Below are positions 1-64,000 of a stretch of 64,000 nucleotides of DNA, in pieces (the stretch's first letter is position 1; every line of letters starts with the position of its first letter). This stretch comes from Hyaloraphidium curvatum SAG 235-1. Taxonomy: Eukaryota > Fungi > Monoblepharomycota. Below the pieces are notes generated by a model. The model worked only from the letters and a program-made list of their open reading frames with translations, had not been told where the DNA came from and ran no database searches. The stretch spans positions 62,001 to 126,000 of the forward strand of contig JAIVFI010000016.1 of assembly GCA_025558095.1 (NCBI GenBank). The letters run 5' to 3'. The translations under genes and the position numbers were made by a program.

Positions 1-129
1 GGGGGGAGGTGAGTCGCCTCGGAGCCGGCGCCCGGGCCGTCGACGCCCACAAATATCGAGGAGCAGGCAGAGGGCGACAAGCCGGAAGCGCGTCGACTTG
101 GTGTCCATGTCAATGCAAGCGGGCGCCAT
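1..129 (-). CDS. Possible 5' exon of a secreted or membrane protein running off the window
   Basis: ATG at 129 (and in-frame at 108) reads MAPACIDMDTKSTRFRLVALCLLLDI, a signal-peptide-like hydrophobic stretch, followed by a GTGGGC donor-like site. Truncated by the window edge. Confidence 0.25.
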   Translation of the reverse strand, partial: MAPACIDMDTKSTRFRLVALCLLLDICGRRRPGRRLRGDSPPP

Positions 130-462
130 CGTTCTCTGCTTCGGAGCGGTGCTAGATGTGTTCGAGTGTTCGGTGTGTTTTGTGACTCGATGGTGTTTGT
201 GACTCGACGTTCAGCCAGGGACGAGGGACCCCAGGCTCTCACGTGATTTGCCGCATGTTACGTATGTGTTCCAAGCCTTCGGGGAAGGGAAGCCGGGTAA
301 GGGACACTGCCGATGCCGACATCGATTTGTATATGCACGTGAGCCCACCACGACGTCTCCCGGCGCGCCGACAATGCATTCGACAACCGACGACATCAGA
401 TGTCCAGCGGCGGCTCGCTCGCCTGCCTCAGCCTCCTCCTCCGCATCCAAAACGGCTCGTCG

Positions 463-3229
463 TCAGATCACCTCGGTCGCCCCCGCCGCGGGGGCCGGGG
501 CCGGTCCCGCCGGGATGGCCGGCCCGTCCCCTTGGTCGTCGTCCGAAATTTCGATTGGTCCCTCCGCCCCGCCCTGTCCCGTTCCGGCGTCCGGAAGTCC
601 ATGCGCGGGCGGCGTCGCGGGCTCGTCCTCGCTGTCGCTGGAAAGCACGATCGGCTCCTCGGCTTGCCGATGCTCCGGCGGCATTTCGTGACCGTCCCCG
701 AACCCCAGCACCTCCCCGTCGTCCGCCCCGTCGCTCGGCAAATCGCACGGATCCGCCGGAGGCCCGTCCGCGTCCCGGACCATCGGCGCCTCGCTCCCGG
801 GCGACGCCGACCGCCCCCCGCCGTCGGAAGCCACCATCGGCGCCTCGCTGCCCGACGGCCCGCCATCGGAATCCCGCCCATCCATCTCGTCGTCCGCCTC
901 CCCCTCCGACCCATCCGAGGGCACCCACCCCGCCGAATCCTCAAGCCTTGGGGGCGCCGCGCGCGGCTCCCGCGGCGGCCTCGGCCTCGGGTGGGTTGCC
1001 GTCGCAGGTTCGCCGTCCGCGGCCGGGTCCAGGCCCTCCCCGAACCCCCTGCCGTACAACGCCACCGCGCCGCCCGCATGCCCCACGGCGAGCCACATCC
1101 CGTCTTCGGCACGCGCATCAGCCCCGCTCCACTTCGCGGTGCACGGGGAACACACCTTCCGACAGCGCCATCCTGCTCACGGGCTGGAACCTGCTCACCG
1201 CGCAGCCGACCACCCTGAACGGCCGCAAGGCCGCGAGTTCGCCCGCGGGGGTGCGGGTCTGCGCGGAGGCGGGGTCGTACATGTGCACGCGGCCGTCGGC
1301 GCCGCCGACCGCCAGCCGCGAGTCGGGGAACCACAGCGCGGACCTGAGGCCGCCCGAGACGTCGACGTTGCCTAGAGCGGGGATCGGCGGTCAGTGGTGC
1401 GCGGAGGACGGTCGCGGGGGGCGCGGTGAGGGTACCCTCGGTCAGATCGCGGTGGTCCAGCTCGGCGACCAAGGTCCCCGCCGACGCCTTCCTCCACGCC
1501 TTTTCGGCCTTCTTGCCCCGTGCCCCCAAAAGCAGCCCGCCGCTCCCCAGCACCTTTGCGGAATCGAACATCCGCGCCGTCCCGTCCGCGCCGAGAGTGA
1601 GCAGCCACCCCCCGCACGGCGAGAACGAGGCCTCGTTCAGGTCCTGCTGCCGGACGTGCAGCCGCCTGTGCACTTCCAGCTCCCCCGCGGGAGAGACGGA
1701 GAAGATGTGCATGACGCCATCGGATTCGGCGGGGCCGAAGTGGTCGGCGGTGGTGCACCCGACGGCGAGGTGCCGGCCGGAGGGGGAGAGCGCGAGGCAC
1801 GAGGCGGGGTAGGCGAGCTCGATCGGTTCGGGGCGGGGGGCGGAGGGGGATGGGAGGAAGGAGGTGAGCTGCGGTGGGGGGCGAAGGTGAGGTGCGTTTT
1901 GCGGGAAGGTTCAAGAAGGCGCACCAGGCCGTAGTGTTTCCTCTGGGAGACCAGCTTGGCCGATGCGGCGACGACCAGGCGGTTCCCGAACCAGAGCAGG
2001 TCGACGACGGACTTGCTGCCCCCCTTCTTGTCCCCGAACGGGCGGTACATCCCCCGCGCGGACCAGCGGCACGACTCGGCGTCCAGGAGCGGGCCAAACA
2101 CCGCGACGCCGCCGTTGTCCAGCCCCACGGCGAACGCGTCCCCGTCGCCGCCGGCGCCGGGGCGCACGGCGATCCTCTCGGCTTTGGTTCCAGGGTCGTG
2201 GAACACCCTTTCGGGGCTGCCCGGCCCGGAGGCGGGGAAGGTGAACACCGAGCCGTCGTACCCGCAGGTGACGATGTACGCCGGCTTCCCCTCCGCCCCC
2301 CCGGGTCCGCGGATGAGCCTCAGGTCCGACACCGTCTTCGTTTTGTCCCCCTCGCGGTGCAGGAAGAGCCATTCCGGCGCCGGGTCGGGGTGCCCCGCGC
2401 GCGCCCGGAGCAGGTTCTGGGGCGCGCTGGCGTCCTCCGCGAGGAACCCGGCGAACAGCACGTGCGAGCCGTCGGGGAGGCGGGCGAATGCCATCTCCTG
2501 CGCGTCCGAGGAGCCGGGGGGGAGCGCGACGGCGGGGCGGAAGGCGTGCTTCAGCGCCGCGGGCACGGCAGAGCGGGAAGAGAGGGGGCCGGGCGGGGCC
2601 AGTTCGCGGCCGAGGATGTACCGCATGGCCAGCGGGTACTTTCGGGGGCCAGGTTTGCCCGGGGTGCCCCATGTCGGCCGTCCTGCGCCCGGAGTCCCGA
2701 GTCCCGGCTGCGGCGGCTCGATGGGCAAAAGCGGCCTCGGCCTCCATGCGACCGGCTGCTCGGCCTCGATCCTCCGTCGCTTGGCGGCGCGCTCCTCCTC
2801 CTCCCTCCGCGCGATTTCGCGCAGCGCGAGCTCGAACCTGTCCGGCGCCTCCCATCCATCGAGCGCGTCGACGTCGATGACGGCGGCATCGAGCACGGCG
2901 GACACGCTGCGGCGGAGGCCGGCCACGGTGGCGGGGCGCGGAGAGGGCGGGCCGGCGGGGGCGGCCGCGGATGCAGCTGGGCGGGGCGCGGCCGGGACGA
3001 GCGACGCGCCCCGGCGGGGCACAACATCGGAACCCCCGGCGGAATTGCCGCTTGCTGCGGGAGAACCCAGCATTTGCCGGTTGCAGCCGGGCACGGGGCC
3101 GTCGGCGGGCCCGATCGCCGGGGCGGGATCGGGCGACCGGGGGTTCGTGCCACCCGCGGCGGTCGCGGCCGCCCGCTGCGGCTCGTCGTGCTCCCCGTCG
3201 ACCGGCGAGTGCGGCGGCTCGGAGGCCAT
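463..3229 (-). CDS. WD40-repeat protein (DCAF-like) with disordered, SIM-like acidic termini; multi-exon
   Basis: ORFs 1637-3229, 468-1712 and 463-1155 join through GT-AG introns. WD-type blades: YIVTCGYDGSVFTF, LLTLGADGTARMFD, LAVGGADGRVHMYD, WLAVGHAGGAVALY. Clearly paralogous to the WD40 part of 24114-28848. Confidence 0.75.
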
Positions 3230-3434
3230 GGCCAGTCACATGTCGCGGGAGGCCGCCGGGGGCGTGGCAGGTTGGGCGTGCGGGGCGAGTTCCGCGTCAA
3301 CGGTCCGCGTAGCTTTCTTAAAGATCACCCCAGAAACCACATCCCATTTTGAACAACACCTCGGATCTAGCGGTGAACAGTTTCGTGCAGGTTGGGCAGG
3401 TGGAACATTTGCCTTTGAGCTCACGGTCCCGCAG

Positions 3435-5963
3435 TCACCGCATCGCCTTGCCCTCCCTCAGCGCGTCGAGCTCCTCCTCCGTCGGCACGCCCCCCTCCAG
3501 CACGATGCGCTCAAACACCCTGTGCGCCTGGCGCGTGTATGCCCACGCCTGCCCGCCCAGCCGCAGCGCCCCCAGGCACGCCGCCGTGTCCTCCACCAGC
3601 CGCCTGACGACCTCGCCGTCCAGCCCCGCGGGTTCCGGGCCCGAAGCCAGGCGGCGCAGCACGGCGGCGTGCACCGCCCCCGCGCGCAGGACGGCGACGG
3701 GGATCAGCTGCGGGATCAGCGGCGCCGCGACGGGGTCCGCGAGCACCGCGGCCGCCAGCCGCGAGACGGCCACCGCGTGCGCCGCGCACTCGACGAACCC
3801 CGGCCCGCGCAACCACCCCGCCGCCTCGCCACCGGGATCGTCCGCCAGCACCGCGGCAAAGTCCCCGGGCGAGCGGACGAGCACGTGCAGCGCGTGCAGC
3901 CAGACGAGGTACGCCGCCAGCCGCGGCCAACCGTACGGTCCGTAGTGCGCCGAGCCCAGCGCGCGCACGGCGGCGCCGTCGCCGGCGTCCAGGGCCGCGG
4001 CGAGCTGGGGGGGGAGGTGCCGCTCGGCGTCGGCGAGGGCCGAGAGGAAGGCGGCGCGGCGGGCGAGCGCCTCGGCGAGCACCTCTGGCGCGGCGACCGC
4101 CAGCTCCGCCGCGCGCCCGCACGGCGGGTCCAGCTCGTGCGCCTCCAGCCCGCGCGCGTGCAGCCATGCGCGCAGGGCGGCGTGGCGGGCCATCAGCGCG
4201 CCGACCAGCGACAGGAAAGCCCACCGGCCGAGCTCCCACACGCGGCCAAACGACCCGCGCAGCACGGCCTCGCGCTGCGGGCTCCCCGGGGGCAGGTCGA
4301 TCCAGCCGTGCACGGCGCCGTGGGTGATGCGGCGCCGCGGGTATCCGGCGAAGGAGCGGAGGATCCGGGGGTAGGCGTGCACGGCGCCGGGGGCGAGGGC
4401 AGAGGGGAGCGCCTCGAACAGGGCGTCGTGGCACGGGATCTCCACCGCCGCGATGGTGCGCGGGTCGAACGCCGTTGCCGTCGGGCGCTCGGGCGGGGTT
4501 GCGACGGCCACGCCGGGGGTGCCGGGCGACGGCAGCGGCGCGGGGCTGGGTCCCGAAGGCGAGCTGCGCAGCTCGGCGACCACGATGGCGGCGGCCGTCA
4601 GCCCCGCCACGAGCCGCAGCTTCTCCTCGGCGCGGATCCACGCGGCGGGGAGGTCCCGCTCGTCGTCGGGCCCGCGGGCGCACCACTCTGCCATCCGGGC
4701 CATCGCCGCCACCCTCGCCGACAGCGCCCCCGCCAGCGCCGCGTGGTCCGCGGACCGCCCCAGCGCGCTCAAACCCCACAGGAACGTGAACAGCGCCGTC
4801 AGCGCGTCGAACATGTCCCTGTGGTACCCCGTCATGAGCAGCGCCTGCGGCTCCCCGCCGTACTCGTCCCCCTCGAGCATCTCCCTCCACAGCATCCCCA
4901 GCGCGCCCCCGCCCGAGCTCCCCGCCGCCGGATCCGCGGCCACGAACCACGCCGCGAGCTCCGCCAGCTCGTCCGCGACCCACGCCTCGAGCGCGTCCGT
5001 CTCCTCCTTGCCCATGCCCGTGTGCGCCTCGGGCCTCCCTTCGTCAGCCATCCGCGTGCCCAGCGACGCCCCGGCCCACGCAAGGGAGGCGAGCAGCAGG
5101 GCGTCCATGTGGTGCTCCGCCGCCGCCGCCGGCCTCAGCTCGGGCCGCATCCTCCCCGCGGCCCGCGTGGGCCCGCGGAGCAGGGCGAGCTGCCGCGCCT
5201 GGAAGCGCGCGCGGTACGACGCCCGCGAGGGGTCCTCGCCCGCCGCGACGCGCGAGTCGAGGGTGGCGCGGTGCAGGATGCCGAGCACGCCGACGGAGAG
5301 CGCTGCGTCGAGGGATCGCTGGAGCACCGGCGGCGGGGGGAGCAGGCCGGGGGGCACGGAGGGGTACAGCGCGGCGGCGTAGTCGGGCGGCAGGGAGTGG
5401 AGCGGCGGGAGGGAGGCGGGGTGGTCGGGGAGGCCGGGCACCGCCGCACCGGAGAATTGCGGGTCAAGGGGACCCGAGGGCAGCCGGGCGGGCGGGGTGC
5501 CGCCGAAGGCCGGCTGCGGCGAGCCGCCCGAGGGCGCCCGTGCCACGTTGGGGGGCTGTTCCTGGCCGTACAGTCCGAAAGTGCCGTTCGACGGGCCCGG
5601 AAATCCGTCGCCCGGCAGTTGCCACGGCACTTGTCCCGGCAGCGGTCCCGGCAGCTGCGGCGGCAATTGGCCGGACGAAAGCGGCACGCCCGACGGCGGC
5701 CTCGCCACGCCCGGAGGCGCTCCCGGCGGGCTCCCGTCGCTCCCATAATATCCAAAATCGCCGTTCGACGCCCCCGCCCCGGGAAATAGCCCCGGCTGAC
5801 CGTCGGCCGCGCGCGGCTCGGGGATGTTGCGGCACGGCTGCCCGCGCTGGGCGCACCGCGCGCACGGGTCGCCGCCGTCGCACTTCCTGCGCGATGCCGA
5901 GCACGGCTGGCACGCTGTGCCCCGCGGGACGCGTTTGCGCGGAGGCGGCGGGAGGGAGGCCAT
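3435..5963 (-). CDS. Zn(II)2Cys6 fungal transcription factor
   Basis: CQPCSASRRKCDGGDPCARCAQRGQPC binuclear cluster directly after MASLPPPPRKR (ATG 5963), then a Pro-rich linker and a helical middle-homology-like region. Confidence 0.9.
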   Translation of the reverse strand: MASLPPPPRKRVPRGTACQPCSASRRKCDGGDPCARCAQRGQPCRNIPEPRAADGQPGLFPGAGASNGDFGYYGSDGSPPGAPPGVARPPSGVPLSSGQLPPQLPGPLPGQVPWQLPGDGFPGPSNGTFGLYGQEQPPNVARAPSGGSPQPAFGGTPPARLPSGPLDPQFSGAAVPGLPDHPASLPPLHSLPPDYAAALYPSVPPGLLPPPPVLQRSLDAALSVGVLGILHRATLDSRVAAGEDPSRASYRARFQARQLALLRGPTRAAGRMRPELRPAAAAEHHMDALLLASLAWAGASLGTRMADEGRPEAHTGMGKEETDALEAWVADELAELAAWFVAADPAAGSSGGGALGMLWREMLEGDEYGGEPQALLMTGYHRDMFDALTALFTFLWGLSALGRSADHAALAGALSARVAAMARMAEWCARGPDDERDLPAAWIRAEEKLRLVAGLTAAAIVVAELRSSPSGPSPAPLPSPGTPGVAVATPPERPTATAFDPRTIAAVEIPCHDALFEALPSALAPGAVHAYPRILRSFAGYPRRRITHGAVHGWIDLPPGSPQREAVLRGSFGRVWELGRWAFLSLVGALMARHAALRAWLHARGLEAHELDPPCGRAAELAVAAPEVLAEALARRAAFLSALADAERHLPPQLAAALDAGDGAAVRALGSAHYGPYGWPRLAAYLVWLHALHVLVRSPGDFAAVLADDPGGEAAGWLRGPGFVECAAHAVAVSRLAAAVLADPVAAPLIPQLIPVAVLRAGAVHAAVLRRLASGPEPAGLDGEVVRRLVEDTAACLGALRLGGQAWAYTRQAHRVFERIVLEGGVPTEEELDALREGKAMR

Positions 5964-6075
5964 TGCCGTTGGACCCTGCGGGCTTGGAGGCAAGGGGTTG
6001 CTGCCAAAACAACGAAATAGATGAAGCCTCCCGCCGTACATGAGGCGCTATAGTTCCAATCTCCGTTGCATCCAA

Positions 6076-7596
6076 TCACCTCCTCATGGCATACTTGTTC
6101 AGGCCCTGCAGGTGCTGCACCGCGTAGCGCTCCCAGTCGATCGCGCGCGCGTCCACGTCCAGCGCGTGCCCCGTGCGGGCGGCCAGCTCGGCCAGGTTAT
6201 CCGTGGCAAACACCGCGGCGCACGTCGTGTAGAACCCAAAGAGCCCCGCGAGCTTGGCCGCCCGCGCATGGCGGTCCCGCGCCTTGCGCGCACCGGGGGT
6301 GCGCACCACCGCCCCCGCGACCGCGTGCGCGGCGCCGGCGACCGAGGCCAGCGCGGCGAACTGTCCGCGCGGGAGCCACTTGAGGGATCCCCGCGGAGTG
6401 CCCGACTTGAGCAGCTTGTCGAGCTCCCCGCCGTCGGCGCGCATCCGCGCCTCCCACAGAGACCACAGCCGCCCAACCGTGATCGGGTTCTCCGCCGACG
6501 TGCCCACGTGCACCGTGAACGCCGAGGTGTCCCCCGCAACCGACCGCCGCACGGCGTCGCAGCACGCGAGCACCATGGCGTTGGCCACCACGTCGCCGGG
6601 CACCACGTCGAGCACGGCCCCCTTGCGGCCGGGCAGCGCGGTCACCCCGCGGGCGTACCCGAGCACAACGGCATCCGCGGCCTTGACCCCCTCGATCCAC
6701 CCTGGCACCGGCCCGGCGTGGCAGCTCTCGACGATGGCCGGGCGCACGACCGTGAGCGCGCATTGGCCGGCGAGCTGCCCCCTGATGAGCGCTTTCCCGA
6801 TCCATTTGGTGAACGTGTATCTGGGAGGCGGTGTGCATGTCAGCTCCGGACCGGATGTGCGCGGTCGTGTCACCCACACGTCGTTGAACCCGTTCTCCCT
6901 CGCCGCCTTGGTCCCCTCCGCCGCCTTCTCCATCTTCCCCGCCCCGGCCGCCCTCTCCAGCAGGCCCCTCGCGAGCCCCTCCGCATCGTATCCCCCGTCA
7001 GCTTGCGCCCTGATGGGCCCCTTGGTCGGCGGCAGCAGCTCCTCCTTGATCTTGCCTTCAGCCCCGCGGATGCCGCACACATACGCCGTGCTCACGTGCA
7101 CCACGGGGATCCCGCGGACGAGGGCGATGCCGGCGAGGGAGCGCAGGGGGAGCACGTTGGCCTGCACGGCTGCGTCCAGGGGGGCGCGGAAGTCGACGTT
7201 GGCGGCGCAGTTGACGATCTGCATGCGGCACGTGACGGCGCGGGTGAGCGGCCGGCCGGGGTGCTGCGGCCCCCGGAACGGAGGACGTACGAGGTCGACG
7301 CAGCCCGCGAGCCTGTCCATCTCGCCGGCATCCATCCCCAGCCCCTCCCTCTCCAGATCCGCCCTAACAGCCTCCACCTTCCCCTCCACCCCATCCAACC
7401 CCTCAAACACGGCGGCGGAGAGCACCTCCCTCTCCACCCTCTCCCGCGGATCGTTCCCGCGCACCAGCAGCGTCACGCGGGCGACGCCGGGGCAGGAACG
7501 GAGGAGGACGGAGAGGAAGAGCTTGCCGACGAAGCCGGTGGCGCCGGTCAGGAGCACGTGGCGGCCGTCGAGGGCCGAGAGCGCGGGGGGGTGCAT
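6076..7596 (-). CDS. Fatty acyl-CoA reductase (male-sterility / NAD_binding_4 family)
   Basis: LTGATGFVGK Rossmann motif, IVNCAANVDF, VHVSTAYV, YTFTK catalytic motif, VVRPAIVES, PVPGWIEG, DVVPGDVVANA. Two short in-frame introns. Confidence 0.9.
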   Translation of the reverse strand: MHPPALSALDGRHVLLTGATGFVGKLFLSVLLRSCPGVARVTLLVRGNDPRERVEREVLSAAVFEGLDGVEGKVEAVRADLEREGLGMDAGEMDRLAGCVDLVRPPFRGPQHPGRPLTRAVTCRMQIVNCAANVDFRAPLDAAVQANVLPLRSLAGIALVRGIPVVHVSTAYVCGIRGAEGKIKEELLPPTKGPIRAQADGGYDAEGLARGLLERAAGAGKMEKAAEGTKAARENGFNDVWVTRPRTSGPELTCTPPPRYTFTKWIGKALIRGQLAGQCALTVVRPAIVESCHAGPVPGWIEGVKAADAVVLGYARGVTALPGRKGAVLDVVPGDVVANAMVLACCDAVRRSVAGDTSAFTVHVGTSAENPITVGRLWSLWEARMRADGGELDKLLKSGTPRGSLKWLPRGQFAALASVAGAAHAVAGAVVRTPGARKARDRHARAAKLAGLFGFYTTCAAVFATDNLAELAARTGHALDVDARAIDWERYAVQHLQGLNKYAMRR

Positions 7597-8022
7597 GGCG
7601 GCGGCGGCGGCGGGGTGCTGTTGGCGGGTCGGTTGGCGGCGAGCTGGGCGGCGCGGCTCCTTTTACCTGCGGCCGCGGCGGGTTGACGTCGTGGTTCGGG
7701 GCCGTCTGTCCGCCGTTCCCGCAGCTCAATGACGTAAGCCAGGCTTTGGGCGGCGGTTTGCGTCGGGCGGCCGCCTGCAGCAGCGGTGTCTGCTGACGGG
7801 GTCGATGATCGGGTGACGTCGACGGGCCGGACGAATTCCGAAAGGCAGGAACAGATCGGCAGGGGCGTGCATGCCTCGGCAGTGTGCTGCAGCGCCGTTT
7901 GTGCGTTCCCGCTGGCCGGCGGGCCGGGCGGCTCACAGATGAAGGCTGAACCCGCGCGGCCCTCAAAAACCCGCTGACTCGCTAGAACCCTGCCGCAGCT
8001 GCAACGACAATCAGACCACGAC

Positions 8023-10124
8023 ATGAACTCCATTCAGCCCGCCATGCAGCCCTCTGCCAAGAGCGTCGCTTCCGCCGGCCCCGCGCCCGACCCCGTCGAG
8101 CTGCGTTTCAGAAACCTCTCGTATTCCGTCGCCGCCACGGGCCGGCGCTCCTGCCACCCCTTCCGCCCGCCGGCCCCCGCCAAGGAGATCCTGGCCGGCG
8201 TCACCGGCGCCTTCCGCCCCGGGCGGCTCACCGCCGTCATGGGCGCGTCGGGCGCCGGCAAGACGTCGCTCCTGCAGGTGCTCGCCGGGCGCGCCCGCGG
8301 CGGCACCGTGCGCGGCGAGGTCGAGGTCAACGGGGCCCCCGCGAGCGCGAGGGCGCTCCGTGGCATGTCGGCGTTTGTTTTCCAGGACGACGTGATCATG
8401 CCGGTGGGTTTGGCGTGCAGAGGCGCCCTCCGTTTGGGCCACGGGTCCGGGCTGAGCTGACCCCGCCCGCGCTGGCAGACCATGACCGTCAGGGAGGCGC
8501 TCACCATGGCCGCCACCCTGCGCCTCCCCGCGCACACGAACCCCGAGGAGCGCCGGGCCAAGCTCGACGAGACGCTGGCGGTGCTTCGCCTCGAGGGCGC
8601 CGCCGACACGCCCGTCGGCGATTCTGAAGCGAGGGGCATCTCGGGCGGCGAGCGCAAGAGGCTGGCCATCGGGATGGAGCTGCTGGCCAACCCGCCGCTG
8701 CTGCTGCTCGACGAGTGCACCTCGGGGCTCGACGCCTTCACCGGTGGGTTGCATGTGCGTCGGTCGCACCGATGATTCATGCTGAGCCCCCTTTGCCGAC
8801 AGCCAACAAGGTCATCGAGGTCCTCCGCGACCTCGCCCGCCGCGGCCACACCGTCGTCTGCACCATCCACCAGCCGGCCTGGGAGACCTTCTCGCTCTTC
8901 GACGACCTGCTCCTGCTCGCCCGCGGCGGCATGGTCTACCACGGGCCCGCGCAGGGCGCCGTCGCCCACTTTGAGCAGGCCGGCTACCCGATCCCGCTGC
9001 ACACCAACCCCATCGACTACATCTTCCTCAGCGTGCTCTCCGACTACGCATCCACGCCCTACCCGGCCGGCATCCCGCCGCCCCCGGGCACCCCCGCCGG
9101 CGCCCTCGAGGCCCCCTCTTCCCGCATTCCCCGCCTGCTCGCCATGTGGCCTTCTTCTCCCGCGCACAAGGCGCTCATCGCATCGCTCGCCTACCCCCCC
9201 GCTTCGACCGCCAAGCCCGCCGCCGTCTCCGCCTCCCGCGGCTTCTTCGTGCAGCTGGGCTACCTGGCCGGCCGCTCTTGGCGCAACGCGCTCCGGGACG
9301 TGCATATGGTGCGCGCCAAGTTGGCAGAAGGCCTCGTCCTCGCCCTCTTCATCGGCCTCGGCTTCCTCAACGTGCCGGGGATGGACCCGGCCTCGCAGGC
9401 GCAGTCGTACGCGGGCTCGCTCTTCTATATCACCATGATCCAGGTGCTCACCAACACCGTCTCGGTGCTCAACGTCTTCTCGGGCGAGCGCGCGGTCGTC
9501 CGCCGCGAGATCGGCGCGGGGTACTACGGCCTGCCGGCCATGTACTGCTCCAAGCTCGCCGTCGAGCTCCCCGTCTGCGCCCTCGTCGCGGCGCTCAAGA
9601 CCACCGTCGAGTTCTTCCTCATCGGCTTCCCCTACACCCCCGCCAACGTCGCCGTTTCGATCGGCCTGAACGCCCTCGGTTCGGCTTGCGGCCTGCTCAT
9701 CGGCATCCTAATCTCCTCCAACGTGCACACCGTCAACCTCGCCCTCGGCCTGGCACCGGTGCTGCTCACCCCCCTGTGGCTGTTTTCCGGCCTCTACATC
9801 CCCGTGGCGGACATCCGGCCCTACTTCAGCTGGATCCAGTACGTCTCGCCGATCCGGTGGGCCTACGAGGGCATGGCCAAGCAGCTCGTGCCGCAGCTGG
9901 CGGCGGGGATGGGCTTCGCGGACGGCTTCACGCCGGGGTTCTGCGCGGCGATGCTGGCGGCCATCGCGGGGGGGCTGGCGGTGCTGGCATATGCGTGCCT
10001 TTGGAGGGTGACGGCGATGGGCGAGAAGATGGCGCGGTGGGAGGCAGCGGAGGGGGCGGAGGGGGCGGAGTGGGAGGGGTTCGAGGTGGCGGTGCCGGAG
10101 AAGGACGCGGCACAGAAGGTGTGA
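8023..10124 (+). CDS. ABCG (White-family) half transporter
   Basis: Walker A MGASGAGKTS, Q-loop FVFQDD, signature ISGGERKR, Walker B LLLDECTSGLD, CTIHQP, then an ABC2 membrane domain. Introns at ~8404-8479 and ~8744-8802. Confidence 0.95.
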
Positions 10125-10459
10125 GGACGCGGCGGTCTGCGAGCACATTGGAATCATCCTCCGTGTAATGTGAAGCAAGATGAATGCGTATATTCGATAC
10201 GTTCCAGCAGCTTCGACAGATTCCGGCCGCTCCAGGAGGAGAGGCGTACGTCCGCCAGCTCATCAGAGTAACGCGCGCCAGACAGCTTGTCAGAGTAATT
10301 TCTTATTGATGATCTCGTCTATGAGCAGCTCCAAGTGGGATGCTGTGAAGCAGTGCGGATGACGCAGGCCAGACTTGCCGCCGCCAACGCCAGGACCCAC
10401 CGAAGAGTCATCCAAGGACGCACGGCGACATTCTCCAAAATGAACTTCCTCGACCCGCG

Positions 10460-13400
10460 ATGACATCTCCCCATCCCCGCAAACCACGCGCATATGGTTT
10501 CCGACCGGCGGGCGCGGCGCTGGCGCTGCTCGGACTGCTCGTCCTCGCCGTCATTGCCCCGGCCTTCGGAGCTCCGTTGGCCTACTACCCATTCCCGACC
10601 GTCCGTCTTCCGCACGCCGGCGACGCCTCGCAGTGGCCACACCCGCGGCTCGTCATTCCTGCGCTCCTGCCGCGGCTGCAGGAGGCGTGGGACTCCCCTT
10701 CGCCGACGCCGGCCGCGGCACTCTTCAAGCAATGGCTGGCTGGCCTGCTCGCCGAGACCTCGTGCGCCGGCAAAGAGTGGCTGTGCGGCGACGGTATGGC
10801 CGCAGCAGGACTGGCGCTGGCGTGGCGGCTGTCGGGCAACGCCGCCTATGCGCAGAAGGCCTGCGACCTGTACTTGCCGTCCTTCACGGGGGCCTACACC
10901 AACGTCGGTGGCAACTGGCTCAGCACCGCGCACTTTGCCTTTGCCTTCGACTGGATGTACGACGCGCCGTGCTTCAACCAGGCCGCCCGGGACTCGCTGC
11001 GAGGGAAGCTGGTCCGCTTCTCGGGCGAAGGCGACGACCTCGCCCGCAACGGCGCTTCCATCTCGCACGACTCGGACATGAACTGCAACCTGCTCTCCTC
11101 GCACCTCGTTGCGGGATTGGCCCTGCGGGGCGAGAACTCGTCGGATACCGCCGAGGCAGTGTCGGACCTGCTACTCTCGCGGGGGTGGACACTGCTGGTG
11201 CAGGGCATATCGACGGATCCAAACATTCCGGAGCCGCAGCCGCTCTTGGACTTCTACCGCCAGTCGGTCGGCAGCGGTGCTCCCATCGTCGGCTGGGAAT
11301 ACGGCGTGGGTGACGACCTGCTTGGTTTCCACGCAATCATGGCCGTGCTCGACGACATGGGCATCTCCGACGACTACTTCCCCGAGATCCGCCCCTTCTG
11401 GGCAAACAGCATCCGGAGCTACATCCACTACTTCGACCCAGCCATGACCTTCTGGCACTGGCTGGGCGACTCCCAGGACCCCACCGACATTTCCAGCTGC
11501 GTCGGCTGCGCAGTGCAATCCTTCCTCTCCATGTCGGCCCACTGGGCCGAGCGTTTTGGTGACCTGACGGCGGCTGCCCATGCGCGCTTCCACATGGACG
11601 AATTCCTCTCCCGCCGCTCGTACGTCGCCGACTCGGAGCCCCTGCTCTGGTTCCTCCGCTCTTGGAACTCCACTGCCTCCCGGCTCGACTACCGCCGCGG
11701 CCCATCCACCCTCCCCCGCACCTACATCGCCGGCGTCGGCCCGGGGCAGCACACCGGCACCGCCGCCTTCCGTACGCACTGGAACTCCACCTCCTCCCCG
11801 TCCGACCCCGTGCAGGCGACCTGGGGCATTGTCACCGGATCGGGCGCCTACCCGTGGGACCACATCCTCAACGACGCCGGGAACTTCTTCGTCTGGCGCA
11901 ACGGCGAGTTCCTGCTCACCGAGCCCAGGTCGTACCAGGGCCCGGAGGTGGCCGAGGTGTTCAACTCGCTGTCGATCGTCAACCCGGGGGCGGGGAACAC
12001 GTACAACAACCTCAGCGGGGGGCCGATCGTGTACGGGCCCGAGGGGGCGGCGTACGTCGAGCGCGGCCGGAGCTACGGGGTCACCAAGGCAGACGATGAC
12101 ATGCTCTACGTGGCGATCAACATGGACCGTGAGCGATTCGAGGGCGTCTGCAAGCCCGGATTGATTGGTCTCGTCCCTTGCGTGCAGACAACTACAACTT
12201 TCCTCCGAACCCTTGGAGTGAGTGCACCGGCCTCTGTCTCGCCCCCGTCAAGACCTACTCGCGGCACATCGCGTGGGACGGCGGCGACTACCTCTTCATT
12301 TTTGACAGGGTCAAGCTCCAGTACCCCGCCGCCGCCGCCCTGCGCTTCCGAACCAACAGCCCTCCCTCCCCTCCCACCGTCGTCGACGCGGCCAAGAACA
12401 TCGTGCAGCTCCCTTCGTCGGGCGGCAGCTACCACACCCTGATGCGCGTGTTCAACAGCCCTCAGCTGGACTGGCGCTTCGTCAACGAATCGGAGACGTG
12501 GCCGCAGTTCGATTGGCACCTCGACCCTCAGGCCGTTGGGTGGATGGTCCGCGCCCGCTTGCTCCCGCAGGACGGGCTGGAGCACGACGTCGTGACGGTG
12601 ATGAACTTTGACAGGGCGGGCGCGGGGACGGGGCAGCTCGACTCGGCTGGGTTGGTCACCCCGCTGGACGGTCCGCCGGGGACGGGGTCTTTCGGCGTCT
12701 GCGCGGGCAAGATGTGCGTGGTGCTCGCGGGGTACGGGGTCGCATCCTCGGGAGGGCTGCGGACGAACGCGAGCTACGAGTCGCCGGCGATCTTGCCAGG
12801 CGGCAGGCACGCCGTGGGCGATCTGGATGCATCCAAGTGCTACGACGTGCTCGTCAACGGCACGACGGTCGCTTCGAGTCTCGGGGTCGCAGACGAGGAC
12901 AACACGGTCGTGTTTGCCGTCGGCGGGGGCAGCCTGCGCGTGGACGTGCAGGCCGTCGCATGTCCGGATGCGCAAATCAAGACCAGCACGACTTCATCCG
13001 TCACCAAGAGCTTCACGACGAGCGCATTGGGCACGAGCACCATGTCTGCCACCCGTAGCTTGACGACGAGCGGCACCGTAAGCAGCACTTCGAGGACGGA
13101 ACCCAGCTCTTCCATTTCTTCTACCTCTTCTGCGACGGCGACGGCTTCGCTTTTCAGCACCTGGTGGGAAACCACCACGACGGTCCTGCAGCCGCCTGCG
13201 ACCACCGCGATGCAGCAGCCGCCAACCACAGCGGTGCATCCGCCCACGACCACGGTGCCGACTGTCGCCGTGCCGACGACTAGCAGGGTCTTGGCGGGCA
13301 CAACGAGCAGGCCGATCAGCCTGCGGCGGAGCACGAGCCGGAGGCGGACGTCCAGCCGGAAGCGGACGACGTCGCGAAAGAGGACGACGACAAGGAGAAG

Positions 13401-13521
13401 GAGGACGACCACGCGGAGAAGGACGACGACGAGGCGAAAGACGACTTCGAGACGGCGGACGAGCACGAGGAGGCGCTCGAGCACCCGCCGGCGCTCCACG
13501 ACGAGAAGGAGCAGCCCGTGA
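10460..13521 (+). CDS. Secreted heparinase II/III-like polysaccharide lyase with Ser/Thr-rich stalk and Arg/Thr-rich basic tail
   Basis: Signal peptide AALALLGLLVLAVIAPAFG; helical domain (HPRL, AFAFDWMYD); beta-domain motifs AAFRTHW and WDHILNDAGNFFVWRNGEFL. Intron 12129-12187 joins ORF 10460 to ORF 12178-13521. Confidence 0.65.
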
Positions 13522-13549
13522 CGATGTGAAGGTAATCGATTCATGCCTC

Positions 13550-14806
13550 CTACTCGTCCAATTCGATCACCGTTCCCCTCCTCGAAAGCCCTCCCGGCAT
13601 CCACCCCCTTAACCACCCCGGGACATCCCCCTTTCCCCCCTCGGGCGGCAGCGGCTCCTCCGCCCAGCTGACCGCCCTCCCCAGCCCCGGCGACTGCGGC
13701 GCCGACCCCGTCCGCGACGTCGCAGTCGGCGACGCCAGCACAACCACCGAATCGGCGGAGCGCGACGAGACGGAGGGGTTGCGCTGGCGGAAGGCGCCGA
13801 GCGGGATCCAGGAGGAAGAGCCGCGGGCGGGGTATTCGACGACCACCGTGGGGCGCTCCATCCGTGGGGGTTCGGCGGGGGGGATGGAGGGGTTGTCCGG
13901 GTTGGAGGCGCGCGCGGGGCGGAACCACGCGGTGATCTTGTCCCACGTCGTCGTCCGGGTCGCGAGGGAGGCGACCGAGGCGGCGTCCGTTTCGCCTTCC
14001 GCGGGATAGACGTCCGCCATAGAGGTGTAGAGGAAGGTGGAGCTCCGCGAGGGCGGATCGGGGGCGGAGGCAGACGAGGGGGTGCGGAAGGCGCGGCGGC
14101 CGCGGGTGCCAGTGGTGGGCTCGCCGAGGAAGTATCGGAAGAGGAGGAAGCGGCCGAGCCAGATGAGGAGGGCGCAGGCGACGATGCCGGCGAGGATGAA
14201 GCCGATGATGATGCCGACCTGGAATGCGGCAAGCCGAGCGGTCAGAGAAATGAGATATACTGGCAACCCCCATAAGAGACCCACTCTTCTCGCGGTGACC
14301 TCGTTCAGGTCGCTCGAGCTCCCCGACCCGCCGAACTCCGGGTTCTTCGCGAGGTAGTAGCTCGCGCTCTGGTTGTAGTACCTGCCGTAGATGGTATCCG
14401 GCGGCTCAGGCGGGCCGACCAGGAACTGCACCGCGTCCGCAAAGAATGCCGCCGCCGCTTCAGGAAGCACGCCCCCGGGGTTCTGCGCGCACAAAGTCCG
14501 AAGAGCCGCCGTGGCGGTCGCGTTGCGGCAGTCAAAACACGCGGCCATGGGGGCGTTGGCGAGGAAGAGCTGCCGGCACGCGCAGACGAGCGAGGCGGGA
14601 CGGATGGGGAGCTGGTGCGCAAACACGGAGAAACCCCCGGACGGGGCGGTGACATTGAAGGGCAGCGACGGGAACGGGTATGGCAGGGCACCTGGAGACC
14701 GAATATCAGATCCAATGACGTCGGAAGCGGCTACCAGGCGCGGACGCGGTGTCGGAACGTACAGAGCGGACGCAGCGGCGCCGGGTACGAGGAAAAGCCG
14801 CTGCAT
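13550..14806 (-). CDS. Type I single-pass membrane protein with small Cys-rich ectodomain and disordered cytoplasmic tail
   Basis: Putative start MQRLFLVPGAAASAL; CACRQ..CFDC..LC cysteines; TM segment VGIIIGFILAGIVACALLIWLG followed by RFLLFRY. Short introns inferred. Confidence 0.55.
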   Translation of the reverse strand: MQRLFLVPGAAASALYVPTPRPRLVAASDVIGSDIRSPGALPYPFPSLPFNVTAPSGGFSVFAHQLPIRPASLVCACRQLFLANAPMAACFDCRNATATAALRTLCAQNPGGVLPEAAAAFFADAVQFLVGPPEPPDTIYGRYYNQSASYYLAKNPEFGGSGSSSDLNEVTARRVGLLWGLPVYLISLTARLAAFQVGIIIGFILAGIVACALLIWLGRFLLFRYFLGEPTTGTRGRRAFRTPSSASAPDPPSRSSTFLYTSMADVYPAEGETDAASVASLATRTTTWDKITAWFRPARASNPDNPSIPPAEPPRMERPTVVVEYPARGSSSWIPLGAFRQRNPSVSSRSADSVVVLASPTATSRTGSAPQSPGLGRAVSWAEEPLPPEGGKGDVPGWLRGWMPGGLSRRGTVIELDE

Positions 14807-14881
14807 TCGGCCTCGCACTCGGGATATGTCGGGAGCGCGGCATACTCGAACTGCGACATCGGAAAGGCCCGCTAGGCGCTC

Positions 14882-15728
14882 ATGATCGGGAACGGCATTG
14901 GGAGGAGAGGAGCGGGAAGGGGTTTCACACAGCTCGAGACTCTCGAGGGACGGAAGACACCCACCACGCGAGCTTGGACGACCTTCAGCCCGGTGTTCTA
15001 CGACAAAATTCGCTTCAAGCGTCTCGACTGCGGCATCAAGGCTTTGCCTTGGCACTCGGGCCCGCGCGCCTTCACCTGGGTCCACCTCTTCGACAAGCGA
15101 ACTGGGAGGTCGTTGCTCGCCGTCTCGCTCGTACGTTAATCCCCGGCCGCGGAAATTACAGCCGCCTGATCTCGCGCCTGCAGCACTTTGAATTCTCGTT
15201 CAAGGACAGTCAAGCATCCAATCCCCCGCCGCCGAACGCGGCCATGCGCCGGGAAGCCAGCGGCAAGATCGCCCGCGACAAGTCCCTCGATACTCTCCTC
15301 CAGTTCCTCGTCGACTGTCACCCCGACGTGCCCGCCGTCGTAGCCGGCGACTTCAACTGCTACCACCGCACGCAGGCCGAAGCCCTTCGCACGGGCATGC
15401 AACGTGCGGGGTTCGAGGACGCCCACGCCGGGACCTCGGACACGTTCAAATCAAGGCACGGGAAGGACAACTACCTCTACCCGGAGAGGGCGAGGGAGGA
15501 AACGCAGAACCCGAACCGTCACTGCGGGAGGATGTAAGTGCTTTCCTGCCGCGCTACTTTCGTCCGCGCGGAGCTCACCATTCACACCCACGCAGCGACC
15601 ACATCTTCGCCCGGGGCTTCCGCATTTGTGAGAGTTCGGTGCACACGAAGCCGGTCGTGACGCGCCACGGGTATGAGCAGTGGCCTTCGGACCACTACCC
15701 TATCCTGGCAACGCTCGAGTTCCAGTGA
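14882..15728 (+). CDS. Endonuclease/exonuclease/phosphatase (EEP) family protein
   Basis: Spliced product contains PVFYDK, RAFTWVHLFDKRTG, VVAGDFN and terminal PSDHYPILATLEFQ*. Introns at ~15131-15183 and after 15534. The N-terminus may be incomplete. Confidence 0.75.
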
Positions 15729-16435
15729 CACCGAGATCGCGACTGCAAGCAGCAACCAGCTTTGGCACGGGAAAGTCTTCGTCAAGCTAAGGGCAATGAT
15801 TGGTCGGGTGTGGAATCTTCAGATTCGCAGGCGTGCGGGATGGTAGCTTCGGGACAAGGTTCATAGGCTTCGTCGACAGTTGTAGCTTTTGATTGAACAT
15901 TCTGATTGATTCATCTTTCGTACTCGATGGATGAATGCTAAGTTCCAACTTTGACGCACTGAATACAAATCTTGCTGAATAACTTACGTTTCTGGCCTCC
16001 CCGTCGCGAGCCGACCTTGACGATAAGATATCGGAAATATTACCGCAGGGAAGCAACCTCGCCTCATCATAGCCCAGATCGGACTAACCGGCAATGCCCA
16101 CGCATGTGGGACGTCGGGCCCAAAGTCAGTCCCCAAACCAGAAAGTCAGTCAGTCAGTCAGTCAATCAACCTTCGAAGCCTGAACTCTACGGTCGCAGGC
16201 CATTCGTCTGCAGCCCCGCAAGTGCGTGCGCCATTGGGCGCTCGCTCTCTTCGGGGCCCCACGGCTCGCACGGCGGCCGGCCGCGTTCACGGGGAATTCC
16301 GGCGTCGCTCGCCCTGCTTCCGACCGACCGCGCTTCCCAAAACCCGGCACCGTGTTGCCCGTCGCTACAGGTACCGCTTCCTCCGCACGCGCATCGCTCG
16401 GCAAGCTTACTCCGGATGACAGCTGCCGCTCCCTG

Positions 16436-16819
16436 ATGAGGCATCTTACGGACAAAGAAGCCATAGTCGTGGTGGTCTTCTTCCTCGCCGTTGGCGGCGC
16501 CGGCATCGGATGTTATGTCGTGGCCGTGCGCACTCCCGGGTATTCTTTTGGCTCACTGTGGTGGGCGGGGTGGATCATGATGTTCATCGGGTTCGGGCTC
16601 CTGTGGGCCCTGCCCGCGTGCCTGGCCGATGAACGCGGTAAGGAGGGCGGCAAGGACGGGGACGGAACGGATGCGCCGGAAGAGATCGTCGTCGGCGATG
16701 TCGATGTCCATGGCGGTGATTTGGCGCCGAAGGACGACGCGGCGGAAGAGGCAGGGGATGGCGGCGAGGTGGTCGATACTGTGAACCTGGTGGGGAAGAG
16801 CGGCGAAAAGGACGAATGA
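16436..16819 (+). CDS. Small two-TM membrane protein with acidic C-tail
   Basis: Hydrophobic segments IVVVVFFLAVGGAGIGCYVVAV and LWWAGWIMMFIGFGLLWALPACL. The start codon is uncertain. Confidence 0.55.
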   Translation: MRHLTDKEAIVVVVFFLAVGGAGIGCYVVAVRTPGYSFGSLWWAGWIMMFIGFGLLWALPACLADERGKEGGKDGDGTDAPEEIVVGDVDVHGGDLAPKDDAAEEAGDGGEVVDTVNLVGKSGEKDE

Positions 16820-17031
16820 ATGCCGCGCAGGCTGACCCTGGGCTGGGGAGAGTGGGGACAGACAACTCTTCGAGTATCGGCCCGATACTGTACAAAAGGA
16901 TATCGATCTACCTTGTGTATTGCGACGCGGACGGAAATGCCATACCAGACCAGACCAGACAGCCCGCTACGGATCTCTCCCATCCGTCCCGTCGGCCCGT
17001 TTTCCTCGCGCGACGCCAAGCTGACCTGCAC

Positions 17032-18066
17032 TCACAGCCTCGCCGCCTCCCCTTCTTGGTCGTGGTACCCCGCCGACTTCTTGGCCAGGCCGCCGAAGAG
17101 GTCCAGCATCCGCGCGCGCCACTGGAACAGCGGGTCCGAGGGCTCGAGGAGCTGCGTGGAGGTGGCGGCTAGAGGAAGTCGGTTAGCTTCGGCCAGCGCG
17201 GTGATCGAGTGAGGAGCTCACAGACGGCGCGGATCCTGAAAGTGGCAGCAAACAGATGAGCCTTCTTCCACATGCCGAACAAAAGGCAGGCAACCCACCA
17301 AAGGAACGCGCTGAACAGCACGTAGTCGCAGTACAGCGGCGTCTCCCCCCCGAGGAACTTGCTCCCCCTCAGGATCCCCCTCGCCGGCTCGAGCGCGCGG
17401 CGGAACTCCTGGATCACCTGCGGGATCTGCTCGCGCGGGACCTGCGGCTTGGGCATGGAGCCGGACTTGATGCCGAACATCTTGGCGCGCTCGGCCGAGT
17501 AGTACCTTTCGAACGCGGGGAGGTGAGACACCACAGCACAGGAAAAGGGGGAGGAGGAGTACCAATCCCGCCCGTCGTCGTCCTGCAGCATCCTCGCGTC
17601 GTCGAAGCACAGCTTCTGGATGAAGGGGTTGACGACCGAGTTGACCCAGTTGCAGACGAACTGGGTCAGCTGCGGCGAGGGGCCAAAGAGCGACGGCAGG
17701 TCGGGGTAGGCCTCGTCGAGGTAGTGCGCGATCTTCTGCGAGTCGTTGACGAAGGGGACCTTCGGGTTGTTGGGGTCAACCTGTTCCGCAGGTGCCCGAA
17801 AGGAGGTGGTCGGAGGAGGAAGCCGGGCGGTGAGCCGGAGCGGAACGAGCGTGCCGACGGAGGGTACCAACAATGACCGGCACCAACTTCTGCTTCGAGA
17901 ACGCGATCTGGTCCTTCTCGGTGAACGTAATCGACACCCGCTTCATCGGGAAACCTTTGTGCGCAACGGCGAGCACCGCCCGCCACGCGAACGGCGAAAG
18001 CACGCGGGCGCGGTCGCCCTTCGAGGTGCAGAGCTCGTAGACGGTGATGGGCTGCTTGTCCGCCAT
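17032..18066 (-). CDS. Glutathione S-transferase, LigE/beta-etherase-like; multi-exon
   Basis: ITVYEL..LSPFAWRAVLAVAHKG..FTEKDQI..LVPVIVD..VNDSQKIAHYLDEAYPDLPSLF; FLGGETPLYCDYVLFSAFLW; C-terminal WRARMLDLFGGLA. Confidence 0.85.
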
Positions 18067-18216
18067 CGCGCCGGCCGTGGAGGGGGAGAGTGTGTCGGCA
18101 AAAGGCGCACGTCTCCCACGCGGATCGGCGACGCTCTTGTCGCCCGCCAACCCCTGCCTTCGGACGATTCCGCTCCGTTTGCCCTCTCTCGTGCCATCAT
18201 TTTCATCTATTCCACG

Positions 18217-19917
18217 ATGTCGATCCCGCTCGTCGAGATTTCGGTCGCCGATCTCGCCGCGGCGCTCGCGGACGGCCGCACGACGGCGCGGTCCCTCGTC
18301 GAGGGCTATCTCGCCCGCATCGCGCGGTACGACGGCGCGATCAACGCGGTCGTCGTGGCGAACCCCGACGCGCTGGCCGATGCATTCGCCAGCGACGAAC
18401 GGCGGGCAAAGGGCGCCTCGCTGGGGCCGCTGGACGGCATCCCGTATCTGGCAAAGGACAGCTACATGGTCCGCGGCCTGACCTGCGCCGCGGGATCGCC
18501 GGCCTTTGCGGACCTGATTGCGCAGAAGGACGCGTTCACGATCGAGCGCCTGCGCGCCGCGGGGGCCATCTGCCTCGGCCTGACCAACATGCCTCCGATG
18601 GCGAACGGCGGCATGCAGCGCGGCCTTTATGGACGCGCAGAGAGCCCGTACAACGATAAATTCCTCACAGCGCCATTCGGTTCCGGCTCCTCCAACGGGT
18701 CGGGCTCGGGGCTGGCAGCTTCGTTCGCGGCCTTCGCCCTCGCCGAGGAAACGTGGTCCAGTGGCCGCGGGCCTGCTTCCAACAACGGTCTGTGCTGCTA
18801 CACGCCCAGCCGCGGTATCATTTCCGTACGGGGCAACTGGCCGCTCGTGCCGACTATGGACGTCTGCGTGCCGTACGCGCGGTCGATGGGGGACCTATTG
18901 ATGCTGCTGGACGTTATCGTGGCCGACGACAAGGAATCGCGCGGCGACTTCTGGCGCGCGCAGCCCTGGGTCAAGATCCCCCGTGCGTCCGAAGTGCGCC
19001 CGGCTTCATACGCCGCACTCTCGGACCAGGCTACGCTGGCGGGCGTGCGCCTTGGCGTCCCTCGGATGTACATCGGCGAGGACAAGGACTCCAAGGACCC
19101 CATCGAGACCCGGCCAACCGTCATCGAGCAGTGGAACAAGGCACGCCGCGATCTGGAAGCTGCCGGAGCCACCGTCGTCGAGGTCGACTTTCCCGCCGTG
19201 ACCAACTACGAAGCGCGCGGCCTCTCCGACGACCGCTCCCTCGCCGCCCGAGGCCTGGTCCCCAAGGGCTTCGCCGACTCGGAGCTCTGGGACCTGTGCA
19301 TCTGGTCGTGGGACGACTTCCTCGCCGCCAACGGCGACCCCAAGCTGCACCGCCTCGCGGACGTCGACCCGGACCTCATCTTTCCCCCGCCGCCCGGCGC
19401 CCTGCCGGACCGGTACGACGACCACCTCCGCCGGTTCGCCCCAGAGGACGTGCCGCTTGCGGAGTACGTCCACCGCGCCCGGCGCGGGATCAAACCCCTC
19501 GCGGAGATCCCGCACATGGCCAAAGGGCTGCAGGGCCTCGAAGACGCGCGCCGGCTGGACTTTGAATCCTGGATGGACAACCTCGGCCTCGACGCGGTCG
19601 TGTTCCCCGCCGTCGCCGACGTCGGGCCAGCCGACGCCGACGTGAACCCTGCCTCCGCCGCGCTGGCCTGGCGCAACGGGACCTGGGTAGCGAACGGGAA
19701 CCTCGTCCCGCGGCACCTGGGCATCCCGTGCGTGCAGGTACCGATGGGCCTGATGGCCGACATTGGGATGCCGATCGGGTTGGCGTTCGCGGGGAGGGCG
19801 TACGACGACTCGAAGCTGCTTGGGATCGGTGCGGCGTTCGAGAGGGCGGCGAACAGGGAAGGGTCGGCGGTGGGGAGGACGAGGGTGCCGCCGGAGAGCA
19901 CGCCGGAGATCGTTTGA
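18217..19917 (+). CDS. Amidase-signature family amidase, intronless
   Basis: GPLDGIPYLAKDS, GLTNMPPMANGG, GSSNGSG, AEETWSSGRGPASNNG (Ser-cisSer-Lys triad region). Confidence 0.92.
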   Translation: MSIPLVEISVADLAAALADGRTTARSLVEGYLARIARYDGAINAVVVANPDALADAFASDERRAKGASLGPLDGIPYLAKDSYMVRGLTCAAGSPAFADLIAQKDAFTIERLRAAGAICLGLTNMPPMANGGMQRGLYGRAESPYNDKFLTAPFGSGSSNGSGSGLAASFAAFALAEETWSSGRGPASNNGLCCYTPSRGIISVRGNWPLVPTMDVCVPYARSMGDLLMLLDVIVADDKESRGDFWRAQPWVKIPRASEVRPASYAALSDQATLAGVRLGVPRMYIGEDKDSKDPIETRPTVIEQWNKARRDLEAAGATVVEVDFPAVTNYEARGLSDDRSLAARGLVPKGFADSELWDLCIWSWDDFLAANGDPKLHRLADVDPDLIFPPPPGALPDRYDDHLRRFAPEDVPLAEYVHRARRGIKPLAEIPHMAKGLQGLEDARRLDFESWMDNLGLDAVVFPAVADVGPADADVNPASAALAWRNGTWVANGNLVPRHLGIPCVQVPMGLMADIGMPIGLAFAGRAYDDSKLLGIGAAFERAANREGSAVGRTRVPPESTPEIV

Positions 19918-20282
19918 TTCCGGTGGCGTCGACCATGGTGTCGTATCAGTTTCTCGATCGGTTGGTGATCTATGGTCTCTACCCATGTACTGTTGTTGCT
20001 TGAAAGGTCGTTATGAGAGGGTGAGAAAGAAAGGATCGAGGTTACACAGCGAGACATGAATTGAGTGCTGTAGAGTCGGAAATCGGAATCCAACGATGAA
20101 GCATCGTTGTTCGCCCGCGAGGATGAATCTTTCCCGGATGTTCGCGGGGTCTCGGGAAGGCGAGTCAGGGCAGGCAGGGTCCACCTCTGGGAGACCCCAA
20201 ACGCCACGCCGTTGGACGCTCATCGGAGCGCTATTCGGCCTAAATCGGCTTCCATATCCCGCATTCCGTCGAACCCTTCGCG

Positions 20283-21703
20283 ATGGCCGCGGCCGCCCCC
20301 GTGACTCTCACCCCGGCGAAGCCGGGCACGGACCCCCTCCCCGCGGCGTGCCGCGACACCGAGTTCACGGCGCAGATCGAGGCCATGGGCCTCAGCTTCG
20401 TGCAGAAGCACACCATCATGACGCTGACGCCCAACCCGGCGCTGGACAAGTCGACGGCGTGCCCGATGATCCAGCACACGGAGAAGCTGCGGTGCCAGGA
20501 CGTCAAGGCCGAGCCGGGTGGGGATTTCGCGAGGAAAACACGGCCTGGGACGCGTGGCTGACGTGTTGCTGCCAGGCGGCGGCGGGATCAACGTGAGCAG
20601 GGCGATAAGGAAGCTCGGGGGCGACTCGGAGGCCATCTTCCTCGCGGGGGGCACCAACGGCGAAATCTACGAGGGCCTCCTGGACACGGAGCTCAGGGGA
20701 TGGCACAAGAAGATTGAGATCGCCGGGGAGACCCGCGAGAGCTTCACCTGTTTCGACGAGACGAGCGGCAAGGAGTTCCGGTTCAACATGGTTGGGTGTC
20801 ATTGGGCCTTCCTCCCTGGTCGCGCTCATCGTGACCCTCCTTCCCTCAGCCTGGTCCCAAAGTGACGCCGGAAGAGGTGCAGAGGACGATTGATGAGCTG
20901 GACAAGTTCATGGACCCCCCGCCGGGGTTCCTCGGTACGCCATGGTGACATCTCCTGTCAGGGATACCGAGCTGACGATCGCCTCCGAAGTGCTGTCTGG
21001 ATCCCTCCCCGTCGGCGTCCCGGACACCTACTTCATCGAAATTGCGAAGAAGGCAAAGGCCAAAGGCGTCAAGGTCATTCTCGACACGTCGGGCCCCCAG
21101 CTCCTGGCGGCCGCGCAGAAGTCCGAACGCGACATGTGAGCTCGCCCGCTGGCAGTCCTTTCGCCCTAGAAACCTGATCCGCGCGGCCACAGCTACCTCT
21201 GCAAGCCCAACCAGGAGGAGCTTGAGAGCATGCTGAACCTGAAGGACACCAAGCTGTCCTACCTCAAGGACCAGCTGGACGAGATCATGGGGATCCAGGA
21301 CGACGAGCACCTCATCGCCGCGGCCAAGCTCGCCATCGATCGCGGGCGCACCGACATCATGGTGGTGTCGCTCGGCAAGGCGGGCGCGCTGCTGGTCACC
21401 AGGGAGGGCGAGGTGGAGATGATGAGGGGTCTGACGGTTCCGGTCAAGTCGGCCGTCGGCGCCGGCGACACCATGGTGAGCTGCCCATTGGTCAGCTTGT
21501 TGTCTAGGAGCTAACAGGTGGAGCAGCTCGGCGCGATCACGTTGGCCCTCGCGCGCGAGTGGCCCATCGCGATGGCGGTCAAATTCGGCCTGGCCGCGGG
21601 CGCCGCGTGCGTCATGACGCCCGGCTCGGAGCTCTGCCGCCGGACGGACACAGAGCGGCTCTTCTCCAAGATGATGAAGCAGACCGGCGTCAAGTACTCT
21701 TGA
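20283..21703 (+). CDS. pfkB: PfkB-family phosphofructokinase (bacterial Pfk-2/FruK-like); ~5 introns
   Basis: IMTLTPNPALDKST, EKLRC..EPGGGGINVSRAIRKLGG, LSGSLPVGV, VILDTSG, KPNQEEL, VVSLGKAGA, SAVGAGDTM. Confidence 0.88.
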
Positions 21704-21796
21704 GCGGCTTTGGGACGGCGGCGGAAAAAGACTGGGCTTCTCACTGATCGGGAGGCGAATTGGTGTTCAGCGCGAGATGTATCTGGGATCGGGTAT

Positions 21797-23311
21797 CTAC
21801 GACGTGGCATCGATCTTGCGCGCGACGAGGACCAAGTTCCTCGGCGACACCCCCGGGTCGAACAGCGGCACCACCTGCACATCCACCCGCTCCCCATGCC
21901 TCTCCGCCTCTTCGACCAGGAACAGGGCGCGGTCCAGGATGATCAGCGATTCCGCAACGGCACCGAGGGCGTGCCGCATGGCACCAAACACCCCCATCGC
22001 GGGTGCTTCCTCCTTCCGCACGGAGTCAAACCTCTTGTCCAGGCCGTCCAGCTCCAGACCGGGCCCGAGTGCCTCGCGGGCGTACTCGGCGAACGGCCGG
22101 CCCGGCTTGTAGCGGCTGTGCGTCCCCCTGGGAAGCCCGCCGCCTTCGCCGCCGCAGGCGGCACAGGGGCGTCCGGCCTCGTGGAGTTCCGCGTGGACGA
22201 GCTCCAACAATGCCCTGGCCGCGAGCCGGGTCCTCAGCCCTGTCCTGTCCGGCTGAAGGGCCAGGAAGGCGGGCGTGGCGCTCTGCGCTGCCGTTTCCCT
22301 TGCGCGGCGGGGTTGGAGGGCGGCAGTGTCCAGAAAACGAACCGCCGTGGAAAGCGGGAAGGTGGTGATATGCTGGTGGCAGCACGCTGCAACAACAAGG
22401 GCGCGATAGGGCGACTCTGGTGTCGCAAATGCGCGGCATAGGTCGGCAGTGAGTTCGCCACAAGAATGGAGACCGGCAAGGAGGGCAGCTGACGTGAGAT
22501 TCAGGGCCTGCAAAGAATCAGGCCCCAGAGTGCCGACGACGAGGGTGCTCTGCGGCGTCGGGGAACCTTCCCTCCCTGCTGCTTCAGGTGTCCGTACACC
22601 TCGCCGCCGGCGGGCTTCCGCTTCGGCTCTTGCGCGCTTCTTTTCGGCGCTCGCGACCGTGTCCGAGTTCCGCTCGATGCCGACGACATCCAGACCGAAA
22701 CGGGCCGTGAGCACCGTTCCGAGCCGTCCAGCTCCAGCTCCCGCGTCCACCACCTTCCCAAGCTGTGACTTCGCGGCGACGGAGCCGATGCGATCGACCA
22801 AGAGGTCCAGTTCGTGGGACTTCTTCCGCGAAGTGTACAGCGGATCCGGGCGATTGCTCGGGTCATCCCACGTCGATACAGTGGTCGTTTCCGCAGGTAT
22901 CCGCGGCATGGCAAGTTCCCTGGCCCTCGAAAACCAAGAGGACAGAGTCTCCAGCTCTGCAGACATGGCCGGCATGTCGTCCGTCCCGGCCAGCAAATCC
23001 GAAGCGTCGTCTCTTTCCCTTCCAGCGGCCTTCATGACGCCCAGAGCCCCCTTCCACGCCTCATCGCGACCGTACATGAGAAAATCGGCCGGGTGCGCCG
23101 CCAACAGGGCGGCATTGTCAAGCGGGACGACCTCGGCCGTGAACGCGGCGAGCGAGGAGGCATAGCGACGCGCTGCTGCCAAATGGTCGCCAAACGACGG
23201 GACAGCGCCATCGGAACCAGGTTCTGGAAAGAATGCAGGAGGCAGATTGAACGGATTCCCGTTCTCCATCCTCCAAGACGGACGAGAGCCTCTCGTTGCT
23301 TCGTTTCCCAA
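21797..23311 (-). CDS. METTL25/RRNAD1-like SAM-dependent methyltransferase
   Basis: KKSHEL, VVDAGAGAGRLG, LAGLHSCGEL, ACCH, ESLIILDRALFL, PLFDPGVSPRNLVLVA. Confidence 0.88.
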   Translation of the reverse strand: MGNEATRGSRPSWRMENGNPFNLPPAFFPEPGSDGAVPSFGDHLAAARRYASSLAAFTAEVVPLDNAALLAAHPADFLMYGRDEAWKGALGVMKAAGRERDDASDLLAGTDDMPAMSAELETLSSWFSRARELAMPRIPAETTTVSTWDDPSNRPDPLYTSRKKSHELDLLVDRIGSVAAKSQLGKVVDAGAGAGRLGTVLTARFGLDVVGIERNSDTVASAEKKRARAEAEARRRRGVRTPEAAGREGSPTPQSTLVVGTLGPDSLQALNLTSAALLAGLHSCGELTADLCRAFATPESPYRALVVAACCHQHITTFPLSTAVRFLDTAALQPRRARETAAQSATPAFLALQPDRTGLRTRLAARALLELVHAELHEAGRPCAACGGEGGGLPRGTHSRYKPGRPFAEYAREALGPGLELDGLDKRFDSVRKEEAPAMGVFGAMRHALGAVAESLIILDRALFLVEEAERHGERVDVQVVPLFDPGVSPRNLVLVARKIDATS

Positions 23312-23371
23312 AGGCTTGGTCGCAAAACATCATCGTAGTAGCGTCGCTCCGATCTGCGTTCACACCCGCCG

Positions 23372-24002
23372 ATGAAGCTCGCAACTGCCCGAGTGATGTT
23401 GCTTTCGGCACGGTCAGCACTGCTGCGTCAGGGCGCCTCTGTGGCGATTCGGGCCGCGTCGACCTCTCCGCCGCCCCCGTCGGCCGCGGCGCCGCTCCCG
23501 CAGCCGACCGAGCAGCTGGCCCCGCTGCCCCTTCTGCGGTCTATCCTCCGGCTCCACCGCCGCCTCCCGCCCGCCCTGCGCTACATGGGCGACCGCTACG
23601 TGCTCGATGAGTTCCGCCGCCATCGGGAAGCGGAGGAACGCTTCGTCGCCGGTTTCCTGGCCCAGTGGAACGGGTACCTGCTCGCCATGCGGGACCAAGT
23701 GTCCCGGGAGGAGACGAGGGGGAAGCTCGGGGTGTTTGGCGAGCCCGAAGTCGGCGTGACGGGCGAGTGGGTGGGGAAGGACCTGGGAAAGGACGTGCTA
23801 GACAAGATGACCGACGCGCAGGTCGGGCAGCTTTGGGCTTTGAGGTGGGGTTCGGACGACTTTCATTCCTTTGGACTTCATTGACATGCTCTGTCAACTT
23901 ACTTTCAGGGAGGAAGCTAAGTCGCTGGGTCGGAAGGAGGTCGACGCCATGGAGGCCATCGCCAACGGCACGCCCCTCCCTGACGGCGAGGGCAAGAAGT
24001 GA
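23372..24002 (+). CDS. SDH7: Succinate dehydrogenase assembly factor 3 (Sdh7/ACN9, LYR family)
   Basis: Mitochondrial presequence, then LRSILRLHRRLPPALRYMGDRYVLDEFRRH..FLAQW..Y..QVGQLWALR. One intron near 23845-23908. Confidence 0.9.
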
Positions 24003-24113
24003 TCGAATCTTGATCCACGCTTCTCGGACAGACTATCCGCATGGCACGGATGACGTGAACGACAACTGGGCAGCGATGTTGACGATGTTGAGTTGTGTTC
24101 GATAGATCAGACG

Positions 24114-27100
24114 CTACAAGCCAGAGGGCGGAAACACTTCCGCGGTTGGACTTCGGTCCTTTTTCTGCCTCCTCTTTATCTTCACGTTCGGCAGTCTGTA
24201 CGGACCGTCGTCGTCAGAGTCGGTGACGACCGCGGGAGGGGAGCGTTCGCGGGGAGGCGCCGCCGGAGGAGGTTCCGCGCCTTCAGCAGGACCAGTTGCC
24301 GGCCGATCAGTCGCTTCCGTTCCTGCCGGCGGTTCCTTGGGCTGCTCCTGCGCAGGCTCCGGCGGTTCGTCCGAGTCGCTACACAGGTCGATCACCTCCG
24401 GAGGTTCCCGTCCGATCAACTTAGGAGGCTGCCCCGGGAGTGTCCACTGCTCCACGATAGGAGCCCCCACCGCCTGTGCCACGAAAGCGCGGACCGGTCC
24501 GGCAATTCGACCGGGGGCAGCAGCTCGTGGCGGCAGCGAACGCTTTGGCGCGGAGCCCGCCGACGCCTTCGGAGGCGGTCCTGCGAGCGACGAGGATCCC
24601 GCCCGTTCTTTGCCCTTCCCCGAAGACTTCGAGGACGGAAATACCGGGATCTCAATGACCTCGTCGTCAGCATCCACATCTCCAGAAGTAGGCGGTGTCG
24701 CAAGCGTCGGAGACACTGCCAAAGCGGACGAAGGCACCTCGATCGCGGCGGCGGCCTCGAGGGCCGCCCGAAGAGCCGCCGAATCCGAAAAAGAAGCCGC
24801 CGTTTCAGGAAAGTCCCCGTTCGCGACGTCCGGCCCAAAACTGATGAGTACAAGCCGCTTCGCCCGAGTCTGAGCGTCCGTCGGCGATGCTCCATCGCGA
24901 GCTTCAACATCCTTGAACGTGGAGTCGTGGACGCTGCCACCCGCCTCGTTCTGCCGTTCAATTGCGATGTCCCCGGAAACGGTGGACTGAAGGTCGTCGA
25001 AATCGTCCGAGACCGAAGGCAGGTCATCCGCGGGAGCATCCTCGGTCGGCAAGGTGGCCAGCTCAAGGTCTGCCGCCGCTTCATGACCAATCCCGTCCTG
25101 GGCCGGCGGGTCGGCCTGCTCGGGCTCTGCCGGCACCGCCGGACCGAACACGACCTCCACAGGAGCGTGTCCACCCTGCGCAGCGGCGGCTCCGTCCTCC
25201 AGATCGTCCTCGATCGTGCCATCCTCGCTCTCCGGCACCGAAAACACGGAGGCGCGGTCGTCCGTGTCCATGGGATCGCCGATACGGTACCACCCCGACG
25301 CTGCCGCGGCCGGCTCCCCTGCAAGGCCCGCAACAGCCTCCTTCGACCCGGCGAGAGCTTCGTCCTTGAGCGGAATGCCAAACTCGTCCGAAAATCCTTT
25401 AGTGTAAAGGTTGACGTCGCCCGTAGCATGACCGACGGCCAGAAACGTCTCGTCTGCGAGGAATTGAGCTGGGATGGGTGGAAGCCCCGGAAACCCTCAC
25501 CGTCCGACACCGCCATCCTCGTGATTGAGCTGAACTGCTCTCCAGGTTCCAAGACGTGGAAAGGAAGTAGCTCCCGTGTGCCCTCCTCGTCGTTGATCCT
25601 GAACGAACCCAGGCTGTAGGGATCGTAGAAAGCAATCCGGCCGTCCTCGCCGCCAATGACGAGAACGCCGTCACGGAGCCATGCCGCCGCCTTCAGTCCA
25701 TCACCCGCTGCTCGAAGAACGTTACGAAAAATGCTTGGTAAGGTCCATCGTGTAACTCACATTTGATACGCGGCTTGCGGTCCTTGTGATCCAGGACTGC
25801 CACCAGCGCCTCGGCCGAACTCTTCTCCCAGTTTCGCGTCTGCGCGGGCACAGCTTGTTGCTGAGCCCGCGTGGTCCGCCGTGATCGCTCGGACGTTGCC
25901 GGGTCGTCGCCGCTCTCCACAGGTTCGGCTCGCAAAAGGCCGGCAAAATCCCAAATCTTGGCCACTCCGTCGGCACACAGTGTCACCATAAAGCGATCGT
26001 CGCGGCTGAAAACGATCTCATTCATGTCCTGCTGACCCGTATCGACGCGCCGCAGGGGCCGGATGGTACCCTTGGCGTTGACGTATTCGAAGATGTGCAG
26101 GACCTCGTCCGACGGCTTCTTGATCTCCCGTTCCCCAATTTCCGTTATGCTCGGCGTGACGCCCACGGCCAAAAACTTGCCCGAATGCGAAACCCTGAGG
26201 CAGGAAACGGGGAAAGCCATGGTGTATCGGGAGGTCGACTGTGCTTCCGGCTCCCCCCGTTCGTTGACCCGCACCAGGCAAACCTGAGGCAAGCGAACGA
26301 TCAGATCCAAGGAGAGAAAGCTGCAGCGTGGTCGCCCTACCGCCCCGTAGTTCTTCCGTTTCCCAACCCTGATGCTGATATCCATGCCAACCACCAGGAG
26401 TTTCCTCATCCAGGCCATGTCCGTCACGCCAGGTTCCTCCGGCACCTTCCAGGTCATGGTCAGAGATCTGTCCCTCAAGCCCAACCGATACTCCACGCCC
26501 CGGTCGCCGGGCAAAAACAGCTGCACCTTGCCCTTGCTGAATCCAACGGCAAACATGTCACCGACTCCGCCGGGACGCACCGCGATCCGCACAGCCTGGC
26601 TATCAGGGCTTCGACAGACCAACCGAGCACCTTTCCTGGCCCCTTCTTCCAACGGCCAGACAAACACGCCTCCATCGCCCCCGCAGCTGACCACGTGGGG
26701 CCTCCCTGTCCAATCGCGCACGGTACGAATGTCGTAGACGGTACAAGGCTTCTTGTCGGAGTCGGGTTTGCCCTCGGCGGCAGAGTGATCGTGCACTGCA
26801 TGAATAACCGCGAATTCGAGGTCGATTTGGGGACGAATCCAGGCGTGAAGGAGGTTCGTAGGCGCGCAGTCCTCGTTGGCGCTGAAACCGACGGTGAGGC
26901 AGGTGACGCCGCAGGGAAGCTGATTGAAGAGCAGCTCCTCGGCGTCCATCGAACCTCTCGCAATGTGCCGACAAGGTCGATAGGAATGCTTGAGCTTCAT
27001 GGGCATCGGCCGAAGCTTGCCGGCGTGCGAAGTCCCCATGGAGCGCGAGGAAAGATGGCTCAGAAGCGGGGCCAAGGAGGACTGTCGGGGTGCCGACGCA

Positions 27101-28848
27101 GCGGTGCGGATGATGCCGCGAGGGCGCAGCAGGTCCGGAAAGCTGCGCCAACTGTCGTCGTTGGCCTCGTCGAGATAAACCCGCATTAGCTTCACCACCG
27201 CCAGGCCACGCGCATGCCGTTCGTGCTCCTCCACCATACGCTTCAGTTCGGCGCTGAGCTCCAACTTGACGGCACCCTCAGCAGCACTTTTGGTCATGCG
27301 GTCGAAAAGGGCGGTCGCTTCACGAAGCCAAAGCACGTGGCGCTCCTCGACTGCGGCCCGCATCGCAATAAACCTCACGTGCCCGGATACCAAAGCCGCC
27401 AGCTCCGAATCCATGAGGTCCGCGTGCAAAGCGCACGCCGAGTGGTGAAGCAAGTGCTTATGCCGCCGGCCTTTGGCGGGACCGAGTGGCTCCGCGTCCG
27501 AAATGGCACGCGCTTCGTCCGCAAGATTGGCTGGGAGAGTTGGGATCCCGGTCGTCACTTGGTCCGGCAAAAGAGGCAAGCATCGTGTGTCCAATTCCCT
27601 CCCAGGGTCGAGCCTCAGAAGATCCGCCACGGCTAACCGAATGCACTCATCCAGCTCGTTCGAGTCCATGCCTTCGATCCAGCCGTCCAAGTTGAGGGGG
27701 AGAGGAAGAAGTGGTCGCGGCTTCCAGACAGACTGCGGCTCGAAACCCGTTCGCTGCCGTTTCGACGCCCGTAGCTGCACTGAATCGAAGCGCGGAAGTG
27801 GCACGTCGACGTCGATGGCGTCGTCGGTCAAGTCCGTGACGTCCGCTTGCTTCCGTCGCAACGGTTTCCGGGCGGAAACGGCGGAGCTGAACATGCAACC
27901 AGCAGACGAGCCAGCTTGGATCGGGGGGGGAGCAGGGTCCGAAAGCACGATGTCCTCGTCTTCGTCATCATCGCTGGACAACAAATCCACATCCACAACC
28001 ACGCGAAAGGGAGCCGAACTGCTCGAGGGCTCACAAGAAGAAACGTGTGCGGACGACGTTGGAGCCGTTCCCGATCCGCTGGCAGGTTCAGTTGACGGAC
28101 CGGCTGCCGGATCGACTTCTTGCGCTTGCGGTGGGGGCACCGCGGCTTCCGACTCCACCCTTTGCTGGTTCAAAGCTGGCAGTTCTCGCGGCGCTGGCGA
28201 AGCCTGACGTGACGTCCTGTCTTTCTGTTTCCGGCCCCTCGTCCCTGGTGGAACTGCCCTTTCCAGGCGCGGAGACGCATTTGCCCGGGCCTGCTCCGCA
28301 GCAAGCGCCTTGGCCCGGGCCTCCGCCGCAAGCACCAGCTTGCGAATTTCGTCGTGCCCGTTGTTTTTCGCCACGAACGACGCCGTGAGGCCCTCTTCGT
28401 TGAGCAAAGACAGGTCCGACCCGGGATCCTCGGCCAGCATCTTCGCAATCTCGGTGAAGCCTTTCTGACAAGCCCAGTGTAAGGCAGTGTTGCCACGGTT
28501 GTCCAGGTAGTTGCGCTCCACGCGGTCATCTACGCGGTCGTCCTCGAGCAGGGCACGGACGGCTTCAAGCCGGTTGTTGCGGACCGCCGCCGCGAGCGCA
28601 GTGAACCCTTCCCGAGGATCGCTCGCGTTCGCGACGGTTCGCTTGTCTTTTAGAAGCAGCTTTATCACCTCGGTTTGCCCCGCACGGGCCGCACGAATCA
28701 GCGCCGTCCGTCCCAGCGTATCGGTGGCCTCAGGAGAGACCCCCGCCGACAGAAAGTCGGCCACCTCCCGTACGTTCCCGGCGCCGCAAGAATTTAGGAA
28801 ACGAGTATCTAGGTCGGCATCCCGCGGAGCCGCCGCGGGCGGCGCCAT
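24114..28848 (-). CDS. Ankyrin-repeat + WD40-repeat protein with multiple SIM-like acidic motifs; multi-exon
   Basis: N-terminal ankyrin repeats (GRTALIRAAR, GFTALAAAVR, GNTALHWACQ, GLTASFVAK); WD blades (VVSCGGDGGVFVW, MVTLCADGVAKIWD, LVIGGEDGRIAFYD, FLAVGHATGDVNLY); acidic tail in ORF 24114-25271. Confidence 0.8.
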
Positions 28849-28994
28849 ATTGGGCCCGAGGCCCCGAATGGGGGCCGGAAAGATGCCCAGCGGGGACGAG
28901 CCGAACCGTCAAACACCTGCCTTGCGGAACTCCACGTCCACGTCTCATTTGAATCACAGCATAAGATCAACGCAATACATCAAATGGCCTCTGG

Positions 28995-29619
28995 TCAATA
29001 CTTTTGCGCGTTCTGAGCGGGAGGATGTCAGCTGGCATCTCGAATCAGAACACCGTATGTCTCACCTTGTCCATCCTGTCCTCCTGGACGCCGTACTTCC
29101 CGCCGTACCCTTGTGCAAAGGTGCCCTTGCTGCCGTCCGAGGAAATGTCAGGGCCCAGCTACGCGTAGAGGCGTCCCTGGTACTCGCCTCTCGTACTCCT
29201 TCTTGACGTGGTCCTCGTGCTTCTCGATCGCCCCCGGAATCACGGTCTTCATGTCCGTCACGGGCTCCTTCTTTGCCTCGAGAGTGACTGGCGGTGTAGC
29301 TCCAATGAGACGGGCTCACAGCGGGTCACGCCGACCGTGCCAACCCGGGTTCGACACAGAACCGAAGCGTTGTTGCTTCTCCGACACGTTGTTCACAAAA
29401 TCGGGGTCCGTTTCCCAATCTGCTCTTCGCCAAAGAAAGCGGAGATGTGCGTGTCGGCACGGCCGACCGGGGGTTCGAGCACGAAGACGGCGCGAGAGCG
29501 GGAGACGCGTCAGGACGCGTCGCGTCGGGCAACGCGCCGGGGATCCGACCATCGTCGTCGGCCTGCTTCTTCGGCTTCTCCTTTTCCGTGTCGTCGAGTC
29601 CGACCTGGGCCTTCCACAT
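28995..29619 (-). CDS. Miniature cortactin/HS1-like protein (N-terminal acidic domain + one HS1 repeat, no SH3)
   Basis: Spliced exons give [47 protein letters not shown]|NAQKY*, matching the cortactin N-terminus (MWKA..[29 protein letters not shown]..DRMDK). Confidence 0.85.
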
Positions 29620-29792
29620 CGTGGAGGTGGGAAGCGAGTTCGAGTTCGCGATCCTGGGTGCGCCCACGCCGCCTTCCATCCATCGAACCGCCTCCATCTA
29701 CTTCCTCTCGCCCGTGTGCCTGGGCATTTCAATCATAACAGCGATCGGATATTTTCCATTTGCTCTGCATCCAGAAAGCTCCGCCTGTATAA

Positions 29793-32470
29793 TCAGATCC
29801 TCCTCCCCCCGCCGAGCCCGACCATGCCACCCGTCCCGTTTGCCTGCGGCTTCCCCTTTGCCCTCTTGCCCACCTCGGCCACCTGTCCCTGCAGGTCCGT
29901 CACCGCGGTCTCGATCCACAGCAGCGAGGACAGGTGCTGGTTCAGCACGAGCGAGATCTGCGAGAGCTGCACATGGAGACTCCGTCAGCGTGCTGTCGTA
30001 GGTAGGAGCAGCGTGAATACCAACCGCATCCTGGTCCCCGACGGGCTCGTCCTCGGCCCCCGTGCCGGCGCCCTTGGCCGCGTTGATCTCCTTGATGATG
30101 CCCCCGAGGTTGCCCGCGATCTCGTCGAGCTGCCTGCCGAGCGCGACGGCGCCCGAGTAGGTCTTTTCCCTCTCGGCGTCGCCCGGGTTTCTGGTAAGTG
30201 AGAGACCATTCAGCTTCTAGGCACCCGACGATGGGCCGGCGTGATACCCACGGTCCAATCCACCCCATCCCGCCCTGCCCCTGCGCCTGCCCGGGCAGCA
30301 TCCCCTGCTGCTCCAGCGCCTCGCGCACCTGGCGCTCGTACTCCCCCAGCACGTCGTCGAGCTCGCGCTGCTGCGCCTCGACGTACTCGAGGTTGCGGTC
30401 GATGTCGGCCTGCAGCGACTCGGCGCGGACGATGCGGTTGTGCAGCTGCGTAATCTGCTCGACGAGTGCGGGTCAGCAAAAGGGCGAACCAACAAGGCGG
30501 AATGAACGAACCTCGTGCGAGTTCCGGATCAGCACGTTGTCCCACTGCGCGACGTCCGCCGCGGTGCGATGGAACTTTGCCGTCGCCTCGTCGAGCTCCG
30601 CGCTCCACCTGTTGACGATCTCCTCCACCGTCTTGGTGCGCAGCGTCGCCGGCGGGGCAACCGGCTTGGCGGCAGGGGCAGGCGCGAGAGCAGAGGTCGC
30701 CGCCGAGGGGCCGGCGGCGGGAGCGGCGGTCGAGGCGGGCGCAGCACCGAACGTGAGCCCGCCGGCCTGCGTGGTCTTTGCAGCCGGCGTTGCAGAAAGG
30801 TCCGAGACCTTGAGCGGACCGGGCGTCTGCGGGACAGAGGTGACGACTGGGGCAGGGATGGTGACGGCAGGTGTCGACGAGGTGGTGGAAGCGCCGAACG
30901 AAAAGCCGGGGAGGGCGGAGGTCGTGGCGGATGTGGAGGCGGCAGACGTCGTCGCGGCCGGCGCGCCGGTGCTCGGGGCGCCGAACGTGAGACCCGCGGG
31001 CTTGGTCGCGTCAGCGGGCTTGGGGAGGGACAACGAAGGAAGAGCGGGTGCGGTGCTCGCGGTCGAAGCTGGAGCAGCCCCGAAGAGCGGCGCAGGTGCC
31101 GCAGCGCTCGTCGTAGCCGGGGCAGGAGCCGTCGTCGAAGAAGCCGGCGCCGCAGGAGTGGCTCCAAAGCTGAACGAGGGAGCAGCAGCGCTGGAAGTTG
31201 CGGCTGGCGCGGTGGTCGCAGCGGGTGTGGCTGGCAAACAAGATTAGCCCAAAGATTGCGACAGCTGAAAGAGAAGCACACTCACTTGTGCCAAACGAGA
31301 AAGGCTTCGCGCCACCGGCCGCCGGGGCCCCAAAGAGGCCACCAGCAGGAGTCGGTGCGGCAGCCTGCGTTGTCCTCGATGCCGTGGTGGCCGCTGGGGC
31401 GCCAAACAAGCCGCCAGCACCCGGTGCGGGAGCAGGTGCTCCTGCGCCGAAGCCGAATCCCGGGGTGCTCGTGCTGGCAGGCGCGGTCGTGGCGGCCGGC
31501 GCGGACGTGCTCGGCGCCGTCCCTCCGAAGCTGAACGAGGGGGCCGACGACGCAGGTGCGGCGCTCGTGGAAGCGCCGGTCCCGAAAGCCGGTGCGCCGG
31601 TCGTTGCGAACAAACCACCGGACGGGGCTGCGGATGGGGTACCCGCAGCGGGCTGCGCCGGCGTCGCGGATCCGAACGAGAACCCGCCCGCGGCGGGGGC
31701 GGCGGGAGCGGCGCTCGCTGCAGATTGGGCGGCACCACCGAAGCTGAATGCGCCTGTGGGTGCGGCGGCAGCGCTCGTCGTCGCGGGCTGGGCAGCCGCG
31801 CCGCCGAACGAGAAGGGGGAAGATGCAGTTGCGGCCGGCGCGGCAGCGGGGGCCGCGGTGGATGCAAAGAGCGAGCTTCCGCCGAACGCAGGTGCCGCAG
31901 GGGTTGCAGCCGGCTGAGAAGTGGCTCCGCCGGCCGCCCCGCCGAAGCTGAAGCCCGAGGTCGGGGCGGCCGGCGCGGTCGACGTCGCCCCGAACGTCGG
32001 GGCCGCGCCGCCGGCTCCGAAAGTCGTGTTTCCGAACGCAGGTGCGGCAGTAGTCGTGCTCCCGCCGGCAGCCCCGAAAGAGAAGCCAGCGGGCTTCGCC
32101 GCCGCAGCGGTCGCGCCGAACGCGGGCGCCTGGGTGCTCGTCGTCGACGCCGGCTGTCCAAAGCCGCCTGCCGCAGGGAAAACCGAAGAAAGAGAAAAAT
32201 CAATGGCAAGAAGCCGCCGCGAATCCAACGGAGTCCGACAGGTAAGGCAGGAAAAGGGGTGGTCAGAAAAGACGCGTCTCGAGCAAGAAGGAGACGCACC
32301 GAAGCCGCCGGCGGTCCCGCCCGTCCCGCTGCCGAAGGTAACTGGAAATGCCGCGTAAATGCCGCGAAAGGGGCCGCGGAGGGAGTCGGAGTGGATCCAA
32401 GGGCGTGGGCGAAAGAACGCGTGAGCACGAGAGACACGCGTCGCGCGGGCGACCCACAGCCGGACGACAT
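29793..32470 (-). CDS. NSP1: FG-nucleoporin Nsp1/Nup62
   Basis: Long FSFG/GLFG/AFG repeat region, then Nsp1_C coiled coil KTVEEIVNRWSAELDEATAKFHRTAADVAQWDNVL..IDRNLEYVEAQQRELDDVL..REKTYSGAV..ILVLNQHL. Confidence 0.92.
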
Positions 32471-32843
32471 GGCGGGAGACGGGGGTGCCAAAGAAATGGC
32501 TAAGAGAGCCGCCTTTTATAGCGAGCGGCGAGCGCGGGGGGCGGGCACGGCGCGCTCGTCGGCTGGGTCTGTTGGAAGAGCAGTGGTCTGGCTGCTCGAG
32601 CGGATGACGAGCAGAGTCTCACGCTCAACCGGACTTCCCTGGACGCACCTTGAATACTAAAGGACCTTGAATACTGAAGGACGACGGTGAAGATGTAGTT
32701 CACAGGTTCTTTCAGTCGGGTTTTTGAAACATCACGCTCCCTATCGGACGAGTCGGAAGCACTTGAACACTTTTCAACCGACCACCAATCCATCCACTGC
32801 CTGATGATTGATTGATTGATAATCCATCCACTGCCACCACCGA

Positions 32844-33927
32844 TCAGGTAATGCACACCGTGCTCGCCTTCCTGACGTGCTGGCAGTGTATGTCCGGCCT
32901 CAACTGGGCCAGCACGACATGCAGGCCGCGGCAGAGCGAAGTGTTGTCCGACAGGGGGCTGAAACCCTGGTATGCGGCATCAGCGGCAATCAGAAATGCG
33001 GCGCAGTCGGCGACGGACTGCGGGCTGGGGGCGGGGGAGTCGGAGTAGCCGGTTTGAAAGCCCTGGGTGTCGCAGAGGCTGTTGCCATGAGCGAGGTCAA
33101 TCCCAAAGCAAATGCAAATGACAGCGGTGAGATACCCACCCCTGAATGATGCCGCAGAGCTGCGCCTTGTCGGCCAGGAACGCCACCGCGGAGCTCAGCG
33201 CCTGCGCAAGGCCGGGATCGACGGCCACGACGACCGACGTCGCCAGCTCGCCGCCGGGCTGGAACGTGTACGTGGCGCCTTGCACCGAGGTGAAAGATGC
33301 CTGGGAGGTGGCGACGGTGATCTCGTGCTGGATCTGGAGCACGTCGGCCGAGGTGAAGTTGTACGAGAGGATGCGGGAGCGGGCGTAGCGGAAGCTGCCG
33401 AAGTTGCCGGCCGGGATGATGGCCACGAGGTATTCAGCCGTGGCTCTGCAATCAAGAGAGGTCAGGTCCTTGGTATCTGCGTGGTCACCGCATTTGCATG
33501 TCACCCACAGGCTGCCGGTGAAGGTCCCGATGCCGGGAAGGCTGTAAGGAGACCCTTCAACGAAGAGACCCTTGACGACGACGAGAAGAGCTTCCTCGGC
33601 TTGCAGCGCCGTGGTAATCGTGGGGTCGTTGCCCAGCTGGGCGTTCGAATGGATGAAGTTGTCGAGCCTGGCCAGCCTGCACGGCTTGAGCCCCTTGGGC
33701 CCGCCGACCAGCGCGCAGGTGCGGCAGGCGGTGTCGGCATCGCAGCCTTTGGAGCCGAAAAGGGCGTCGGCGGGGGAGAGGCACGAGACGTCGCACACGC
33801 GGGAGGTGCGCGGGCTCCGCGATCCGCGCTCGCAGGCGGCGGGGTCGCACCGCGCGGCGGCGCCCGCGACGAGGACGGAGAGGGCGAGCGCGAGCAGGAG
33901 AAGGCCGAGGGACGCACGGGAGGCCAT
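32844..33927 (-). CDS. Secreted Cys-rich protein with possible NTF2-like core and C-terminal NTxxCRxLH..RPxxHCxH motif
   Basis: Signal peptide MASRASLGLLLLALALSVLVAGAAA; Cys-rich N-domain. An intron at ~33080-33140 leads to the last exon GLCDTQ..DNTSLCRGLHVVLAQLRPDIHCQHVRKASTVCIT*. Confidence 0.6.
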
Positions 33928-34483
33928 TCTGCGTGGAGGACGCCGGGGCGACGGTGCAGTGCTAGGCGGTGCGAGACCCCGCAACAATCCAAAGGTGGTG
34001 TGGCAACCCGCCCGGCCAACCAGCCGCCGCTGGCTGTGTCGTTCTCCGCTCCCGATTCAGAGGTCCGAAATGCCACATTTCGGCATGGCATCAGTTGGAG
34101 TATGCAGAGATGGATAAGATGAGGGTTGCCGGCGGCACCGGAAGGCCAAATCTGCTGAGGGCGCTTCGATGCGGATGAACTGTCGTTGAGCACTCGCCAC
34201 TATCGTGGGCGACCATCGGCTCTCGCTGGCACTGAAGACGCGGGACCCAAGCTCATCTCGATACAGGTGGTGTGGTGTCCGACGCGATGGTCCCAAAAGG
34301 CGACGACGTCGTTTTCCGGTGCCGCCTGAGGCGCCTTCCAGCCACCCGGAGCTTGCACAGCTTGTTGCCGCCCAGCAAAACTTCACCCGCTCTCACAGCC
34401 GGATCGCGGGATTGAAAAAGACTCATCGTGACCACCATGGGGCCCCATTCCTGTGTCGCCAACTCCGCGACTCTTCTCTGGAA

Positions 34484-35345
34484 ATGCGCTCAATTGCAGC
34501 CTTTCTCCTGTGCCTCCTCGGCTTCACTGCTCCCACCTGGGCTTCGGCTTCAGCGCCCGACAAACGTGCCCGATCTGTCTCCGAGCGCGCCGTGGCGGAC
34601 GGCTGCCTGGCAGTTTCCGCGTGCTCCGCCGCCCTCAAGATCTTGGAGTCCTGCGCCGATTCGTTTGGAGGCTCCGCTGCCTGGGTGGACCGCTTCACTG
34701 CCACGTCCGTCAATGGCGGCTTGTTTGTTCCGCAAGACATATTGAGCTGCGTCTGCAAAGCCGTGGCGCTCTGGAAGCAATGCTGGGATGCTTGCCGTGA
34801 GTCCGGCACCATCGATCACTCAGACGCCTTCATCTTGGTGATGATCCATTTACGTCTCCCACACAGCCGATGCCGGAAGCACGTACTCCAGGACCCTCTT
34901 CGATGTCTGCCTTACCTCCGATGACCCCGATTCCGACGTTCCCCACCCGATCCCCACCGTCTCCCGGGGACCTTCGACGACCGGGCGGCCGACAACGAGA
35001 CCCACATCCACCGAGCACACCCAGCTACCCCGGCCGACGCAGACTTCCGTGCCGATCGATGGCCAAGTTTCCGAGTGCTCCGCGATCCCGCCGATCGGCA
35101 TCGCTGGCATCGCAATCTCCTCGGCTCTCTTCGGCGCCGTGTTCGGGGCCCTGGCGACCTTCTTTATTACGAAACCTGTCAATCCCGGGCCCAAGCCGAG
35201 CGTCGAAGATGCTCATGAACCGGTCCAGGTGCGCGCAGGCGAAACCAACGTCGCGTACGTGGGAGACCTTGAGGTGGGCTACACGGGCGAAGACGAGATA
35301 AAGCAGGCCGAGATCATCAAAGTGGATTCAGATGCATCTATGTAA
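34484..35345 (+). CDS. Type I membrane protein (signal peptide, Cys-rich helical ectodomain, Thr/Pro stalk, TM)
   Basis: MRSIAAFLLCLLGFTAPTWA; six or more Cys; intron ~34797-34867; TM IGIAGIAISSALFGAVFGALATFFI. Confidence 0.6.
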
Positions 35346-35415
35346 ATCTTAATCGGTTCGAAGATCATAAGTGGACCGGTTGCAAAAGGCGGAGGTAGCA
35401 GGGCCGCGACGGCGC

Positions 35416-35428
35416 CGGCCGCCGCCGC
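35416..35428. repeat. Target-site duplication (left copy; right copy at 42377-42389)
   Basis: CGGCCGCCGCCGC lies directly against both element ends. Confidence 0.75.
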
Positions 35429-35475
35429 GTGTGTAATGAGGAGCTAGCAATCCCACCGTACACTTAGCAATCCCC

Positions 35476-38400
35476 CTACGCCCCAAGAATCAGCTCCTCA
35501 TCTACATTCAAACCAAATGCGACCGGCGCGGGGGCCGGAGCGTTGACAGCGGCGGCTTCGGTGCACAGCTGAAGCCAGTGTTGGAGTTGGGCCGCGACGC
35601 CAAGAGCCCAGGCCACCGCGATCCGTTCGCGGAAGCGCCGCACAAAACGAGAGTAAAGGCCATCGAGGTCCACGGGCTGCCCATCGCGGCCGACGATCCC
35701 GGGATACTGGATGCGCCCCATCTCCGAGGAGAAGCGCGAGAAAGTGGCAGAGACAGCGCTGTACGAATCAAAAGCAAGCACGATCAGAGGGTAGAAGTTG
35801 GCGTTGAAGACGAAACGGGAGTAGTCCTTCCTGGCGGCCTCGACCCGCCGTTCGACTGCGTGGCCCGGGACCGAGAAGACCAGGCCCGTGTGCAAATGGG
35901 CCATAGAGGTGAGGGTCTTGATCTCGAGCAACCACCGTTTCCGGGTTTCGCGGTGCGTGATGAGAACGTCGCCAAGGCGGCCAGCATCCGCAGGCGTGGG
36001 CGGGGTGACAGTCTCGTAGCCATGCGCAAGGAGGTTTGGCGGCATGGGGTGCACGCGGAGGAGCGGGATGGAGCGAAGCGCCGCGCGGATGGCCGCGCAA
36101 ATGTCGTCGTGACCAGGACTGAAGAGATCCCGGCCATAGCAGCCCGAGAACGCGTGCTCCCCCGTCAGCGACATGGCCGATCGCTTGCAGCCCCGCCGGC
36201 AGGGCAAGGAAAGACCAGGGTAGTCGGCCTCGTGCAGGAGCGGGAGGCAAAGCCGGAAGCGTACAAGTAAGCGGAAAAAGTTGTTGCGAATGTGGTTGGC
36301 AAGCAGCGCGGGAGAGGCAGTCAGGAAAGCCGACAGGCCGTCCTGCGCCTGGACGAGCCGCTTGCGGCGCTCCAGACCAGCGGAAGTGGTGGGTTGCAAG
36401 GCAATCAGAGCCGCGAGGCGGCGCTGGTCCTCGAGACGCGTAAGGTCGCTCTGCAGGCCGTGCCAAACCGGCTGGGCGAAGAAACTGGCGTCCGCAGGGA
36501 GCGTACGGCGGGCGGGCGCGGCGCCCACCGGTTGCCCAGCACGCGCAGCCTCGGCGTACGCTGCGGCCGTGTCATCCTCGACACGCTCAAAGGCGGGGCG
36601 GAGGGCCTCGATGACGGGAACCAGTTCCCGCACGTGCTCCACGCCCACACCCCGGGCCGAGGTTCGAAGACCAAGCATGGCGTCCAAGGGGCCCGCCGTG
36701 AGGTTGAGTGAAGACAGGTAAGCCGCCGAGGCCACCTTCTCCGATGACAGAAGCCCCATCCCCGAGTAGTGCAGACCCAAGAATACCTGCTCCCGCACAG
36801 TCCGACCCTCCACCGACAGCGGATCCAGATCCTCGGCCCGATCTCCCAGCAAGCGCAAGAAGGTGGTGAAAAGCGCGTTGTCAAGACGTCGAGCAAAGGG
36901 TTGGGTAACCGAGGGGGGGAGAATGCGGAGCCAAAACGAGAAGAGCTGGGTCACACAGAGACGGAGGAGGGAGTACAGGCCCTGGAGGGAGGGGATGTCG
37001 GCCGGCATGGCGTAGCCGAGCGCAGCGCGCTCGATTTCATCGAGAAGAGCGGCAATGGAGTCGATCTTGGCCGCGAGGAACGACTCCACATAGGCAGGGG
37101 TGCCGACCGGGGCACCTACCACCTTGAGGCCGCACGAGCGAGCGAAGTCAGGCGAGCCCGGGGCCGACGCCGTGGCATGCACCTCGGGGTCGGCCTCGTG
37201 AGGCGGGAAGCCAGCGACGCGGATGTTGTGGGCCGCACCGGCCGCGCGCACCCGCTCCAGCACGGCCGGGTTCGTCGAGAGCGAAAGCAGGTAGCTCTTG
37301 TCCGGGCGGTGGGTCATGCCGAGGGAAGCAAGGCCGTCACGCACCTCTCCCAGGACGGCCATGACCGAGTCCAGCGGCCCGACCACGGTGAGGTCGTCGA
37401 GGTACCCAAGGATGAGGCAGTCGGGGTGCCCAGAGCGGATGGGCCGCAGCATGCGGCTCATGGCGCAGGAGAAGATGGCAGACGACAGCGGGTCGCCCTG
37501 GATGTTGCCCTCGTACATGGTGATCCGGAAAAGGAGCTCCGCCGAGCGCCGGTCGCGGAAGTAGGCGTGGGAAGGGCGCGAGTAAACGAGGTTGTAGTAC
37601 GGGATAAGCTGAGGCACCTGGCGGACCACCTCGCGCGCGAAGAGGCGGCGCAGCGTATTGAAGGCGTTCCTAGAGTCGACCTTCATGACGACGTGGTCGG
37701 GGAAGGCCGCCAGCCACGCGTTCACCGCGTGGGCAGTCGCCTCCGCGCCCCCGTCCACCCCGTGACCCAGGTCCTCCTGCTGTTGGAGCTTCCTCAGAAG
37801 AGCCTTGTGCCGCACGGCCAGGTACGAGCCCGCGAGCCGCGTGATGCCCTCCATAATGCCAATCGGCCGGAGCCCCCCCTCCGGCTTGAGCAGAGGGACG
37901 AGGATTTGATCCGTGAGGAGCGGCCGGAGCATGGGGGTGTCGAGTCGGCCAGTGCACACGCCGTGCACCATGGCCGCCAGCGGGCGGAGCTTCCGTCGCG
38001 TCGCGTCGTTCTCGCAGTTGTGCACGATGAAAAGTTTGGCCATGCTGAAACCCGACATGCCGGCCCCCACGCCGTCCTTCTTCCGGCGCAACCGGGCCCA
38101 GATGTCCTCCAGGAAAGCCGCGTCCGTGTAGGCAGGGCAGGGCGCGGGCGCGTTGGGGGGCAGAGACAGCCGACACAGCGGCTCTCCCTCCCGCGGCCCC
38201 GGGTACAGCTCCTCCAGTTCCGCCTGCAGCGTGGGCGTGAAGCCAGCCGGAACGGCCTCCCCCGAGAGCGCCGCGGACGCAGCACCAGGAGCGCCCTTCA
38301 AGGCGGCAAGCACGATGGCCTTGAAGAGCTGGTAGTTGAGCGGCCGCAGCCCGTCCCGCCGCGCGCCCCGGTTGACCTGACGGGCGGCGAAGTAGTTCTG

Positions 38401-39387
38401 CTCGTACATGTAGTCCCCCGACATGACGTAGCCGCCAAACGCAAGGTAGGCGGTGAGAGTGCGGTGCAGGTCGGTTTCCGGTGCCGCCGGGTCCTCGTAG
38501 GCCCGTTGGAAAGACTCGCTGGCCCGGAAGGCGAGCGTGCTCCAGGTGGTGGTCCGGTAGCGGTGCTTCAGCGGCTCCGGCGGCGGCGCCCCCGCGCCCC
38601 CGCCCGGCGGCGGATCAGGCCCGGGACCCCCGGGTGGACCACCGTCGCCTGGGTCGCCCGGATCACCGCCGTTGCCGTGCCCGCCAGCCGCGGCGTTGCC
38701 GCCCGGCGCGCCGTCGCCGCCTGGGGGATCACCGCCGTCCGGGGCGGCACGCGCCGCCGCCGCCGCCGCCGCCAGCGCCGCCCGTTGCGCCTGGACGTCC
38801 TGCGGGGCGTCGGCCGCAACCCGGGCGGCCGCAAGGGCCGCCATCGGCGCGGGCGCGGGTGGCGAAGCACGGGGAGATGCCGACGATGCCGCCGGTGACG
38901 CCGGTCCCTCCGCGCGTCCCGTGGCAGCCGCCCGCTCGGCACGCACGCGGTCGAGGAACTCGACGAGATCGGGTGGAAGCGAAGCTAAAGAGACGCCGAG
39001 TGGCGGGTTAGCTGCGTCCGGGTTGCACGAGGTGTGCTGTCCAGAAACACCGGCACCAGAGGCGTTTGCGGCGTAGGGACGCCGGCAACCCCCGCACCGC
39101 GCGAGCCCCATGGCGCGCAACGCATCGGCAGACAGGCGCTGCATCGCCAACCAGTGCTCCGGGCTCCGTGTGACCCGAAGATGACCGTCCCGTTTGTTTT
39201 TGTTTGGAGTTGGCTGGAAGCGGCAACCATCAACCGGGCACGCATGGAGGCCGGGTTCAGCAGGCGCCTCCGCCATCGGCACATCGCCGTCGATGCAAGA
39301 TTGGTGATGAAGAGATAGAGCTCCGATGTTGGCGAAAGCTGCCGCGCAGCGGTGGCAGCTGTAAGGCAGGAGCGGCGTGCGGCTCAT
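35476..39387 (-). CDS. Retrotransposon ORF3: N-terminal zinc fingers, reverse transcriptase, CCHC knuckle, RLE nuclease (1303 aa)
   Basis: Zinc fingers CHRC..HHQSC and CPVDGC..H..H. RT motifs PLLKPEGGLRPIG, KVDSRNAFN, QGDPLS, YLDD (37393-37404), GAPVG. C-terminal CRRGC..HAFSGC, GHDDI, RLGDVLI..LEIKT (PD-(D/E)xK). Confidence 0.95.
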   Translation of the reverse strand: MSRTPLLPYSCHRCAAAFANIGALSLHHQSCIDGDVPMAEAPAEPGLHACPVDGCRFQPTPNKNKRDGHLRVTRSPEHWLAMQRLSADALRAMGLARCGGCRRPYAANASGAGVSGQHTSCNPDAANPPLGVSLASLPPDLVEFLDRVRAERAAATGRAEGPASPAASSASPRASPPAPAPMAALAAARVAADAPQDVQAQRAALAAAAAAARAAPDGGDPPGGDGAPGGNAAAGGHGNGGDPGDPGDGGPPGGPGPDPPPGGGAGAPPPEPLKHRYRTTTWSTLAFRASESFQRAYEDPAAPETDLHRTLTAYLAFGGYVMSGDYMYEQNYFAARQVNRGARRDGLRPLNYQLFKAIVLAALKGAPGAASAALSGEAVPAGFTPTLQAELEELYPGPREGEPLCRLSLPPNAPAPCPAYTDAAFLEDIWARLRRKKDGVGAGMSGFSMAKLFIVHNCENDATRRKLRPLAAMVHGVCTGRLDTPMLRPLLTDQILVPLLKPEGGLRPIGIMEGITRLAGSYLAVRHKALLRKLQQQEDLGHGVDGGAEATAHAVNAWLAAFPDHVVMKVDSRNAFNTLRRLFAREVVRQVPQLIPYYNLVYSRPSHAYFRDRRSAELLFRITMYEGNIQGDPLSSAIFSCAMSRMLRPIRSGHPDCLILGYLDDLTVVGPLDSVMAVLGEVRDGLASLGMTHRPDKSYLLSLSTNPAVLERVRAAGAAHNIRVAGFPPHEADPEVHATASAPGSPDFARSCGLKVVGAPVGTPAYVESFLAAKIDSIAALLDEIERAALGYAMPADIPSLQGLYSLLRLCVTQLFSFWLRILPPSVTQPFARRLDNALFTTFLRLLGDRAEDLDPLSVEGRTVREQVFLGLHYSGMGLLSSEKVASAAYLSSLNLTAGPLDAMLGLRTSARGVGVEHVRELVPVIEALRPAFERVEDDTAAAYAEAARAGQPVGAAPARRTLPADASFFAQPVWHGLQSDLTRLEDQRRLAALIALQPTTSAGLERRKRLVQAQDGLSAFLTASPALLANHIRNNFFRLLVRFRLCLPLLHEADYPGLSLPCRRGCKRSAMSLTGEHAFSGCYGRDLFSPGHDDICAAIRAALRSIPLLRVHPMPPNLLAHGYETVTPPTPADAGRLGDVLITHRETRKRWLLEIKTLTSMAHLHTGLVFSVPGHAVERRVEAARKDYSRFVFNANFYPLIVLAFDSYSAVSATFSRFSSEMGRIQYPGIVGRDGQPVDLDGLYSRFVRRFRERIAVAWALGVAAQLQHWLQLCTEAAAVNAPAPAPVAFGLNVDEELILGA

Positions 39388-40235
39388 GGCGAATACGGTG
39401 GCGGCGGTGATGCCGGTGTCCCGCCGCCAGGATCAGCTACCGCGGACGGTGCTTTGTCCGACGAGATATCCCAATCGTCGAGCGCATGTGTCCGCATCCA
39501 AACCTCCTGTGACTCGGTCAGGTCGCCCCCCGCCCTGTGCCAGGCCGCAAGCGCCGACCACGCGTCACCGATAGCATCACGGCCGCCGTCATCGAGGAGC
39601 TCGGAACCTGGCCATTCGAGGTGCGCCGGCGAACCGGGCTCCGTGTGAGCATACCAAGGAGGCAAGGTGCGCGTCGGAGTGGATACTTCCGAGGAGCTCT
39701 GCCCCCCCCCGGCCGTTGGTGCCGGCGGCGTGCCGGGGGTTGTGCGGGGCGGCGCAGGCGGCAGCTGCAAGCTCGGCACGGCGGTTGCAGCTGGGGTTTC
39801 CCACGGAGGATGGCCTGGGTGCGCCGGGAGCATGGAAGCGGCCGAAGCCGGGGCATCAGCGATCAAGATCGGCGATGACGAGGAGGGAGATACTTCCGAG
39901 CGTGCCGCCCCTTTCCCCCCCGCTGGTGCCGGCAAGCGGGAGGAGCCGCGGGGCGGCGTGGGCAGAGTGTGACCCTCGGCCAAGCTAGGCACGGCATTTG
40001 GCCGAGGGGCCCCGGGGGACGCGGGGTCAATGTCGGAAGTCTCCCCTGCTGCCGCGAACGGCCTCGGAACTCGGTGAGACGTTGTAGATAGTGGTAGTTG
40101 GCGTACCGGTGAAGACTGCAAAACAGCAAAAGATGGAGGGGCTGACCGCGCCCGGGAGGTATCCGGACGAGCTCGGCGCCGAGAAGAGCAGCCCACTACT
40201 CGGCGTTGCCACTTGCTTGGTGGTGTTTTAGGCAT
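39384..40235 (-). CDS. Retrotransposon ORF2, Pro/Ser/Ala-rich, unknown function (283 aa)
   Basis: Its ATG overlaps the ORF1 stop (ATGCCTAA) and its stop overlaps the ORF3 start (ATGA). Trp-rich C-terminal patch WSALAAWHR..VWMRTHALDDWD. Confidence 0.5.
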   Translation of the reverse strand: MPKTPPSKWQRRVVGCSSRRRARPDTSRARSAPPSFAVLQSSPVRQLPLSTTSHRVPRPFAAAGETSDIDPASPGAPRPNAVPSLAEGHTLPTPPRGSSRLPAPAGGKGAARSEVSPSSSSPILIADAPASAASMLPAHPGHPPWETPAATAVPSLQLPPAPPRTTPGTPPAPTAGGGQSSSEVSTPTRTLPPWYAHTEPGSPAHLEWPGSELLDDGGRDAIGDAWSALAAWHRAGGDLTESQEVWMRTHALDDWDISSDKAPSAVADPGGGTPASPPPPYSP

Positions 40236-42366
40236 TCAAGGACGGTGAGCCAGGAGCCGGCAGCAGGGATCCGGTTGACATGGAGGTGGCCTTGGCCTGG
40301 GGGGAGCCGGGCTTGCGAGCGGCCGCCTTGGCCTTCCGTTCCGCTTTGGCGGATTTGACGTCGATTTGCTGATACGGCTTGGCAACCTTGTCCGGGTTTG
40401 TCCCTGCCACATCCTCCACGGGACGGCCCTTGCCTGCGTGCTTGGGGCCTGGGGCCATCGTAGGATCACCAACCGCGGATGCCCCAGCGGCCTCATCGGC
40501 CGTGTGCATGTCTTCGCTTGGTGCCTCCGAGTTCGAACCATCGCCCTCAGCAGAGGCTTCGGAGGCAGCGTCGTTTCCACCCGAGGCCTCAGAGCCGGTG
40601 GCATCCTCCTCCATCGCAGATTCCGTGCCCTCCATTGCGGGAGCAGCAAGCTCCAGATCCTCCAGCGCGGTATTGGCTGCAACCTGCTGTGCAGCACTGC
40701 TGATGGCGTTCTCAGCGGCCAGCTGGTCGGCACCACCCATGTCCTCGTCCCCATCCTTGTCAGCCGGCTCCAAAATGGGAAGACCATGGAAATCCATCTT
40801 TTCGGCGGCGTCAGACTCCCCCCAATCGACCGAAGCACCGGCACTACCACCACCAAGTGCCGAAAACCGGTTGTGGGACGCCTTGGCCACTGGCTGGGCA
40901 AGAGCTGGGGGCGCAGAGCCTGCGCGCTTGCCGGACGGCCCAGCTGTAAGCCACTCGTCGGCCGCAGGGGCGGTGGGGGAAGCCAGATGCGGAGGAACGA
41001 CCTCTTCCCTCAGGGGGGGCAGCCGTGGGGTCGTGGCGGGCTCCACCGTTGGGGGAGAGAGCCGTACGTTGGCCGGGTTGTGAATGCAGTCCGCCTCGTG
41101 TGCACGGCGTGCTTGCGGGCTGGCAAAGGCGCCGGGATTCATGCGGTTGAGACCGTCTGGGCAGTAAGCACAGTTGGTGCACGTGGCATCGTCACCGACG
41201 TGGCCGCCCGTGCGCTTGCAGTGGCCGCACTGTCCGTTGCTACTGTCATAGCGGACAGCTGGGCGAAGGAGCTTGTGCTGGAGGAGCGTCCCCCACGAGT
41301 CAAGGAAGCAGTACGAGGGTGGGCCAATGCGTGCTGCGCGGTCAAAGAAGGCATCAACCCCGCACTGCGAGACATCGAAAGTGACCCGCCAGAAGGCGTT
41401 GCTGTCGGTGCCCGAGATGGGAGCCGCTTCAATGACTTGGCAAGGGGCCCCATAGTGGTTCTGGAAAGTCGCGTAGAGGCGGGCCCACCAGTCCGGGCAC
41501 TCGTGCACCGAACCAGGGACGATCATGGGCCCGATCTTGAGCTCGGCGTGCGTGTCCTTGAAGACAGGGTGGATGCGCAGCCGACGCGTCGGTCCGTTTG
41601 GGAACTTGACCTCCAGCACCCCCTGCTCCACCAAGGCGTTGATAGCGTCTGCCCCGTCGACAGCACCAACAACACAGAAGAGGTCCAGTCGCGAGTAACG
41701 CGGGTTGTAGCCTCGCGTCTCGGTCGTGAAGACGGTGGTGGGGAAGGTCGCCTTCGCCACGGCTTCGGCGACGACGCGCCGTCGGTCCTTTGGCACACCG
41801 TTGAGGTCGATGAGGCAGTGGGGGACAGGCCCAATGAAGGCCGGCGTGTAGCCCCGACCGTTGGCGTGCGGTTGCACCCGATCGATGAGCTTGGCGTAGT
41901 TGGTGGGCGCCGAGAAAGGCATGGCAGAAGCCAGATGCTCCGCCATCGCGCCGTCCGTGACACGAACAATCGGGCGGTCGGGCGAGGTGCGCGACGTTGC
42001 TGCGGCGAAAGAGCGAGACCCCAGGCGCGTGGCGGGGGCGGTTGCTTTCGGGAGACGATTGTGCTGAGCCGGCTCCTCCCGGGCGCCGCCGTTGGCGGAC
42101 GCGGGGCGGATTTCAGTGGTCGATTCAGCAGCGTCCTCCTTAGAACCTGTCAGCTGAGCCGTAGCACCAGCGGGGGCCGGCGCGGGCTCCTCTGCCGCGC
42201 CAGGGAGGCGAGGAGAGGCAGCGACGCCGGGAGCGTGGGAAGAGTGGACGGGATTCGCAAGCGCCTCCGAGGAGGCCGCGGCGAGCGCAGGGGAGACCTT
42301 GCCATCAGGCAGGACCACGGGAGCGGCCGCATCATTGGGCCCCTGCCCTGTGTCAGGGGGGTCCAT
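40228..42366 (-). CDS. Retrotransposon ORF1, gag-like nucleic-acid-binding protein (712 aa)
   Basis: Disordered ends around a globular core, followed by CGHCKRTGGHVGDDATC knuckle and CAYC..HEADCIHNP finger. Lies inside the TSD-bounded element. Confidence 0.75.
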   Translation of the reverse strand: MDPPDTGQGPNDAAAPVVLPDGKVSPALAAASSEALANPVHSSHAPGVAASPRLPGAAEEPAPAPAGATAQLTGSKEDAAESTTEIRPASANGGAREEPAQHNRLPKATAPATRLGSRSFAAATSRTSPDRPIVRVTDGAMAEHLASAMPFSAPTNYAKLIDRVQPHANGRGYTPAFIGPVPHCLIDLNGVPKDRRRVVAEAVAKATFPTTVFTTETRGYNPRYSRLDLFCVVGAVDGADAINALVEQGVLEVKFPNGPTRRLRIHPVFKDTHAELKIGPMIVPGSVHECPDWWARLYATFQNHYGAPCQVIEAAPISGTDSNAFWRVTFDVSQCGVDAFFDRAARIGPPSYCFLDSWGTLLQHKLLRPAVRYDSSNGQCGHCKRTGGHVGDDATCTNCAYCPDGLNRMNPGAFASPQARRAHEADCIHNPANVRLSPPTVEPATTPRLPPLREEVVPPHLASPTAPAADEWLTAGPSGKRAGSAPPALAQPVAKASHNRFSALGGGSAGASVDWGESDAAEKMDFHGLPILEPADKDGDEDMGGADQLAAENAISSAAQQVAANTALEDLELAAPAMEGTESAMEEDATGSEASGGNDAASEASAEGDGSNSEAPSEDMHTADEAAGASAVGDPTMAPGPKHAGKGRPVEDVAGTNPDKVAKPYQQIDVKSAKAERKAKAAARKPGSPQAKATSMSTGSLLPAPGSPSLNA

Positions 42367-42450
42367 ACTCTCGGAGCGGCCGCCGCCGCCGGCCGCTTCT
42401 CAGAAACGCGGGAGACTTTTCCCGAAACACACGAGGCGACACCGTTGGGG

Positions 42451-43670
42451 ATGGCTGGCCCTCCCTCTTCCTCGGATCATGTCTTCGGCATCGAGGGCGC
42501 CGGGCACCGTGGGTCTTGCCGGGATCCGGGCGCGATTCGGCGCGTCAACGATCTCTCCGAGCAGCCTACGCCGTTCGTGATTCCCTCCCCTTCTCCGCCG
42601 AACGCGAGCTCGTATTCTTCTTCCTCGACGTGAACTCCACCCACGACCTCTTTGCCGGCCTGGTCAACCGCGCCTTCGAGCTGCAGAACCCTGTGTTTAC
42701 GCTTGCGGACGGGAGGCAATCCACTGCCGCGCCCGCGCTGAACAGGGATGGCCGGAGCGGGGCCCCCATGTTCGTCGGGAGGGACGTGAAGGTACAGCTG
42801 CACCCCGACGTCGTCGCCGCCGGAGGCGACCGAATGGTCCCCGGGAACGGGGACCGGGTCTGGGGGCGTGCGTACATGGTGGAAGCCAGCGCCGAGCGAC
42901 CCTATTTCCGCACCGAGTTTGAGCTGAGGATCATCGCCCGTTGGGATCCCGAGACGCGCCGGGAGATCGACCTCACCGATGGCAGGTCGACTTGGGGCTC
43001 TGGACGGGAACGGAGACCAGGGCTTCCGTTCGCTGCTGGCTGGGTCGGCAACGTGGGTTCTACGGTCTAGCTCGAGGGCCGGATATCTGACAAATTTGCT
43101 CAGATGATCGTCACCCGCGACCGTTCCACCGGACGCTTTCGAGTTGCCCCTCGGGACATGCTCCCCGCCGCCAACTGGGCCTCCCGCGGAGCGATCCACA
43201 AATCCATCATTGCCGACGACCCCGCCTACTCGTGGGTCTCCCGTTCCGATGGGTTCGTCGAGGCGGACGTCGCCGCGGCCGAACCGTGGACGGCCTTGCC
43301 GAGCTTCAAATGGGAGACGCGCCGCGTGGACAACGACAGCTTGGGCCACACGACGGCGTCGCGGTACGCTCTTTCCCTCCTTGTCGCAAAAGACCCTCGC
43401 TGATTCTTGATGTCGATCAGGCGCGTGCTTCCATTCTTCGAGGCTTCCTACAGGAATCTACCCGACCACCGCATTGCCGGCATTTTCGTCGAGTATCGGA
43501 CCGAGCTCCTGCCCCACAAGGCATGCACCGTGATCGGCGTCCGGTCGGGAGATACGGTCAGGTACCTCTTGGATGATGGGGCCGGCCCCGGGCGCCTGAA
43601 CCGGGCTGCGGTCTGGATCGTGGACAAGGCGCAGATGAGGCTCAAGGTTGCAGGCGGGGGACCTGCATAG
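42451..43670 (+). CDS. Hypothetical protein, four exons
   Basis: ATG 42451 plus intron 42509-42564 joins in-frame to ORF 42516-43070. Further GT-AG introns link it to ORFs 43104-43403 and 43407-43670. Confidence 0.55.
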
Positions 43671-43832
43671 ATCTCTGTAGACTATCTCTCTAGTGTCTAG
43701 ACATGAACTAGATGAAGAGACAGGTAGACAGGTACGGCCGATCGCGAGATTTGGCGACGCACCGTCCCCCGCACAGCAAACACGAGCCTCGCTCGCAGAT
43801 ATCAGACCAGTAGCACCGCCAACGCCGGCAAT

Positions 43833-45000
43833 ATGTCGTCATCTGAGCCGGAGCCGACCGTTCCTGAGTGCTGCCGGACCGGCTACGCGTGGCAGGGCGC
43901 GCCGACGGGCTCTGTCGGGAAGGTCGCCGGACTGGACTGCTGTGCGTTTTCGCGTCTCGGAGGCCGCGGCGGGCGTTGACGGGCCCTTTCTCCCTCTCTT
44001 GGAACGCATCGTGTTTCTTTACTTGCCTGGGATTTGTGCCGACGTATTCCGTCGTCGGTCCTATCTCCTGCTCGCGTTCGTGACCTGGAATCCGTGCCGA
44101 CGTATGCCGTCGCCGCACAGACATGGCCAAAGCCGGGGAGAGCAAGGCGGACAAGGCCATCGTCATAGTGCACGACATCTTTGGGTGGACGTTTCCGAAC
44201 GCGCGGCTCATCGCCGACGCGATTGCAAAGGAAGGCTACGACGTCTACCTCCCCGATTTCTTCAACGGGACGGTCGTGGACCCCGTGGGTTGCTCCGTCG
44301 TGAGCCAAAATGCCGCACTGAACGCTCGTTGGCTTCCAGGACGCGCTCTCGGCGATCGACGGCAAATTCGAGGTGAAAGCCAAATGCCGCCGACGTGCGT
44401 CATTCTCTCACCGCGCTCGCTTCCAGGGCATTTGGACCTCCGTGACCCGCGGCGTCAAACTGATGCTCAACGCCCCCAAGGCTATCTACGCCATCGCGGG
44501 CCACGGCAAGTCTGCCGCCGTCGGACTGGACCAGGTCCTCGACGAGCTGCGCGGCAAGTACAGCAAGATCGGGGCGGCTGGCTACTGCTTCGGCGGGCGG
44601 CAGCTCATCATGCTGGCCCAGCGGGACACGGCGGGGTCCAAGTGCGACGCTTACATGGTCGCACACCCCGGGGAGGTCATCAAGGTGCCCCAGGACCTGC
44701 AATTTCCGAAGCCGGTGCTCTATGGTTCGTTGAAGGTCGTTCCGTTCGCCTGCACAACCCCTGACCTCCGACTTGATCGCAGTGCTCGCCGAGAAGGAGT
44801 TCTTCTCGCCCTACGACCCAAAGCAGATAGCTTCTGTCCTCGAAGGCTACAACAAGGACGGCAAGGTCGCCCTTTCCCGGTACTGGCCCGGGACCAACCA
44901 CGGGTTCGCGACGCGGGTGAACGAGGCTATTCCGGAGCTGAAGCAGGCCAGGGACGAGGCGCTGGAGGCCACGATCGGGTTCTTCAAATCGAACCTGTAG
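43833..45000 (+). CDS. Dienelactone hydrolase family alpha/beta hydrolase
   Basis: ECCRTG..G.PTG, IVHDIFGW..NARLIAD..VYLPDFFNG, nucleophile GYCFGG, AHP, HGFATR. Several introns. Confidence 0.9.
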
Positions 45001-45096
45001 GCCCATTGTTAGACTTGCTGTATTTTTGTGTCTTTTCGAACATGTCTAATGCCCACCCTTGCGTTGCTATGTACAGATCGGCGCATCCGATTGCCG

Positions 45097-45704
45097 TCAC
45101 GGCCTCTCGAAGCTCGCCTCGATGTGCTTCATGGCGACCTGCTGCAGCTGCCTCATCCCGTCCTCGTGCCGTATACTCGTCAGCATCCGGTCCAGCTCCA
45201 CCAGCGATCTGTCCTTTTCTGCGGGCACCCTCCTTCAGCTCTTCTCCCAAAGAGGAGTAGCAGGAAGTGCTCGAACCCACCGCTCGCCGTCAGCAGCGCC
45301 CTCTTCACCTCCTCGCCGACCACCGCGACCTCGACCTCGGCCCCGGGCGCGTGCTCCACCTCCCTCTCCGGCAACCCCAGCACTGAACGCATGAGCTCCC
45401 CCCTCGCCCGGGAATACCGCTCGAACGCGGCGTCCATCTCCGCCGCGCGGCGCTTGTACACCTTGGACACCTTGCGGGACGTCAGCCCCTCGCCCGAATC
45501 TCCCGCCCACGAGGTACCAACCGCCGCGTAAAACACCGCCGCCGGCACGCTCCCCTTTGTCGCCTTTTGCACTGGCGCCGGCGCCGCCGCCGGTGCCTGC
45601 TTTGGCGTCGTCCCCGGCTCCTGCTTCACCTTGACCGCTGAGTCATCCTCGAAGGGGTCGGCGTCGGCGTCGGCGGCGCGTTTCCGGCGCGGGGGGCGGG
45701 ACAT
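45097..45704 (-). CDS. Small hypothetical, probably nuclear, coiled-coil protein
   Basis: MSRPPRRKR NLS-like start and VKVKQEP SUMO-site consensus. One intron (~45219-45280) leads to EKDRSLVELDRML..FERP*. Confidence 0.55.
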
Positions 45705-46135
45705 TGTTGGGAGGCAGGGGAGGACGGGTTGGTGGACGGGTGGGAGGGCGCGGGGATTGGGGAAGAAGCGGGGAAGGGGGTTGACGGTTGGGCACGGGAC
45801 GGCGGCATCGTCGGTCCGGATCTCTCGACCTTGGAGGCCCGTGGGTGATCCAGGCGTCAACACTCCGGAAACGGACTTCATGAGGTGCTGGAATCTGCTT
45901 TCAGGGCAATCCGGGGCGCCGTGTGCCACGGTTCCCGGGTCGTGCGACGAACGAGACGCCCGGCGCAAGACATCCGGCTTCTCGGAGAGTGCAACCAGGC
46001 CCGCAAATCGACCGGATCTTCTCAGAGCGCGAACAAACAGATATCCTTGGCGAGTGATTTACATAGGGTATGGAAGGGTACGGGTATCAGCAAAGCAGCT
46101 CAAGGGTAGTAACGCGGCTTGGCCTTCGCTGCCAC

Positions 46136-46922
46136 TCAGAACGTCGCCCCCTTGAGCACCTTCCCCTCCTTCCCCGCCCACATCTTTGGCGGCGCCCCCT
46201 GCCCCTCTAGGTTCTTTGGCAGCTCCCCCACGACGTCGCCGCGGAACTGCGCGAGCAGCCCGAGCTCGGCGAGCATCTCGGCGCCGAACACGCAGATGGA
46301 GCGCTGCCACGGGTGCACAAAGACGCCGTTCTTGTAGTCCGAGGTGGTGAAGAGGGTGTAGTCGCCTGGAAGTGAGGCGGCGTGAGCCGAGAGGACGGCA
46401 GGATGACGGAAGGCGAGGCGACCAACCGTCAGGGACCGCCGACCTCTCCCAGCTCTCGTACGACATCTTCTTGGCGTCGATGATGTACCCCTCGTGGTAC
46501 GGATCCGTGCAGTACACCGCCAGCGGCTTCTTGGCCGCCCCGCAGACGGCCTTGAGCGCCTGCGCCAGCCTGCGGTGCCAGTCCACGCACAGATCCACCC
46601 TGGCCTGCTCCGAGAACCCGTCGAGGGGCAGCAACATCGCCGCCGCCGAGAGCACCAGGAACGGGCCCGGCGGCCTGACGGCGGGCGCGTCCTTCCCCCC
46701 CGCGTTGGCGAACGCGAAGCGGTGCTTGAACTCGCGGAAGGCCTCGGTCTCCTGCGCCTCGGTCATTTTGCGCCAGCCGGGGGAGGAGGTGACGAGGTGC
46801 GGCGCGGTTTCGTCGTCGGAGAAGAGCTCGTCCTCGCCCTCGTCGGCGCCGTCGCGGCCGGCGGTCATGACCCACGGCGACTTGAGGTCCGTCGAGTGCC
46901 AGAAGCGCACGGGGCGGGCCAT
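46136..46922 (-). CDS. DUF2716-like protein
   Basis: YCTDPYHEGY..AVPDG|DYTLFTTSDYKNGVFVHPWQRSICVFGAEML fits the DUF2716 pattern (DWxHxxY..PDGDY..F...D...G.FGHPW..ICVFG). One intron. Confidence 0.65.
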
Positions 46923-47222
46923 GTCCCCGCAGGTGCAAAGAAGAATCCGAATACGTCAGATAGATATCAGAGCGGTCCGCAGCGGTCCAGAGAGTCCGGC
47001 AAGTTGTTGGGCGCCGGTCGCTGCACGGTTCCAATGCAGCTAGTCCCTTTCTCGTCACCACGTCCGCCAGCTCTGTTCTTGAAAAGCGCTATCTAGCACC
47101 GCTGCTCAGGAAACTATTCCAGCTTGGCATTCTTCGGCCTTTTCTCCCATTGAGGGGGAGGATCCGAGTTAGACGGACGCGTTTCCCGGACTCGATCCCC
47201 CTCGCGTTCCCTCACCGCCGCA

Positions 47223-48582
47223 ATGAGCGCGCCGGCCGCCGCCGCCGCGCCTTTGTGGTTCGCGTGCGCCGCGTGCCGCCGCCCCGTTCTGCCCGCCGCC
47301 GACCCCGTCGTCTTCCTCGCCGCCAACCGCCCCGCGTGCCCGCACGTCGCGTGCCGCGGCTGCGCGTCCCCGGCGGGCAATAAGCGCCGGCTGGACCAGG
47401 CGTGCCCCGCCCCGGGCTGCGGCGCAGAGTGGGACGCGCTGGGGCAGCTGAGGGACCAGGCGTTCGCGTGGTCGGTGTACCTGGACTCGGTGGTGGACTG
47501 CCCTTCCGGCTGCGGGACGAAAGAGAGGGTGGCACAGCTGGAGGCGCACAGAAGGCGGTGCGCGGGGAAAATGTGTCCGGGGTGCGGGTACAGGAGTGGG
47601 TGGGGGGCCGATCCCGCGGACGCGGACGTGGGTTGCAAGCGGCCCCTCGTCCGCGTAGCCGACTTGCTCACCCCGTCCGCCTTCCAGCGCCACGTGGAAG
47701 CGTGCCCGGACGTCCCCATCGAGTGCGCGAACCCGGGTTGCGGCGCAAAAGTGCCCCGGCGCCTCGCACCGGAGCACCAATCCTCGTGCCCCAAGCGGAT
47801 CGTCACATGCCCCTTTTCGCTGTGCACGCACCAGGTACTTCTGCTCCCTGGATTGTGCTTCGTGCGCCTTCTGATTGCATCTTTCGCACCTTCCCGAACA
47901 GTGCACCGCGGATACCCTCAAGTGCCACACCGACGCCTCGCAGGAGGAGCACCACAACCTCGCCGCCGCCGCCCTCTCGGACCTCCGGCAGGAGCTCACC
48001 GCGCAGCTCCAGGAGGCCGAAGCGCTGCAGCGCGAGCGCATGGCCGCCGCGTGCTCGCAGGTGGTCCGCATCCTCGTCGGCACCGAGGAGACGGGGCTGC
48101 CCCCCGCGCCGCTGCCGACCGAGTGCAAGCCCGCGAGCAAGACCACCGAGAGCGGGACAAAGTACATGTCGGCGCCGTTCGTCTTTTCCGGGGTGCGGTT
48201 CACGCTCATGGCCAAGTTCGACGACGTGCGGGACACGTACGCGGTCTTCATCCGGCTCGGCCCCGGAGGCAGGCACGCCTGGGCAGAGGTCAAGTGGTCC
48301 TTCTGCTTCGTCAACCCCCTCGCGGGCGGCGGCACGCGGCGGGAGCAGCGCGCGCTGCTGGCCAACGACGAGAAGGGGGTGGGGTTCCTGACCATCGCCA
48401 ACAAGGCGCAGGTGCTGGATCCCGCCGAGGGGTTCCTGGAGGAGATAAAGGGGCTCAAGTACCTGGTGTTCAGGGTGTCGATGTACGTCAAGGACGCGGT
48501 GCTGGAGGTGGATGCGCGCGGGGATACGAGGAGGACGAAGACGCTCAAGGACGAGGCGGAGTGGCCCGAGGCGCCGTTTTGA
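47223..48582 (+). CDS. TRAF-like protein: RING-like + TRAF zinc fingers + coiled coil + MATH domain
   Basis: CAAC..CPHVACRGC..CPAPGC RING; zinc fingers CPSGC..H..C, CANPGC..HQSSC, CPFSLC..H; coiled coil; MATH strands SAPFVFSGVRFTL, YAVFIRL, VKWSFCFVN, GVGF, GFL..LVFRVSM. Intron 47835-47901. Confidence 0.82.
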
Positions 48583-48683
48583 TCGGACGATGAGAGCGGT
48601 GGGCCGTTTTGGAGAGACGGAAGTGGTGGCGGAGCCTTTCTAATGGTGACAATACCACGTTTTACCTACCCTGCCGCGCTCTT

Positions 48684-51600
48684 TCAGTTCCCGAGCCACT
48701 TCCAGATGTATTTCGCCGCCTGCACGAGGGTGCTTTTGCCATGCAGCGCGACAGTCACCTGGCCTCCGGCCCCCGCGCTGAGGAACGGCTGCGTCTTTGC
48801 CGGGATCAAGATCCGGGCGGACACGTATGCCGTTCCGGGGAGGGTCCTTGTCCCGGCATCGGAGATTTCGGCGACCGTTGTGGAAACCCTGCGGATAACG
48901 GCATCAGATCGAGGCGATGGCCGTGCGGCCCGACCCGCTCAAGCTCACGTAAGGTCGGCCGAGAGTCCGGTCCATTTCTCCACGGCCTTGGGCACCCCGA
49001 CGCTGAATACGGGCACCGTCCGTACCTGCGCCGAAGCCCCCTTGGCCGAGTCCACGCCCGCGCAGCTGTTGGCCGCGCACGCCTCCGCGAAGCCGGACCA
49101 GCGCGCGTCGGGGTCCCATGCGGCCCCGACGTTGACCGAGGCGAGGTTGACGTCGAGGAGGGCGGCCTCGCCGGTTCCCACCGAGATGCCGGCGCTCGCG
49201 TGGGCGCCGACGTAGACGCCTTGCACGAGGGAAGGCTTCCCGGACCGGTCCGACGCATCGGGCAGGGGGCCGCACTCCCCTGAAGTCGGAGCTCCAGCGG
49301 CTACGGCAGCTCCCGGAGTCGGCAGCTTGTCGGATCCGTCCGATCCAACCGGTGCTTCCGGTCCTGCATGCGTGGCCTGCGCTTGTGGCTTGCCGTACCC
49401 TCTCGGCTGGGCCTCCGTGCGAGTACTCTTCGCGGGAGCCGGATCCTCGGTCATCCTCCTTGGCTGGGCGTCGTCCGCAGATGGAGCTTCAGATCGGGAG
49501 GCAGGCTCTCGGCCCTCGTCCCCAGCACCATCCCCGCCTGTCTCCGAACTAGATCCTCGAGCCGATCCAGGGGGTGATCCCGTCCCGCCCCCGTCCCCGT
49601 CCCCGGAGGCTGCCATCTTCCACTGGCGGCCCATGTTCGTGCCCGCCGCATAGATGGCCCCCAGCCCGCCGTACAGTGCGCCGTTGATCGCGGCCTGGCC
49701 GATGTCGTCACCCAGCAGCGCGGCGCCTGCCGCCCCCCCCAGGGTGCTCTGGACCGTCTTGTACGCCGTGTCCAGAGCGACACCTCCCACGTCGATGGGA
49801 GCCGAGGGCGGCGGAGTGGGCGACGGCACCACCGCCGACGAGATCTGTGAGACTGCGCCGCCCGCGGCGCCGACCACGAGGCCACCGACCATGGCCTTGC
49901 CGACGCCATCCATCAACGGCCGTCCCTCGACGGCGTTGATCGCCATCGTCGATGCTCCCGCGGAGAGCGAAGCGCTGGCGGCCGCGGAGCCGACGTCCAC
50001 GGCGATCTTGGCCACCCCCTGCACGGATCCCGCCAGCGCCGACACGCCGGCACCCACGGCGGCGCCGATCCCGGCCCCGACGAGCCCCGCGGCAACCCCG
50101 ATCGCGCCGACCTTGAGGAACTCGCCCCATTCCATCCCGCCGTCGCTCAGCGCGGTCCTGACGGTCATCCCGATCCCCGCGGACACCACCGCGCCCCCCA
50201 CGACCGCCGCCAACCCCGCGGTGCACACGCACAGCGCGACGCCGGCGAGGCTGACAGCGACCCCGACGGCGATCTGCACCAGCTTGCGCCACCACGGCCT
50301 GCGGGCTTCCTGCAGCCCCTTGTCGGCGGCGGCGAGGGCGGCGTCCGCGGCCCGGATCCGGCCGGCGATCGCCTCGAGCTCCGCCCCGCCGGCAACGAGC
50401 TGCTCCCGGGCGTGCGCGTAGAGCCCGTCGATCTCCCCGGCCGCCGCGGCCGCGACCTCCCCGTACCTGCGGTCCGACTCGGCCAGCGCCACGGCGAGGT
50501 CCCGCCCCATGCCCTCCCGTGCATCCCGCGCGGCCCCGGCGATCCCCCGAGCGCCGGCATCGAACGCCGCCGAGAGCTCCCCGGTCAGCTCGGCGCCTAC
50601 CTCGCGGATGCGCGCCGCGCAGGCCGCCATCTGGTCGACGCGGGCCGAGGCCATGGCTTCCGCCATGCTCTCGTAGTCGGCCTTGCGGGTCCCGGCGATC
50701 TCGATCCCATGCACGGCCTGCGAGACCCATTCGGCCTGCTGCCGGACGAAGGCCACCAGGGTCTCGGCGGCGTCGTCGCCCGCGGCTTCGAGGCGGAACG
50801 TTTTCTCCCAGATGGCGATCCTCTCGGCCACGAACTCGACCGTCGCATCCCGCGTCCGCAGCACCGCGTCGACGACGATCGATTGCCAGAGCCGCTGCGC
50901 CAGCGACTCGTCGGCCGCGGTCGCCGCCGCCGCGCACCGCCTGCGCACGGCGGAGAAGGCCCGGTTGGCCGCACGGTCGAGCCTGCGGAAGCACGCCGCG
51001 GTATTCTCCGCGTCCAGCAGGACGAACGGCGGCGCGGAAAGCTCCCCGCGCAGGCCTCGGTGCGCCGCGGCGACGGCGAGGGTGTGCGCGGCGAACAGTT
51101 CCGCCGGGGTCGGGATGCGCCCCCCCGCCGCAGCCCCGGCGAGGGCGGCGGGCAGGTCCCACGATCCGAGGCGCTCCTTCAGCTCGGCGGCGTAGACTTG
51201 GCCCGCGGCACGGGCGGCGCCGTGGGCGGCATCGACCGCGGCCGCACGCTGCAGGTCGTACGCGCTCGGGAAGCGGTCGCCTTCGGCATCGGCGAGCCGA
51301 GCCAGGCGGCGGACGTATGGCGCGGGCTCGAAGGGCGCAAAGGCGGGGTCGCAGATGGGGGAGCAGAGTGCGGCGGCCAGCTCGTTGGCGAGCTCAGGGG
51401 CCGATCCCGCATGCGGCCAGACGGCGAAAGAGGCATGGGAGAACAAGGTCTGCCGGTACGGAGTGCGAAACGGCGCGAGTCAGCTGCTCGTGCTTGCTGG
51501 GAGCGCAGCTTTGTAAACGGTGCCGCACCTTCACGCTCTCCTGGTTCCTCCGCAGCACCGTGTCGCCCGCCTGCGCAGCGAGGGCGTCCGCCTGTGCCCG

Positions 51601-52164
51601 ATCGGCCACGCCGGCAAAGTGGACGACGTGCGCCGCGGGCTTGAAGGCCGAGCCGAAGGCGGCAACAAGGGATCCGCTCGCGGCGGCGGGGGCGAGCACC
51701 TCCGAGAGCCACGCCGGGACGGCCGACGGCGCGTTCTCCGCGGCGACGACCACGTGGGCGCCGGCGAGGCAGCCGCGCGGCAGGGCGCCGGGGAACACCG
51801 AGAACACCAGCCAGCGCGGCCGCGGGGCCGGCAGGAGGATGCAGAACGCGTGGGGCTGCGAGGCCGCGCGCAGGTCGGCCGGGGCCGCGAGGCGTGAACC
51901 GTCGCCCAGCAGCGCCGTGGCGAGGCGGCCGGCGACGTCCCACACCTGATGGCACGCGGTGCCTGTGATGGCAATGGGGACCACGGGAACGTTCAGCAGC
52001 GCGATGGCCGGCAGCCCCTCGGCCGTGCGGTCACTCAAAAGTACCGGCACCACGCGGGCACGCCGCTGCCCCGCGACGGCGAACTGCGGCAGCGGCTCCA
52101 GCCCGGCGGGGACCGGCGCCGCGGCGTGGGAGGCATCGGCGGCGATCGGCTCGACGGCGGCCAT
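48684..52164 (-). CDS. Degenerate GBP-like (pseudo)GTPase + helical/coiled-coil region + glycine-zipper hydrophobic region + beta-rich C-terminal domain (~1113 aa)
   Basis: Exons 52164-51529, 51449-48949 and 48888-48684 (GT-AG introns of 79 and 60 nt) splice in-frame. N-terminal AIALLNVPVVPIAITG lacks GKS/T. YVRRL..FPSAYDL..AAGQVYAAEL..PTPAELFAAH resembles the GBP middle domain. PWWRKLVQIAVGVAVSLAGVAL.. begins a long G/A/V zipper. Confidence 0.65.
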
Positions 52165-52187
52165 TCTGTCGTGGATGCCTCGCCTGC

Positions 52188-52240
52188 GCAGCTGATCGCA
52201 GCCGAATGCCCGCTGATCGCAGCCGAATGCGATCAGCTGC
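52188..52240. promoter_or_regulatory. Direct + inverted repeat in the 248-bp bidirectional promoter of the GBP-like pair
   Basis: GCTGATCGCAGCCGAATGC at 52191-52209 and 52212-52230; perfect 13-bp inverted repeat GCAGCTGATCGCA (52188-52200) / TGCGATCAGCTGC (52228-52240). Confidence 0.45.
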
Positions 52241-52412
52241 TTACGAAACTCATGGTGGCGCGGCGCGTTGAGATTGAGCTGATCGGATTGAGATCCTGGG
52301 AGGTCACAGGGCGTCAGCCAGGTTACTTGAGACCCGCGCCGCCCCGCAATCCCGCAACGTCAAACTCCAATTGTCGGCAGCAGAACCGCAAGCAGGCACC
52401 TCCGGCGTAACG

Positions 52413-55400
52413 ATGCGTGAGTGTCCGCCGCCGCACCGCGGCCGCCCCGCGCTGACGCCCTCCGCAGCCTTCGCTCTGTTCCCGCGGCCCGACATTCTCG
52501 TTGTCGCCGTCGTCCAGCGGGGCGGCGACACGTACACAATCGCAGAGTGGCGCCGGCCCGGCGCTCCGGCGTTCGCCGACATCGACGCCGCCGTCGCGAC
52601 CTCGTGGCGCCCCGCTGCGAGCGGCATCTCGCGCATGGTCTTTGGCGGCCACAGCTTCGACTCGCTCCACGCCGCGCTGCCGCCCGCCGAAGATGGCCAG
52701 CCCCAAGTGCACGTCATGGGCATCCGTCGTGAAGGCATCGAGGTCACCATGGCGTACACGGCGACGTTCTGGCGGCTCCACACCGTGCCGCTGCCCGCCG
52801 TGCCCGCGGCCATCCTGCTGATGGCCGAGGAGACCGCCTCGGCTTCGCCCTCGTCTCTGGGGGCCAACTTCTACCAAGTCATGATCGGCAACTTCGTTGG
52901 GGCCTTCAGGGTCGGCAGCGAGGTCCTGGATCTCGCCCGCGCCCTGAACCCGCCGCGGCGGGACGCCCTGCGCGTGCACGCCCGCGCCATCGGCATCGTC
53001 GACGAGGGCCACCCCAGGCCCGACGACCTGCGGCCGATCCTGGTGCCGAACCAAGCCGGCCTCGAGGCCCTGCGCGGCATGGCCGAGGAGAACGCCTCGG
53101 CCGACCGGCCCGTGCACCCGCAGGCCATCATCGGCAGCGTGCGCAGGGGCAAGACCACGCTCAACAACATCATGCTCCGCATTGCTAACGAGGTCAGCAC
53201 CGACAGGCTCGGCACCACCGAGTACGGCTACTACGACTCGGCGTCGGTGCCCTTTTTCTTCCTCGCCTCCAACGCCGGGAGGTCCGTCACCAGGGGCGTC
53301 CAGGCCTACGCGATCGAGACCTTGAACAGGACCGTGCTCCTCCTGGACTTCGAGGGGTTCGACAGCGAGGCTCCTCACGCCGAGATCGGGGAGCCCGGCC
53401 CGTCGTCCGCCGCGGGCCCCTCCAACGCGCCCGCGCCGACCTGGAACCACGCCAACCGCCGCGAGTTCGACACCCGCCTCTACGCCCTCGCCATCGCCAT
53501 CGCACCCACCGTCGTCTTCAACGCCTCGGGGATCGTGTCGGCCTCGCTCACGCTGGACAGCATCGCGGCTCTGCACGGGTCGGCCCTAAACCGGCGCATC
53601 GTGCCGCCCGGGGGCCGCGGCTCGTCGTTCCTGATGATGGTGATGCAGAACCACCCCGACGTCGGGCACGACTCGAGGCAGGACTTTGGCGCCTGGCTGG
53701 ACCGCAACGGCCGCAGGGCCGTCTTCGCCACCACCTTTGGCGACTACGCCGTGGTCAACGTGCCCGGGCCCGAGATCGACCCCGCCCTCGAGGTGTCCCG
53801 CATGCCGGCGGAGCGGCTGCGCAGGAACGGTTACCTGGGCCAGATCATGCGGGCCTGGGAAACCGCAAGGGAGAACGGGCAGCCCGTGCCGGGCGACCTG
53901 GTCAGGCTGATCGAGGTGGGGTCCCGCGTACGTGTTTGTGGGGTACCGCGGCTCATCCAATGTCGCACGCAGGACTCGACGGCGGCCATCAACGCCACCG
54001 CAAACCTCAACTCGTACGGGCAGGACGACTACCAGACCACGCAGCAGATCCGGAGCCACGCCGCGGCGACGGTCGCGGCGCACCGCGCCGCCCTGGAGGC
54101 CAGGCGCCAGGCCGTCGATGCCACGGCCGACGTCTCGCAGCTCGAGACGGCGCAGGAGCTCAGCGCCTTCCTGCACACGGAGCGGCACCGCGCGATCGGG
54201 AACTTCCGCGCCGTCCCCAACCTCTCGGATCAGCACAGGGCCATGCACGGCAACGCCATCGAGCAGGAAGAGCGCCTCATGTGCGAGCAGGTCGACGCCG
54301 CGGCGGACCTCCTCCTGGCCACCTACGCAGCCGCCTCGCGCCGCCACCTGGCCGCCCTCGTCGACGGGATCCGCAACGCCGTGCCGCCCGCAGCCGACTA
54401 CGTGCCCAGCGCCGCGAACCCGACCGCGGATCCCGCCCGGTTCCGCCAGTGGATCGACGAGCGGCTGCGGAGCTTCGACGGCACGGCAAGGGGGCCCAAC
54501 GACGCCGTCACCGCGGCCAGGGAGCGGCTCGCCAGCGACCTCGGGTCGTTCCTGCGGCTGTACCAGCAGCAGGCGGAGGATTTCCGCCGGGCCGAGCGGC
54601 GCGCGCGGGAGCAGGAGGAGCGGACGCGCCAGGAGCAGGAGCGCATGAGGGCCGAGCGCGAGCGCATGGAGGGGGACCTCAGGGCGCAGGCAGAGCTGCG
54701 GCAGCGGCAGATGGAAGAGCAGGCCCGGCAGGCCGCGGAGGAGCTCGGCCGGGAGAGGGAGGCGGCGGCAGCTCAGCTCCGCGAGGTCAATGCCAGGCAC
54801 ATGCAGGACCTTCGGGATACTCAGGCCGAGATGAGGTCCCAGGCGCAGCAGCAGCTCGAGGAAACCGTGGCCCCGCTCAACCGACGCATCCAGGAGCTTT
54901 CCGCCGACGTCGCACGGGAGACTGCGCGGGCCAACGACCTGCAGCGCCAGGCTGACGAGCTCAGGAACAGGGGCGGATGCTTCGCCTCGTCGTGCACGGC
55001 CGAGCTCGAGGATGGCCGCCGCATCGGCGTGGCCGAACTGCGGGTCGGGGACCACGTGCGCGTTGCGCGCGGGGGATTCGAGCCCGTCGTTGGCTTCTAC
55101 GACGCCGATACCGACGCGGAGCCGTGCTTCCTCGAGGTTGCTTTCGGGCTGCAGGACGGCCAGTCGGGCATGATCACGCTCACTCACAACCACATGGTCA
55201 TCGCCAGCAACGGCAGCGGCCCGGCCTTGCCCATGCAGGCGCACAAGCTGATCCCCGGCACCAGCTTCCTCATGCTCGCGGGGAGCATGGACCCTGTTCC
55301 CGTGGTCTCGGTGCGCGCCTCAGATGTCCGCGGAGCCTACTCCCCCGCCACCCCCGGCGGCACCATTGCCGTCTCGGACCGCGGCCCGGCGGTCGTGGCC

Positions 55401-55631
55401 TCCTGCTACGCTAAGCCCTCGACGTTCAGCAAGCTGGCCTGGGACGACGCCGCGGTGGATGCGGCACTGCACGGGGCGTCGTGGTTGCTGCGCATGTGGT
55501 GGGCCGCATCCGGGTTGGCGGGCTGGCCGTTGGCGGGAGGTGCGGCGGGAACTGGCAAGGCTGGGCCGGGAGTTCGGGCCCTCAAGGCCGCAGCAGCGGC
55601 AGCGTTCTCCTGGATTGGGCTGCTGGACTGA
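52413..55631 (+). CDS. GBP/atlastin-family GTPase + coiled coil + Hedgehog-type Hint (Hog) domain
   Basis: G1 IIGSVRRGKTT (53133-53156), G2 RSVTRGV, G3 LLLDFEG, FDTRLYALAIAIAPTVVFN; E/R/Q coiled coil; GG|CFA (Cys at 54978), LRVGDHV, GFYDAD, LTHNHM, GAYSPATPGGTIAV..VASCYA, SRR-like ALHGASWLLRMWW. In-frame introns 52417-52467 and 53916-53972. Confidence 0.88.
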   Translation: MRECPPPHRGRPALTPSAAFALFPRPDILVVAVVQRGGDTYTIAEWRRPGAPAFADIDAAVATSWRPAASGISRMVFGGHSFDSLHAALPPAEDGQPQVHVMGIRREGIEVTMAYTATFWRLHTVPLPAVPAAILLMAEETASASPSSLGANFYQVMIGNFVGAFRVGSEVLDLARALNPPRRDALRVHARAIGIVDEGHPRPDDLRPILVPNQAGLEALRGMAEENASADRPVHPQAIIGSVRRGKTTLNNIMLRIANEVSTDRLGTTEYGYYDSASVPFFFLASNAGRSVTRGVQAYAIETLNRTVLLLDFEGFDSEAPHAEIGEPGPSSAAGPSNAPAPTWNHANRREFDTRLYALAIAIAPTVVFNASGIVSASLTLDSIAALHGSALNRRIVPPGGRGSSFLMMVMQNHPDVGHDSRQDFGAWLDRNGRRAVFATTFGDYAVVNVPGPEIDPALEVSRMPAERLRRNGYLGQIMRAWETARENGQPVPGDLVRLIEVGSRVRVCGVPRLIQCRTQDSTAAINATANLNSYGQDDYQTTQQIRSHAAATVAAHRAALEARRQAVDATADVSQLETAQELSAFLHTERHRAIGNFRAVPNLSDQHRAMHGNAIEQEERLMCEQVDAAADLLLATYAAASRRHLAALVDGIRNAVPPAADYVPSAANPTADPARFRQWIDERLRSFDGTARGPNDAVTAARERLASDLGSFLRLYQQQAEDFRRAERRAREQEERTRQEQERMRAERERMEGDLRAQAELRQRQMEEQARQAAEELGREREAAAAQLREVNARHMQDLRDTQAEMRSQAQQQLEETVAPLNRRIQELSADVARETARANDLQRQADELRNRGGCFASSCTAELEDGRRIGVAELRVGDHVRVARGGFEPVVGFYDADTDAEPCFLEVAFGLQDGQSGMITLTHNHMVIASNGSGPALPMQAHKLIPGTSFLMLAGSMDPVPVVSVRASDVRGAYSPATPGGTIAVSDRGPAVVASCYAKPSTFSKLAWDDAAVDAALHGASWLLRMWWAASGLAGWPLAGGAAGTGKAGPGVRALKAAAAAAFSWIGLLD

Positions 55632-56176
55632 GAGATGCAGAGGCTCGGGTGAAGGTACCACATAGATTTCGAAGAGTCGTCGTGCTGTGTTGCAGTGCAA
55701 GTTTGTAGGAAGTCATCGTTGTCAATCAAGCAACCTTCTGTGCCTTCCAACCCTGAAGTCCTTCCTCGCGCCTAACCGAATCATTGAACTCTATTCTCCT
55801 TTTTGGCAGCGCTCTAATCATCTCTTTGAGGAGTCCGGGAATGTCCTTGCTCGGCCTCAGCGGTGGCCACGGACGCGGACTTGTCGAGATATGATGGGTC
55901 TTTGTCTGTTGTGAACTCCTCGCTCTGCCGCTAACTATCCTTCCGAAGCGTAGATCACGTCCGTCCGCGCTCTCCTCGTCTTGTTTTGATGATTCTGCAG
56001 TCCTCCGACAGACGAAGCACACCTTTGAAACCCGAGTCCACCACCGAGTCCAGGAAAGCCACCGAGGCGTTCCGGCAATCCAGATCCCAGATCAAGTGGC
56101 AGCAGCGTGCCGAGATGCGCATGAGGAAGTCCGGCAGCGTCCTTGCCCTGCGGCGGCGGCGGCGCACTCGGGCGCA

Positions 56177-56593
56177 CTAGGCCTGGCCGGCCTGGCGCTG
56201 CGCAAAGAGGGCTTCGCGCCTCGCCTGCTCGGCTTCGTTCTCCTTGCGCTCCCATTCGGAGTACGCGGCGTATGTGCGGAACACGGGCCTCTCCACGACC
56301 TCCTTGTCGTACGGCGGCCGCATCATCTCCTGCTTGGTCGGCGGCACCGCCGCGAGCCTCTTGGCCTCCCTCTCGCTGGCAAAGATCCCCTTGATCCCCA
56401 CGCAGCAGTAGTCCCCGAAAACCCCAACGACGTAGACCTTGTCGTGGTCGCCGGCAACGTCCACGTGGCGAGGGAACATGTCGGCCACATCCCCGCCGTG
56501 GCGCTCCTTGGCGGCGCGGGCGGCCTCGGCCTGGTCGGTGAGCAGGATGATGGGGCCTTCGCCCTCGCTTGCGACGACGGGGTAGACGCGCAT
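56177..56593 (-). CDS. Small hypothetical protein
   Basis: Compositionally normal ORF MRVYPVVASEG..KVYVVGVFGDYCCVGIKGIFASEREAKR..; no family recognised. Confidence 0.45.
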   Translation of the reverse strand: MRVYPVVASEGEGPIILLTDQAEAARAAKERHGGDVADMFPRHVDVAGDHDKVYVVGVFGDYCCVGIKGIFASEREAKRLAAVPPTKQEMMRPPYDKEVVERPVFRTYAAYSEWERKENEAEQARREALFAQRQAGQA

Positions 56594-56774
56594 TGTCGGG
56601 GGACGGCGGTGGGGAGGCGCTTCGGCGACGCGGGTCATTCGGCCCCTCCGCCGAGTCAAGCTCCCAAGGCAGCTCCGTCCATTCTCCCTGCTGCAGCCCC
56701 CATCTACCCAGTGGTGTTCATTCCATCAATCATTGCCGCTCCCGATCCGCCCAAGAAACCCCCCGCTCCCCGCA

Positions 56775-58306
56775 TCACATCTCCACCGCGCTCCACAGCG
56801 CCCCGAACGCCCCCATCCCCAGCCCCGCCCAGTCCCCCCCGGCCTTGGCCGCCGCCCACGCCGCGCTGGCCGCCGCCGCCGCCCAGGCGAAGGGCTTGGA
56901 GCGGGGGAGCAGGTCTCCGAGGATGTACTTCGCATGCGCGGCCGGAAGGTCAGCGCAAATCGGGAGGGCGGGAGGGAGCGGGACCCACGGTCGCGAGCAT
57001 GCGGTTGATGATGACCACCCTCGAGTAGCGCTCGACGACCATCCCCGCCGCCGCCAGGACCTGGATCAGGAACACGGCCAGCGGGTACCTGCTCACATCC
57101 GCCGCCTTTGTGCCCCTCGCGCGCCGATCGTACGCCGCGAGCGCGCAGTACGCCAGGCGGATGAACATCAGCCCGGTCCAGAGGTACGCGGTGGAGCGGA
57201 CGACGGCCTCGAGGTAGCGGAAGGCCTGGGAGGGAAGGGAGGAAAGGCAGCGGCGGAGGAAGAGGGAGAGGTTGGAGAGGGTGAGCGGGACGAGCGGGGG
57301 AGGGGGCACGGAGGAGCGGCGACGCTTGTCGGTGAGGGTGGCGGCGGTGTCGTGGTGCTGCAGCTTGGCGGGCTTGGATTCCTGCTCGGCGATGACGAAC
57401 CGGTCCCGGCCCTTGTGCGACGACGCCAGGCCCGTCATCGACCTGAAGCTCCCAAGCGCGCCGATGTCGACCGCCGAGTCGATCCTCCTGAGCTTCTCTT
57501 CCTCCTCTTCTTCCTCCTCCTCCTCCGAGTCGGATTCGGACGCCATCGCCCCGGCGCGCTCGAACTGCGCCAGCCGCGCGAGCTCGGCCTCGCGCTCGCG
57601 CTGCTTGCGCATGTCGCGGAGGTAGTGCGCCCAGCGGTTGCGGGATTCGGTTACGGCGAAGGCGAGGGCCTGCATGCGGGACGGGTTGGGTGAGTACGCG
57701 GGGCTTCCGCGTCGCAGGCGTCGTGGGAGGGAGGCGCACCTGCACGGCGTAGCTGACGGCGAACTGCACGAGGTAGAACCTCAGGTACATCCTGAACAAT
57801 GCCGCATGATGAGCTCTCCGGATCCATCCCGCCCGGTCCGGTGACCCACCTCACGAGGCCCATGAAGCTCAAAGGGGCGTCGCGGAAGAAGCTCCCCACG
57901 CACGAGTCGGTGCCCGGGTGGAACTGCGCGCAGTCCTGCATGACTTCGTAGCGCGGGCTGATGCCGGCGGGCCAGATGAGCTTGTCGAGGAAGATGCGGT
58001 CTGTGGGGAAACAGCGAAGCTGTTGAGCCGGACTCGCTGACGTGTCGGTCTTCCCCCTCGCGGCCACCCACACTTGGTCGAGAACGGCCACTTGCTCCTC
58101 CCCCCCGCGTGCAGCAGCGTCATGAGCACCGGCGCTAGCACCAGCACGTAGGCCGCGTCCTCGGTCCGGCGGCGGATCTTGGTCCCGCGGCCGAGCGTGC
58201 GGAGGCCGAGCAGGAGCGCAAAATAGAGGACGGTCTTGGGCGGCAGCGCGGCGGGGTGCAGCTTGGAGAGCAGGCGAGGCACGGCGGGCTTGCTGAGCGA
58301 CGACAT
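56775..58306 (-). CDS. TMEM135-like multi-pass membrane protein; multi-exon
   Basis: CAQFHPGTDSC motif, MFRMYLRFYLV, VVRSTAYL, GMVVERYSRVVIIN; spliced C-terminus ..GMGAFGALWSAVEM*. Confidence 0.6.
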
Positions 58307-58354
58307 GGCGGTTCGGCGGCGGATGCGCGGCGGGAACGGGATGGGTGATTGGTG

Positions 58355-58432
58355 CCTTTGAACGTTGTGTGTAATGAGGAGCTAGCAATCCCACCTTTGA
58401 ACGTTGTGTGTAATGAGGAGCTAGCAATCCCA
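58355..58432. repeat. Two perfect 39-bp tandem units forming the retrotransposon 3' terminus
   Basis: CCTTTGAACGTTGTGTGTAATGAGGAGCTAGCAATCCCA at 58355-58393 and 58394-58432; a partial unit lies at 35429-35455. Confidence 0.9.
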
Positions 58433-59332
58433 CCGTACACTTAGAAATCCCCCTACGCCCCAAGAATCAGCTCCTCATCTACATTCAAACCAAAAGCGAC
58501 CGGCGCGGGGGCCGGAGCGTTGACAGCGGCGGCTTCGGTGCACAGCTGAAGCCAGTGTTGGAGTTGGGCCGCGACGCCAAGAGCCCAGGCCACCGCGATC
58601 CGTTCGCGGAAGCGCCGCACAAAACGAGAGTAAAGGCCATCGAGGTCCACGGGCTGCCCATCGCGGCCGACGATCCCGGGATACTGGATGCGCCCCATCT
58701 CCGAGGAGAAGCGCGAGAAAGTGGCAGAGACAGCGCTGTACGAATCAAAAGCAAGCACGATCAGAGGGTAGAAGTTGGCGTTGAAGACGAAACGGGAGTA
58801 GTCCTTCCTGGCGGCCTCGACCCGCCGTTCGACTGCGTGGCCCGGGACCGAGAAGACCAGGCCCGTGTGCAAATGGGCCATAGAGGTGAGGGTCTTGATC
58901 TCGAGCAACCACCGTTTCCGGGTTTCGCGGTGCGTGATGAGAACGTCGCCAAGGCGGCCAGCATCCGCAGGCGTGGGCGGGGTGACAGTCTCGTAGCCAT
59001 GCGCAAGGAGGTTTGGCGGCATGGGGTGCACGCGGAGGAGCGGGATGGAGCGAAGCGCCGCGCGGATGGCCGCGCAAATGTCGTCGTGACCAGGACTGAA
59101 GAGATCCCGGCCATAGCAGCCCGAGAACGCGTGCTCCCCGTCAGCGACATGGCCGATCGCTTGCAGCCCCGCCGGCAGGGCAAGGAAAGACCAGGGTAGT
59201 CGGCCTCGTGCAGGAGCAGGAGGCAAAGCCGGAAGCGTACAAGTAAGCGGAAAAAGTTTTTGCGAATGTGGTTGGCAAGCAGCGCGGGAGAGGCAGTCAG
59301 GAAAGCCGACAGGCCGTCCTGCGCCTGGACGA
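58355..59332 (-). mobile_element. 5'-truncated copy of the CRE-like retrotransposon (RLE region + 3' UTR), frameshifted
   Basis: Near-identical to ~35429-36356, with a few substitutions and a 1-bp deletion (GTGCTCCCCGTC vs GTGCTCCCCCGTC) near 59136. Similarity stops at ..CCTGGACGA (59332). Confidence 0.93.
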
Positions 59333-59376
59333 TCCCGGCGAGCCTTCTCCTTTGTCCGCTCTCGTTTGTTCGGGCG

Positions 59377-62300
59377 ATGTGGCCGCGGCGGTCGACGGAG
59401 GAGGGCCGGCCGAAGCCGCCGCCGGGCGCCGTGCGGGTGCTGCCCCCGGCGAGCACCGCGCCGCCCGCGTCCCCCGCGCTGCCGTACGATCGGCTGAGTC
59501 AGCCCGACCCGCCGCTCGTCGTCGACGGCCGCCCCGCCACGCTGCCGCTGCCGAGCGAGCGGGCGCGGCGGCCGTCGGCGGAGCTGTCGCGCACGTCGCC
59601 GCCGGGCGTCCCCTTGCACCTGCCCGCCTTCCCCCCCGCCGGACCCATGTCGCCCGAAGCCCTATCTGACATTTCCAGCCCGATCAGCAGCGTGGGCAGC
59701 CTGGTCGGCAGCCCGCCGGGGAGCGTCGGCAGCGTCGCAGGGTCCTACGGGGCGCCCGTGCCCGGGGGCGGCAACGGCAACCCGTTCCTGTTCGGCACGC
59801 AGCCCAGCACGCCGATGCCGCAATCCTCCTTCATGCCGCGCACGTCGTCGCTCAGGCCGGCACAGAAGACCGAGCAGCGGGCGCCGGCTGCGGCAGACAG
59901 GAGCTCCTTTGCGGTGCCGTCGCGGCGGGGCACCCAGCCGACCACCCCTCACCAGCAAGCCAACCCGGCTGTCGTCATGTCGCCCAACTCGGCGTCACCC
60001 GTCTCCCCGCTTGCCTCGCCCACGGGCCTGCGGCTGTCGGCGACGCCCCCGCCGGGCGGCCTGACTCCGCACCCGGCGCGCACCGCCTCGCTGCGCGGGC
60101 AGCGCCCCGAGGACCTGGCCGCTCCCATCGGCATTGTCGGCGTGGTCTCCCCCGCGGAAATGGCACGCGGCACGCCGACCCCGCCGCCCGTCGGCGGCGA
60201 GTACTACGACGACCCGCTGCGCCGCTCCGACACTGGGAGGTCGGACGCGGACCGCCGCTCCGTGGGCTCGGTGCTCTCGGGAACTTCGTCGACGCTCGGC
60301 GCCTCGTCGACCCTCGGCGGCGGCAACCACCTGGCGCCCGGCCGCGCGTCGCCGGACATGCTCGCCGAGCCGGCCGTGCCCGTCGCCCGCGCGCGCTCGG
60401 ACCCGGCGTTGCTGGGCTATCCGTCGCCGTCGGGGGGCGACCGCCGCTCCGTCTCTTCGCTCTCCTCCCTGCCCGCTCTGGACGAGGACGACCCCCCGCG
60501 CCCGTCCAACGCCTCGTTCATCGCCGGCCAGGAGGCCATGGCCTTTTCCAACGTCGTCTCGATCGACGCCTGGGCCTCCACGGCCGGCCGCGGCCCCGGC
60601 ATGGGCGAGCGCACCGTCTCCTCTTCCACCATCCCCCCGCGGCAGCAGACCATCCCCAGCCAGCGCCCCTCGATCCCCAGCCGCGACGTCTCGCTCCCCA
60701 AGTTCACCCCCGACGAGCTCCTCGACAAGGGCGTGCACAACCTGGACCCCGCCTTCTCCAAGCGCTTCGCCCCCGACGCCGCGCTCCTCGAATTCGCCCA
60801 GGCGCGCAAGCTGGCCTCGGCCGCCGCCGACATCTTCCGCGAGGCGCGGTGCTACATGGACGAGGGCGTCGCGCTCGCGCACCTCCCCGGCCGCGAAGCG
60901 CAGGCCTACGCGCGGCTCAAGGAGGCGTGGGACATGGCGCGGCGGTGCGTGATGCGGGCGCGCAACAGGACGCTGTGGACCGAGCTGGCCGACGCCATCA
61001 TGGAGGACTGGGAGGACGAGGCGGCGCCGCCCGAGGGGGCCGGCGGGGAGGACGAGGCGGTGACGACGACGCAGGCCAAGGCGCGGGCGCGGAGGCGCAG
61101 GGGCGAGGCGGGGGCGCTGCCCGCCGGGGCCGGGTACAGGCCCGTGAGCAAGGGCGGGCTGATGGCGCCCGACCCGGCCACGGGCCCGCCGATGGTCGCC
61201 TTCCTGCTGGACCTGATGGTGAACCTGGGCAACTGCTGCGCGCGGATGCACGGCCGCCGCGCCGAGGCGCTGGCGTGGCACGAGGGGGTGCTGGAGCTCG
61301 CGGACCGGACCGTCGCGGCGTACCCGGAGCCGGAGCCGGGGAAGGACGGCCGCGCGAGGCCGAGCCAGATCCACAGGCACCTCCTGTACTCGCGCGCCGC
61401 GGCGTGGACGCACATCGGCGCGCTGCTGACCCTCGAGGGGCGGCCGGTGGAGGCCGCGGGGTGCCACCGCCGCGCCTTGGAGCTGTGCGACGCGCTGCAG
61501 CCGCGGATCGAGGCCGCGTGCGCGCGGTACGGGAAGCAGGTCGCCGAGATGCTCGGCGGGCAGACGAGCAACCACCCGCCCCGGACGAGCTCGATCGCCG
61601 CCCCCGCGCGCTCGGCGTCGACCGCCAGCGCATCCTCCGCCTCGACGCTGGTCAACCCGCCCGCGCCGCCGTCGAGGCAGGTGCTCGAGGACCTCCGCAA
61701 CGCCGTTTTCACCTGCGCGCGGCTGCGCGCGGCGGCGCTGAGCCACCTCGCCTCGGCGCACCAGGCGTGCGGGCAGCTCCGCCTTGCGGTGCGGCTGCGG
61801 CGCGCGGCGGTGGGCGAGTTTGCGCGGTGCGGGGACGTGCTCGGGCTCGCGAGGGAGCGGGCCAACGCCGCGGGGTTGCTGGCCGAGTGGGGCCGCGCGC
61901 TGGCGCAGGCGGCGCGGGGGGAGAGCGAGGCGGCGGCGGCGGCGGGGAGGGCCGAGGCGCCCGGGAACGGGGAGGTGGCCGATGCGGCCGAGGCGGTGGT
62001 GCTGGGCGGGGGTGCGGCGCTGCTCCGGGACGCGGGGCTGTACGACCTCAAGCCGAGGGGGGCGGCGGTGTCGCAGATGCCGCCGCTGGAGCAGACCAAG
62101 ATCGTCGAGGGGGTGGGCGTGTGCGGGATGATGGCATCGATCGGTGGGTTCCTCGCGGGGGGAGCGTGCATGCATTCGGACTGACGGGGGCCTTTCAGCC
62201 TCGCTCCTGAGCACCATCTCCCTCCCCCGGCCGGCCCTCAAGTACGCCGACGCCCTCCTCTACAACTCGGCCGCCTCGGTCCGCCGTTCGCAGGCCTCGA

Positions 62301-63808
62301 CCGTGGACCTCATGGACCGCCCTCCCCAGCGGGACCCCCTGTTCCCCGTTTTGCTCCCCTCGGGCCCGCAGGTGGCCTACCTCTCCCTCCTGCAGCTCCT
62401 AGACCGGCAGCCCGGCGACGCCGGCCCGCGGGCGGACCTGGCCGGCCTGGACGGGCTCCTCCTCGCGCTGAGGCTGGCCCCCGAACGGTTCCGGAGCTTC
62501 CCCCCCGAGACGCGCGACGCGGGGCTGCGGATGCTGCAGGACGCGGTCAGGGCGATGCGGGCGAATCTGCTGGACGAGGAAGGCGGGTGGGTTCTCACGG
62601 AGTCGGGGGCGGTGCCGCGGGGCGCGGCGGCGGCGGAAAAAGCCAGGGCGCGGGCGGAGGAGCTCGCTTTGCGGGCGACGGGAAGGCTCGGCGGGGACAG
62701 GAGGGGCCTGCAGCGGCGGGTGGATGCGGGGAAGCTGCTCGCGATGCTCGAGGTGGCGCGGGCGCAGCTGATGGGTTCGGCGGGACTGTTTGCCTGGGTT
62801 GCGGACGGGGGGACGGAGCCGCAGTGGGAGCGGGATCTGCGCAGCGGATGGGCGAGGGACGGGCTCGAGGCGCTGGGTGCCGTCGTGAGCGAGGTCGTGG
62901 AGGCGGGGGAGGAGGCCAAGGCGCAGAACGGGAGGGCGAGGAGGGAGGCGGCGCTGGCGTCGGTGCTGGCGTCGCCCGTGCGCGCGGACGGGACGGTGGT
63001 GGCGCCGCCGCGATCGACGTCGCGGCGGAGGCGGCAGGGGTCATCGGACTCGGGCAAGTCGGGGCCGCCGGTTAAGCCGCCGCTCGCGGAAAGGCTGGCG
63101 GCACTGTGCCAGGAGTGGCTGCAGGATTCGATGCAGGGGCTGCCGAGCATCGCCGAGGACGAGGCGGGGACGCCGCTCAGCCCCGAGCCGTCGCCGGCTT
63201 CGGACGGGCCCTGGGCGAGGGCCGGTGTGCGCATGCCCTTCATGCCGACTACGGCGCTCGCGCGCATTCTGGAATCCGTCGCGGAGCTGGGCGCCGTTCG
63301 GTACCCCGAGAACCCGTTCGCGATGGCGTCGGCAGACCCGGCCACGACACTGGTTACGCCGCTGCCCTACGAGATCGGCGAGCTGCTGCGGCAGACGGCG
63401 CAGGCGCTCGCACTCAAGCACACGCTGGGTTCGTGCCGGGCGTGCCTCGCGGCCTTTGCCAGGCGGGTCGCGGACGGCGAGGGCTCGGCCCTGCGCCCCG
63501 TGGCTTCCCTCCGGCGCTCCTCGACGGGCGGCGCCCGGCGCTCGGACTCTGCCCGCACGCAGATCTCCCCGCCCGGCCCGCGCAACTCGTCGCTGTCGCA
63601 GGCCAACGGCCCGCCGCCCTCGGCTGGCTCGGACCCAGCGCGCGCGCCCAGCGTGCGCAGGAGCGACTCTCTGCTGGTGTCCAAACGCAGAGGGCCGTCG
63701 CAGGACGACTGGGTCGCGGGGCTGCTGGGGGAGATGGGCGGGGCGTGCCCGCACGTGGATCCGGCGGCGGCGCAGGGGTCGTCTGTGGTGAGGGAGGTGG
63801 TTGCTTGA
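59377..63808 (+). CDS. Large protein with disordered Pro/Ser-rich N-terminus and TPR-like alpha-solenoid
   Basis: TPR-like helices (LMVNLGNCCARM..AEALAWHEGVLELA, AWTHIGALL..AAGCHRRALELC, ALSHLASAHQACG..AVRL). An intron at ~62144-62198 joins ORF 59260-62184 to ORF 62144-63808. Confidence 0.65.
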
Positions 63809-64000
63809 GAGGAGGGAGGCAATGTGCGGGAATGACATGTAGGAAAGGACATCTACTTTGACTTGAAGACCATCTGACATGCTGCCCATCATTTTCCAAT
63901 CTGCCCCTTTTACTTTACGACCAGGCAGCGTTCTGGAGGACGATGCGATATCCGTCGGGGTCCTCGAAGGTCCGCCCCTCGCGGTCCCAGTACGGGTTGA

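Follow-up and report, generated by a model that had tools for sequence, protein, structure and literature searches.

Divergent genes for a predicted GBP-class GTPase-Hog fusion and a glycine-zipper membrane protein, conserved head to head in two genomes

Do two long genes that diverge from one short spacer encode partners in membrane work, or do they only share an address? This question is raised by a locus in the high-GC genome of a microbial eukaryote, here analyzed within a window of 64,000 nucleotides whose numbering is used throughout. The two genes, called the − gene and the + gene after their strands, are both real and lie head to head. They diverge from a shared spacer (52165-52409), presumably a bidirectional promoter; the initial annotation had the divergence right but gave 248 bp for a spacer that measures 245 bp. 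The copy number check that it recommended found one + gene and one − gene in the host genome, without family expansion.

What is new here is a second genome, represented by Logan contig L004 (GC 55%), that also has the pair head to head, with matching intron positions in each gene. When 1.84 billion representatives were searched exhaustively with aa 1-740 of the + protein, no relative appeared beyond these two loci; less sensitive word-based searches with either gene gave no further relative, and no search of either gene returned a third locus. Both orphan genes share one narrow distribution, of two genomes. Homologs that are never adjacent elsewhere had been named as evidence against a functional pair; in the one further genome where either was found, the two genes again stand head to head. 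Three genes on the right flank of L004 are collinear with contig C18 of the host genome and the pair itself is on C16, so the pair has stayed together across a rearrangement. Protein identity between the two genomes is 27-40% for the pair, 41-61% for two of three neighbor genes, and 31% for the third. The L004 spacer (164 bp) is also short, and comparison of the two spacers revealed no convincing conserved motif. The conserved adjacency amounts to one observation, from two genomes that are close enough for microsynteny elsewhere.

The open reading frame of the + gene extends from an ATG at 52410 to 55631 (1073 codons). Its product is probably 1054 aa long once a 57-nt in-frame intron (53916-53972; GT..AG), predicted by ortholog comparison, is removed. 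This intron occupies the same place as a 53-nt frame-breaking intron of L004, its 19 codons have no counterpart there, and its GC3 is 63%, compared to 90-93% in the flanking exons. The precursor is cytosolic, with no signal peptide, and consists of an N-terminal domain, a G domain, a helical stalk, a coiled coil, and a Hint/Hog domain, in that order. The extra N-terminal domain (aa 1-215; 52410-53054) is conserved with L004 (40% identity) and has no Pfam match. Its AF2 model (pLDDT 33) has the element order b-b-a-b-b-b-b-a-a, and longin/roadblock domains rank top in Foldseek at nonsignificant E values (0.04-0.3); the domain is possibly longin/roadblock-like.

Profiles and motifs place the G domain (53055-53915) in the GBP/RHD3 class. 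The P-loop (53133-53156; aa 242-249) reads G-S-V-R-R-G-K-T, a GxxxxGKT G1 motif; L004 keeps the G, the R-R-G-K run, and the Thr after it unchanged. Also invariant are the switch-I TRG (T294-R-G, aa 294-296; 53289-53297) and the G3 motif DFEG (D313-F-E-G, aa 313-316; 53346-53357), which align with TKG and D-T/V-E-G in GBP2/5 and in the host's own Sey1, a protein that the + G domain matches motif for motif. The + protein scores 15.3 bits against Pfam GBP (PF02263), under the cut-off of 21.1, and the L004 ortholog, at 40% identity, exceeds it with 38.9 bits (E 7e-10). A two-sequence profile of the + protein with its ortholog ranks GBP2/5/1 and atlastin first among its PDB hits, in three collinear blocks, and ESM features of the G domain reach 0.90 to GBP/RHD3 clusters. 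The G1-G3 motifs of GBP/atlastin type that had been read from the letters are upheld, with G1, the switch-I Thr, and G3 intact and an ortholog that passes Pfam GBP. The GBP-type G4 (T/A-L/V-R-D), with its RD, does not occur in the + gene; the strand at this position ends in Q-N-H-P-D here and in Q-N-W-P-N in L004. Neither a GBP-type RD nor a clean NKxD is present, a point against the membrane reading favored below. Pfam GBP_C was not detected in the + protein. Apart from the + gene, the host genome has one GBP-class gene, the canonical Sey1, and because this is separate, the pair is not the housekeeping endoplasmic reticulum (ER) fusogen.

The G domain is followed by a predicted helical stalk and E/R/Q-rich coiled coil (53973-54977; coiled coil at about 54561-54962), conserved with L004 at 33% identity, whose matches in PADLOC and Pfam are of the coiled-coil type only. 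The Hint module, from the catalytic Cys to SCYA (54978-55412), matches PF01079 with an E value of 2.9e-18 (66.7 bits; cut-off, 29.7) and is the only PF01079 match, and the only Hog gene, in the host genome. Hedgehog structures are matched by the same region (6td6_B, E 8.5e-6; 1at0, E 1.8e-4). The catalytic Cys codon (54978-54980) directly follows Gly-Gly, the G|CF, TxxH, and SCYA motifs are in register with Drosophila hedgehog, and the Cys, TxxH, and SCYA residues are invariant in L004. After SCYA, a tail of ~70 aa (55413-55631, stop codon included) has conserved patches with L004. Going by the location of the SRR in hedgehog (PMC7906309), this tail is a candidate sterol/adduct-recognition region. 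The coiled coil and Hog domain of the initial annotation are confirmed, and sequence comparison supports reading the + product as a GTPase of the GBP class joined to a Hog domain that looks competent.

Splice signals and the L004 ortholog served to model the − gene (52164-48684) by eye, giving three exons of 212, 834, and 68 codons. Exon 1 (51529-52164; 212 aa) encodes an alpha/beta N-domain and is followed by intron 1 (51450-51528; 79 nt, GT..AG, phase 0), whose L004 counterpart has 66 nt at a homologous position and phase. Exon 2 opens with a helical region (exon aa 1-385; 50295-51449), 29% identical to L004, in which AF2 predicts helices and gives only the last long one a pLDDT of >70. Hydropathy and composition indicate a glycine-zipper transmembrane block (exon 2 aa 386-545; 49815-50294). 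Its hydropathy segments span aa 388-431 and aa 444-474, its composition is 18% G, 21% A, and 17% V, and the small-xxx-small motif occurs 44 times in 166 aa, GxxxG 7 times. Nothing else in the C-terminal half of the protein is as well conserved as this block, and many of its columns, including an R-P-L-M-D-G-V motif, are invariant with L004; the long Gly/Ala/Val zipper noticed initially is a conserved Gly/Ala-rich transmembrane block. The remainder of exon 2 (48949-49814), with a predicted second Gly-rich stretch, low-complexity linker, and beta-rich tip, is lineage specific, having no counterpart in L004. Exon 2 GC3 drops to 48-70% over aa ~615-735 and then returns to 92-98%, and the frame stays open. 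Intron 2 (48889-48948; 60 nt, GTGAGC..CAG), predicted by eye only and without ortholog support, interrupts a codon between its second and third bases. Exon 3 (48684-48888; 68 aa plus stop, GC3 81%) has no counterpart in L004. The transmembrane block, the tail, and exon 3 gave no Pfam match at E values up to 10.

Is the − protein derived from a GTPase? Its N-domain is 37% identical to L004, and both GK[S/T] and DxxG are absent; in the loop after the first strand, T-G-T-A-C-H is found here and T-G-D-S-D-D in L004. The missing GKS/T was correctly noted at first reading. Two further claims of GBP likeness were not confirmed. The GBP pre-P-loop strand pairing is the best local hhalign match between the − N-terminus and the + G domain, and 36 of 60 column-shuffled controls reach the same score. 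For the GBP-like middle domain, VIA-align superposes aa 297-423 on the middle domains of RNF112/GBP1 at Z 5-6, below the reliability mark and on an AF2 model of pLDDT 47. An N-domain with an unrelated alpha/beta fold, its strand-loop-helix and beta-hairpin resembling GBP by chance, has to be considered, and we put it somewhat short of an even chance. The shuffled controls favor it, as do the mixing of Rossmann-type reductases into the top Foldseek rows of the − protein, the size of the N-domain (~210 aa, shorter than a GBP G domain), and its lack of a match in Pfam or PDB sequences; PADLOC gave none either. The modeled structure points the other way. From a1 onward, the element order of the ortholog model (a1-b2-b3-a-b4-a-a-b5-a, preceded by a b1 strand that was read from sequence and not called by DSSP) appears to fit a Ras-like G domain. 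The top Foldseek rows are GBP5, which leads (E 1.8e-3, 485 columns), LeoA, Rnd1, a dynamin-like protein (DLP) pair, and GBP1, all subthreshold and on the same low-confidence model, and in addition to the middle-domain superposition, aa 51-218 superpose on Gtr1/Rag G domains at Z 4-6, again below the reliability mark. These models weakly suggest a dead GTPase of GBP ancestry. Only ancestry is at stake in this choice, and any of the functional readings can go with either answer.

Since the same pair is found together in a second genome, the two genes probably work together. In the reading that we favor, with a probability of about 45%, they form a lineage-restricted, conserved two-gene module for membrane work. 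The shared spacer would drive expression of both genes. Judging by its motifs, the Hog domain would cut the + precursor between Gly and Cys (Gly|Cys, with the Cys encoded at 54978). The new C-terminus might then carry a sterol or another lipid as adduct, in the manner of hedgehog; alternatively, the cut would do no more than free the GTPase part. Through this processing, the ~840-aa fragment of GTPase and coiled coil is proposed to become membrane anchored, the adduct taking the role of the CaaX prenyl group of GBP1/2/5. The anchored GTPase would then act together with its membrane-embedded counterpart, the − protein, which may be a degenerate relative of G domains, and both products may carry out GTP-driven tethering, remodeling, or permeabilization of a membrane, akin to the joint action of paired bacterial dynamin-like proteins and to atlastin/Sey1.

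The two genes could instead be functionally unrelated neighbors, each protein acting alone, their arrangement being gene order inherited in two rather closely related, compact genomes. Some adjacency is expected without selection because the genomes share further microsynteny (44-61% protein identity), and the + and − proteins have no detectable sequence similarity. Set against this are the confinement of both orphans to the same two loci, a synteny break that adjoins the pair yet leaves it whole, and a spacer that is short in both genomes; we regard independence as unlikely, at roughly one chance in four. If it were correct, what remains would be a single unusual fusion protein.

Lower still do we rate a sensor/executor pair for defense or cell death, in which an active, lipid-anchored GBP would, to counter a parasite or in non-self recognition, deploy a toxin-like pseudo-GTPase that forms pores. 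Glycine zippers occur in pore formers, the distribution of the pair is narrow, and GBPs act as GTPases of animal immunity, with recent reports of roles in plant immunity as well. The pair also diverges somewhat faster than two of its three neighbors, but the third is equally divergent. Moreover, both genes are single copy, the − protein matches no curated toxin, pore-former, death, or defense family in Pfam or PADLOC, and its "toxin-like" C-terminal tip is missing from the L004 ortholog; the toxin-like, defense, or cell-death role first proposed finds no specific backing here. Slightly more doubtful again is the most specific version, a eukaryotic two-component membrane machine not described before, in which the Hog-anchored GBP-class GTPase would drive a glycine-zipper pseudo-GTPase that arose by inverted duplication of the same GBP-like ancestor, remodeling or perforating membranes against parasites or non-self. 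The module for membrane work remains our preferred reading; the conserved pairing of the GTPase with a P-loop-less membrane protein would offer a two-protein system for studying how GTPases are coupled to membrane effectors.

To our knowledge, GTPase-Hog fusions have one known example, from another GTPase class. This protein, GmGIN1 of Glomus mosseae, joins an AIG1/IAN-type GTPase to a Hog domain (PMC2362128) and appears from its sequence to be the closest precedent for the + gene. In both, a GTPase domain without a signal peptide precedes a genuine Hog domain, a layout that would make a cytosolic GTPase the cargo of hedgehog-type autoprocessing. The + G domain is of the GBP/RHD3 class rather than the AIG1/GIMAP class, the + protein carries an additional N-terminal domain and a long stalk with coiled coil, and its gene has a conserved partner, the divergent gene for a membrane protein. 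The hedgehog C-terminal domain itself is resembled in the G|CF cleavage site, TxxH, SCYA, and the ~70-aa tail at the SRR position, but the cargo here is a cytosolic GTPase, not a secreted signaling domain. If this is true, hedgehog-type autoprocessing would, with a GBP-class cargo, have been put to use in the cytosol a second time and independently, plausibly to lipidate a large membrane-active GTPase.

Animal GBP1/2/5 are interferon induced and CaaX prenylated. The + protein shares their GB1/RHD3-type G motifs, helical region, and, putatively, a C-terminal lipid-anchoring device, here a Hog domain in place of the CaaX box, and differs in its extra N-terminal domain, in an RD-type G4 that was not seen, and in a Pfam GBP_C that was not detected. 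Hog would be a natural alternative to CaaX anchoring within the GBP/atlastin family. The layout of the − protein (N-terminal alpha/beta domain, helical bundle, and transmembrane hairpins) parallels that of atlastin, Sey1p, RHD3, and mitofusins; unlike these, it has no P-loop or DxxG, and GTPase and membrane anchor are on two polypeptides. Campylobacter DLP1/DLP2 and LeoA/LeoBC form hetero-complexes on membranes, and the present pair resembles them in having adjacent genes for two large GTPase-like proteins; the bacterial structures 5oxf and 4aur are among the weak fold matches of the − protein. Those systems are bacterial, co-directional, and without a Hint domain, both partners bind nucleotide, and no sequence relation to the pair is detectable. 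The conserved pairing would also bring the theme of an active GTPase plus a degenerate partner to a new lineage.

The plus-strand gene is a single open frame of 1073 codons, with its ATG at 52410 and its stop codon at 55629-55631. A predicted GT..AG segment of 57 nt within it (53916-53972, +) is probably an in-frame intron, in which case the product would be 1054 aa. The ortholog, i.e., the copy on L004, a Logan contig of a second genome with the same gene pair, has a 53-nt frame-breaking intron at exactly this place; nothing in the ortholog protein corresponds to the segment, and its GC3 is 63%, compared with 90 to 93% in the adjoining exons. The introns, short and with GT..AG borders, mark the source of the window (G000:C16:62001-126000; 61 to 77% GC) as a eukaryote; the assembly, G000, comprises 31.9 Mb in 55 contigs.

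Several lines of evidence place the predicted G domain of the plus-strand gene in the GBP/RHD3 class. It has a canonical P-loop (aa 242-249), a T-R-G switch-I motif (aa 294-296), and a DxxG motif (aa 313-316), and it lacks the GBP-type RD G4 motif. The Pfam GBP score of the window protein is below threshold (15.3 versus 21.1 bits), and that of the ortholog is clearly above it (38.9 bits, E 7e-10). The top PDB matches of a two-sequence profile are GBP2, GBP5, GBP1, and atlastin, in three collinear motif blocks; language-model features of the domain point to GBP/RHD3 clusters (0.90); and an alignment of the domain with Sey1, the RHD3-type GTPase of the same genome, matches their motifs one by one. 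Canonical Sey1 is the only other GBP-class gene in the assembly. Its multiexon gene (L005, G000:C18:361820-365269) is the sole PF02263 match of a genome family scan that did not itself recover the plus-strand gene.

The Hint module of the plus-strand gene matches PF01079 in Pfam (66.7 bits, E 2.9e-18) and, among solved structures, the autoprocessing domain of Drosophila hedgehog (6td6_B, E 8.5e-6; 1at0, E 1.8e-4). The Gly|Cys-Phe cleavage site, TxxH, and SCYA are all in register with Drosophila hedgehog, and the putative cleavage-site Cys is encoded at 54978-54980 (+). The ~70 residues beyond SCYA lie where hedgehog has its sterol-recognition region, and they include patches conserved in the ortholog. 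A genome scan found no Hog-type Hint gene other than this one. The first ~215 residues of the protein, which match no Pfam family, constitute a conserved domain of their own. Its predicted order of secondary-structure elements and its top Foldseek rows, which are not significant, resemble longin/roadblock domains and provide a lead only.

The minus-strand gene is read as comprising exon 1 (52164-51529; 212 aa), intron 1 (51528-51450; 79 nt, phase 0), exon 2 (51449-48949), a predicted intron 2 that interrupts a codon (48948-48889; 60 nt), and exon 3 (48888-48684). Intron 1 alone has outside support, a 66-nt intron of the ortholog at the same position and phase. The exons were searched separately by reference and were unjoined at every step, and the ortholog protein was taken as database protein P0003, in whose sequence the 66-nt in-frame intron is translated. 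No exon matched Pfam, PADLOC, or PDB sequences. The protein has four parts: an α/β N-domain of ~210 aa, ~370 aa of helices, a hydrophobic block, and a tail. The helices of the hydrophobic block (exon-2 aa 386-545) are Gly/Ala/Val rich, with 44 small-xxx-small motifs. The tail, in turn, combines a further Gly-rich stretch with a low-complexity linker and a β-rich tip; the ortholog lacks this tail, ending soon after the first glycine-zipper block. GC3 in the tail falls to 48 to 70% over exon-2 aa ~615-735 and recovers afterwards. At 49240-49600 (−) the open frame is kept, with GC3 of 48 to 70% versus ~90% on both sides; two readings fit this stretch, a relaxed low-complexity linker and an unrecognized in-frame intron, and the 3′ gene model is a provisional prediction.

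The minus-strand N-domain had been read in the initial annotation as a dead GBP G domain, from a strand-loop alignment of its N terminus. Among local hhalign matches that alignment ranks first, yet its score is attained by 36 of 60 column shuffles, and sequence methods gave no support for GBP G-domain ancestry. Neither GK[S/T] nor DxxG is present in either species, so the N-domain, if a G domain, would be incapable of conventional nucleotide binding. No homology above chance was detected between the two proteins, either by BLASTP or by an hhalign comparison of their N-domains. Their helical regions score 19.7 in hhalign, versus 13.3 ± 1.8 in column shuffles, yet with a probability of 0.6%, and the excess may reflect helical periodicity alone. 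An AlphaFold2 model of the first 605 residues of the ortholog has low confidence (mean pLDDT of 46.8); from the first helix, its elements are ordered α1, β2-β3 hairpin, α, β4, α, α, β5, α, an order matching that of Ras-like G domains. With this model as the query, Foldseek puts GBP5 at the top (E 1.8e-3 over 485 columns), followed by rows for LeoA, Rnd1, a Campylobacter DLP pair, GBP1, EngB, Rho-family proteins, and Sey1p, with Rossmann-type reductases interspersed. VIA-align matches aa 51-218 to Gtr1/Rag G domains and aa 297-423 to the RNF112 and GBP1 middle domains, at Z values of 4 to 6, under the tool's reliability mark. The plus-strand model is also of low confidence (pLDDT of 33.4), and as a positive control Foldseek failed to recover its G domain, indicating that AlphaFold2 models have little power here; the fold matches of both proteins are thus leads only. 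On balance, a model of the minus-strand protein with a degenerate G domain and, after it, a GBP-like stalk is slightly favored but unproven.

Outside the window, the searches found relatives of the pair only on L004. An exhaustive phmmer search with aa 1-740 of the plus-strand protein against 1.84 billion representatives returned only a fragment of the same gene and P0002, a 511-aa relative encoded on L004 (16.7 kb, 55% GC). A word-based protein search with aa 1-850 found no new relative, coiled-coil words having swamped the matches. Word-based searches with the L004 minus-strand protein and with an alignment of the plus-strand N-half, scans of JGI metagenomes with both alignments, and scans of IMG/VR were blank beyond the pair itself and L004, and the ESM Atlas gave no usable match to the minus-strand helical region.

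Both genes are present on L004, head to head and 164 bp apart. Identities to the window are 40% and 33% for the N- and C-halves of the plus-strand protein and 37% and 29% for exons 1 and 2 of the minus-strand gene. On L004, the right flank of the pair holds three genes, one of them for a hybrid histidine kinase, which are collinear with ~644-651 kb of contig C18 in the H. curvatum assembly (31 to 61% identity). The pair of that assembly sits on contig C16, whereas the counterparts of these flanking genes are on C18, and no window gene other than the pair matches L004; the pair was thus kept intact across a change of its neighborhood. Its divergence lies at the low end of what neighboring genes show. 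The shared three-gene block spans L004:11045-16714 and G000:C18:644400-650900 (L006-L009, L011). Its histidine kinase has HisKA, HATPase_c, and Response_reg domains, and histidine kinase paralogs are very numerous in the assembly (64 exon-level matches).

The spacers of the two loci have no convincing motif in common. At ~52191-52230 the window spacer contains two tandem copies of a 19-bp sequence, separated by 2 bp, and then a short inverted copy of the beginning of that sequence; this repeat is not conserved in the L004 spacer. Nothing was found when the spacer was scanned for bacterial promoters and terminators, with models not relevant to a eukaryote. Convergent with the 3′ end of the minus-strand gene is a gene with a TRAF-type zinc finger (47223-48582, +; PF02176, E 2e-8), which does not adjoin the pair in L004. 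A frame change near 47850-47875 probably lies at an intron, and its C-terminal open reading frame has no Pfam match, so that a MATH domain is not confirmed. An open reading frame at 46059-46922 (−) has a DUF2716 match (18 bits; cutoff, 24) that is probably not meaningful.

These observations fit a two-gene module of a self-cleaving GBP-class GTPase and a membrane-embedded partner. The GTPase would cleave itself by means of its Hog domain, which may give it a lipid; the two proteins would be coexpressed and bind each other, and the processed GTPase would work with the membrane-embedded minus-strand protein. Chief among the alternatives, gene order inherited by two rather closely related genomes may by itself account for the adjacency. 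A role in defense or cell death, as initially proposed, finds nothing specific in its favor. Each gene is present in one copy, with no family expansion; no toxin or defense family was matched; and the tip of the minus-strand protein described as toxin-like has no counterpart in the ortholog.

The pair recalls several known systems. The layout of the minus-strand protein resembles those of atlastin, Sey1, and mitofusin, and the gene pairing resembles that of bacterial dynamin-like pairs, in each case without significant similarity. A closer precedent for the plus-strand gene is GmGIN1, in which a GTPase without a signal peptide is likewise the cargo of a Hog domain (PMC2362128). The G domain of GmGIN1 is of the AIG1 type (PMC2362128), in contrast to the GBP-class domain predicted here. 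Our literature search found no report of a fusion between a GBP-class GTPase and a Hint domain, and what the plus-strand gene would add to the GmGIN1 precedent is a GTPase of this class as the fusion partner.

What the first reader, a model, noticed from the sequence alone, without database searches (positions are those of the whole stretch)
54972..55631. Hedgehog-type Hog domain on a GBP: sterol attachment may replace the CaaX prenyl anchor
Seen: GG|CF at the end of the coiled coil, then F-x-D (GFYDAD), TxxH (LTHNH), GAYSPATPGGTIAV..VASCYA and an amphipathic SRR-like helix (ALHGASWLLRMWW). Established: in Hedgehog these residues drive the N-S acyl shift at Gly|Cys and transfer of cholesterol to the new C-terminus, and several animal GBPs are anchored by C-terminal prenylation. 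Inference: this cytosolic GTPase (no signal peptide) self-cleaves at Gly|Cys(54978) and may gain a C-terminal sterol or other nucleophile exactly where GBP1 carries its farnesyl group, a convergent membrane anchor.
Basis: partly seen in the sequence, partly recalled or inferred. Interest (0 to 1): 0.85.

Follow-up and report, generated by a model that had tools for sequence, protein, structure and literature searches.

The report
Self-cleaving GBP GTPase with partner gene
A fungal-type immune GTPase (GBP) carries a Hedgehog-style self-cutting tail where human GBP1 has its lipid anchor, so it probably cuts itself and may gain a sterol instead, and it sits next to a conserved, undescribed partner gene with membrane-inserting segments.

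Summary
Observation confirmed. 54978-55631 is a Hedgehog-type Hog domain (Pfam Hint E 5e-19; closest structure Drosophila HhC) with G-1, C1, D46, T69/H72 and C143 intact. It ends a 1053-aa GBP1/2-like GTPase (52413-55631, one intron confirmed by an orthologue; the deposited gene model misses the GTPase). Ten more GBP-Hog proteins were found (Allomyces, Quaeritorhiza, Chytriomyces, unassigned contigs); D46 is invariant. Self-cleavage is very likely (~0.9). A sterol adduct is about even odds: the tail keeps SRR helix-1 His/Arg but lacks the HWY motif that Hedgehog cholesterolysis needs, and most relatives lack C143. GTPase-Hog fusion itself is known (Glomus GmGIN1, snail AIG1-Hint); the GBP version was not found in the papers searched. 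New here: a head-to-head partner gene (48945-52164, minus strand), adjacent in 5 loci, that looks like a GBP-derived pseudo-GTPase with a translocon-like hydrophobic region and a variable tail. Best reading: a lipid-anchored GBP plus membrane-inserting partner, probably a defence module. Both orthologues also change the G4 motif RD to QN. Verdict: new variant of a known kind, interest 0.66.

The parts
52413..53915 (+). GBP-Hog gene, exon 1: N-terminal domain, helical linker and GBP-type large GTPase domain
   Evidence: GC3 0.85-0.97 throughout; 36% identity to the L002 orthologue from residue 16; hhalign to GBP-Hog family 97.7%
52482..52832 (+). Unnamed N-terminal alpha/beta domain (~residues 24-140), shared with L002, Allomyces AMAG_14797 and, by eye, other members
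   Evidence: tblastn to L002 E 8e-22; visible match to P0152 N-terminus; no Pfam or PHROG hit
53133..53156 (+). G1/P-loop with the arginine equivalent to hGBP1 R48
53283..53297 (+). G2/switch I with Ser and Thr equivalent to hGBP1 S73 and T75
53340..53357 (+). G3 DxEG motif (D97, E99, G100 equivalents)
53646..53651 (+). G4 position: Gln-Asn in place of the GBP Arg-Asp; same change in the L002 orthologue
   Evidence: all other members have RD
53916..53972 (+). 57-nt in-frame GT-AG intron (phase 0)
   Evidence: L002 has a 53-nt frame-changing GT-AG intron at the same codon boundary; GC3 dips here; intron-less relatives lack these 19 residues
53973..54974 (+). Exon 2, first part: GBP middle helical domain and long coiled coil (GED/alpha12-13-like)
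   Evidence: hhalign 94.5% to family; predicted helix 696-848
54975..54980 (+). Predicted scissile Gly|Cys bond (G-1, C1)
   Evidence: alignment to Drosophila G257/C258; C1 invariant, G-1 in 13 of 16
54978..55412 (+). Hint domain with D46 (55101), T69 (55182), H72 (55191), C143 (55404)
55446..55508 (+). SRR-like helix 1: His (55470) and Arg (55491) kept; F377 and P379 equivalents changed
   Evidence: (hydrophobic moment 0.48)
55566..55631 (+). SRR-like helix 2 and stop codon; amphipathic, no HWY motif, no CaaX
52165..52412 (.). 248-bp gap between the two divergent start codons (probable shared promoter)
   Evidence: head-to-head layout also in L002 and L004
51529..52164 (-). Partner gene, exon 1: probable GBP-derived pseudo-GTPase domain with no P-loop Lys, DxxG or RD
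   Evidence: 37% to L002 partner, E 4e-21; model of the L002 orthologue hits LeoA, hGBP1/2/5 and other GTPases; GC3 0.92
51450..51528 (-). Partner gene, probable 79-nt GT-AG intron
   Evidence: L002 partner is one continuous ORF across this point
48945..51449 (-). Partner gene, exon 2: GBP-middle-like helices, coiled coil, hydrophobic Gly/Ala region, variable C-terminal tail
   Evidence: 28% over 526 aa to L002; hits in L003, L004, L006; Pfam GBP_C E 0.008 on the L003 copy
50028..50288 (-). Partner gene: two membrane-inserting-type hydrophobic segments (KD19 2.4 and 2.0)
   Evidence: profile hit to T3SS translocator AopB E 2.9e-4 and, for the L002 copy, MakA E 4e-4; both weak and composition-biased

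Best explanation
The gene encodes a cytosolic GBP-family large GTPase made as a 1053-aa precursor. SHOWN by sequence: Hog domain with the whole Hedgehog catalytic set, no signal peptide, no CaaX. INFERRED (strong, ~0.9): C1 attacks the preceding Gly carbonyl with help from TxxH, giving a thioester, probably passed to C143, and the 217-aa Hog is released from an 836-aa GBP. INFERRED (about even): the two amphipathic tail helices dock on an internal membrane and D46 activates a membrane lipid alcohol, most likely the organism's sterol, which is esterified to the new C-terminal Gly at the tip of the coiled coil, the place where GBP1 presents its farnesyl group on nucleotide-driven opening. INFERRED (weaker): it works with the divergently transcribed neighbour, a GBP-derived pseudo-GTPase with membrane-inserting segments and a variable tail; the lipidated active GBP would mark or coat a membrane and recruit or release the partner through GTPase-domain or stalk contacts, as a cell-autonomous defence or cell-death module.
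For: Hint E 5e-19; Hedgehog is the nearest sequence and fold; C1, D46, H72, S142, SRR His and Arg invariant across 16 clade members at ~30% identity; D46 is the cholesterol-activating base and its loss speeds DTT cleavage (PMC9163320), so its retention points to a transfer step; C143 needed in Hh (PMC12054796) is present here; family profile spans GBP1 18-584 and the Hog starts ~20 positions later; GBP1 needs its C-terminal farnesyl to attach to target membranes (bioRxiv 2021.08.26.457804); one Hog clade (SH-aLRT 98) holds all 11 GBP-Hogs plus 3 AIG1-like GTPase-Hogs out of 17 rows, and other AIG1-Hogs fall elsewhere, so GTPase-Hog fusion recurs; partner adjacent in 5 loci.
Against: No HWY in helix 2 and no F377 equivalent, both needed for SHH cholesterolysis (PMC7242414); the first His of the family HxxxHxxxxPxR motif is Asp and the Pro is Leu in this copy; 13 of 16 relatives lack C143; G4 is QN, and D184N cripples hGBP1 (PMC2714978), so the GTPase may be weak or use another nucleotide; no polybasic patch before the cut; partner absent from three loci with enough flank (L005, L007, L010); partner's GBP ancestry rests on weak signals; no expression or biochemical data.
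Confidence: 0.5

Rival explanations
1. Covalent ligase, not lipid anchor: the thioester is resolved by a protein or other non-sterol nucleophile (a Ser/Thr/Cys/Lys on the partner, a target or an invader's surface; or, in relatives, the Cys 4-5 residues upstream of the cut, giving a cyclic or acylated C-terminus).
For: SRR diverged from Hedgehog's sterol-binding residues; an HxC-type Cys precedes the cut in 6 GBP-Hog relatives, all of which lack C143; a conserved partner gene offers a candidate acceptor; Hint domains that ligate proteins exist (Tetrahymena BUBL, from memory; its structure appears).
Against: The window protein and its orthologue have no upstream Cys; two amphipathic helices with the helix-1 His and Arg kept point to a membrane; no C-terminal Asn or +1 nucleophile as in splicing inteins or BILs.
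Confidence: 0.2
2. Release switch: the Hog tail is a membrane tether or inhibitory cap, and cleavage by hydrolysis or thiolysis simply frees an unmodified GBP.
For: HWY absent; C143 lost in most relatives; helix 2 reaches transmembrane-like hydrophobicity in some relatives (KD19 up to 2.65); D46 also restrains premature cleavage in Hh, so it could be kept as a brake.
Against: Invariant D46 plus SRR His/Arg in all 16; in this copy the tail is not transmembrane-like (no KD19 above 1.4 there).
Confidence: 0.2
3. The Hog does not cut in vivo and serves only as a folded membrane-binding end domain.
For: No direct data; SRR motif partly eroded in this copy.
Against: Every catalytic residue is kept between orthologues that are only 31-36% identical.
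Confidence: 0.07
4. Gene-model artefact: GTPase and coiled coil-Hog are separate products, as in the deposited 462-aa model.
For: The database protein for this locus starts at residue 611; L011 has one in-frame stop between GBP and Hog parts.
Against: One open frame with high GC3; conserved intron; seven relatives are single GBP+Hint proteins, several intron-less.
Confidence: 0.03

Closest known systems
Hedgehog C-terminal autoprocessing domain (HhC/Hog; Drosophila 1AT0, 6TD6)
   Same: Hint fold, Gly|Cys site, D46, TxxH, C143 in SCYA, helix-loop-helix tail with helix-1 His and Arg.
   Different: Host is a cytosolic GTPase, not a secreted Hedge ligand processed in the ER; no HWY, no F377/P379 equivalents; belongs to a separate Hog clade marked by YAKP and a ~11-residue insertion before helix 1.
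GmGIN1 of Glomus mosseae and other AIG1/GIMAP-Hog fusions (Biomphalaria AIG-Hint; also Obelidium, Acaulospora, Lingula proteins seen here)
   Same: GTPase + coiled coil + C-terminal Hog, no signal peptide (PMC2362128, PMC7053062). From memory, sterol anchoring was already suggested for GmGIN1; the paper is not held.
   Different: GTPase is GBP/dynamin-superfamily, not AIG1; extra N-terminal domain; conserved partner gene.
Animal GBP1/2/5
   Same: Full-length similarity over large GTPase, middle and GED regions (E 4e-36); R48, K51, S73, T75, D97, E99 equivalents kept; lipid, if any, at the tip of the last helix.
   Different: No CaaX or polybasic patch; Hog instead; ~230-aa N-terminal extension; longer coiled coil; G4 RD changed to QN in this copy and its orthologue.
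Tandem dynamin-like pairs: Eleos/LeoA-LeoBC, IniA/IniC, DynA; and IRG GKS/GMS pairs (the last from memory)
   Same: Two neighbouring dynamin-superfamily genes, one with membrane-inserting segments, proposed to act as heterodimers (PMC4159319); Eleos is an anti-phage system (bioRxiv 2022.12.12.520048).
   Different: Eukaryotic, intron-containing, GBP-type; one member autoprocessing, the other without any GTP-binding motif and with a variable tail. PADLOC LeoA/LeoB hits lie on the coiled coil only, so analogy, not membership.
T3SS major translocators (AopB/YopB/IpaB) and ClyA-type alpha pore formers (MakA)
   Same: Coiled coil followed by Gly/Ala-rich hydrophobic hairpins in the partner.
   Different: Weak, composition-biased hits far below cut-offs; no secretion signal; fused to a GBP-like N-terminus.

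Membership tests
Hog (Hedgehog-type Hint + SRR/ARR) domain | Hint fold closer to Hedgehog than to inteins, BILs or Vint | tested here: met
   Pfam Hint 69 bits vs Vint 15, Hint_2 14; Foldseek ranks 6tyy/1at0 first
Hog (Hedgehog-type Hint + SRR/ARR) domain | C1, D46, T69, H72, C143 catalytic residues | tested here: met
Hog (Hedgehog-type Hint + SRR/ARR) domain | C-terminal adduct-recognition region of two amphipathic helices | tested here: met
   predicted helices 1012-1032 and 1052-1071; helix-1 His/Arg aligned with Hh-type rows
Hedgehog-type cholesterol ligase (true SRR) | HWY motif in helix 2 and F377 equivalent in helix 1 | tested here: not met
   absent in the window protein and in all 16 clade rows; required in SHH (PMC7242414)
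Hedgehog-type cholesterol ligase (true SRR) | Demonstrated sterol transfer to the N-terminal product | not testable with these tools
   needs biochemistry
Hedgehog protein | Signal peptide and Hedge domain | tested here: not met
   no Hedge hit; no signal-peptide hydrophobic core
Intein / BIL | C-terminal His-Asn/Gln followed by a +1 nucleophile and a C-extein | tested here: not met
   Hint ends in SCYA followed by the helical tail and stop
GBP/atlastin family, GBP1-like | GBP large GTPase domain (PF02263) | tested here: met
   below cut-off alone (E 0.024) but linked at 97.7% and E 3.6e-11 to relatives that pass
GBP/atlastin family, GBP1-like | G1 with internal Arg finger, G2 Thr, G3 DxEG | tested here: met
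GBP/atlastin family, GBP1-like | G4 RD motif | tested here: not met
   QN in window and L002; RD in the other members. Lowers 'canonical GTP-specific GBP', not family descent
GBP/atlastin family, GBP1-like | Helical middle domain and GED rather than atlastin's 3-helix bundle plus transmembrane hairpin | tested here: met
   family profile covers GBP1/2 to residue ~584; atlastin only to ~375
GBP/atlastin family, GBP1-like | C-terminal CaaX (GBP1, 2, 5) | tested here: not met
   last residues listed; none precedes the cut either
GBP/atlastin family, GBP1-like | Cooperative GTP hydrolysis to GMP, oligomerisation on membranes | not testable with these tools
   needs biochemistry
GBP-derived pseudo-GTPase (partner gene) | GTPase fold and GBP-like helical domain without G motifs | tested here: inconclusive
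   low-confidence model (mean pLDDT 44) whose top PDB hits are LeoA, hGBP1/2/5, HflX, EF-Tu, E 3e-3 to 5e-2; GBP_C E 0.008 on one copy; colinear 443-column profile alignment scoring 20.4 against at most 12.9 in 11 controls
Eleos (LeoA + LeoBC) | LeoA and LeoBC GTPase-domain homology | tested here: not met
   PADLOC hits only on the coiled coil of exon 2; none on either N-terminal domain

The most novel reading that the evidence does not exclude
An undescribed two-gene eukaryotic defence or cell-death system, mostly in early-diverging fungi, in which a GBP lipidates itself with a sterol (a covalent sterol on a cytosolic protein, convergent with GBP1 farnesylation) and controls a co-encoded GBP pseudo-GTPase that inserts into membranes and carries a swappable C-terminal effector.
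Probability: 0.25. Interest if true: 0.9.

Novelty: new variant of a known kind. Interest (0 to 1): 0.66.

Why it matters
Hog domains are spread across eukaryotes, but what they attach outside Hedgehog is an open question (PMC2362128); Hedgehog is described as singular in its cholesterol ligation (PMC7242414). This protein makes the question testable in a clean setting: a cytosolic host whose animal relatives need a C-terminal lipid at the same place, a full catalytic set, and natural variants with and without C143 and HWY that test the current Hedgehog mechanism. A sterol adduct would be a convergent replacement of prenylation; a different adduct would be new Hint chemistry and a possible ligation tool. 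The conserved partner suggests a GBP-based immune module in fungi, where such GTPase systems are little described.

Tried and rejected
Word-indexed homologue search with the GTPase-coiled coil region: blank; exact look-up of the unspliced ORF: not on record. phmmer of the GTPase region against PDB: only coiled-coil noise. GBP-Hog profile against viral, metagenome and prokaryotic genome collections: nothing; partner profiles likewise, and the partner had no word-index homologue but itself, so its distribution away from GBP-Hog genes is unknown. Partner vs GBP by single-sequence hhalign and HMMER: not significant. A MAFFT alignment of partner fragments (A5) was misaligned and discarded. The L004 partner tail looks ADP-ribosyltransferase-like by eye but had no Pfam, NCBIfam, PHROG, PDB or plasmid hit: left as a lead. 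Viral fold search of the partner model gave only scattered small-GTPase hits. Assembly accession not found in papers; the GmGIN1 paper is not held. Rejected: intein or BIL (no terminal Asn); atlastin/Sey1; Hedgehog proper; Eleos membership; a transmembrane tail in this copy. The Hog tree is the quick search only and its rows were chosen by similarity to the query, so clade content is biased.
Full report
Source. The DNA is a GC-rich (about 68%) intron-containing eukaryote; the locus is NCBI GCA_025558095.1, contig JAIVFI010000016.1. The tools did not name the organism. The named relatives are early-diverging fungi; from memory this assembly may be Hyaloraphidium curvatum, which I could not verify. 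It is not human.

1. Observation. The quoted motifs are all present in one frame from 54972 to the stop at 55631. Pfam Hint scores 69 bits (E 5e-19). The best solved-structure relatives are Drosophila Hedgehog C-terminal domains, and the alignment places C1, D46, T69, H72 and C143 on identical residues (positions 54978, 55101, 55182, 55191, 55404). The AlphaFold model is confident in the Hint (pLDDT mostly 76-87) and matches 6tyy and 1at0 before any intein.

2. The gene. The Hog ends an open frame starting at ATG 52413, with third-position GC of 0.82-0.97 except for dips at 53853-53972 and in the last 30 codons. That dip holds a 57-nt GT-AG intron (53916-53972); an orthologue on contig L002 (SRR23967301) has a 53-nt frame-changing intron at the same codon boundary. 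The mature protein is therefore 1053 aa, and the cut would give 836 + 217 aa. The deposited model keeps only the last 462 residues and misses the GTPase. I did not build or search a joined model; exons were searched apart and the fold used the unspliced frame.

3. The host is a GBP. Alone it is under the Pfam GBP cut-off (E 0.024). The exhaustive search returned full-length relatives with GBP + Hint above both cut-offs: Allomyces arbusculus, A. macrogynus AMAG_14797, Quaeritorhiza haematococci, a Chytriomyces hyalinus fragment and unassigned JGI, ENA and Logan contigs, 11 members with this one. Exon 1 matches their profile at 97.7%. The profile matches human GBP2, GBP5 and GBP1 across GTPase, middle and GED regions (E 4e-36 to 1e-30), atlastin only at 2e-8. 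GBP1 residue ~584 falls at profile position 651 and the Hog Cys at 673, so the Hog replaces the CaaX end to within about 20 residues. G1 (with the arginine finger), G2 and G3 are intact; G4 is QN instead of RD in this protein and in L002. D184N is a loss-of-function change in hGBP1 (PMC2714978; bioRxiv 2021.08.26.457804), but all catalytic residues are kept at 36% identity, so altered base preference or weaker binding is more likely than death (inference). An unnamed ~120-aa N-terminal domain is shared by the family.

4. What the Hog can do. Across 16 members of this Hog clade, C1, D46, H72, S142 and the helix-1 His and Arg are invariant; G-1 is kept in 13, C143 in only 3 including this one. 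In Hedgehog, D46 activates the cholesterol hydroxyl and its loss speeds thiol cleavage (PMC9163320), C143 is required (PMC12054796), and helix-1 H374, F377, R381 and the helix-2 HWY His and aromatic are needed for cholesterolysis (PMC7242414). Here His and Arg are kept, F377 is Ser, and there is no HWY. So self-cleavage is well supported, transfer to some nucleophile is favoured by D46, and the identity of the nucleophile is open. In a quick ML tree of 81 Hog domains, all 11 GBP-Hogs fall in one clade (SH-aLRT 98) of 17 rows that also holds three AIG1-like GTPase-Hogs (P0017, P0006/P0155 by Pfam; P0008 by motif only); other AIG1-Hogs lie elsewhere. Hog domains have thus been joined to immune-type GTPases more than once, which fits a recurring need for a C-terminal membrane anchor (inference; the rows were picked by similarity to the query).

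5. The partner. 248 bp upstream, on the other strand, is a gene (52164-48945, probable intron 51528-51450) with no Pfam hit. It is conserved head-to-head with the GBP-Hog in L002 (37% and 28%) and L004, tail-to-tail in A. arbusculus, and upstream but in pieces in the A. macrogynus assembly. It was not seen beside L005, L007 or L010; L008, L009 and L011 have little upstream flank. Three weak, independent signs point to a GBP-derived pseudo-GTPase: a model built with no GBP rows whose best PDB matches are LeoA and hGBP1/2/5 among other GTPases (pLDDT 44, E 3e-3 and worse); Pfam GBP_C at E 0.008 over 205 residues on one copy; and a colinear 443-column profile alignment to the GBP-Hog family that outscores reversed and block-shuffled controls (20.4 vs at most 12.9). 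It has no P-loop Lys, DxxG or RD. After a coiled coil come Gly/Ala-rich hydrophobic segments (KD above 2) with weak likeness to the translocator AopB and the pore-former MakA, then tails that differ entirely between copies. This part is a lead, not a result.

6. Mechanism. Shown: anatomy, catalytic residues, family, gene pairing. Inferred: N-S shift and release of the Hog (about 0.9); esterification of a membrane lipid, most likely a sterol, to the GBP's new C-terminal Gly (about 0.5); nucleotide-driven opening that presents this anchor as farnesyl is presented in GBP1; joint action with the partner as a membrane-directed defence module, by analogy to tandem dynamin-like pairs (PMC4159319) (about 0.4-0.5). 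Rivals: protein or other non-sterol ligation (0.2), simple release by hydrolysis (0.2), no cleavage (0.07), split genes (0.03).

7. Known or new. A Hog on a GTPase without a signal peptide is published: GmGIN1 (PMC2362128) and snail AIG1-Hint (PMC7053062). From memory, sterol anchoring was proposed for GmGIN1; I could not read that paper. Searches found no paper on a GBP-Hog fusion or on the gene pair, within a library that lacks most subscription journals. It is a Hog and a GBP by descent, but fails the tests for a true Hedgehog SRR (HWY), for canonical G4 and for CaaX. Interest 0.66.

Noticed in passing
window 35476-42366 (minus) and 58405-59300: A non-LTR retrotransposon: ORF 35476-39387 with reverse transcriptase (Pfam RVT_1 E 7e-10) and a restriction-like endonuclease-type end by eye, ORF 40228-42366 upstream as probable ORF1; a second copy of its 3' part near 58400-59300 is 99.4% identical over at least 896 bp, so recently active.
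   Followed up: partly
window 47223-48582 (+): Gene tail-to-tail with the partner: RING-like and TRAF-zinc-finger-like Cys/His patterns, coiled coil and a MATH-like end by eye (TRAF-like layout); no Pfam hit at E 0.01 on the pieces. A TRAF-like gene next to the pair would fit an immune cluster.
   Followed up: partly
window 59260-62184 (+): 974-aa ORF with a disordered N-half and TPR repeats (TPR_7 E 6e-6).
   Followed up: no
L003 435-5367 (Allomyces arbusculus): Just upstream of the GBP-Hog lie an A32-type packaging ATPase (E 2e-8), a DUF5901 ORF and a capsid-like ORF: a probable endogenous Polinton-like element. L008 has a primase-polymerase neighbour. Either cargo or insertion nearby; not resolved.
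   Followed up: partly
L004 2993-3799 (minus): The partner's long C-terminal tail has Arg, aromatic-Thr and Glu motifs spaced like an ADP-ribosyltransferase by eye; no library hit.
   Followed up: partly
L011 2080-2082: A GBP ORF and a coiled coil-Hog ORF are in the same frame, separated by one TAG: read-through, variant code, error or real split.
   Followed up: no
L006 3764-5881 and 12421-14576 (Allomyces macrogynus): The partner is in several pieces in this assembly, and a near-identical partial second copy of the GBP gene lies downstream across an assembly gap.
   Followed up: no
P0004, P0005, P0009, P0013, P0152, P0153, just before the Hog: A His-x-Cys-type motif 3-5 residues before the scissile bond in six members, all lacking C143; the three clade members with C143 lack it. 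Possible swap of the second nucleophile or an S-acylation site; small sample with exceptions.
   Followed up: partly
P0012/P0151 (Diplonema), P0021, P0029: The same Hog clade also caps non-GTPase proteins: a 1708-aa carboxypeptidase-regulatory-like repeat protein and two Cys-rich proteins.
   Followed up: no
window 30473-32228 (minus): FG-repeat nucleoporin-like gene (Nsp1/Nup62-like by eye).
   Followed up: no
window 52183-52239: Short direct and palindromic repeats in the gap between the two divergent genes, possibly shared regulatory sites.
   Followed up: no
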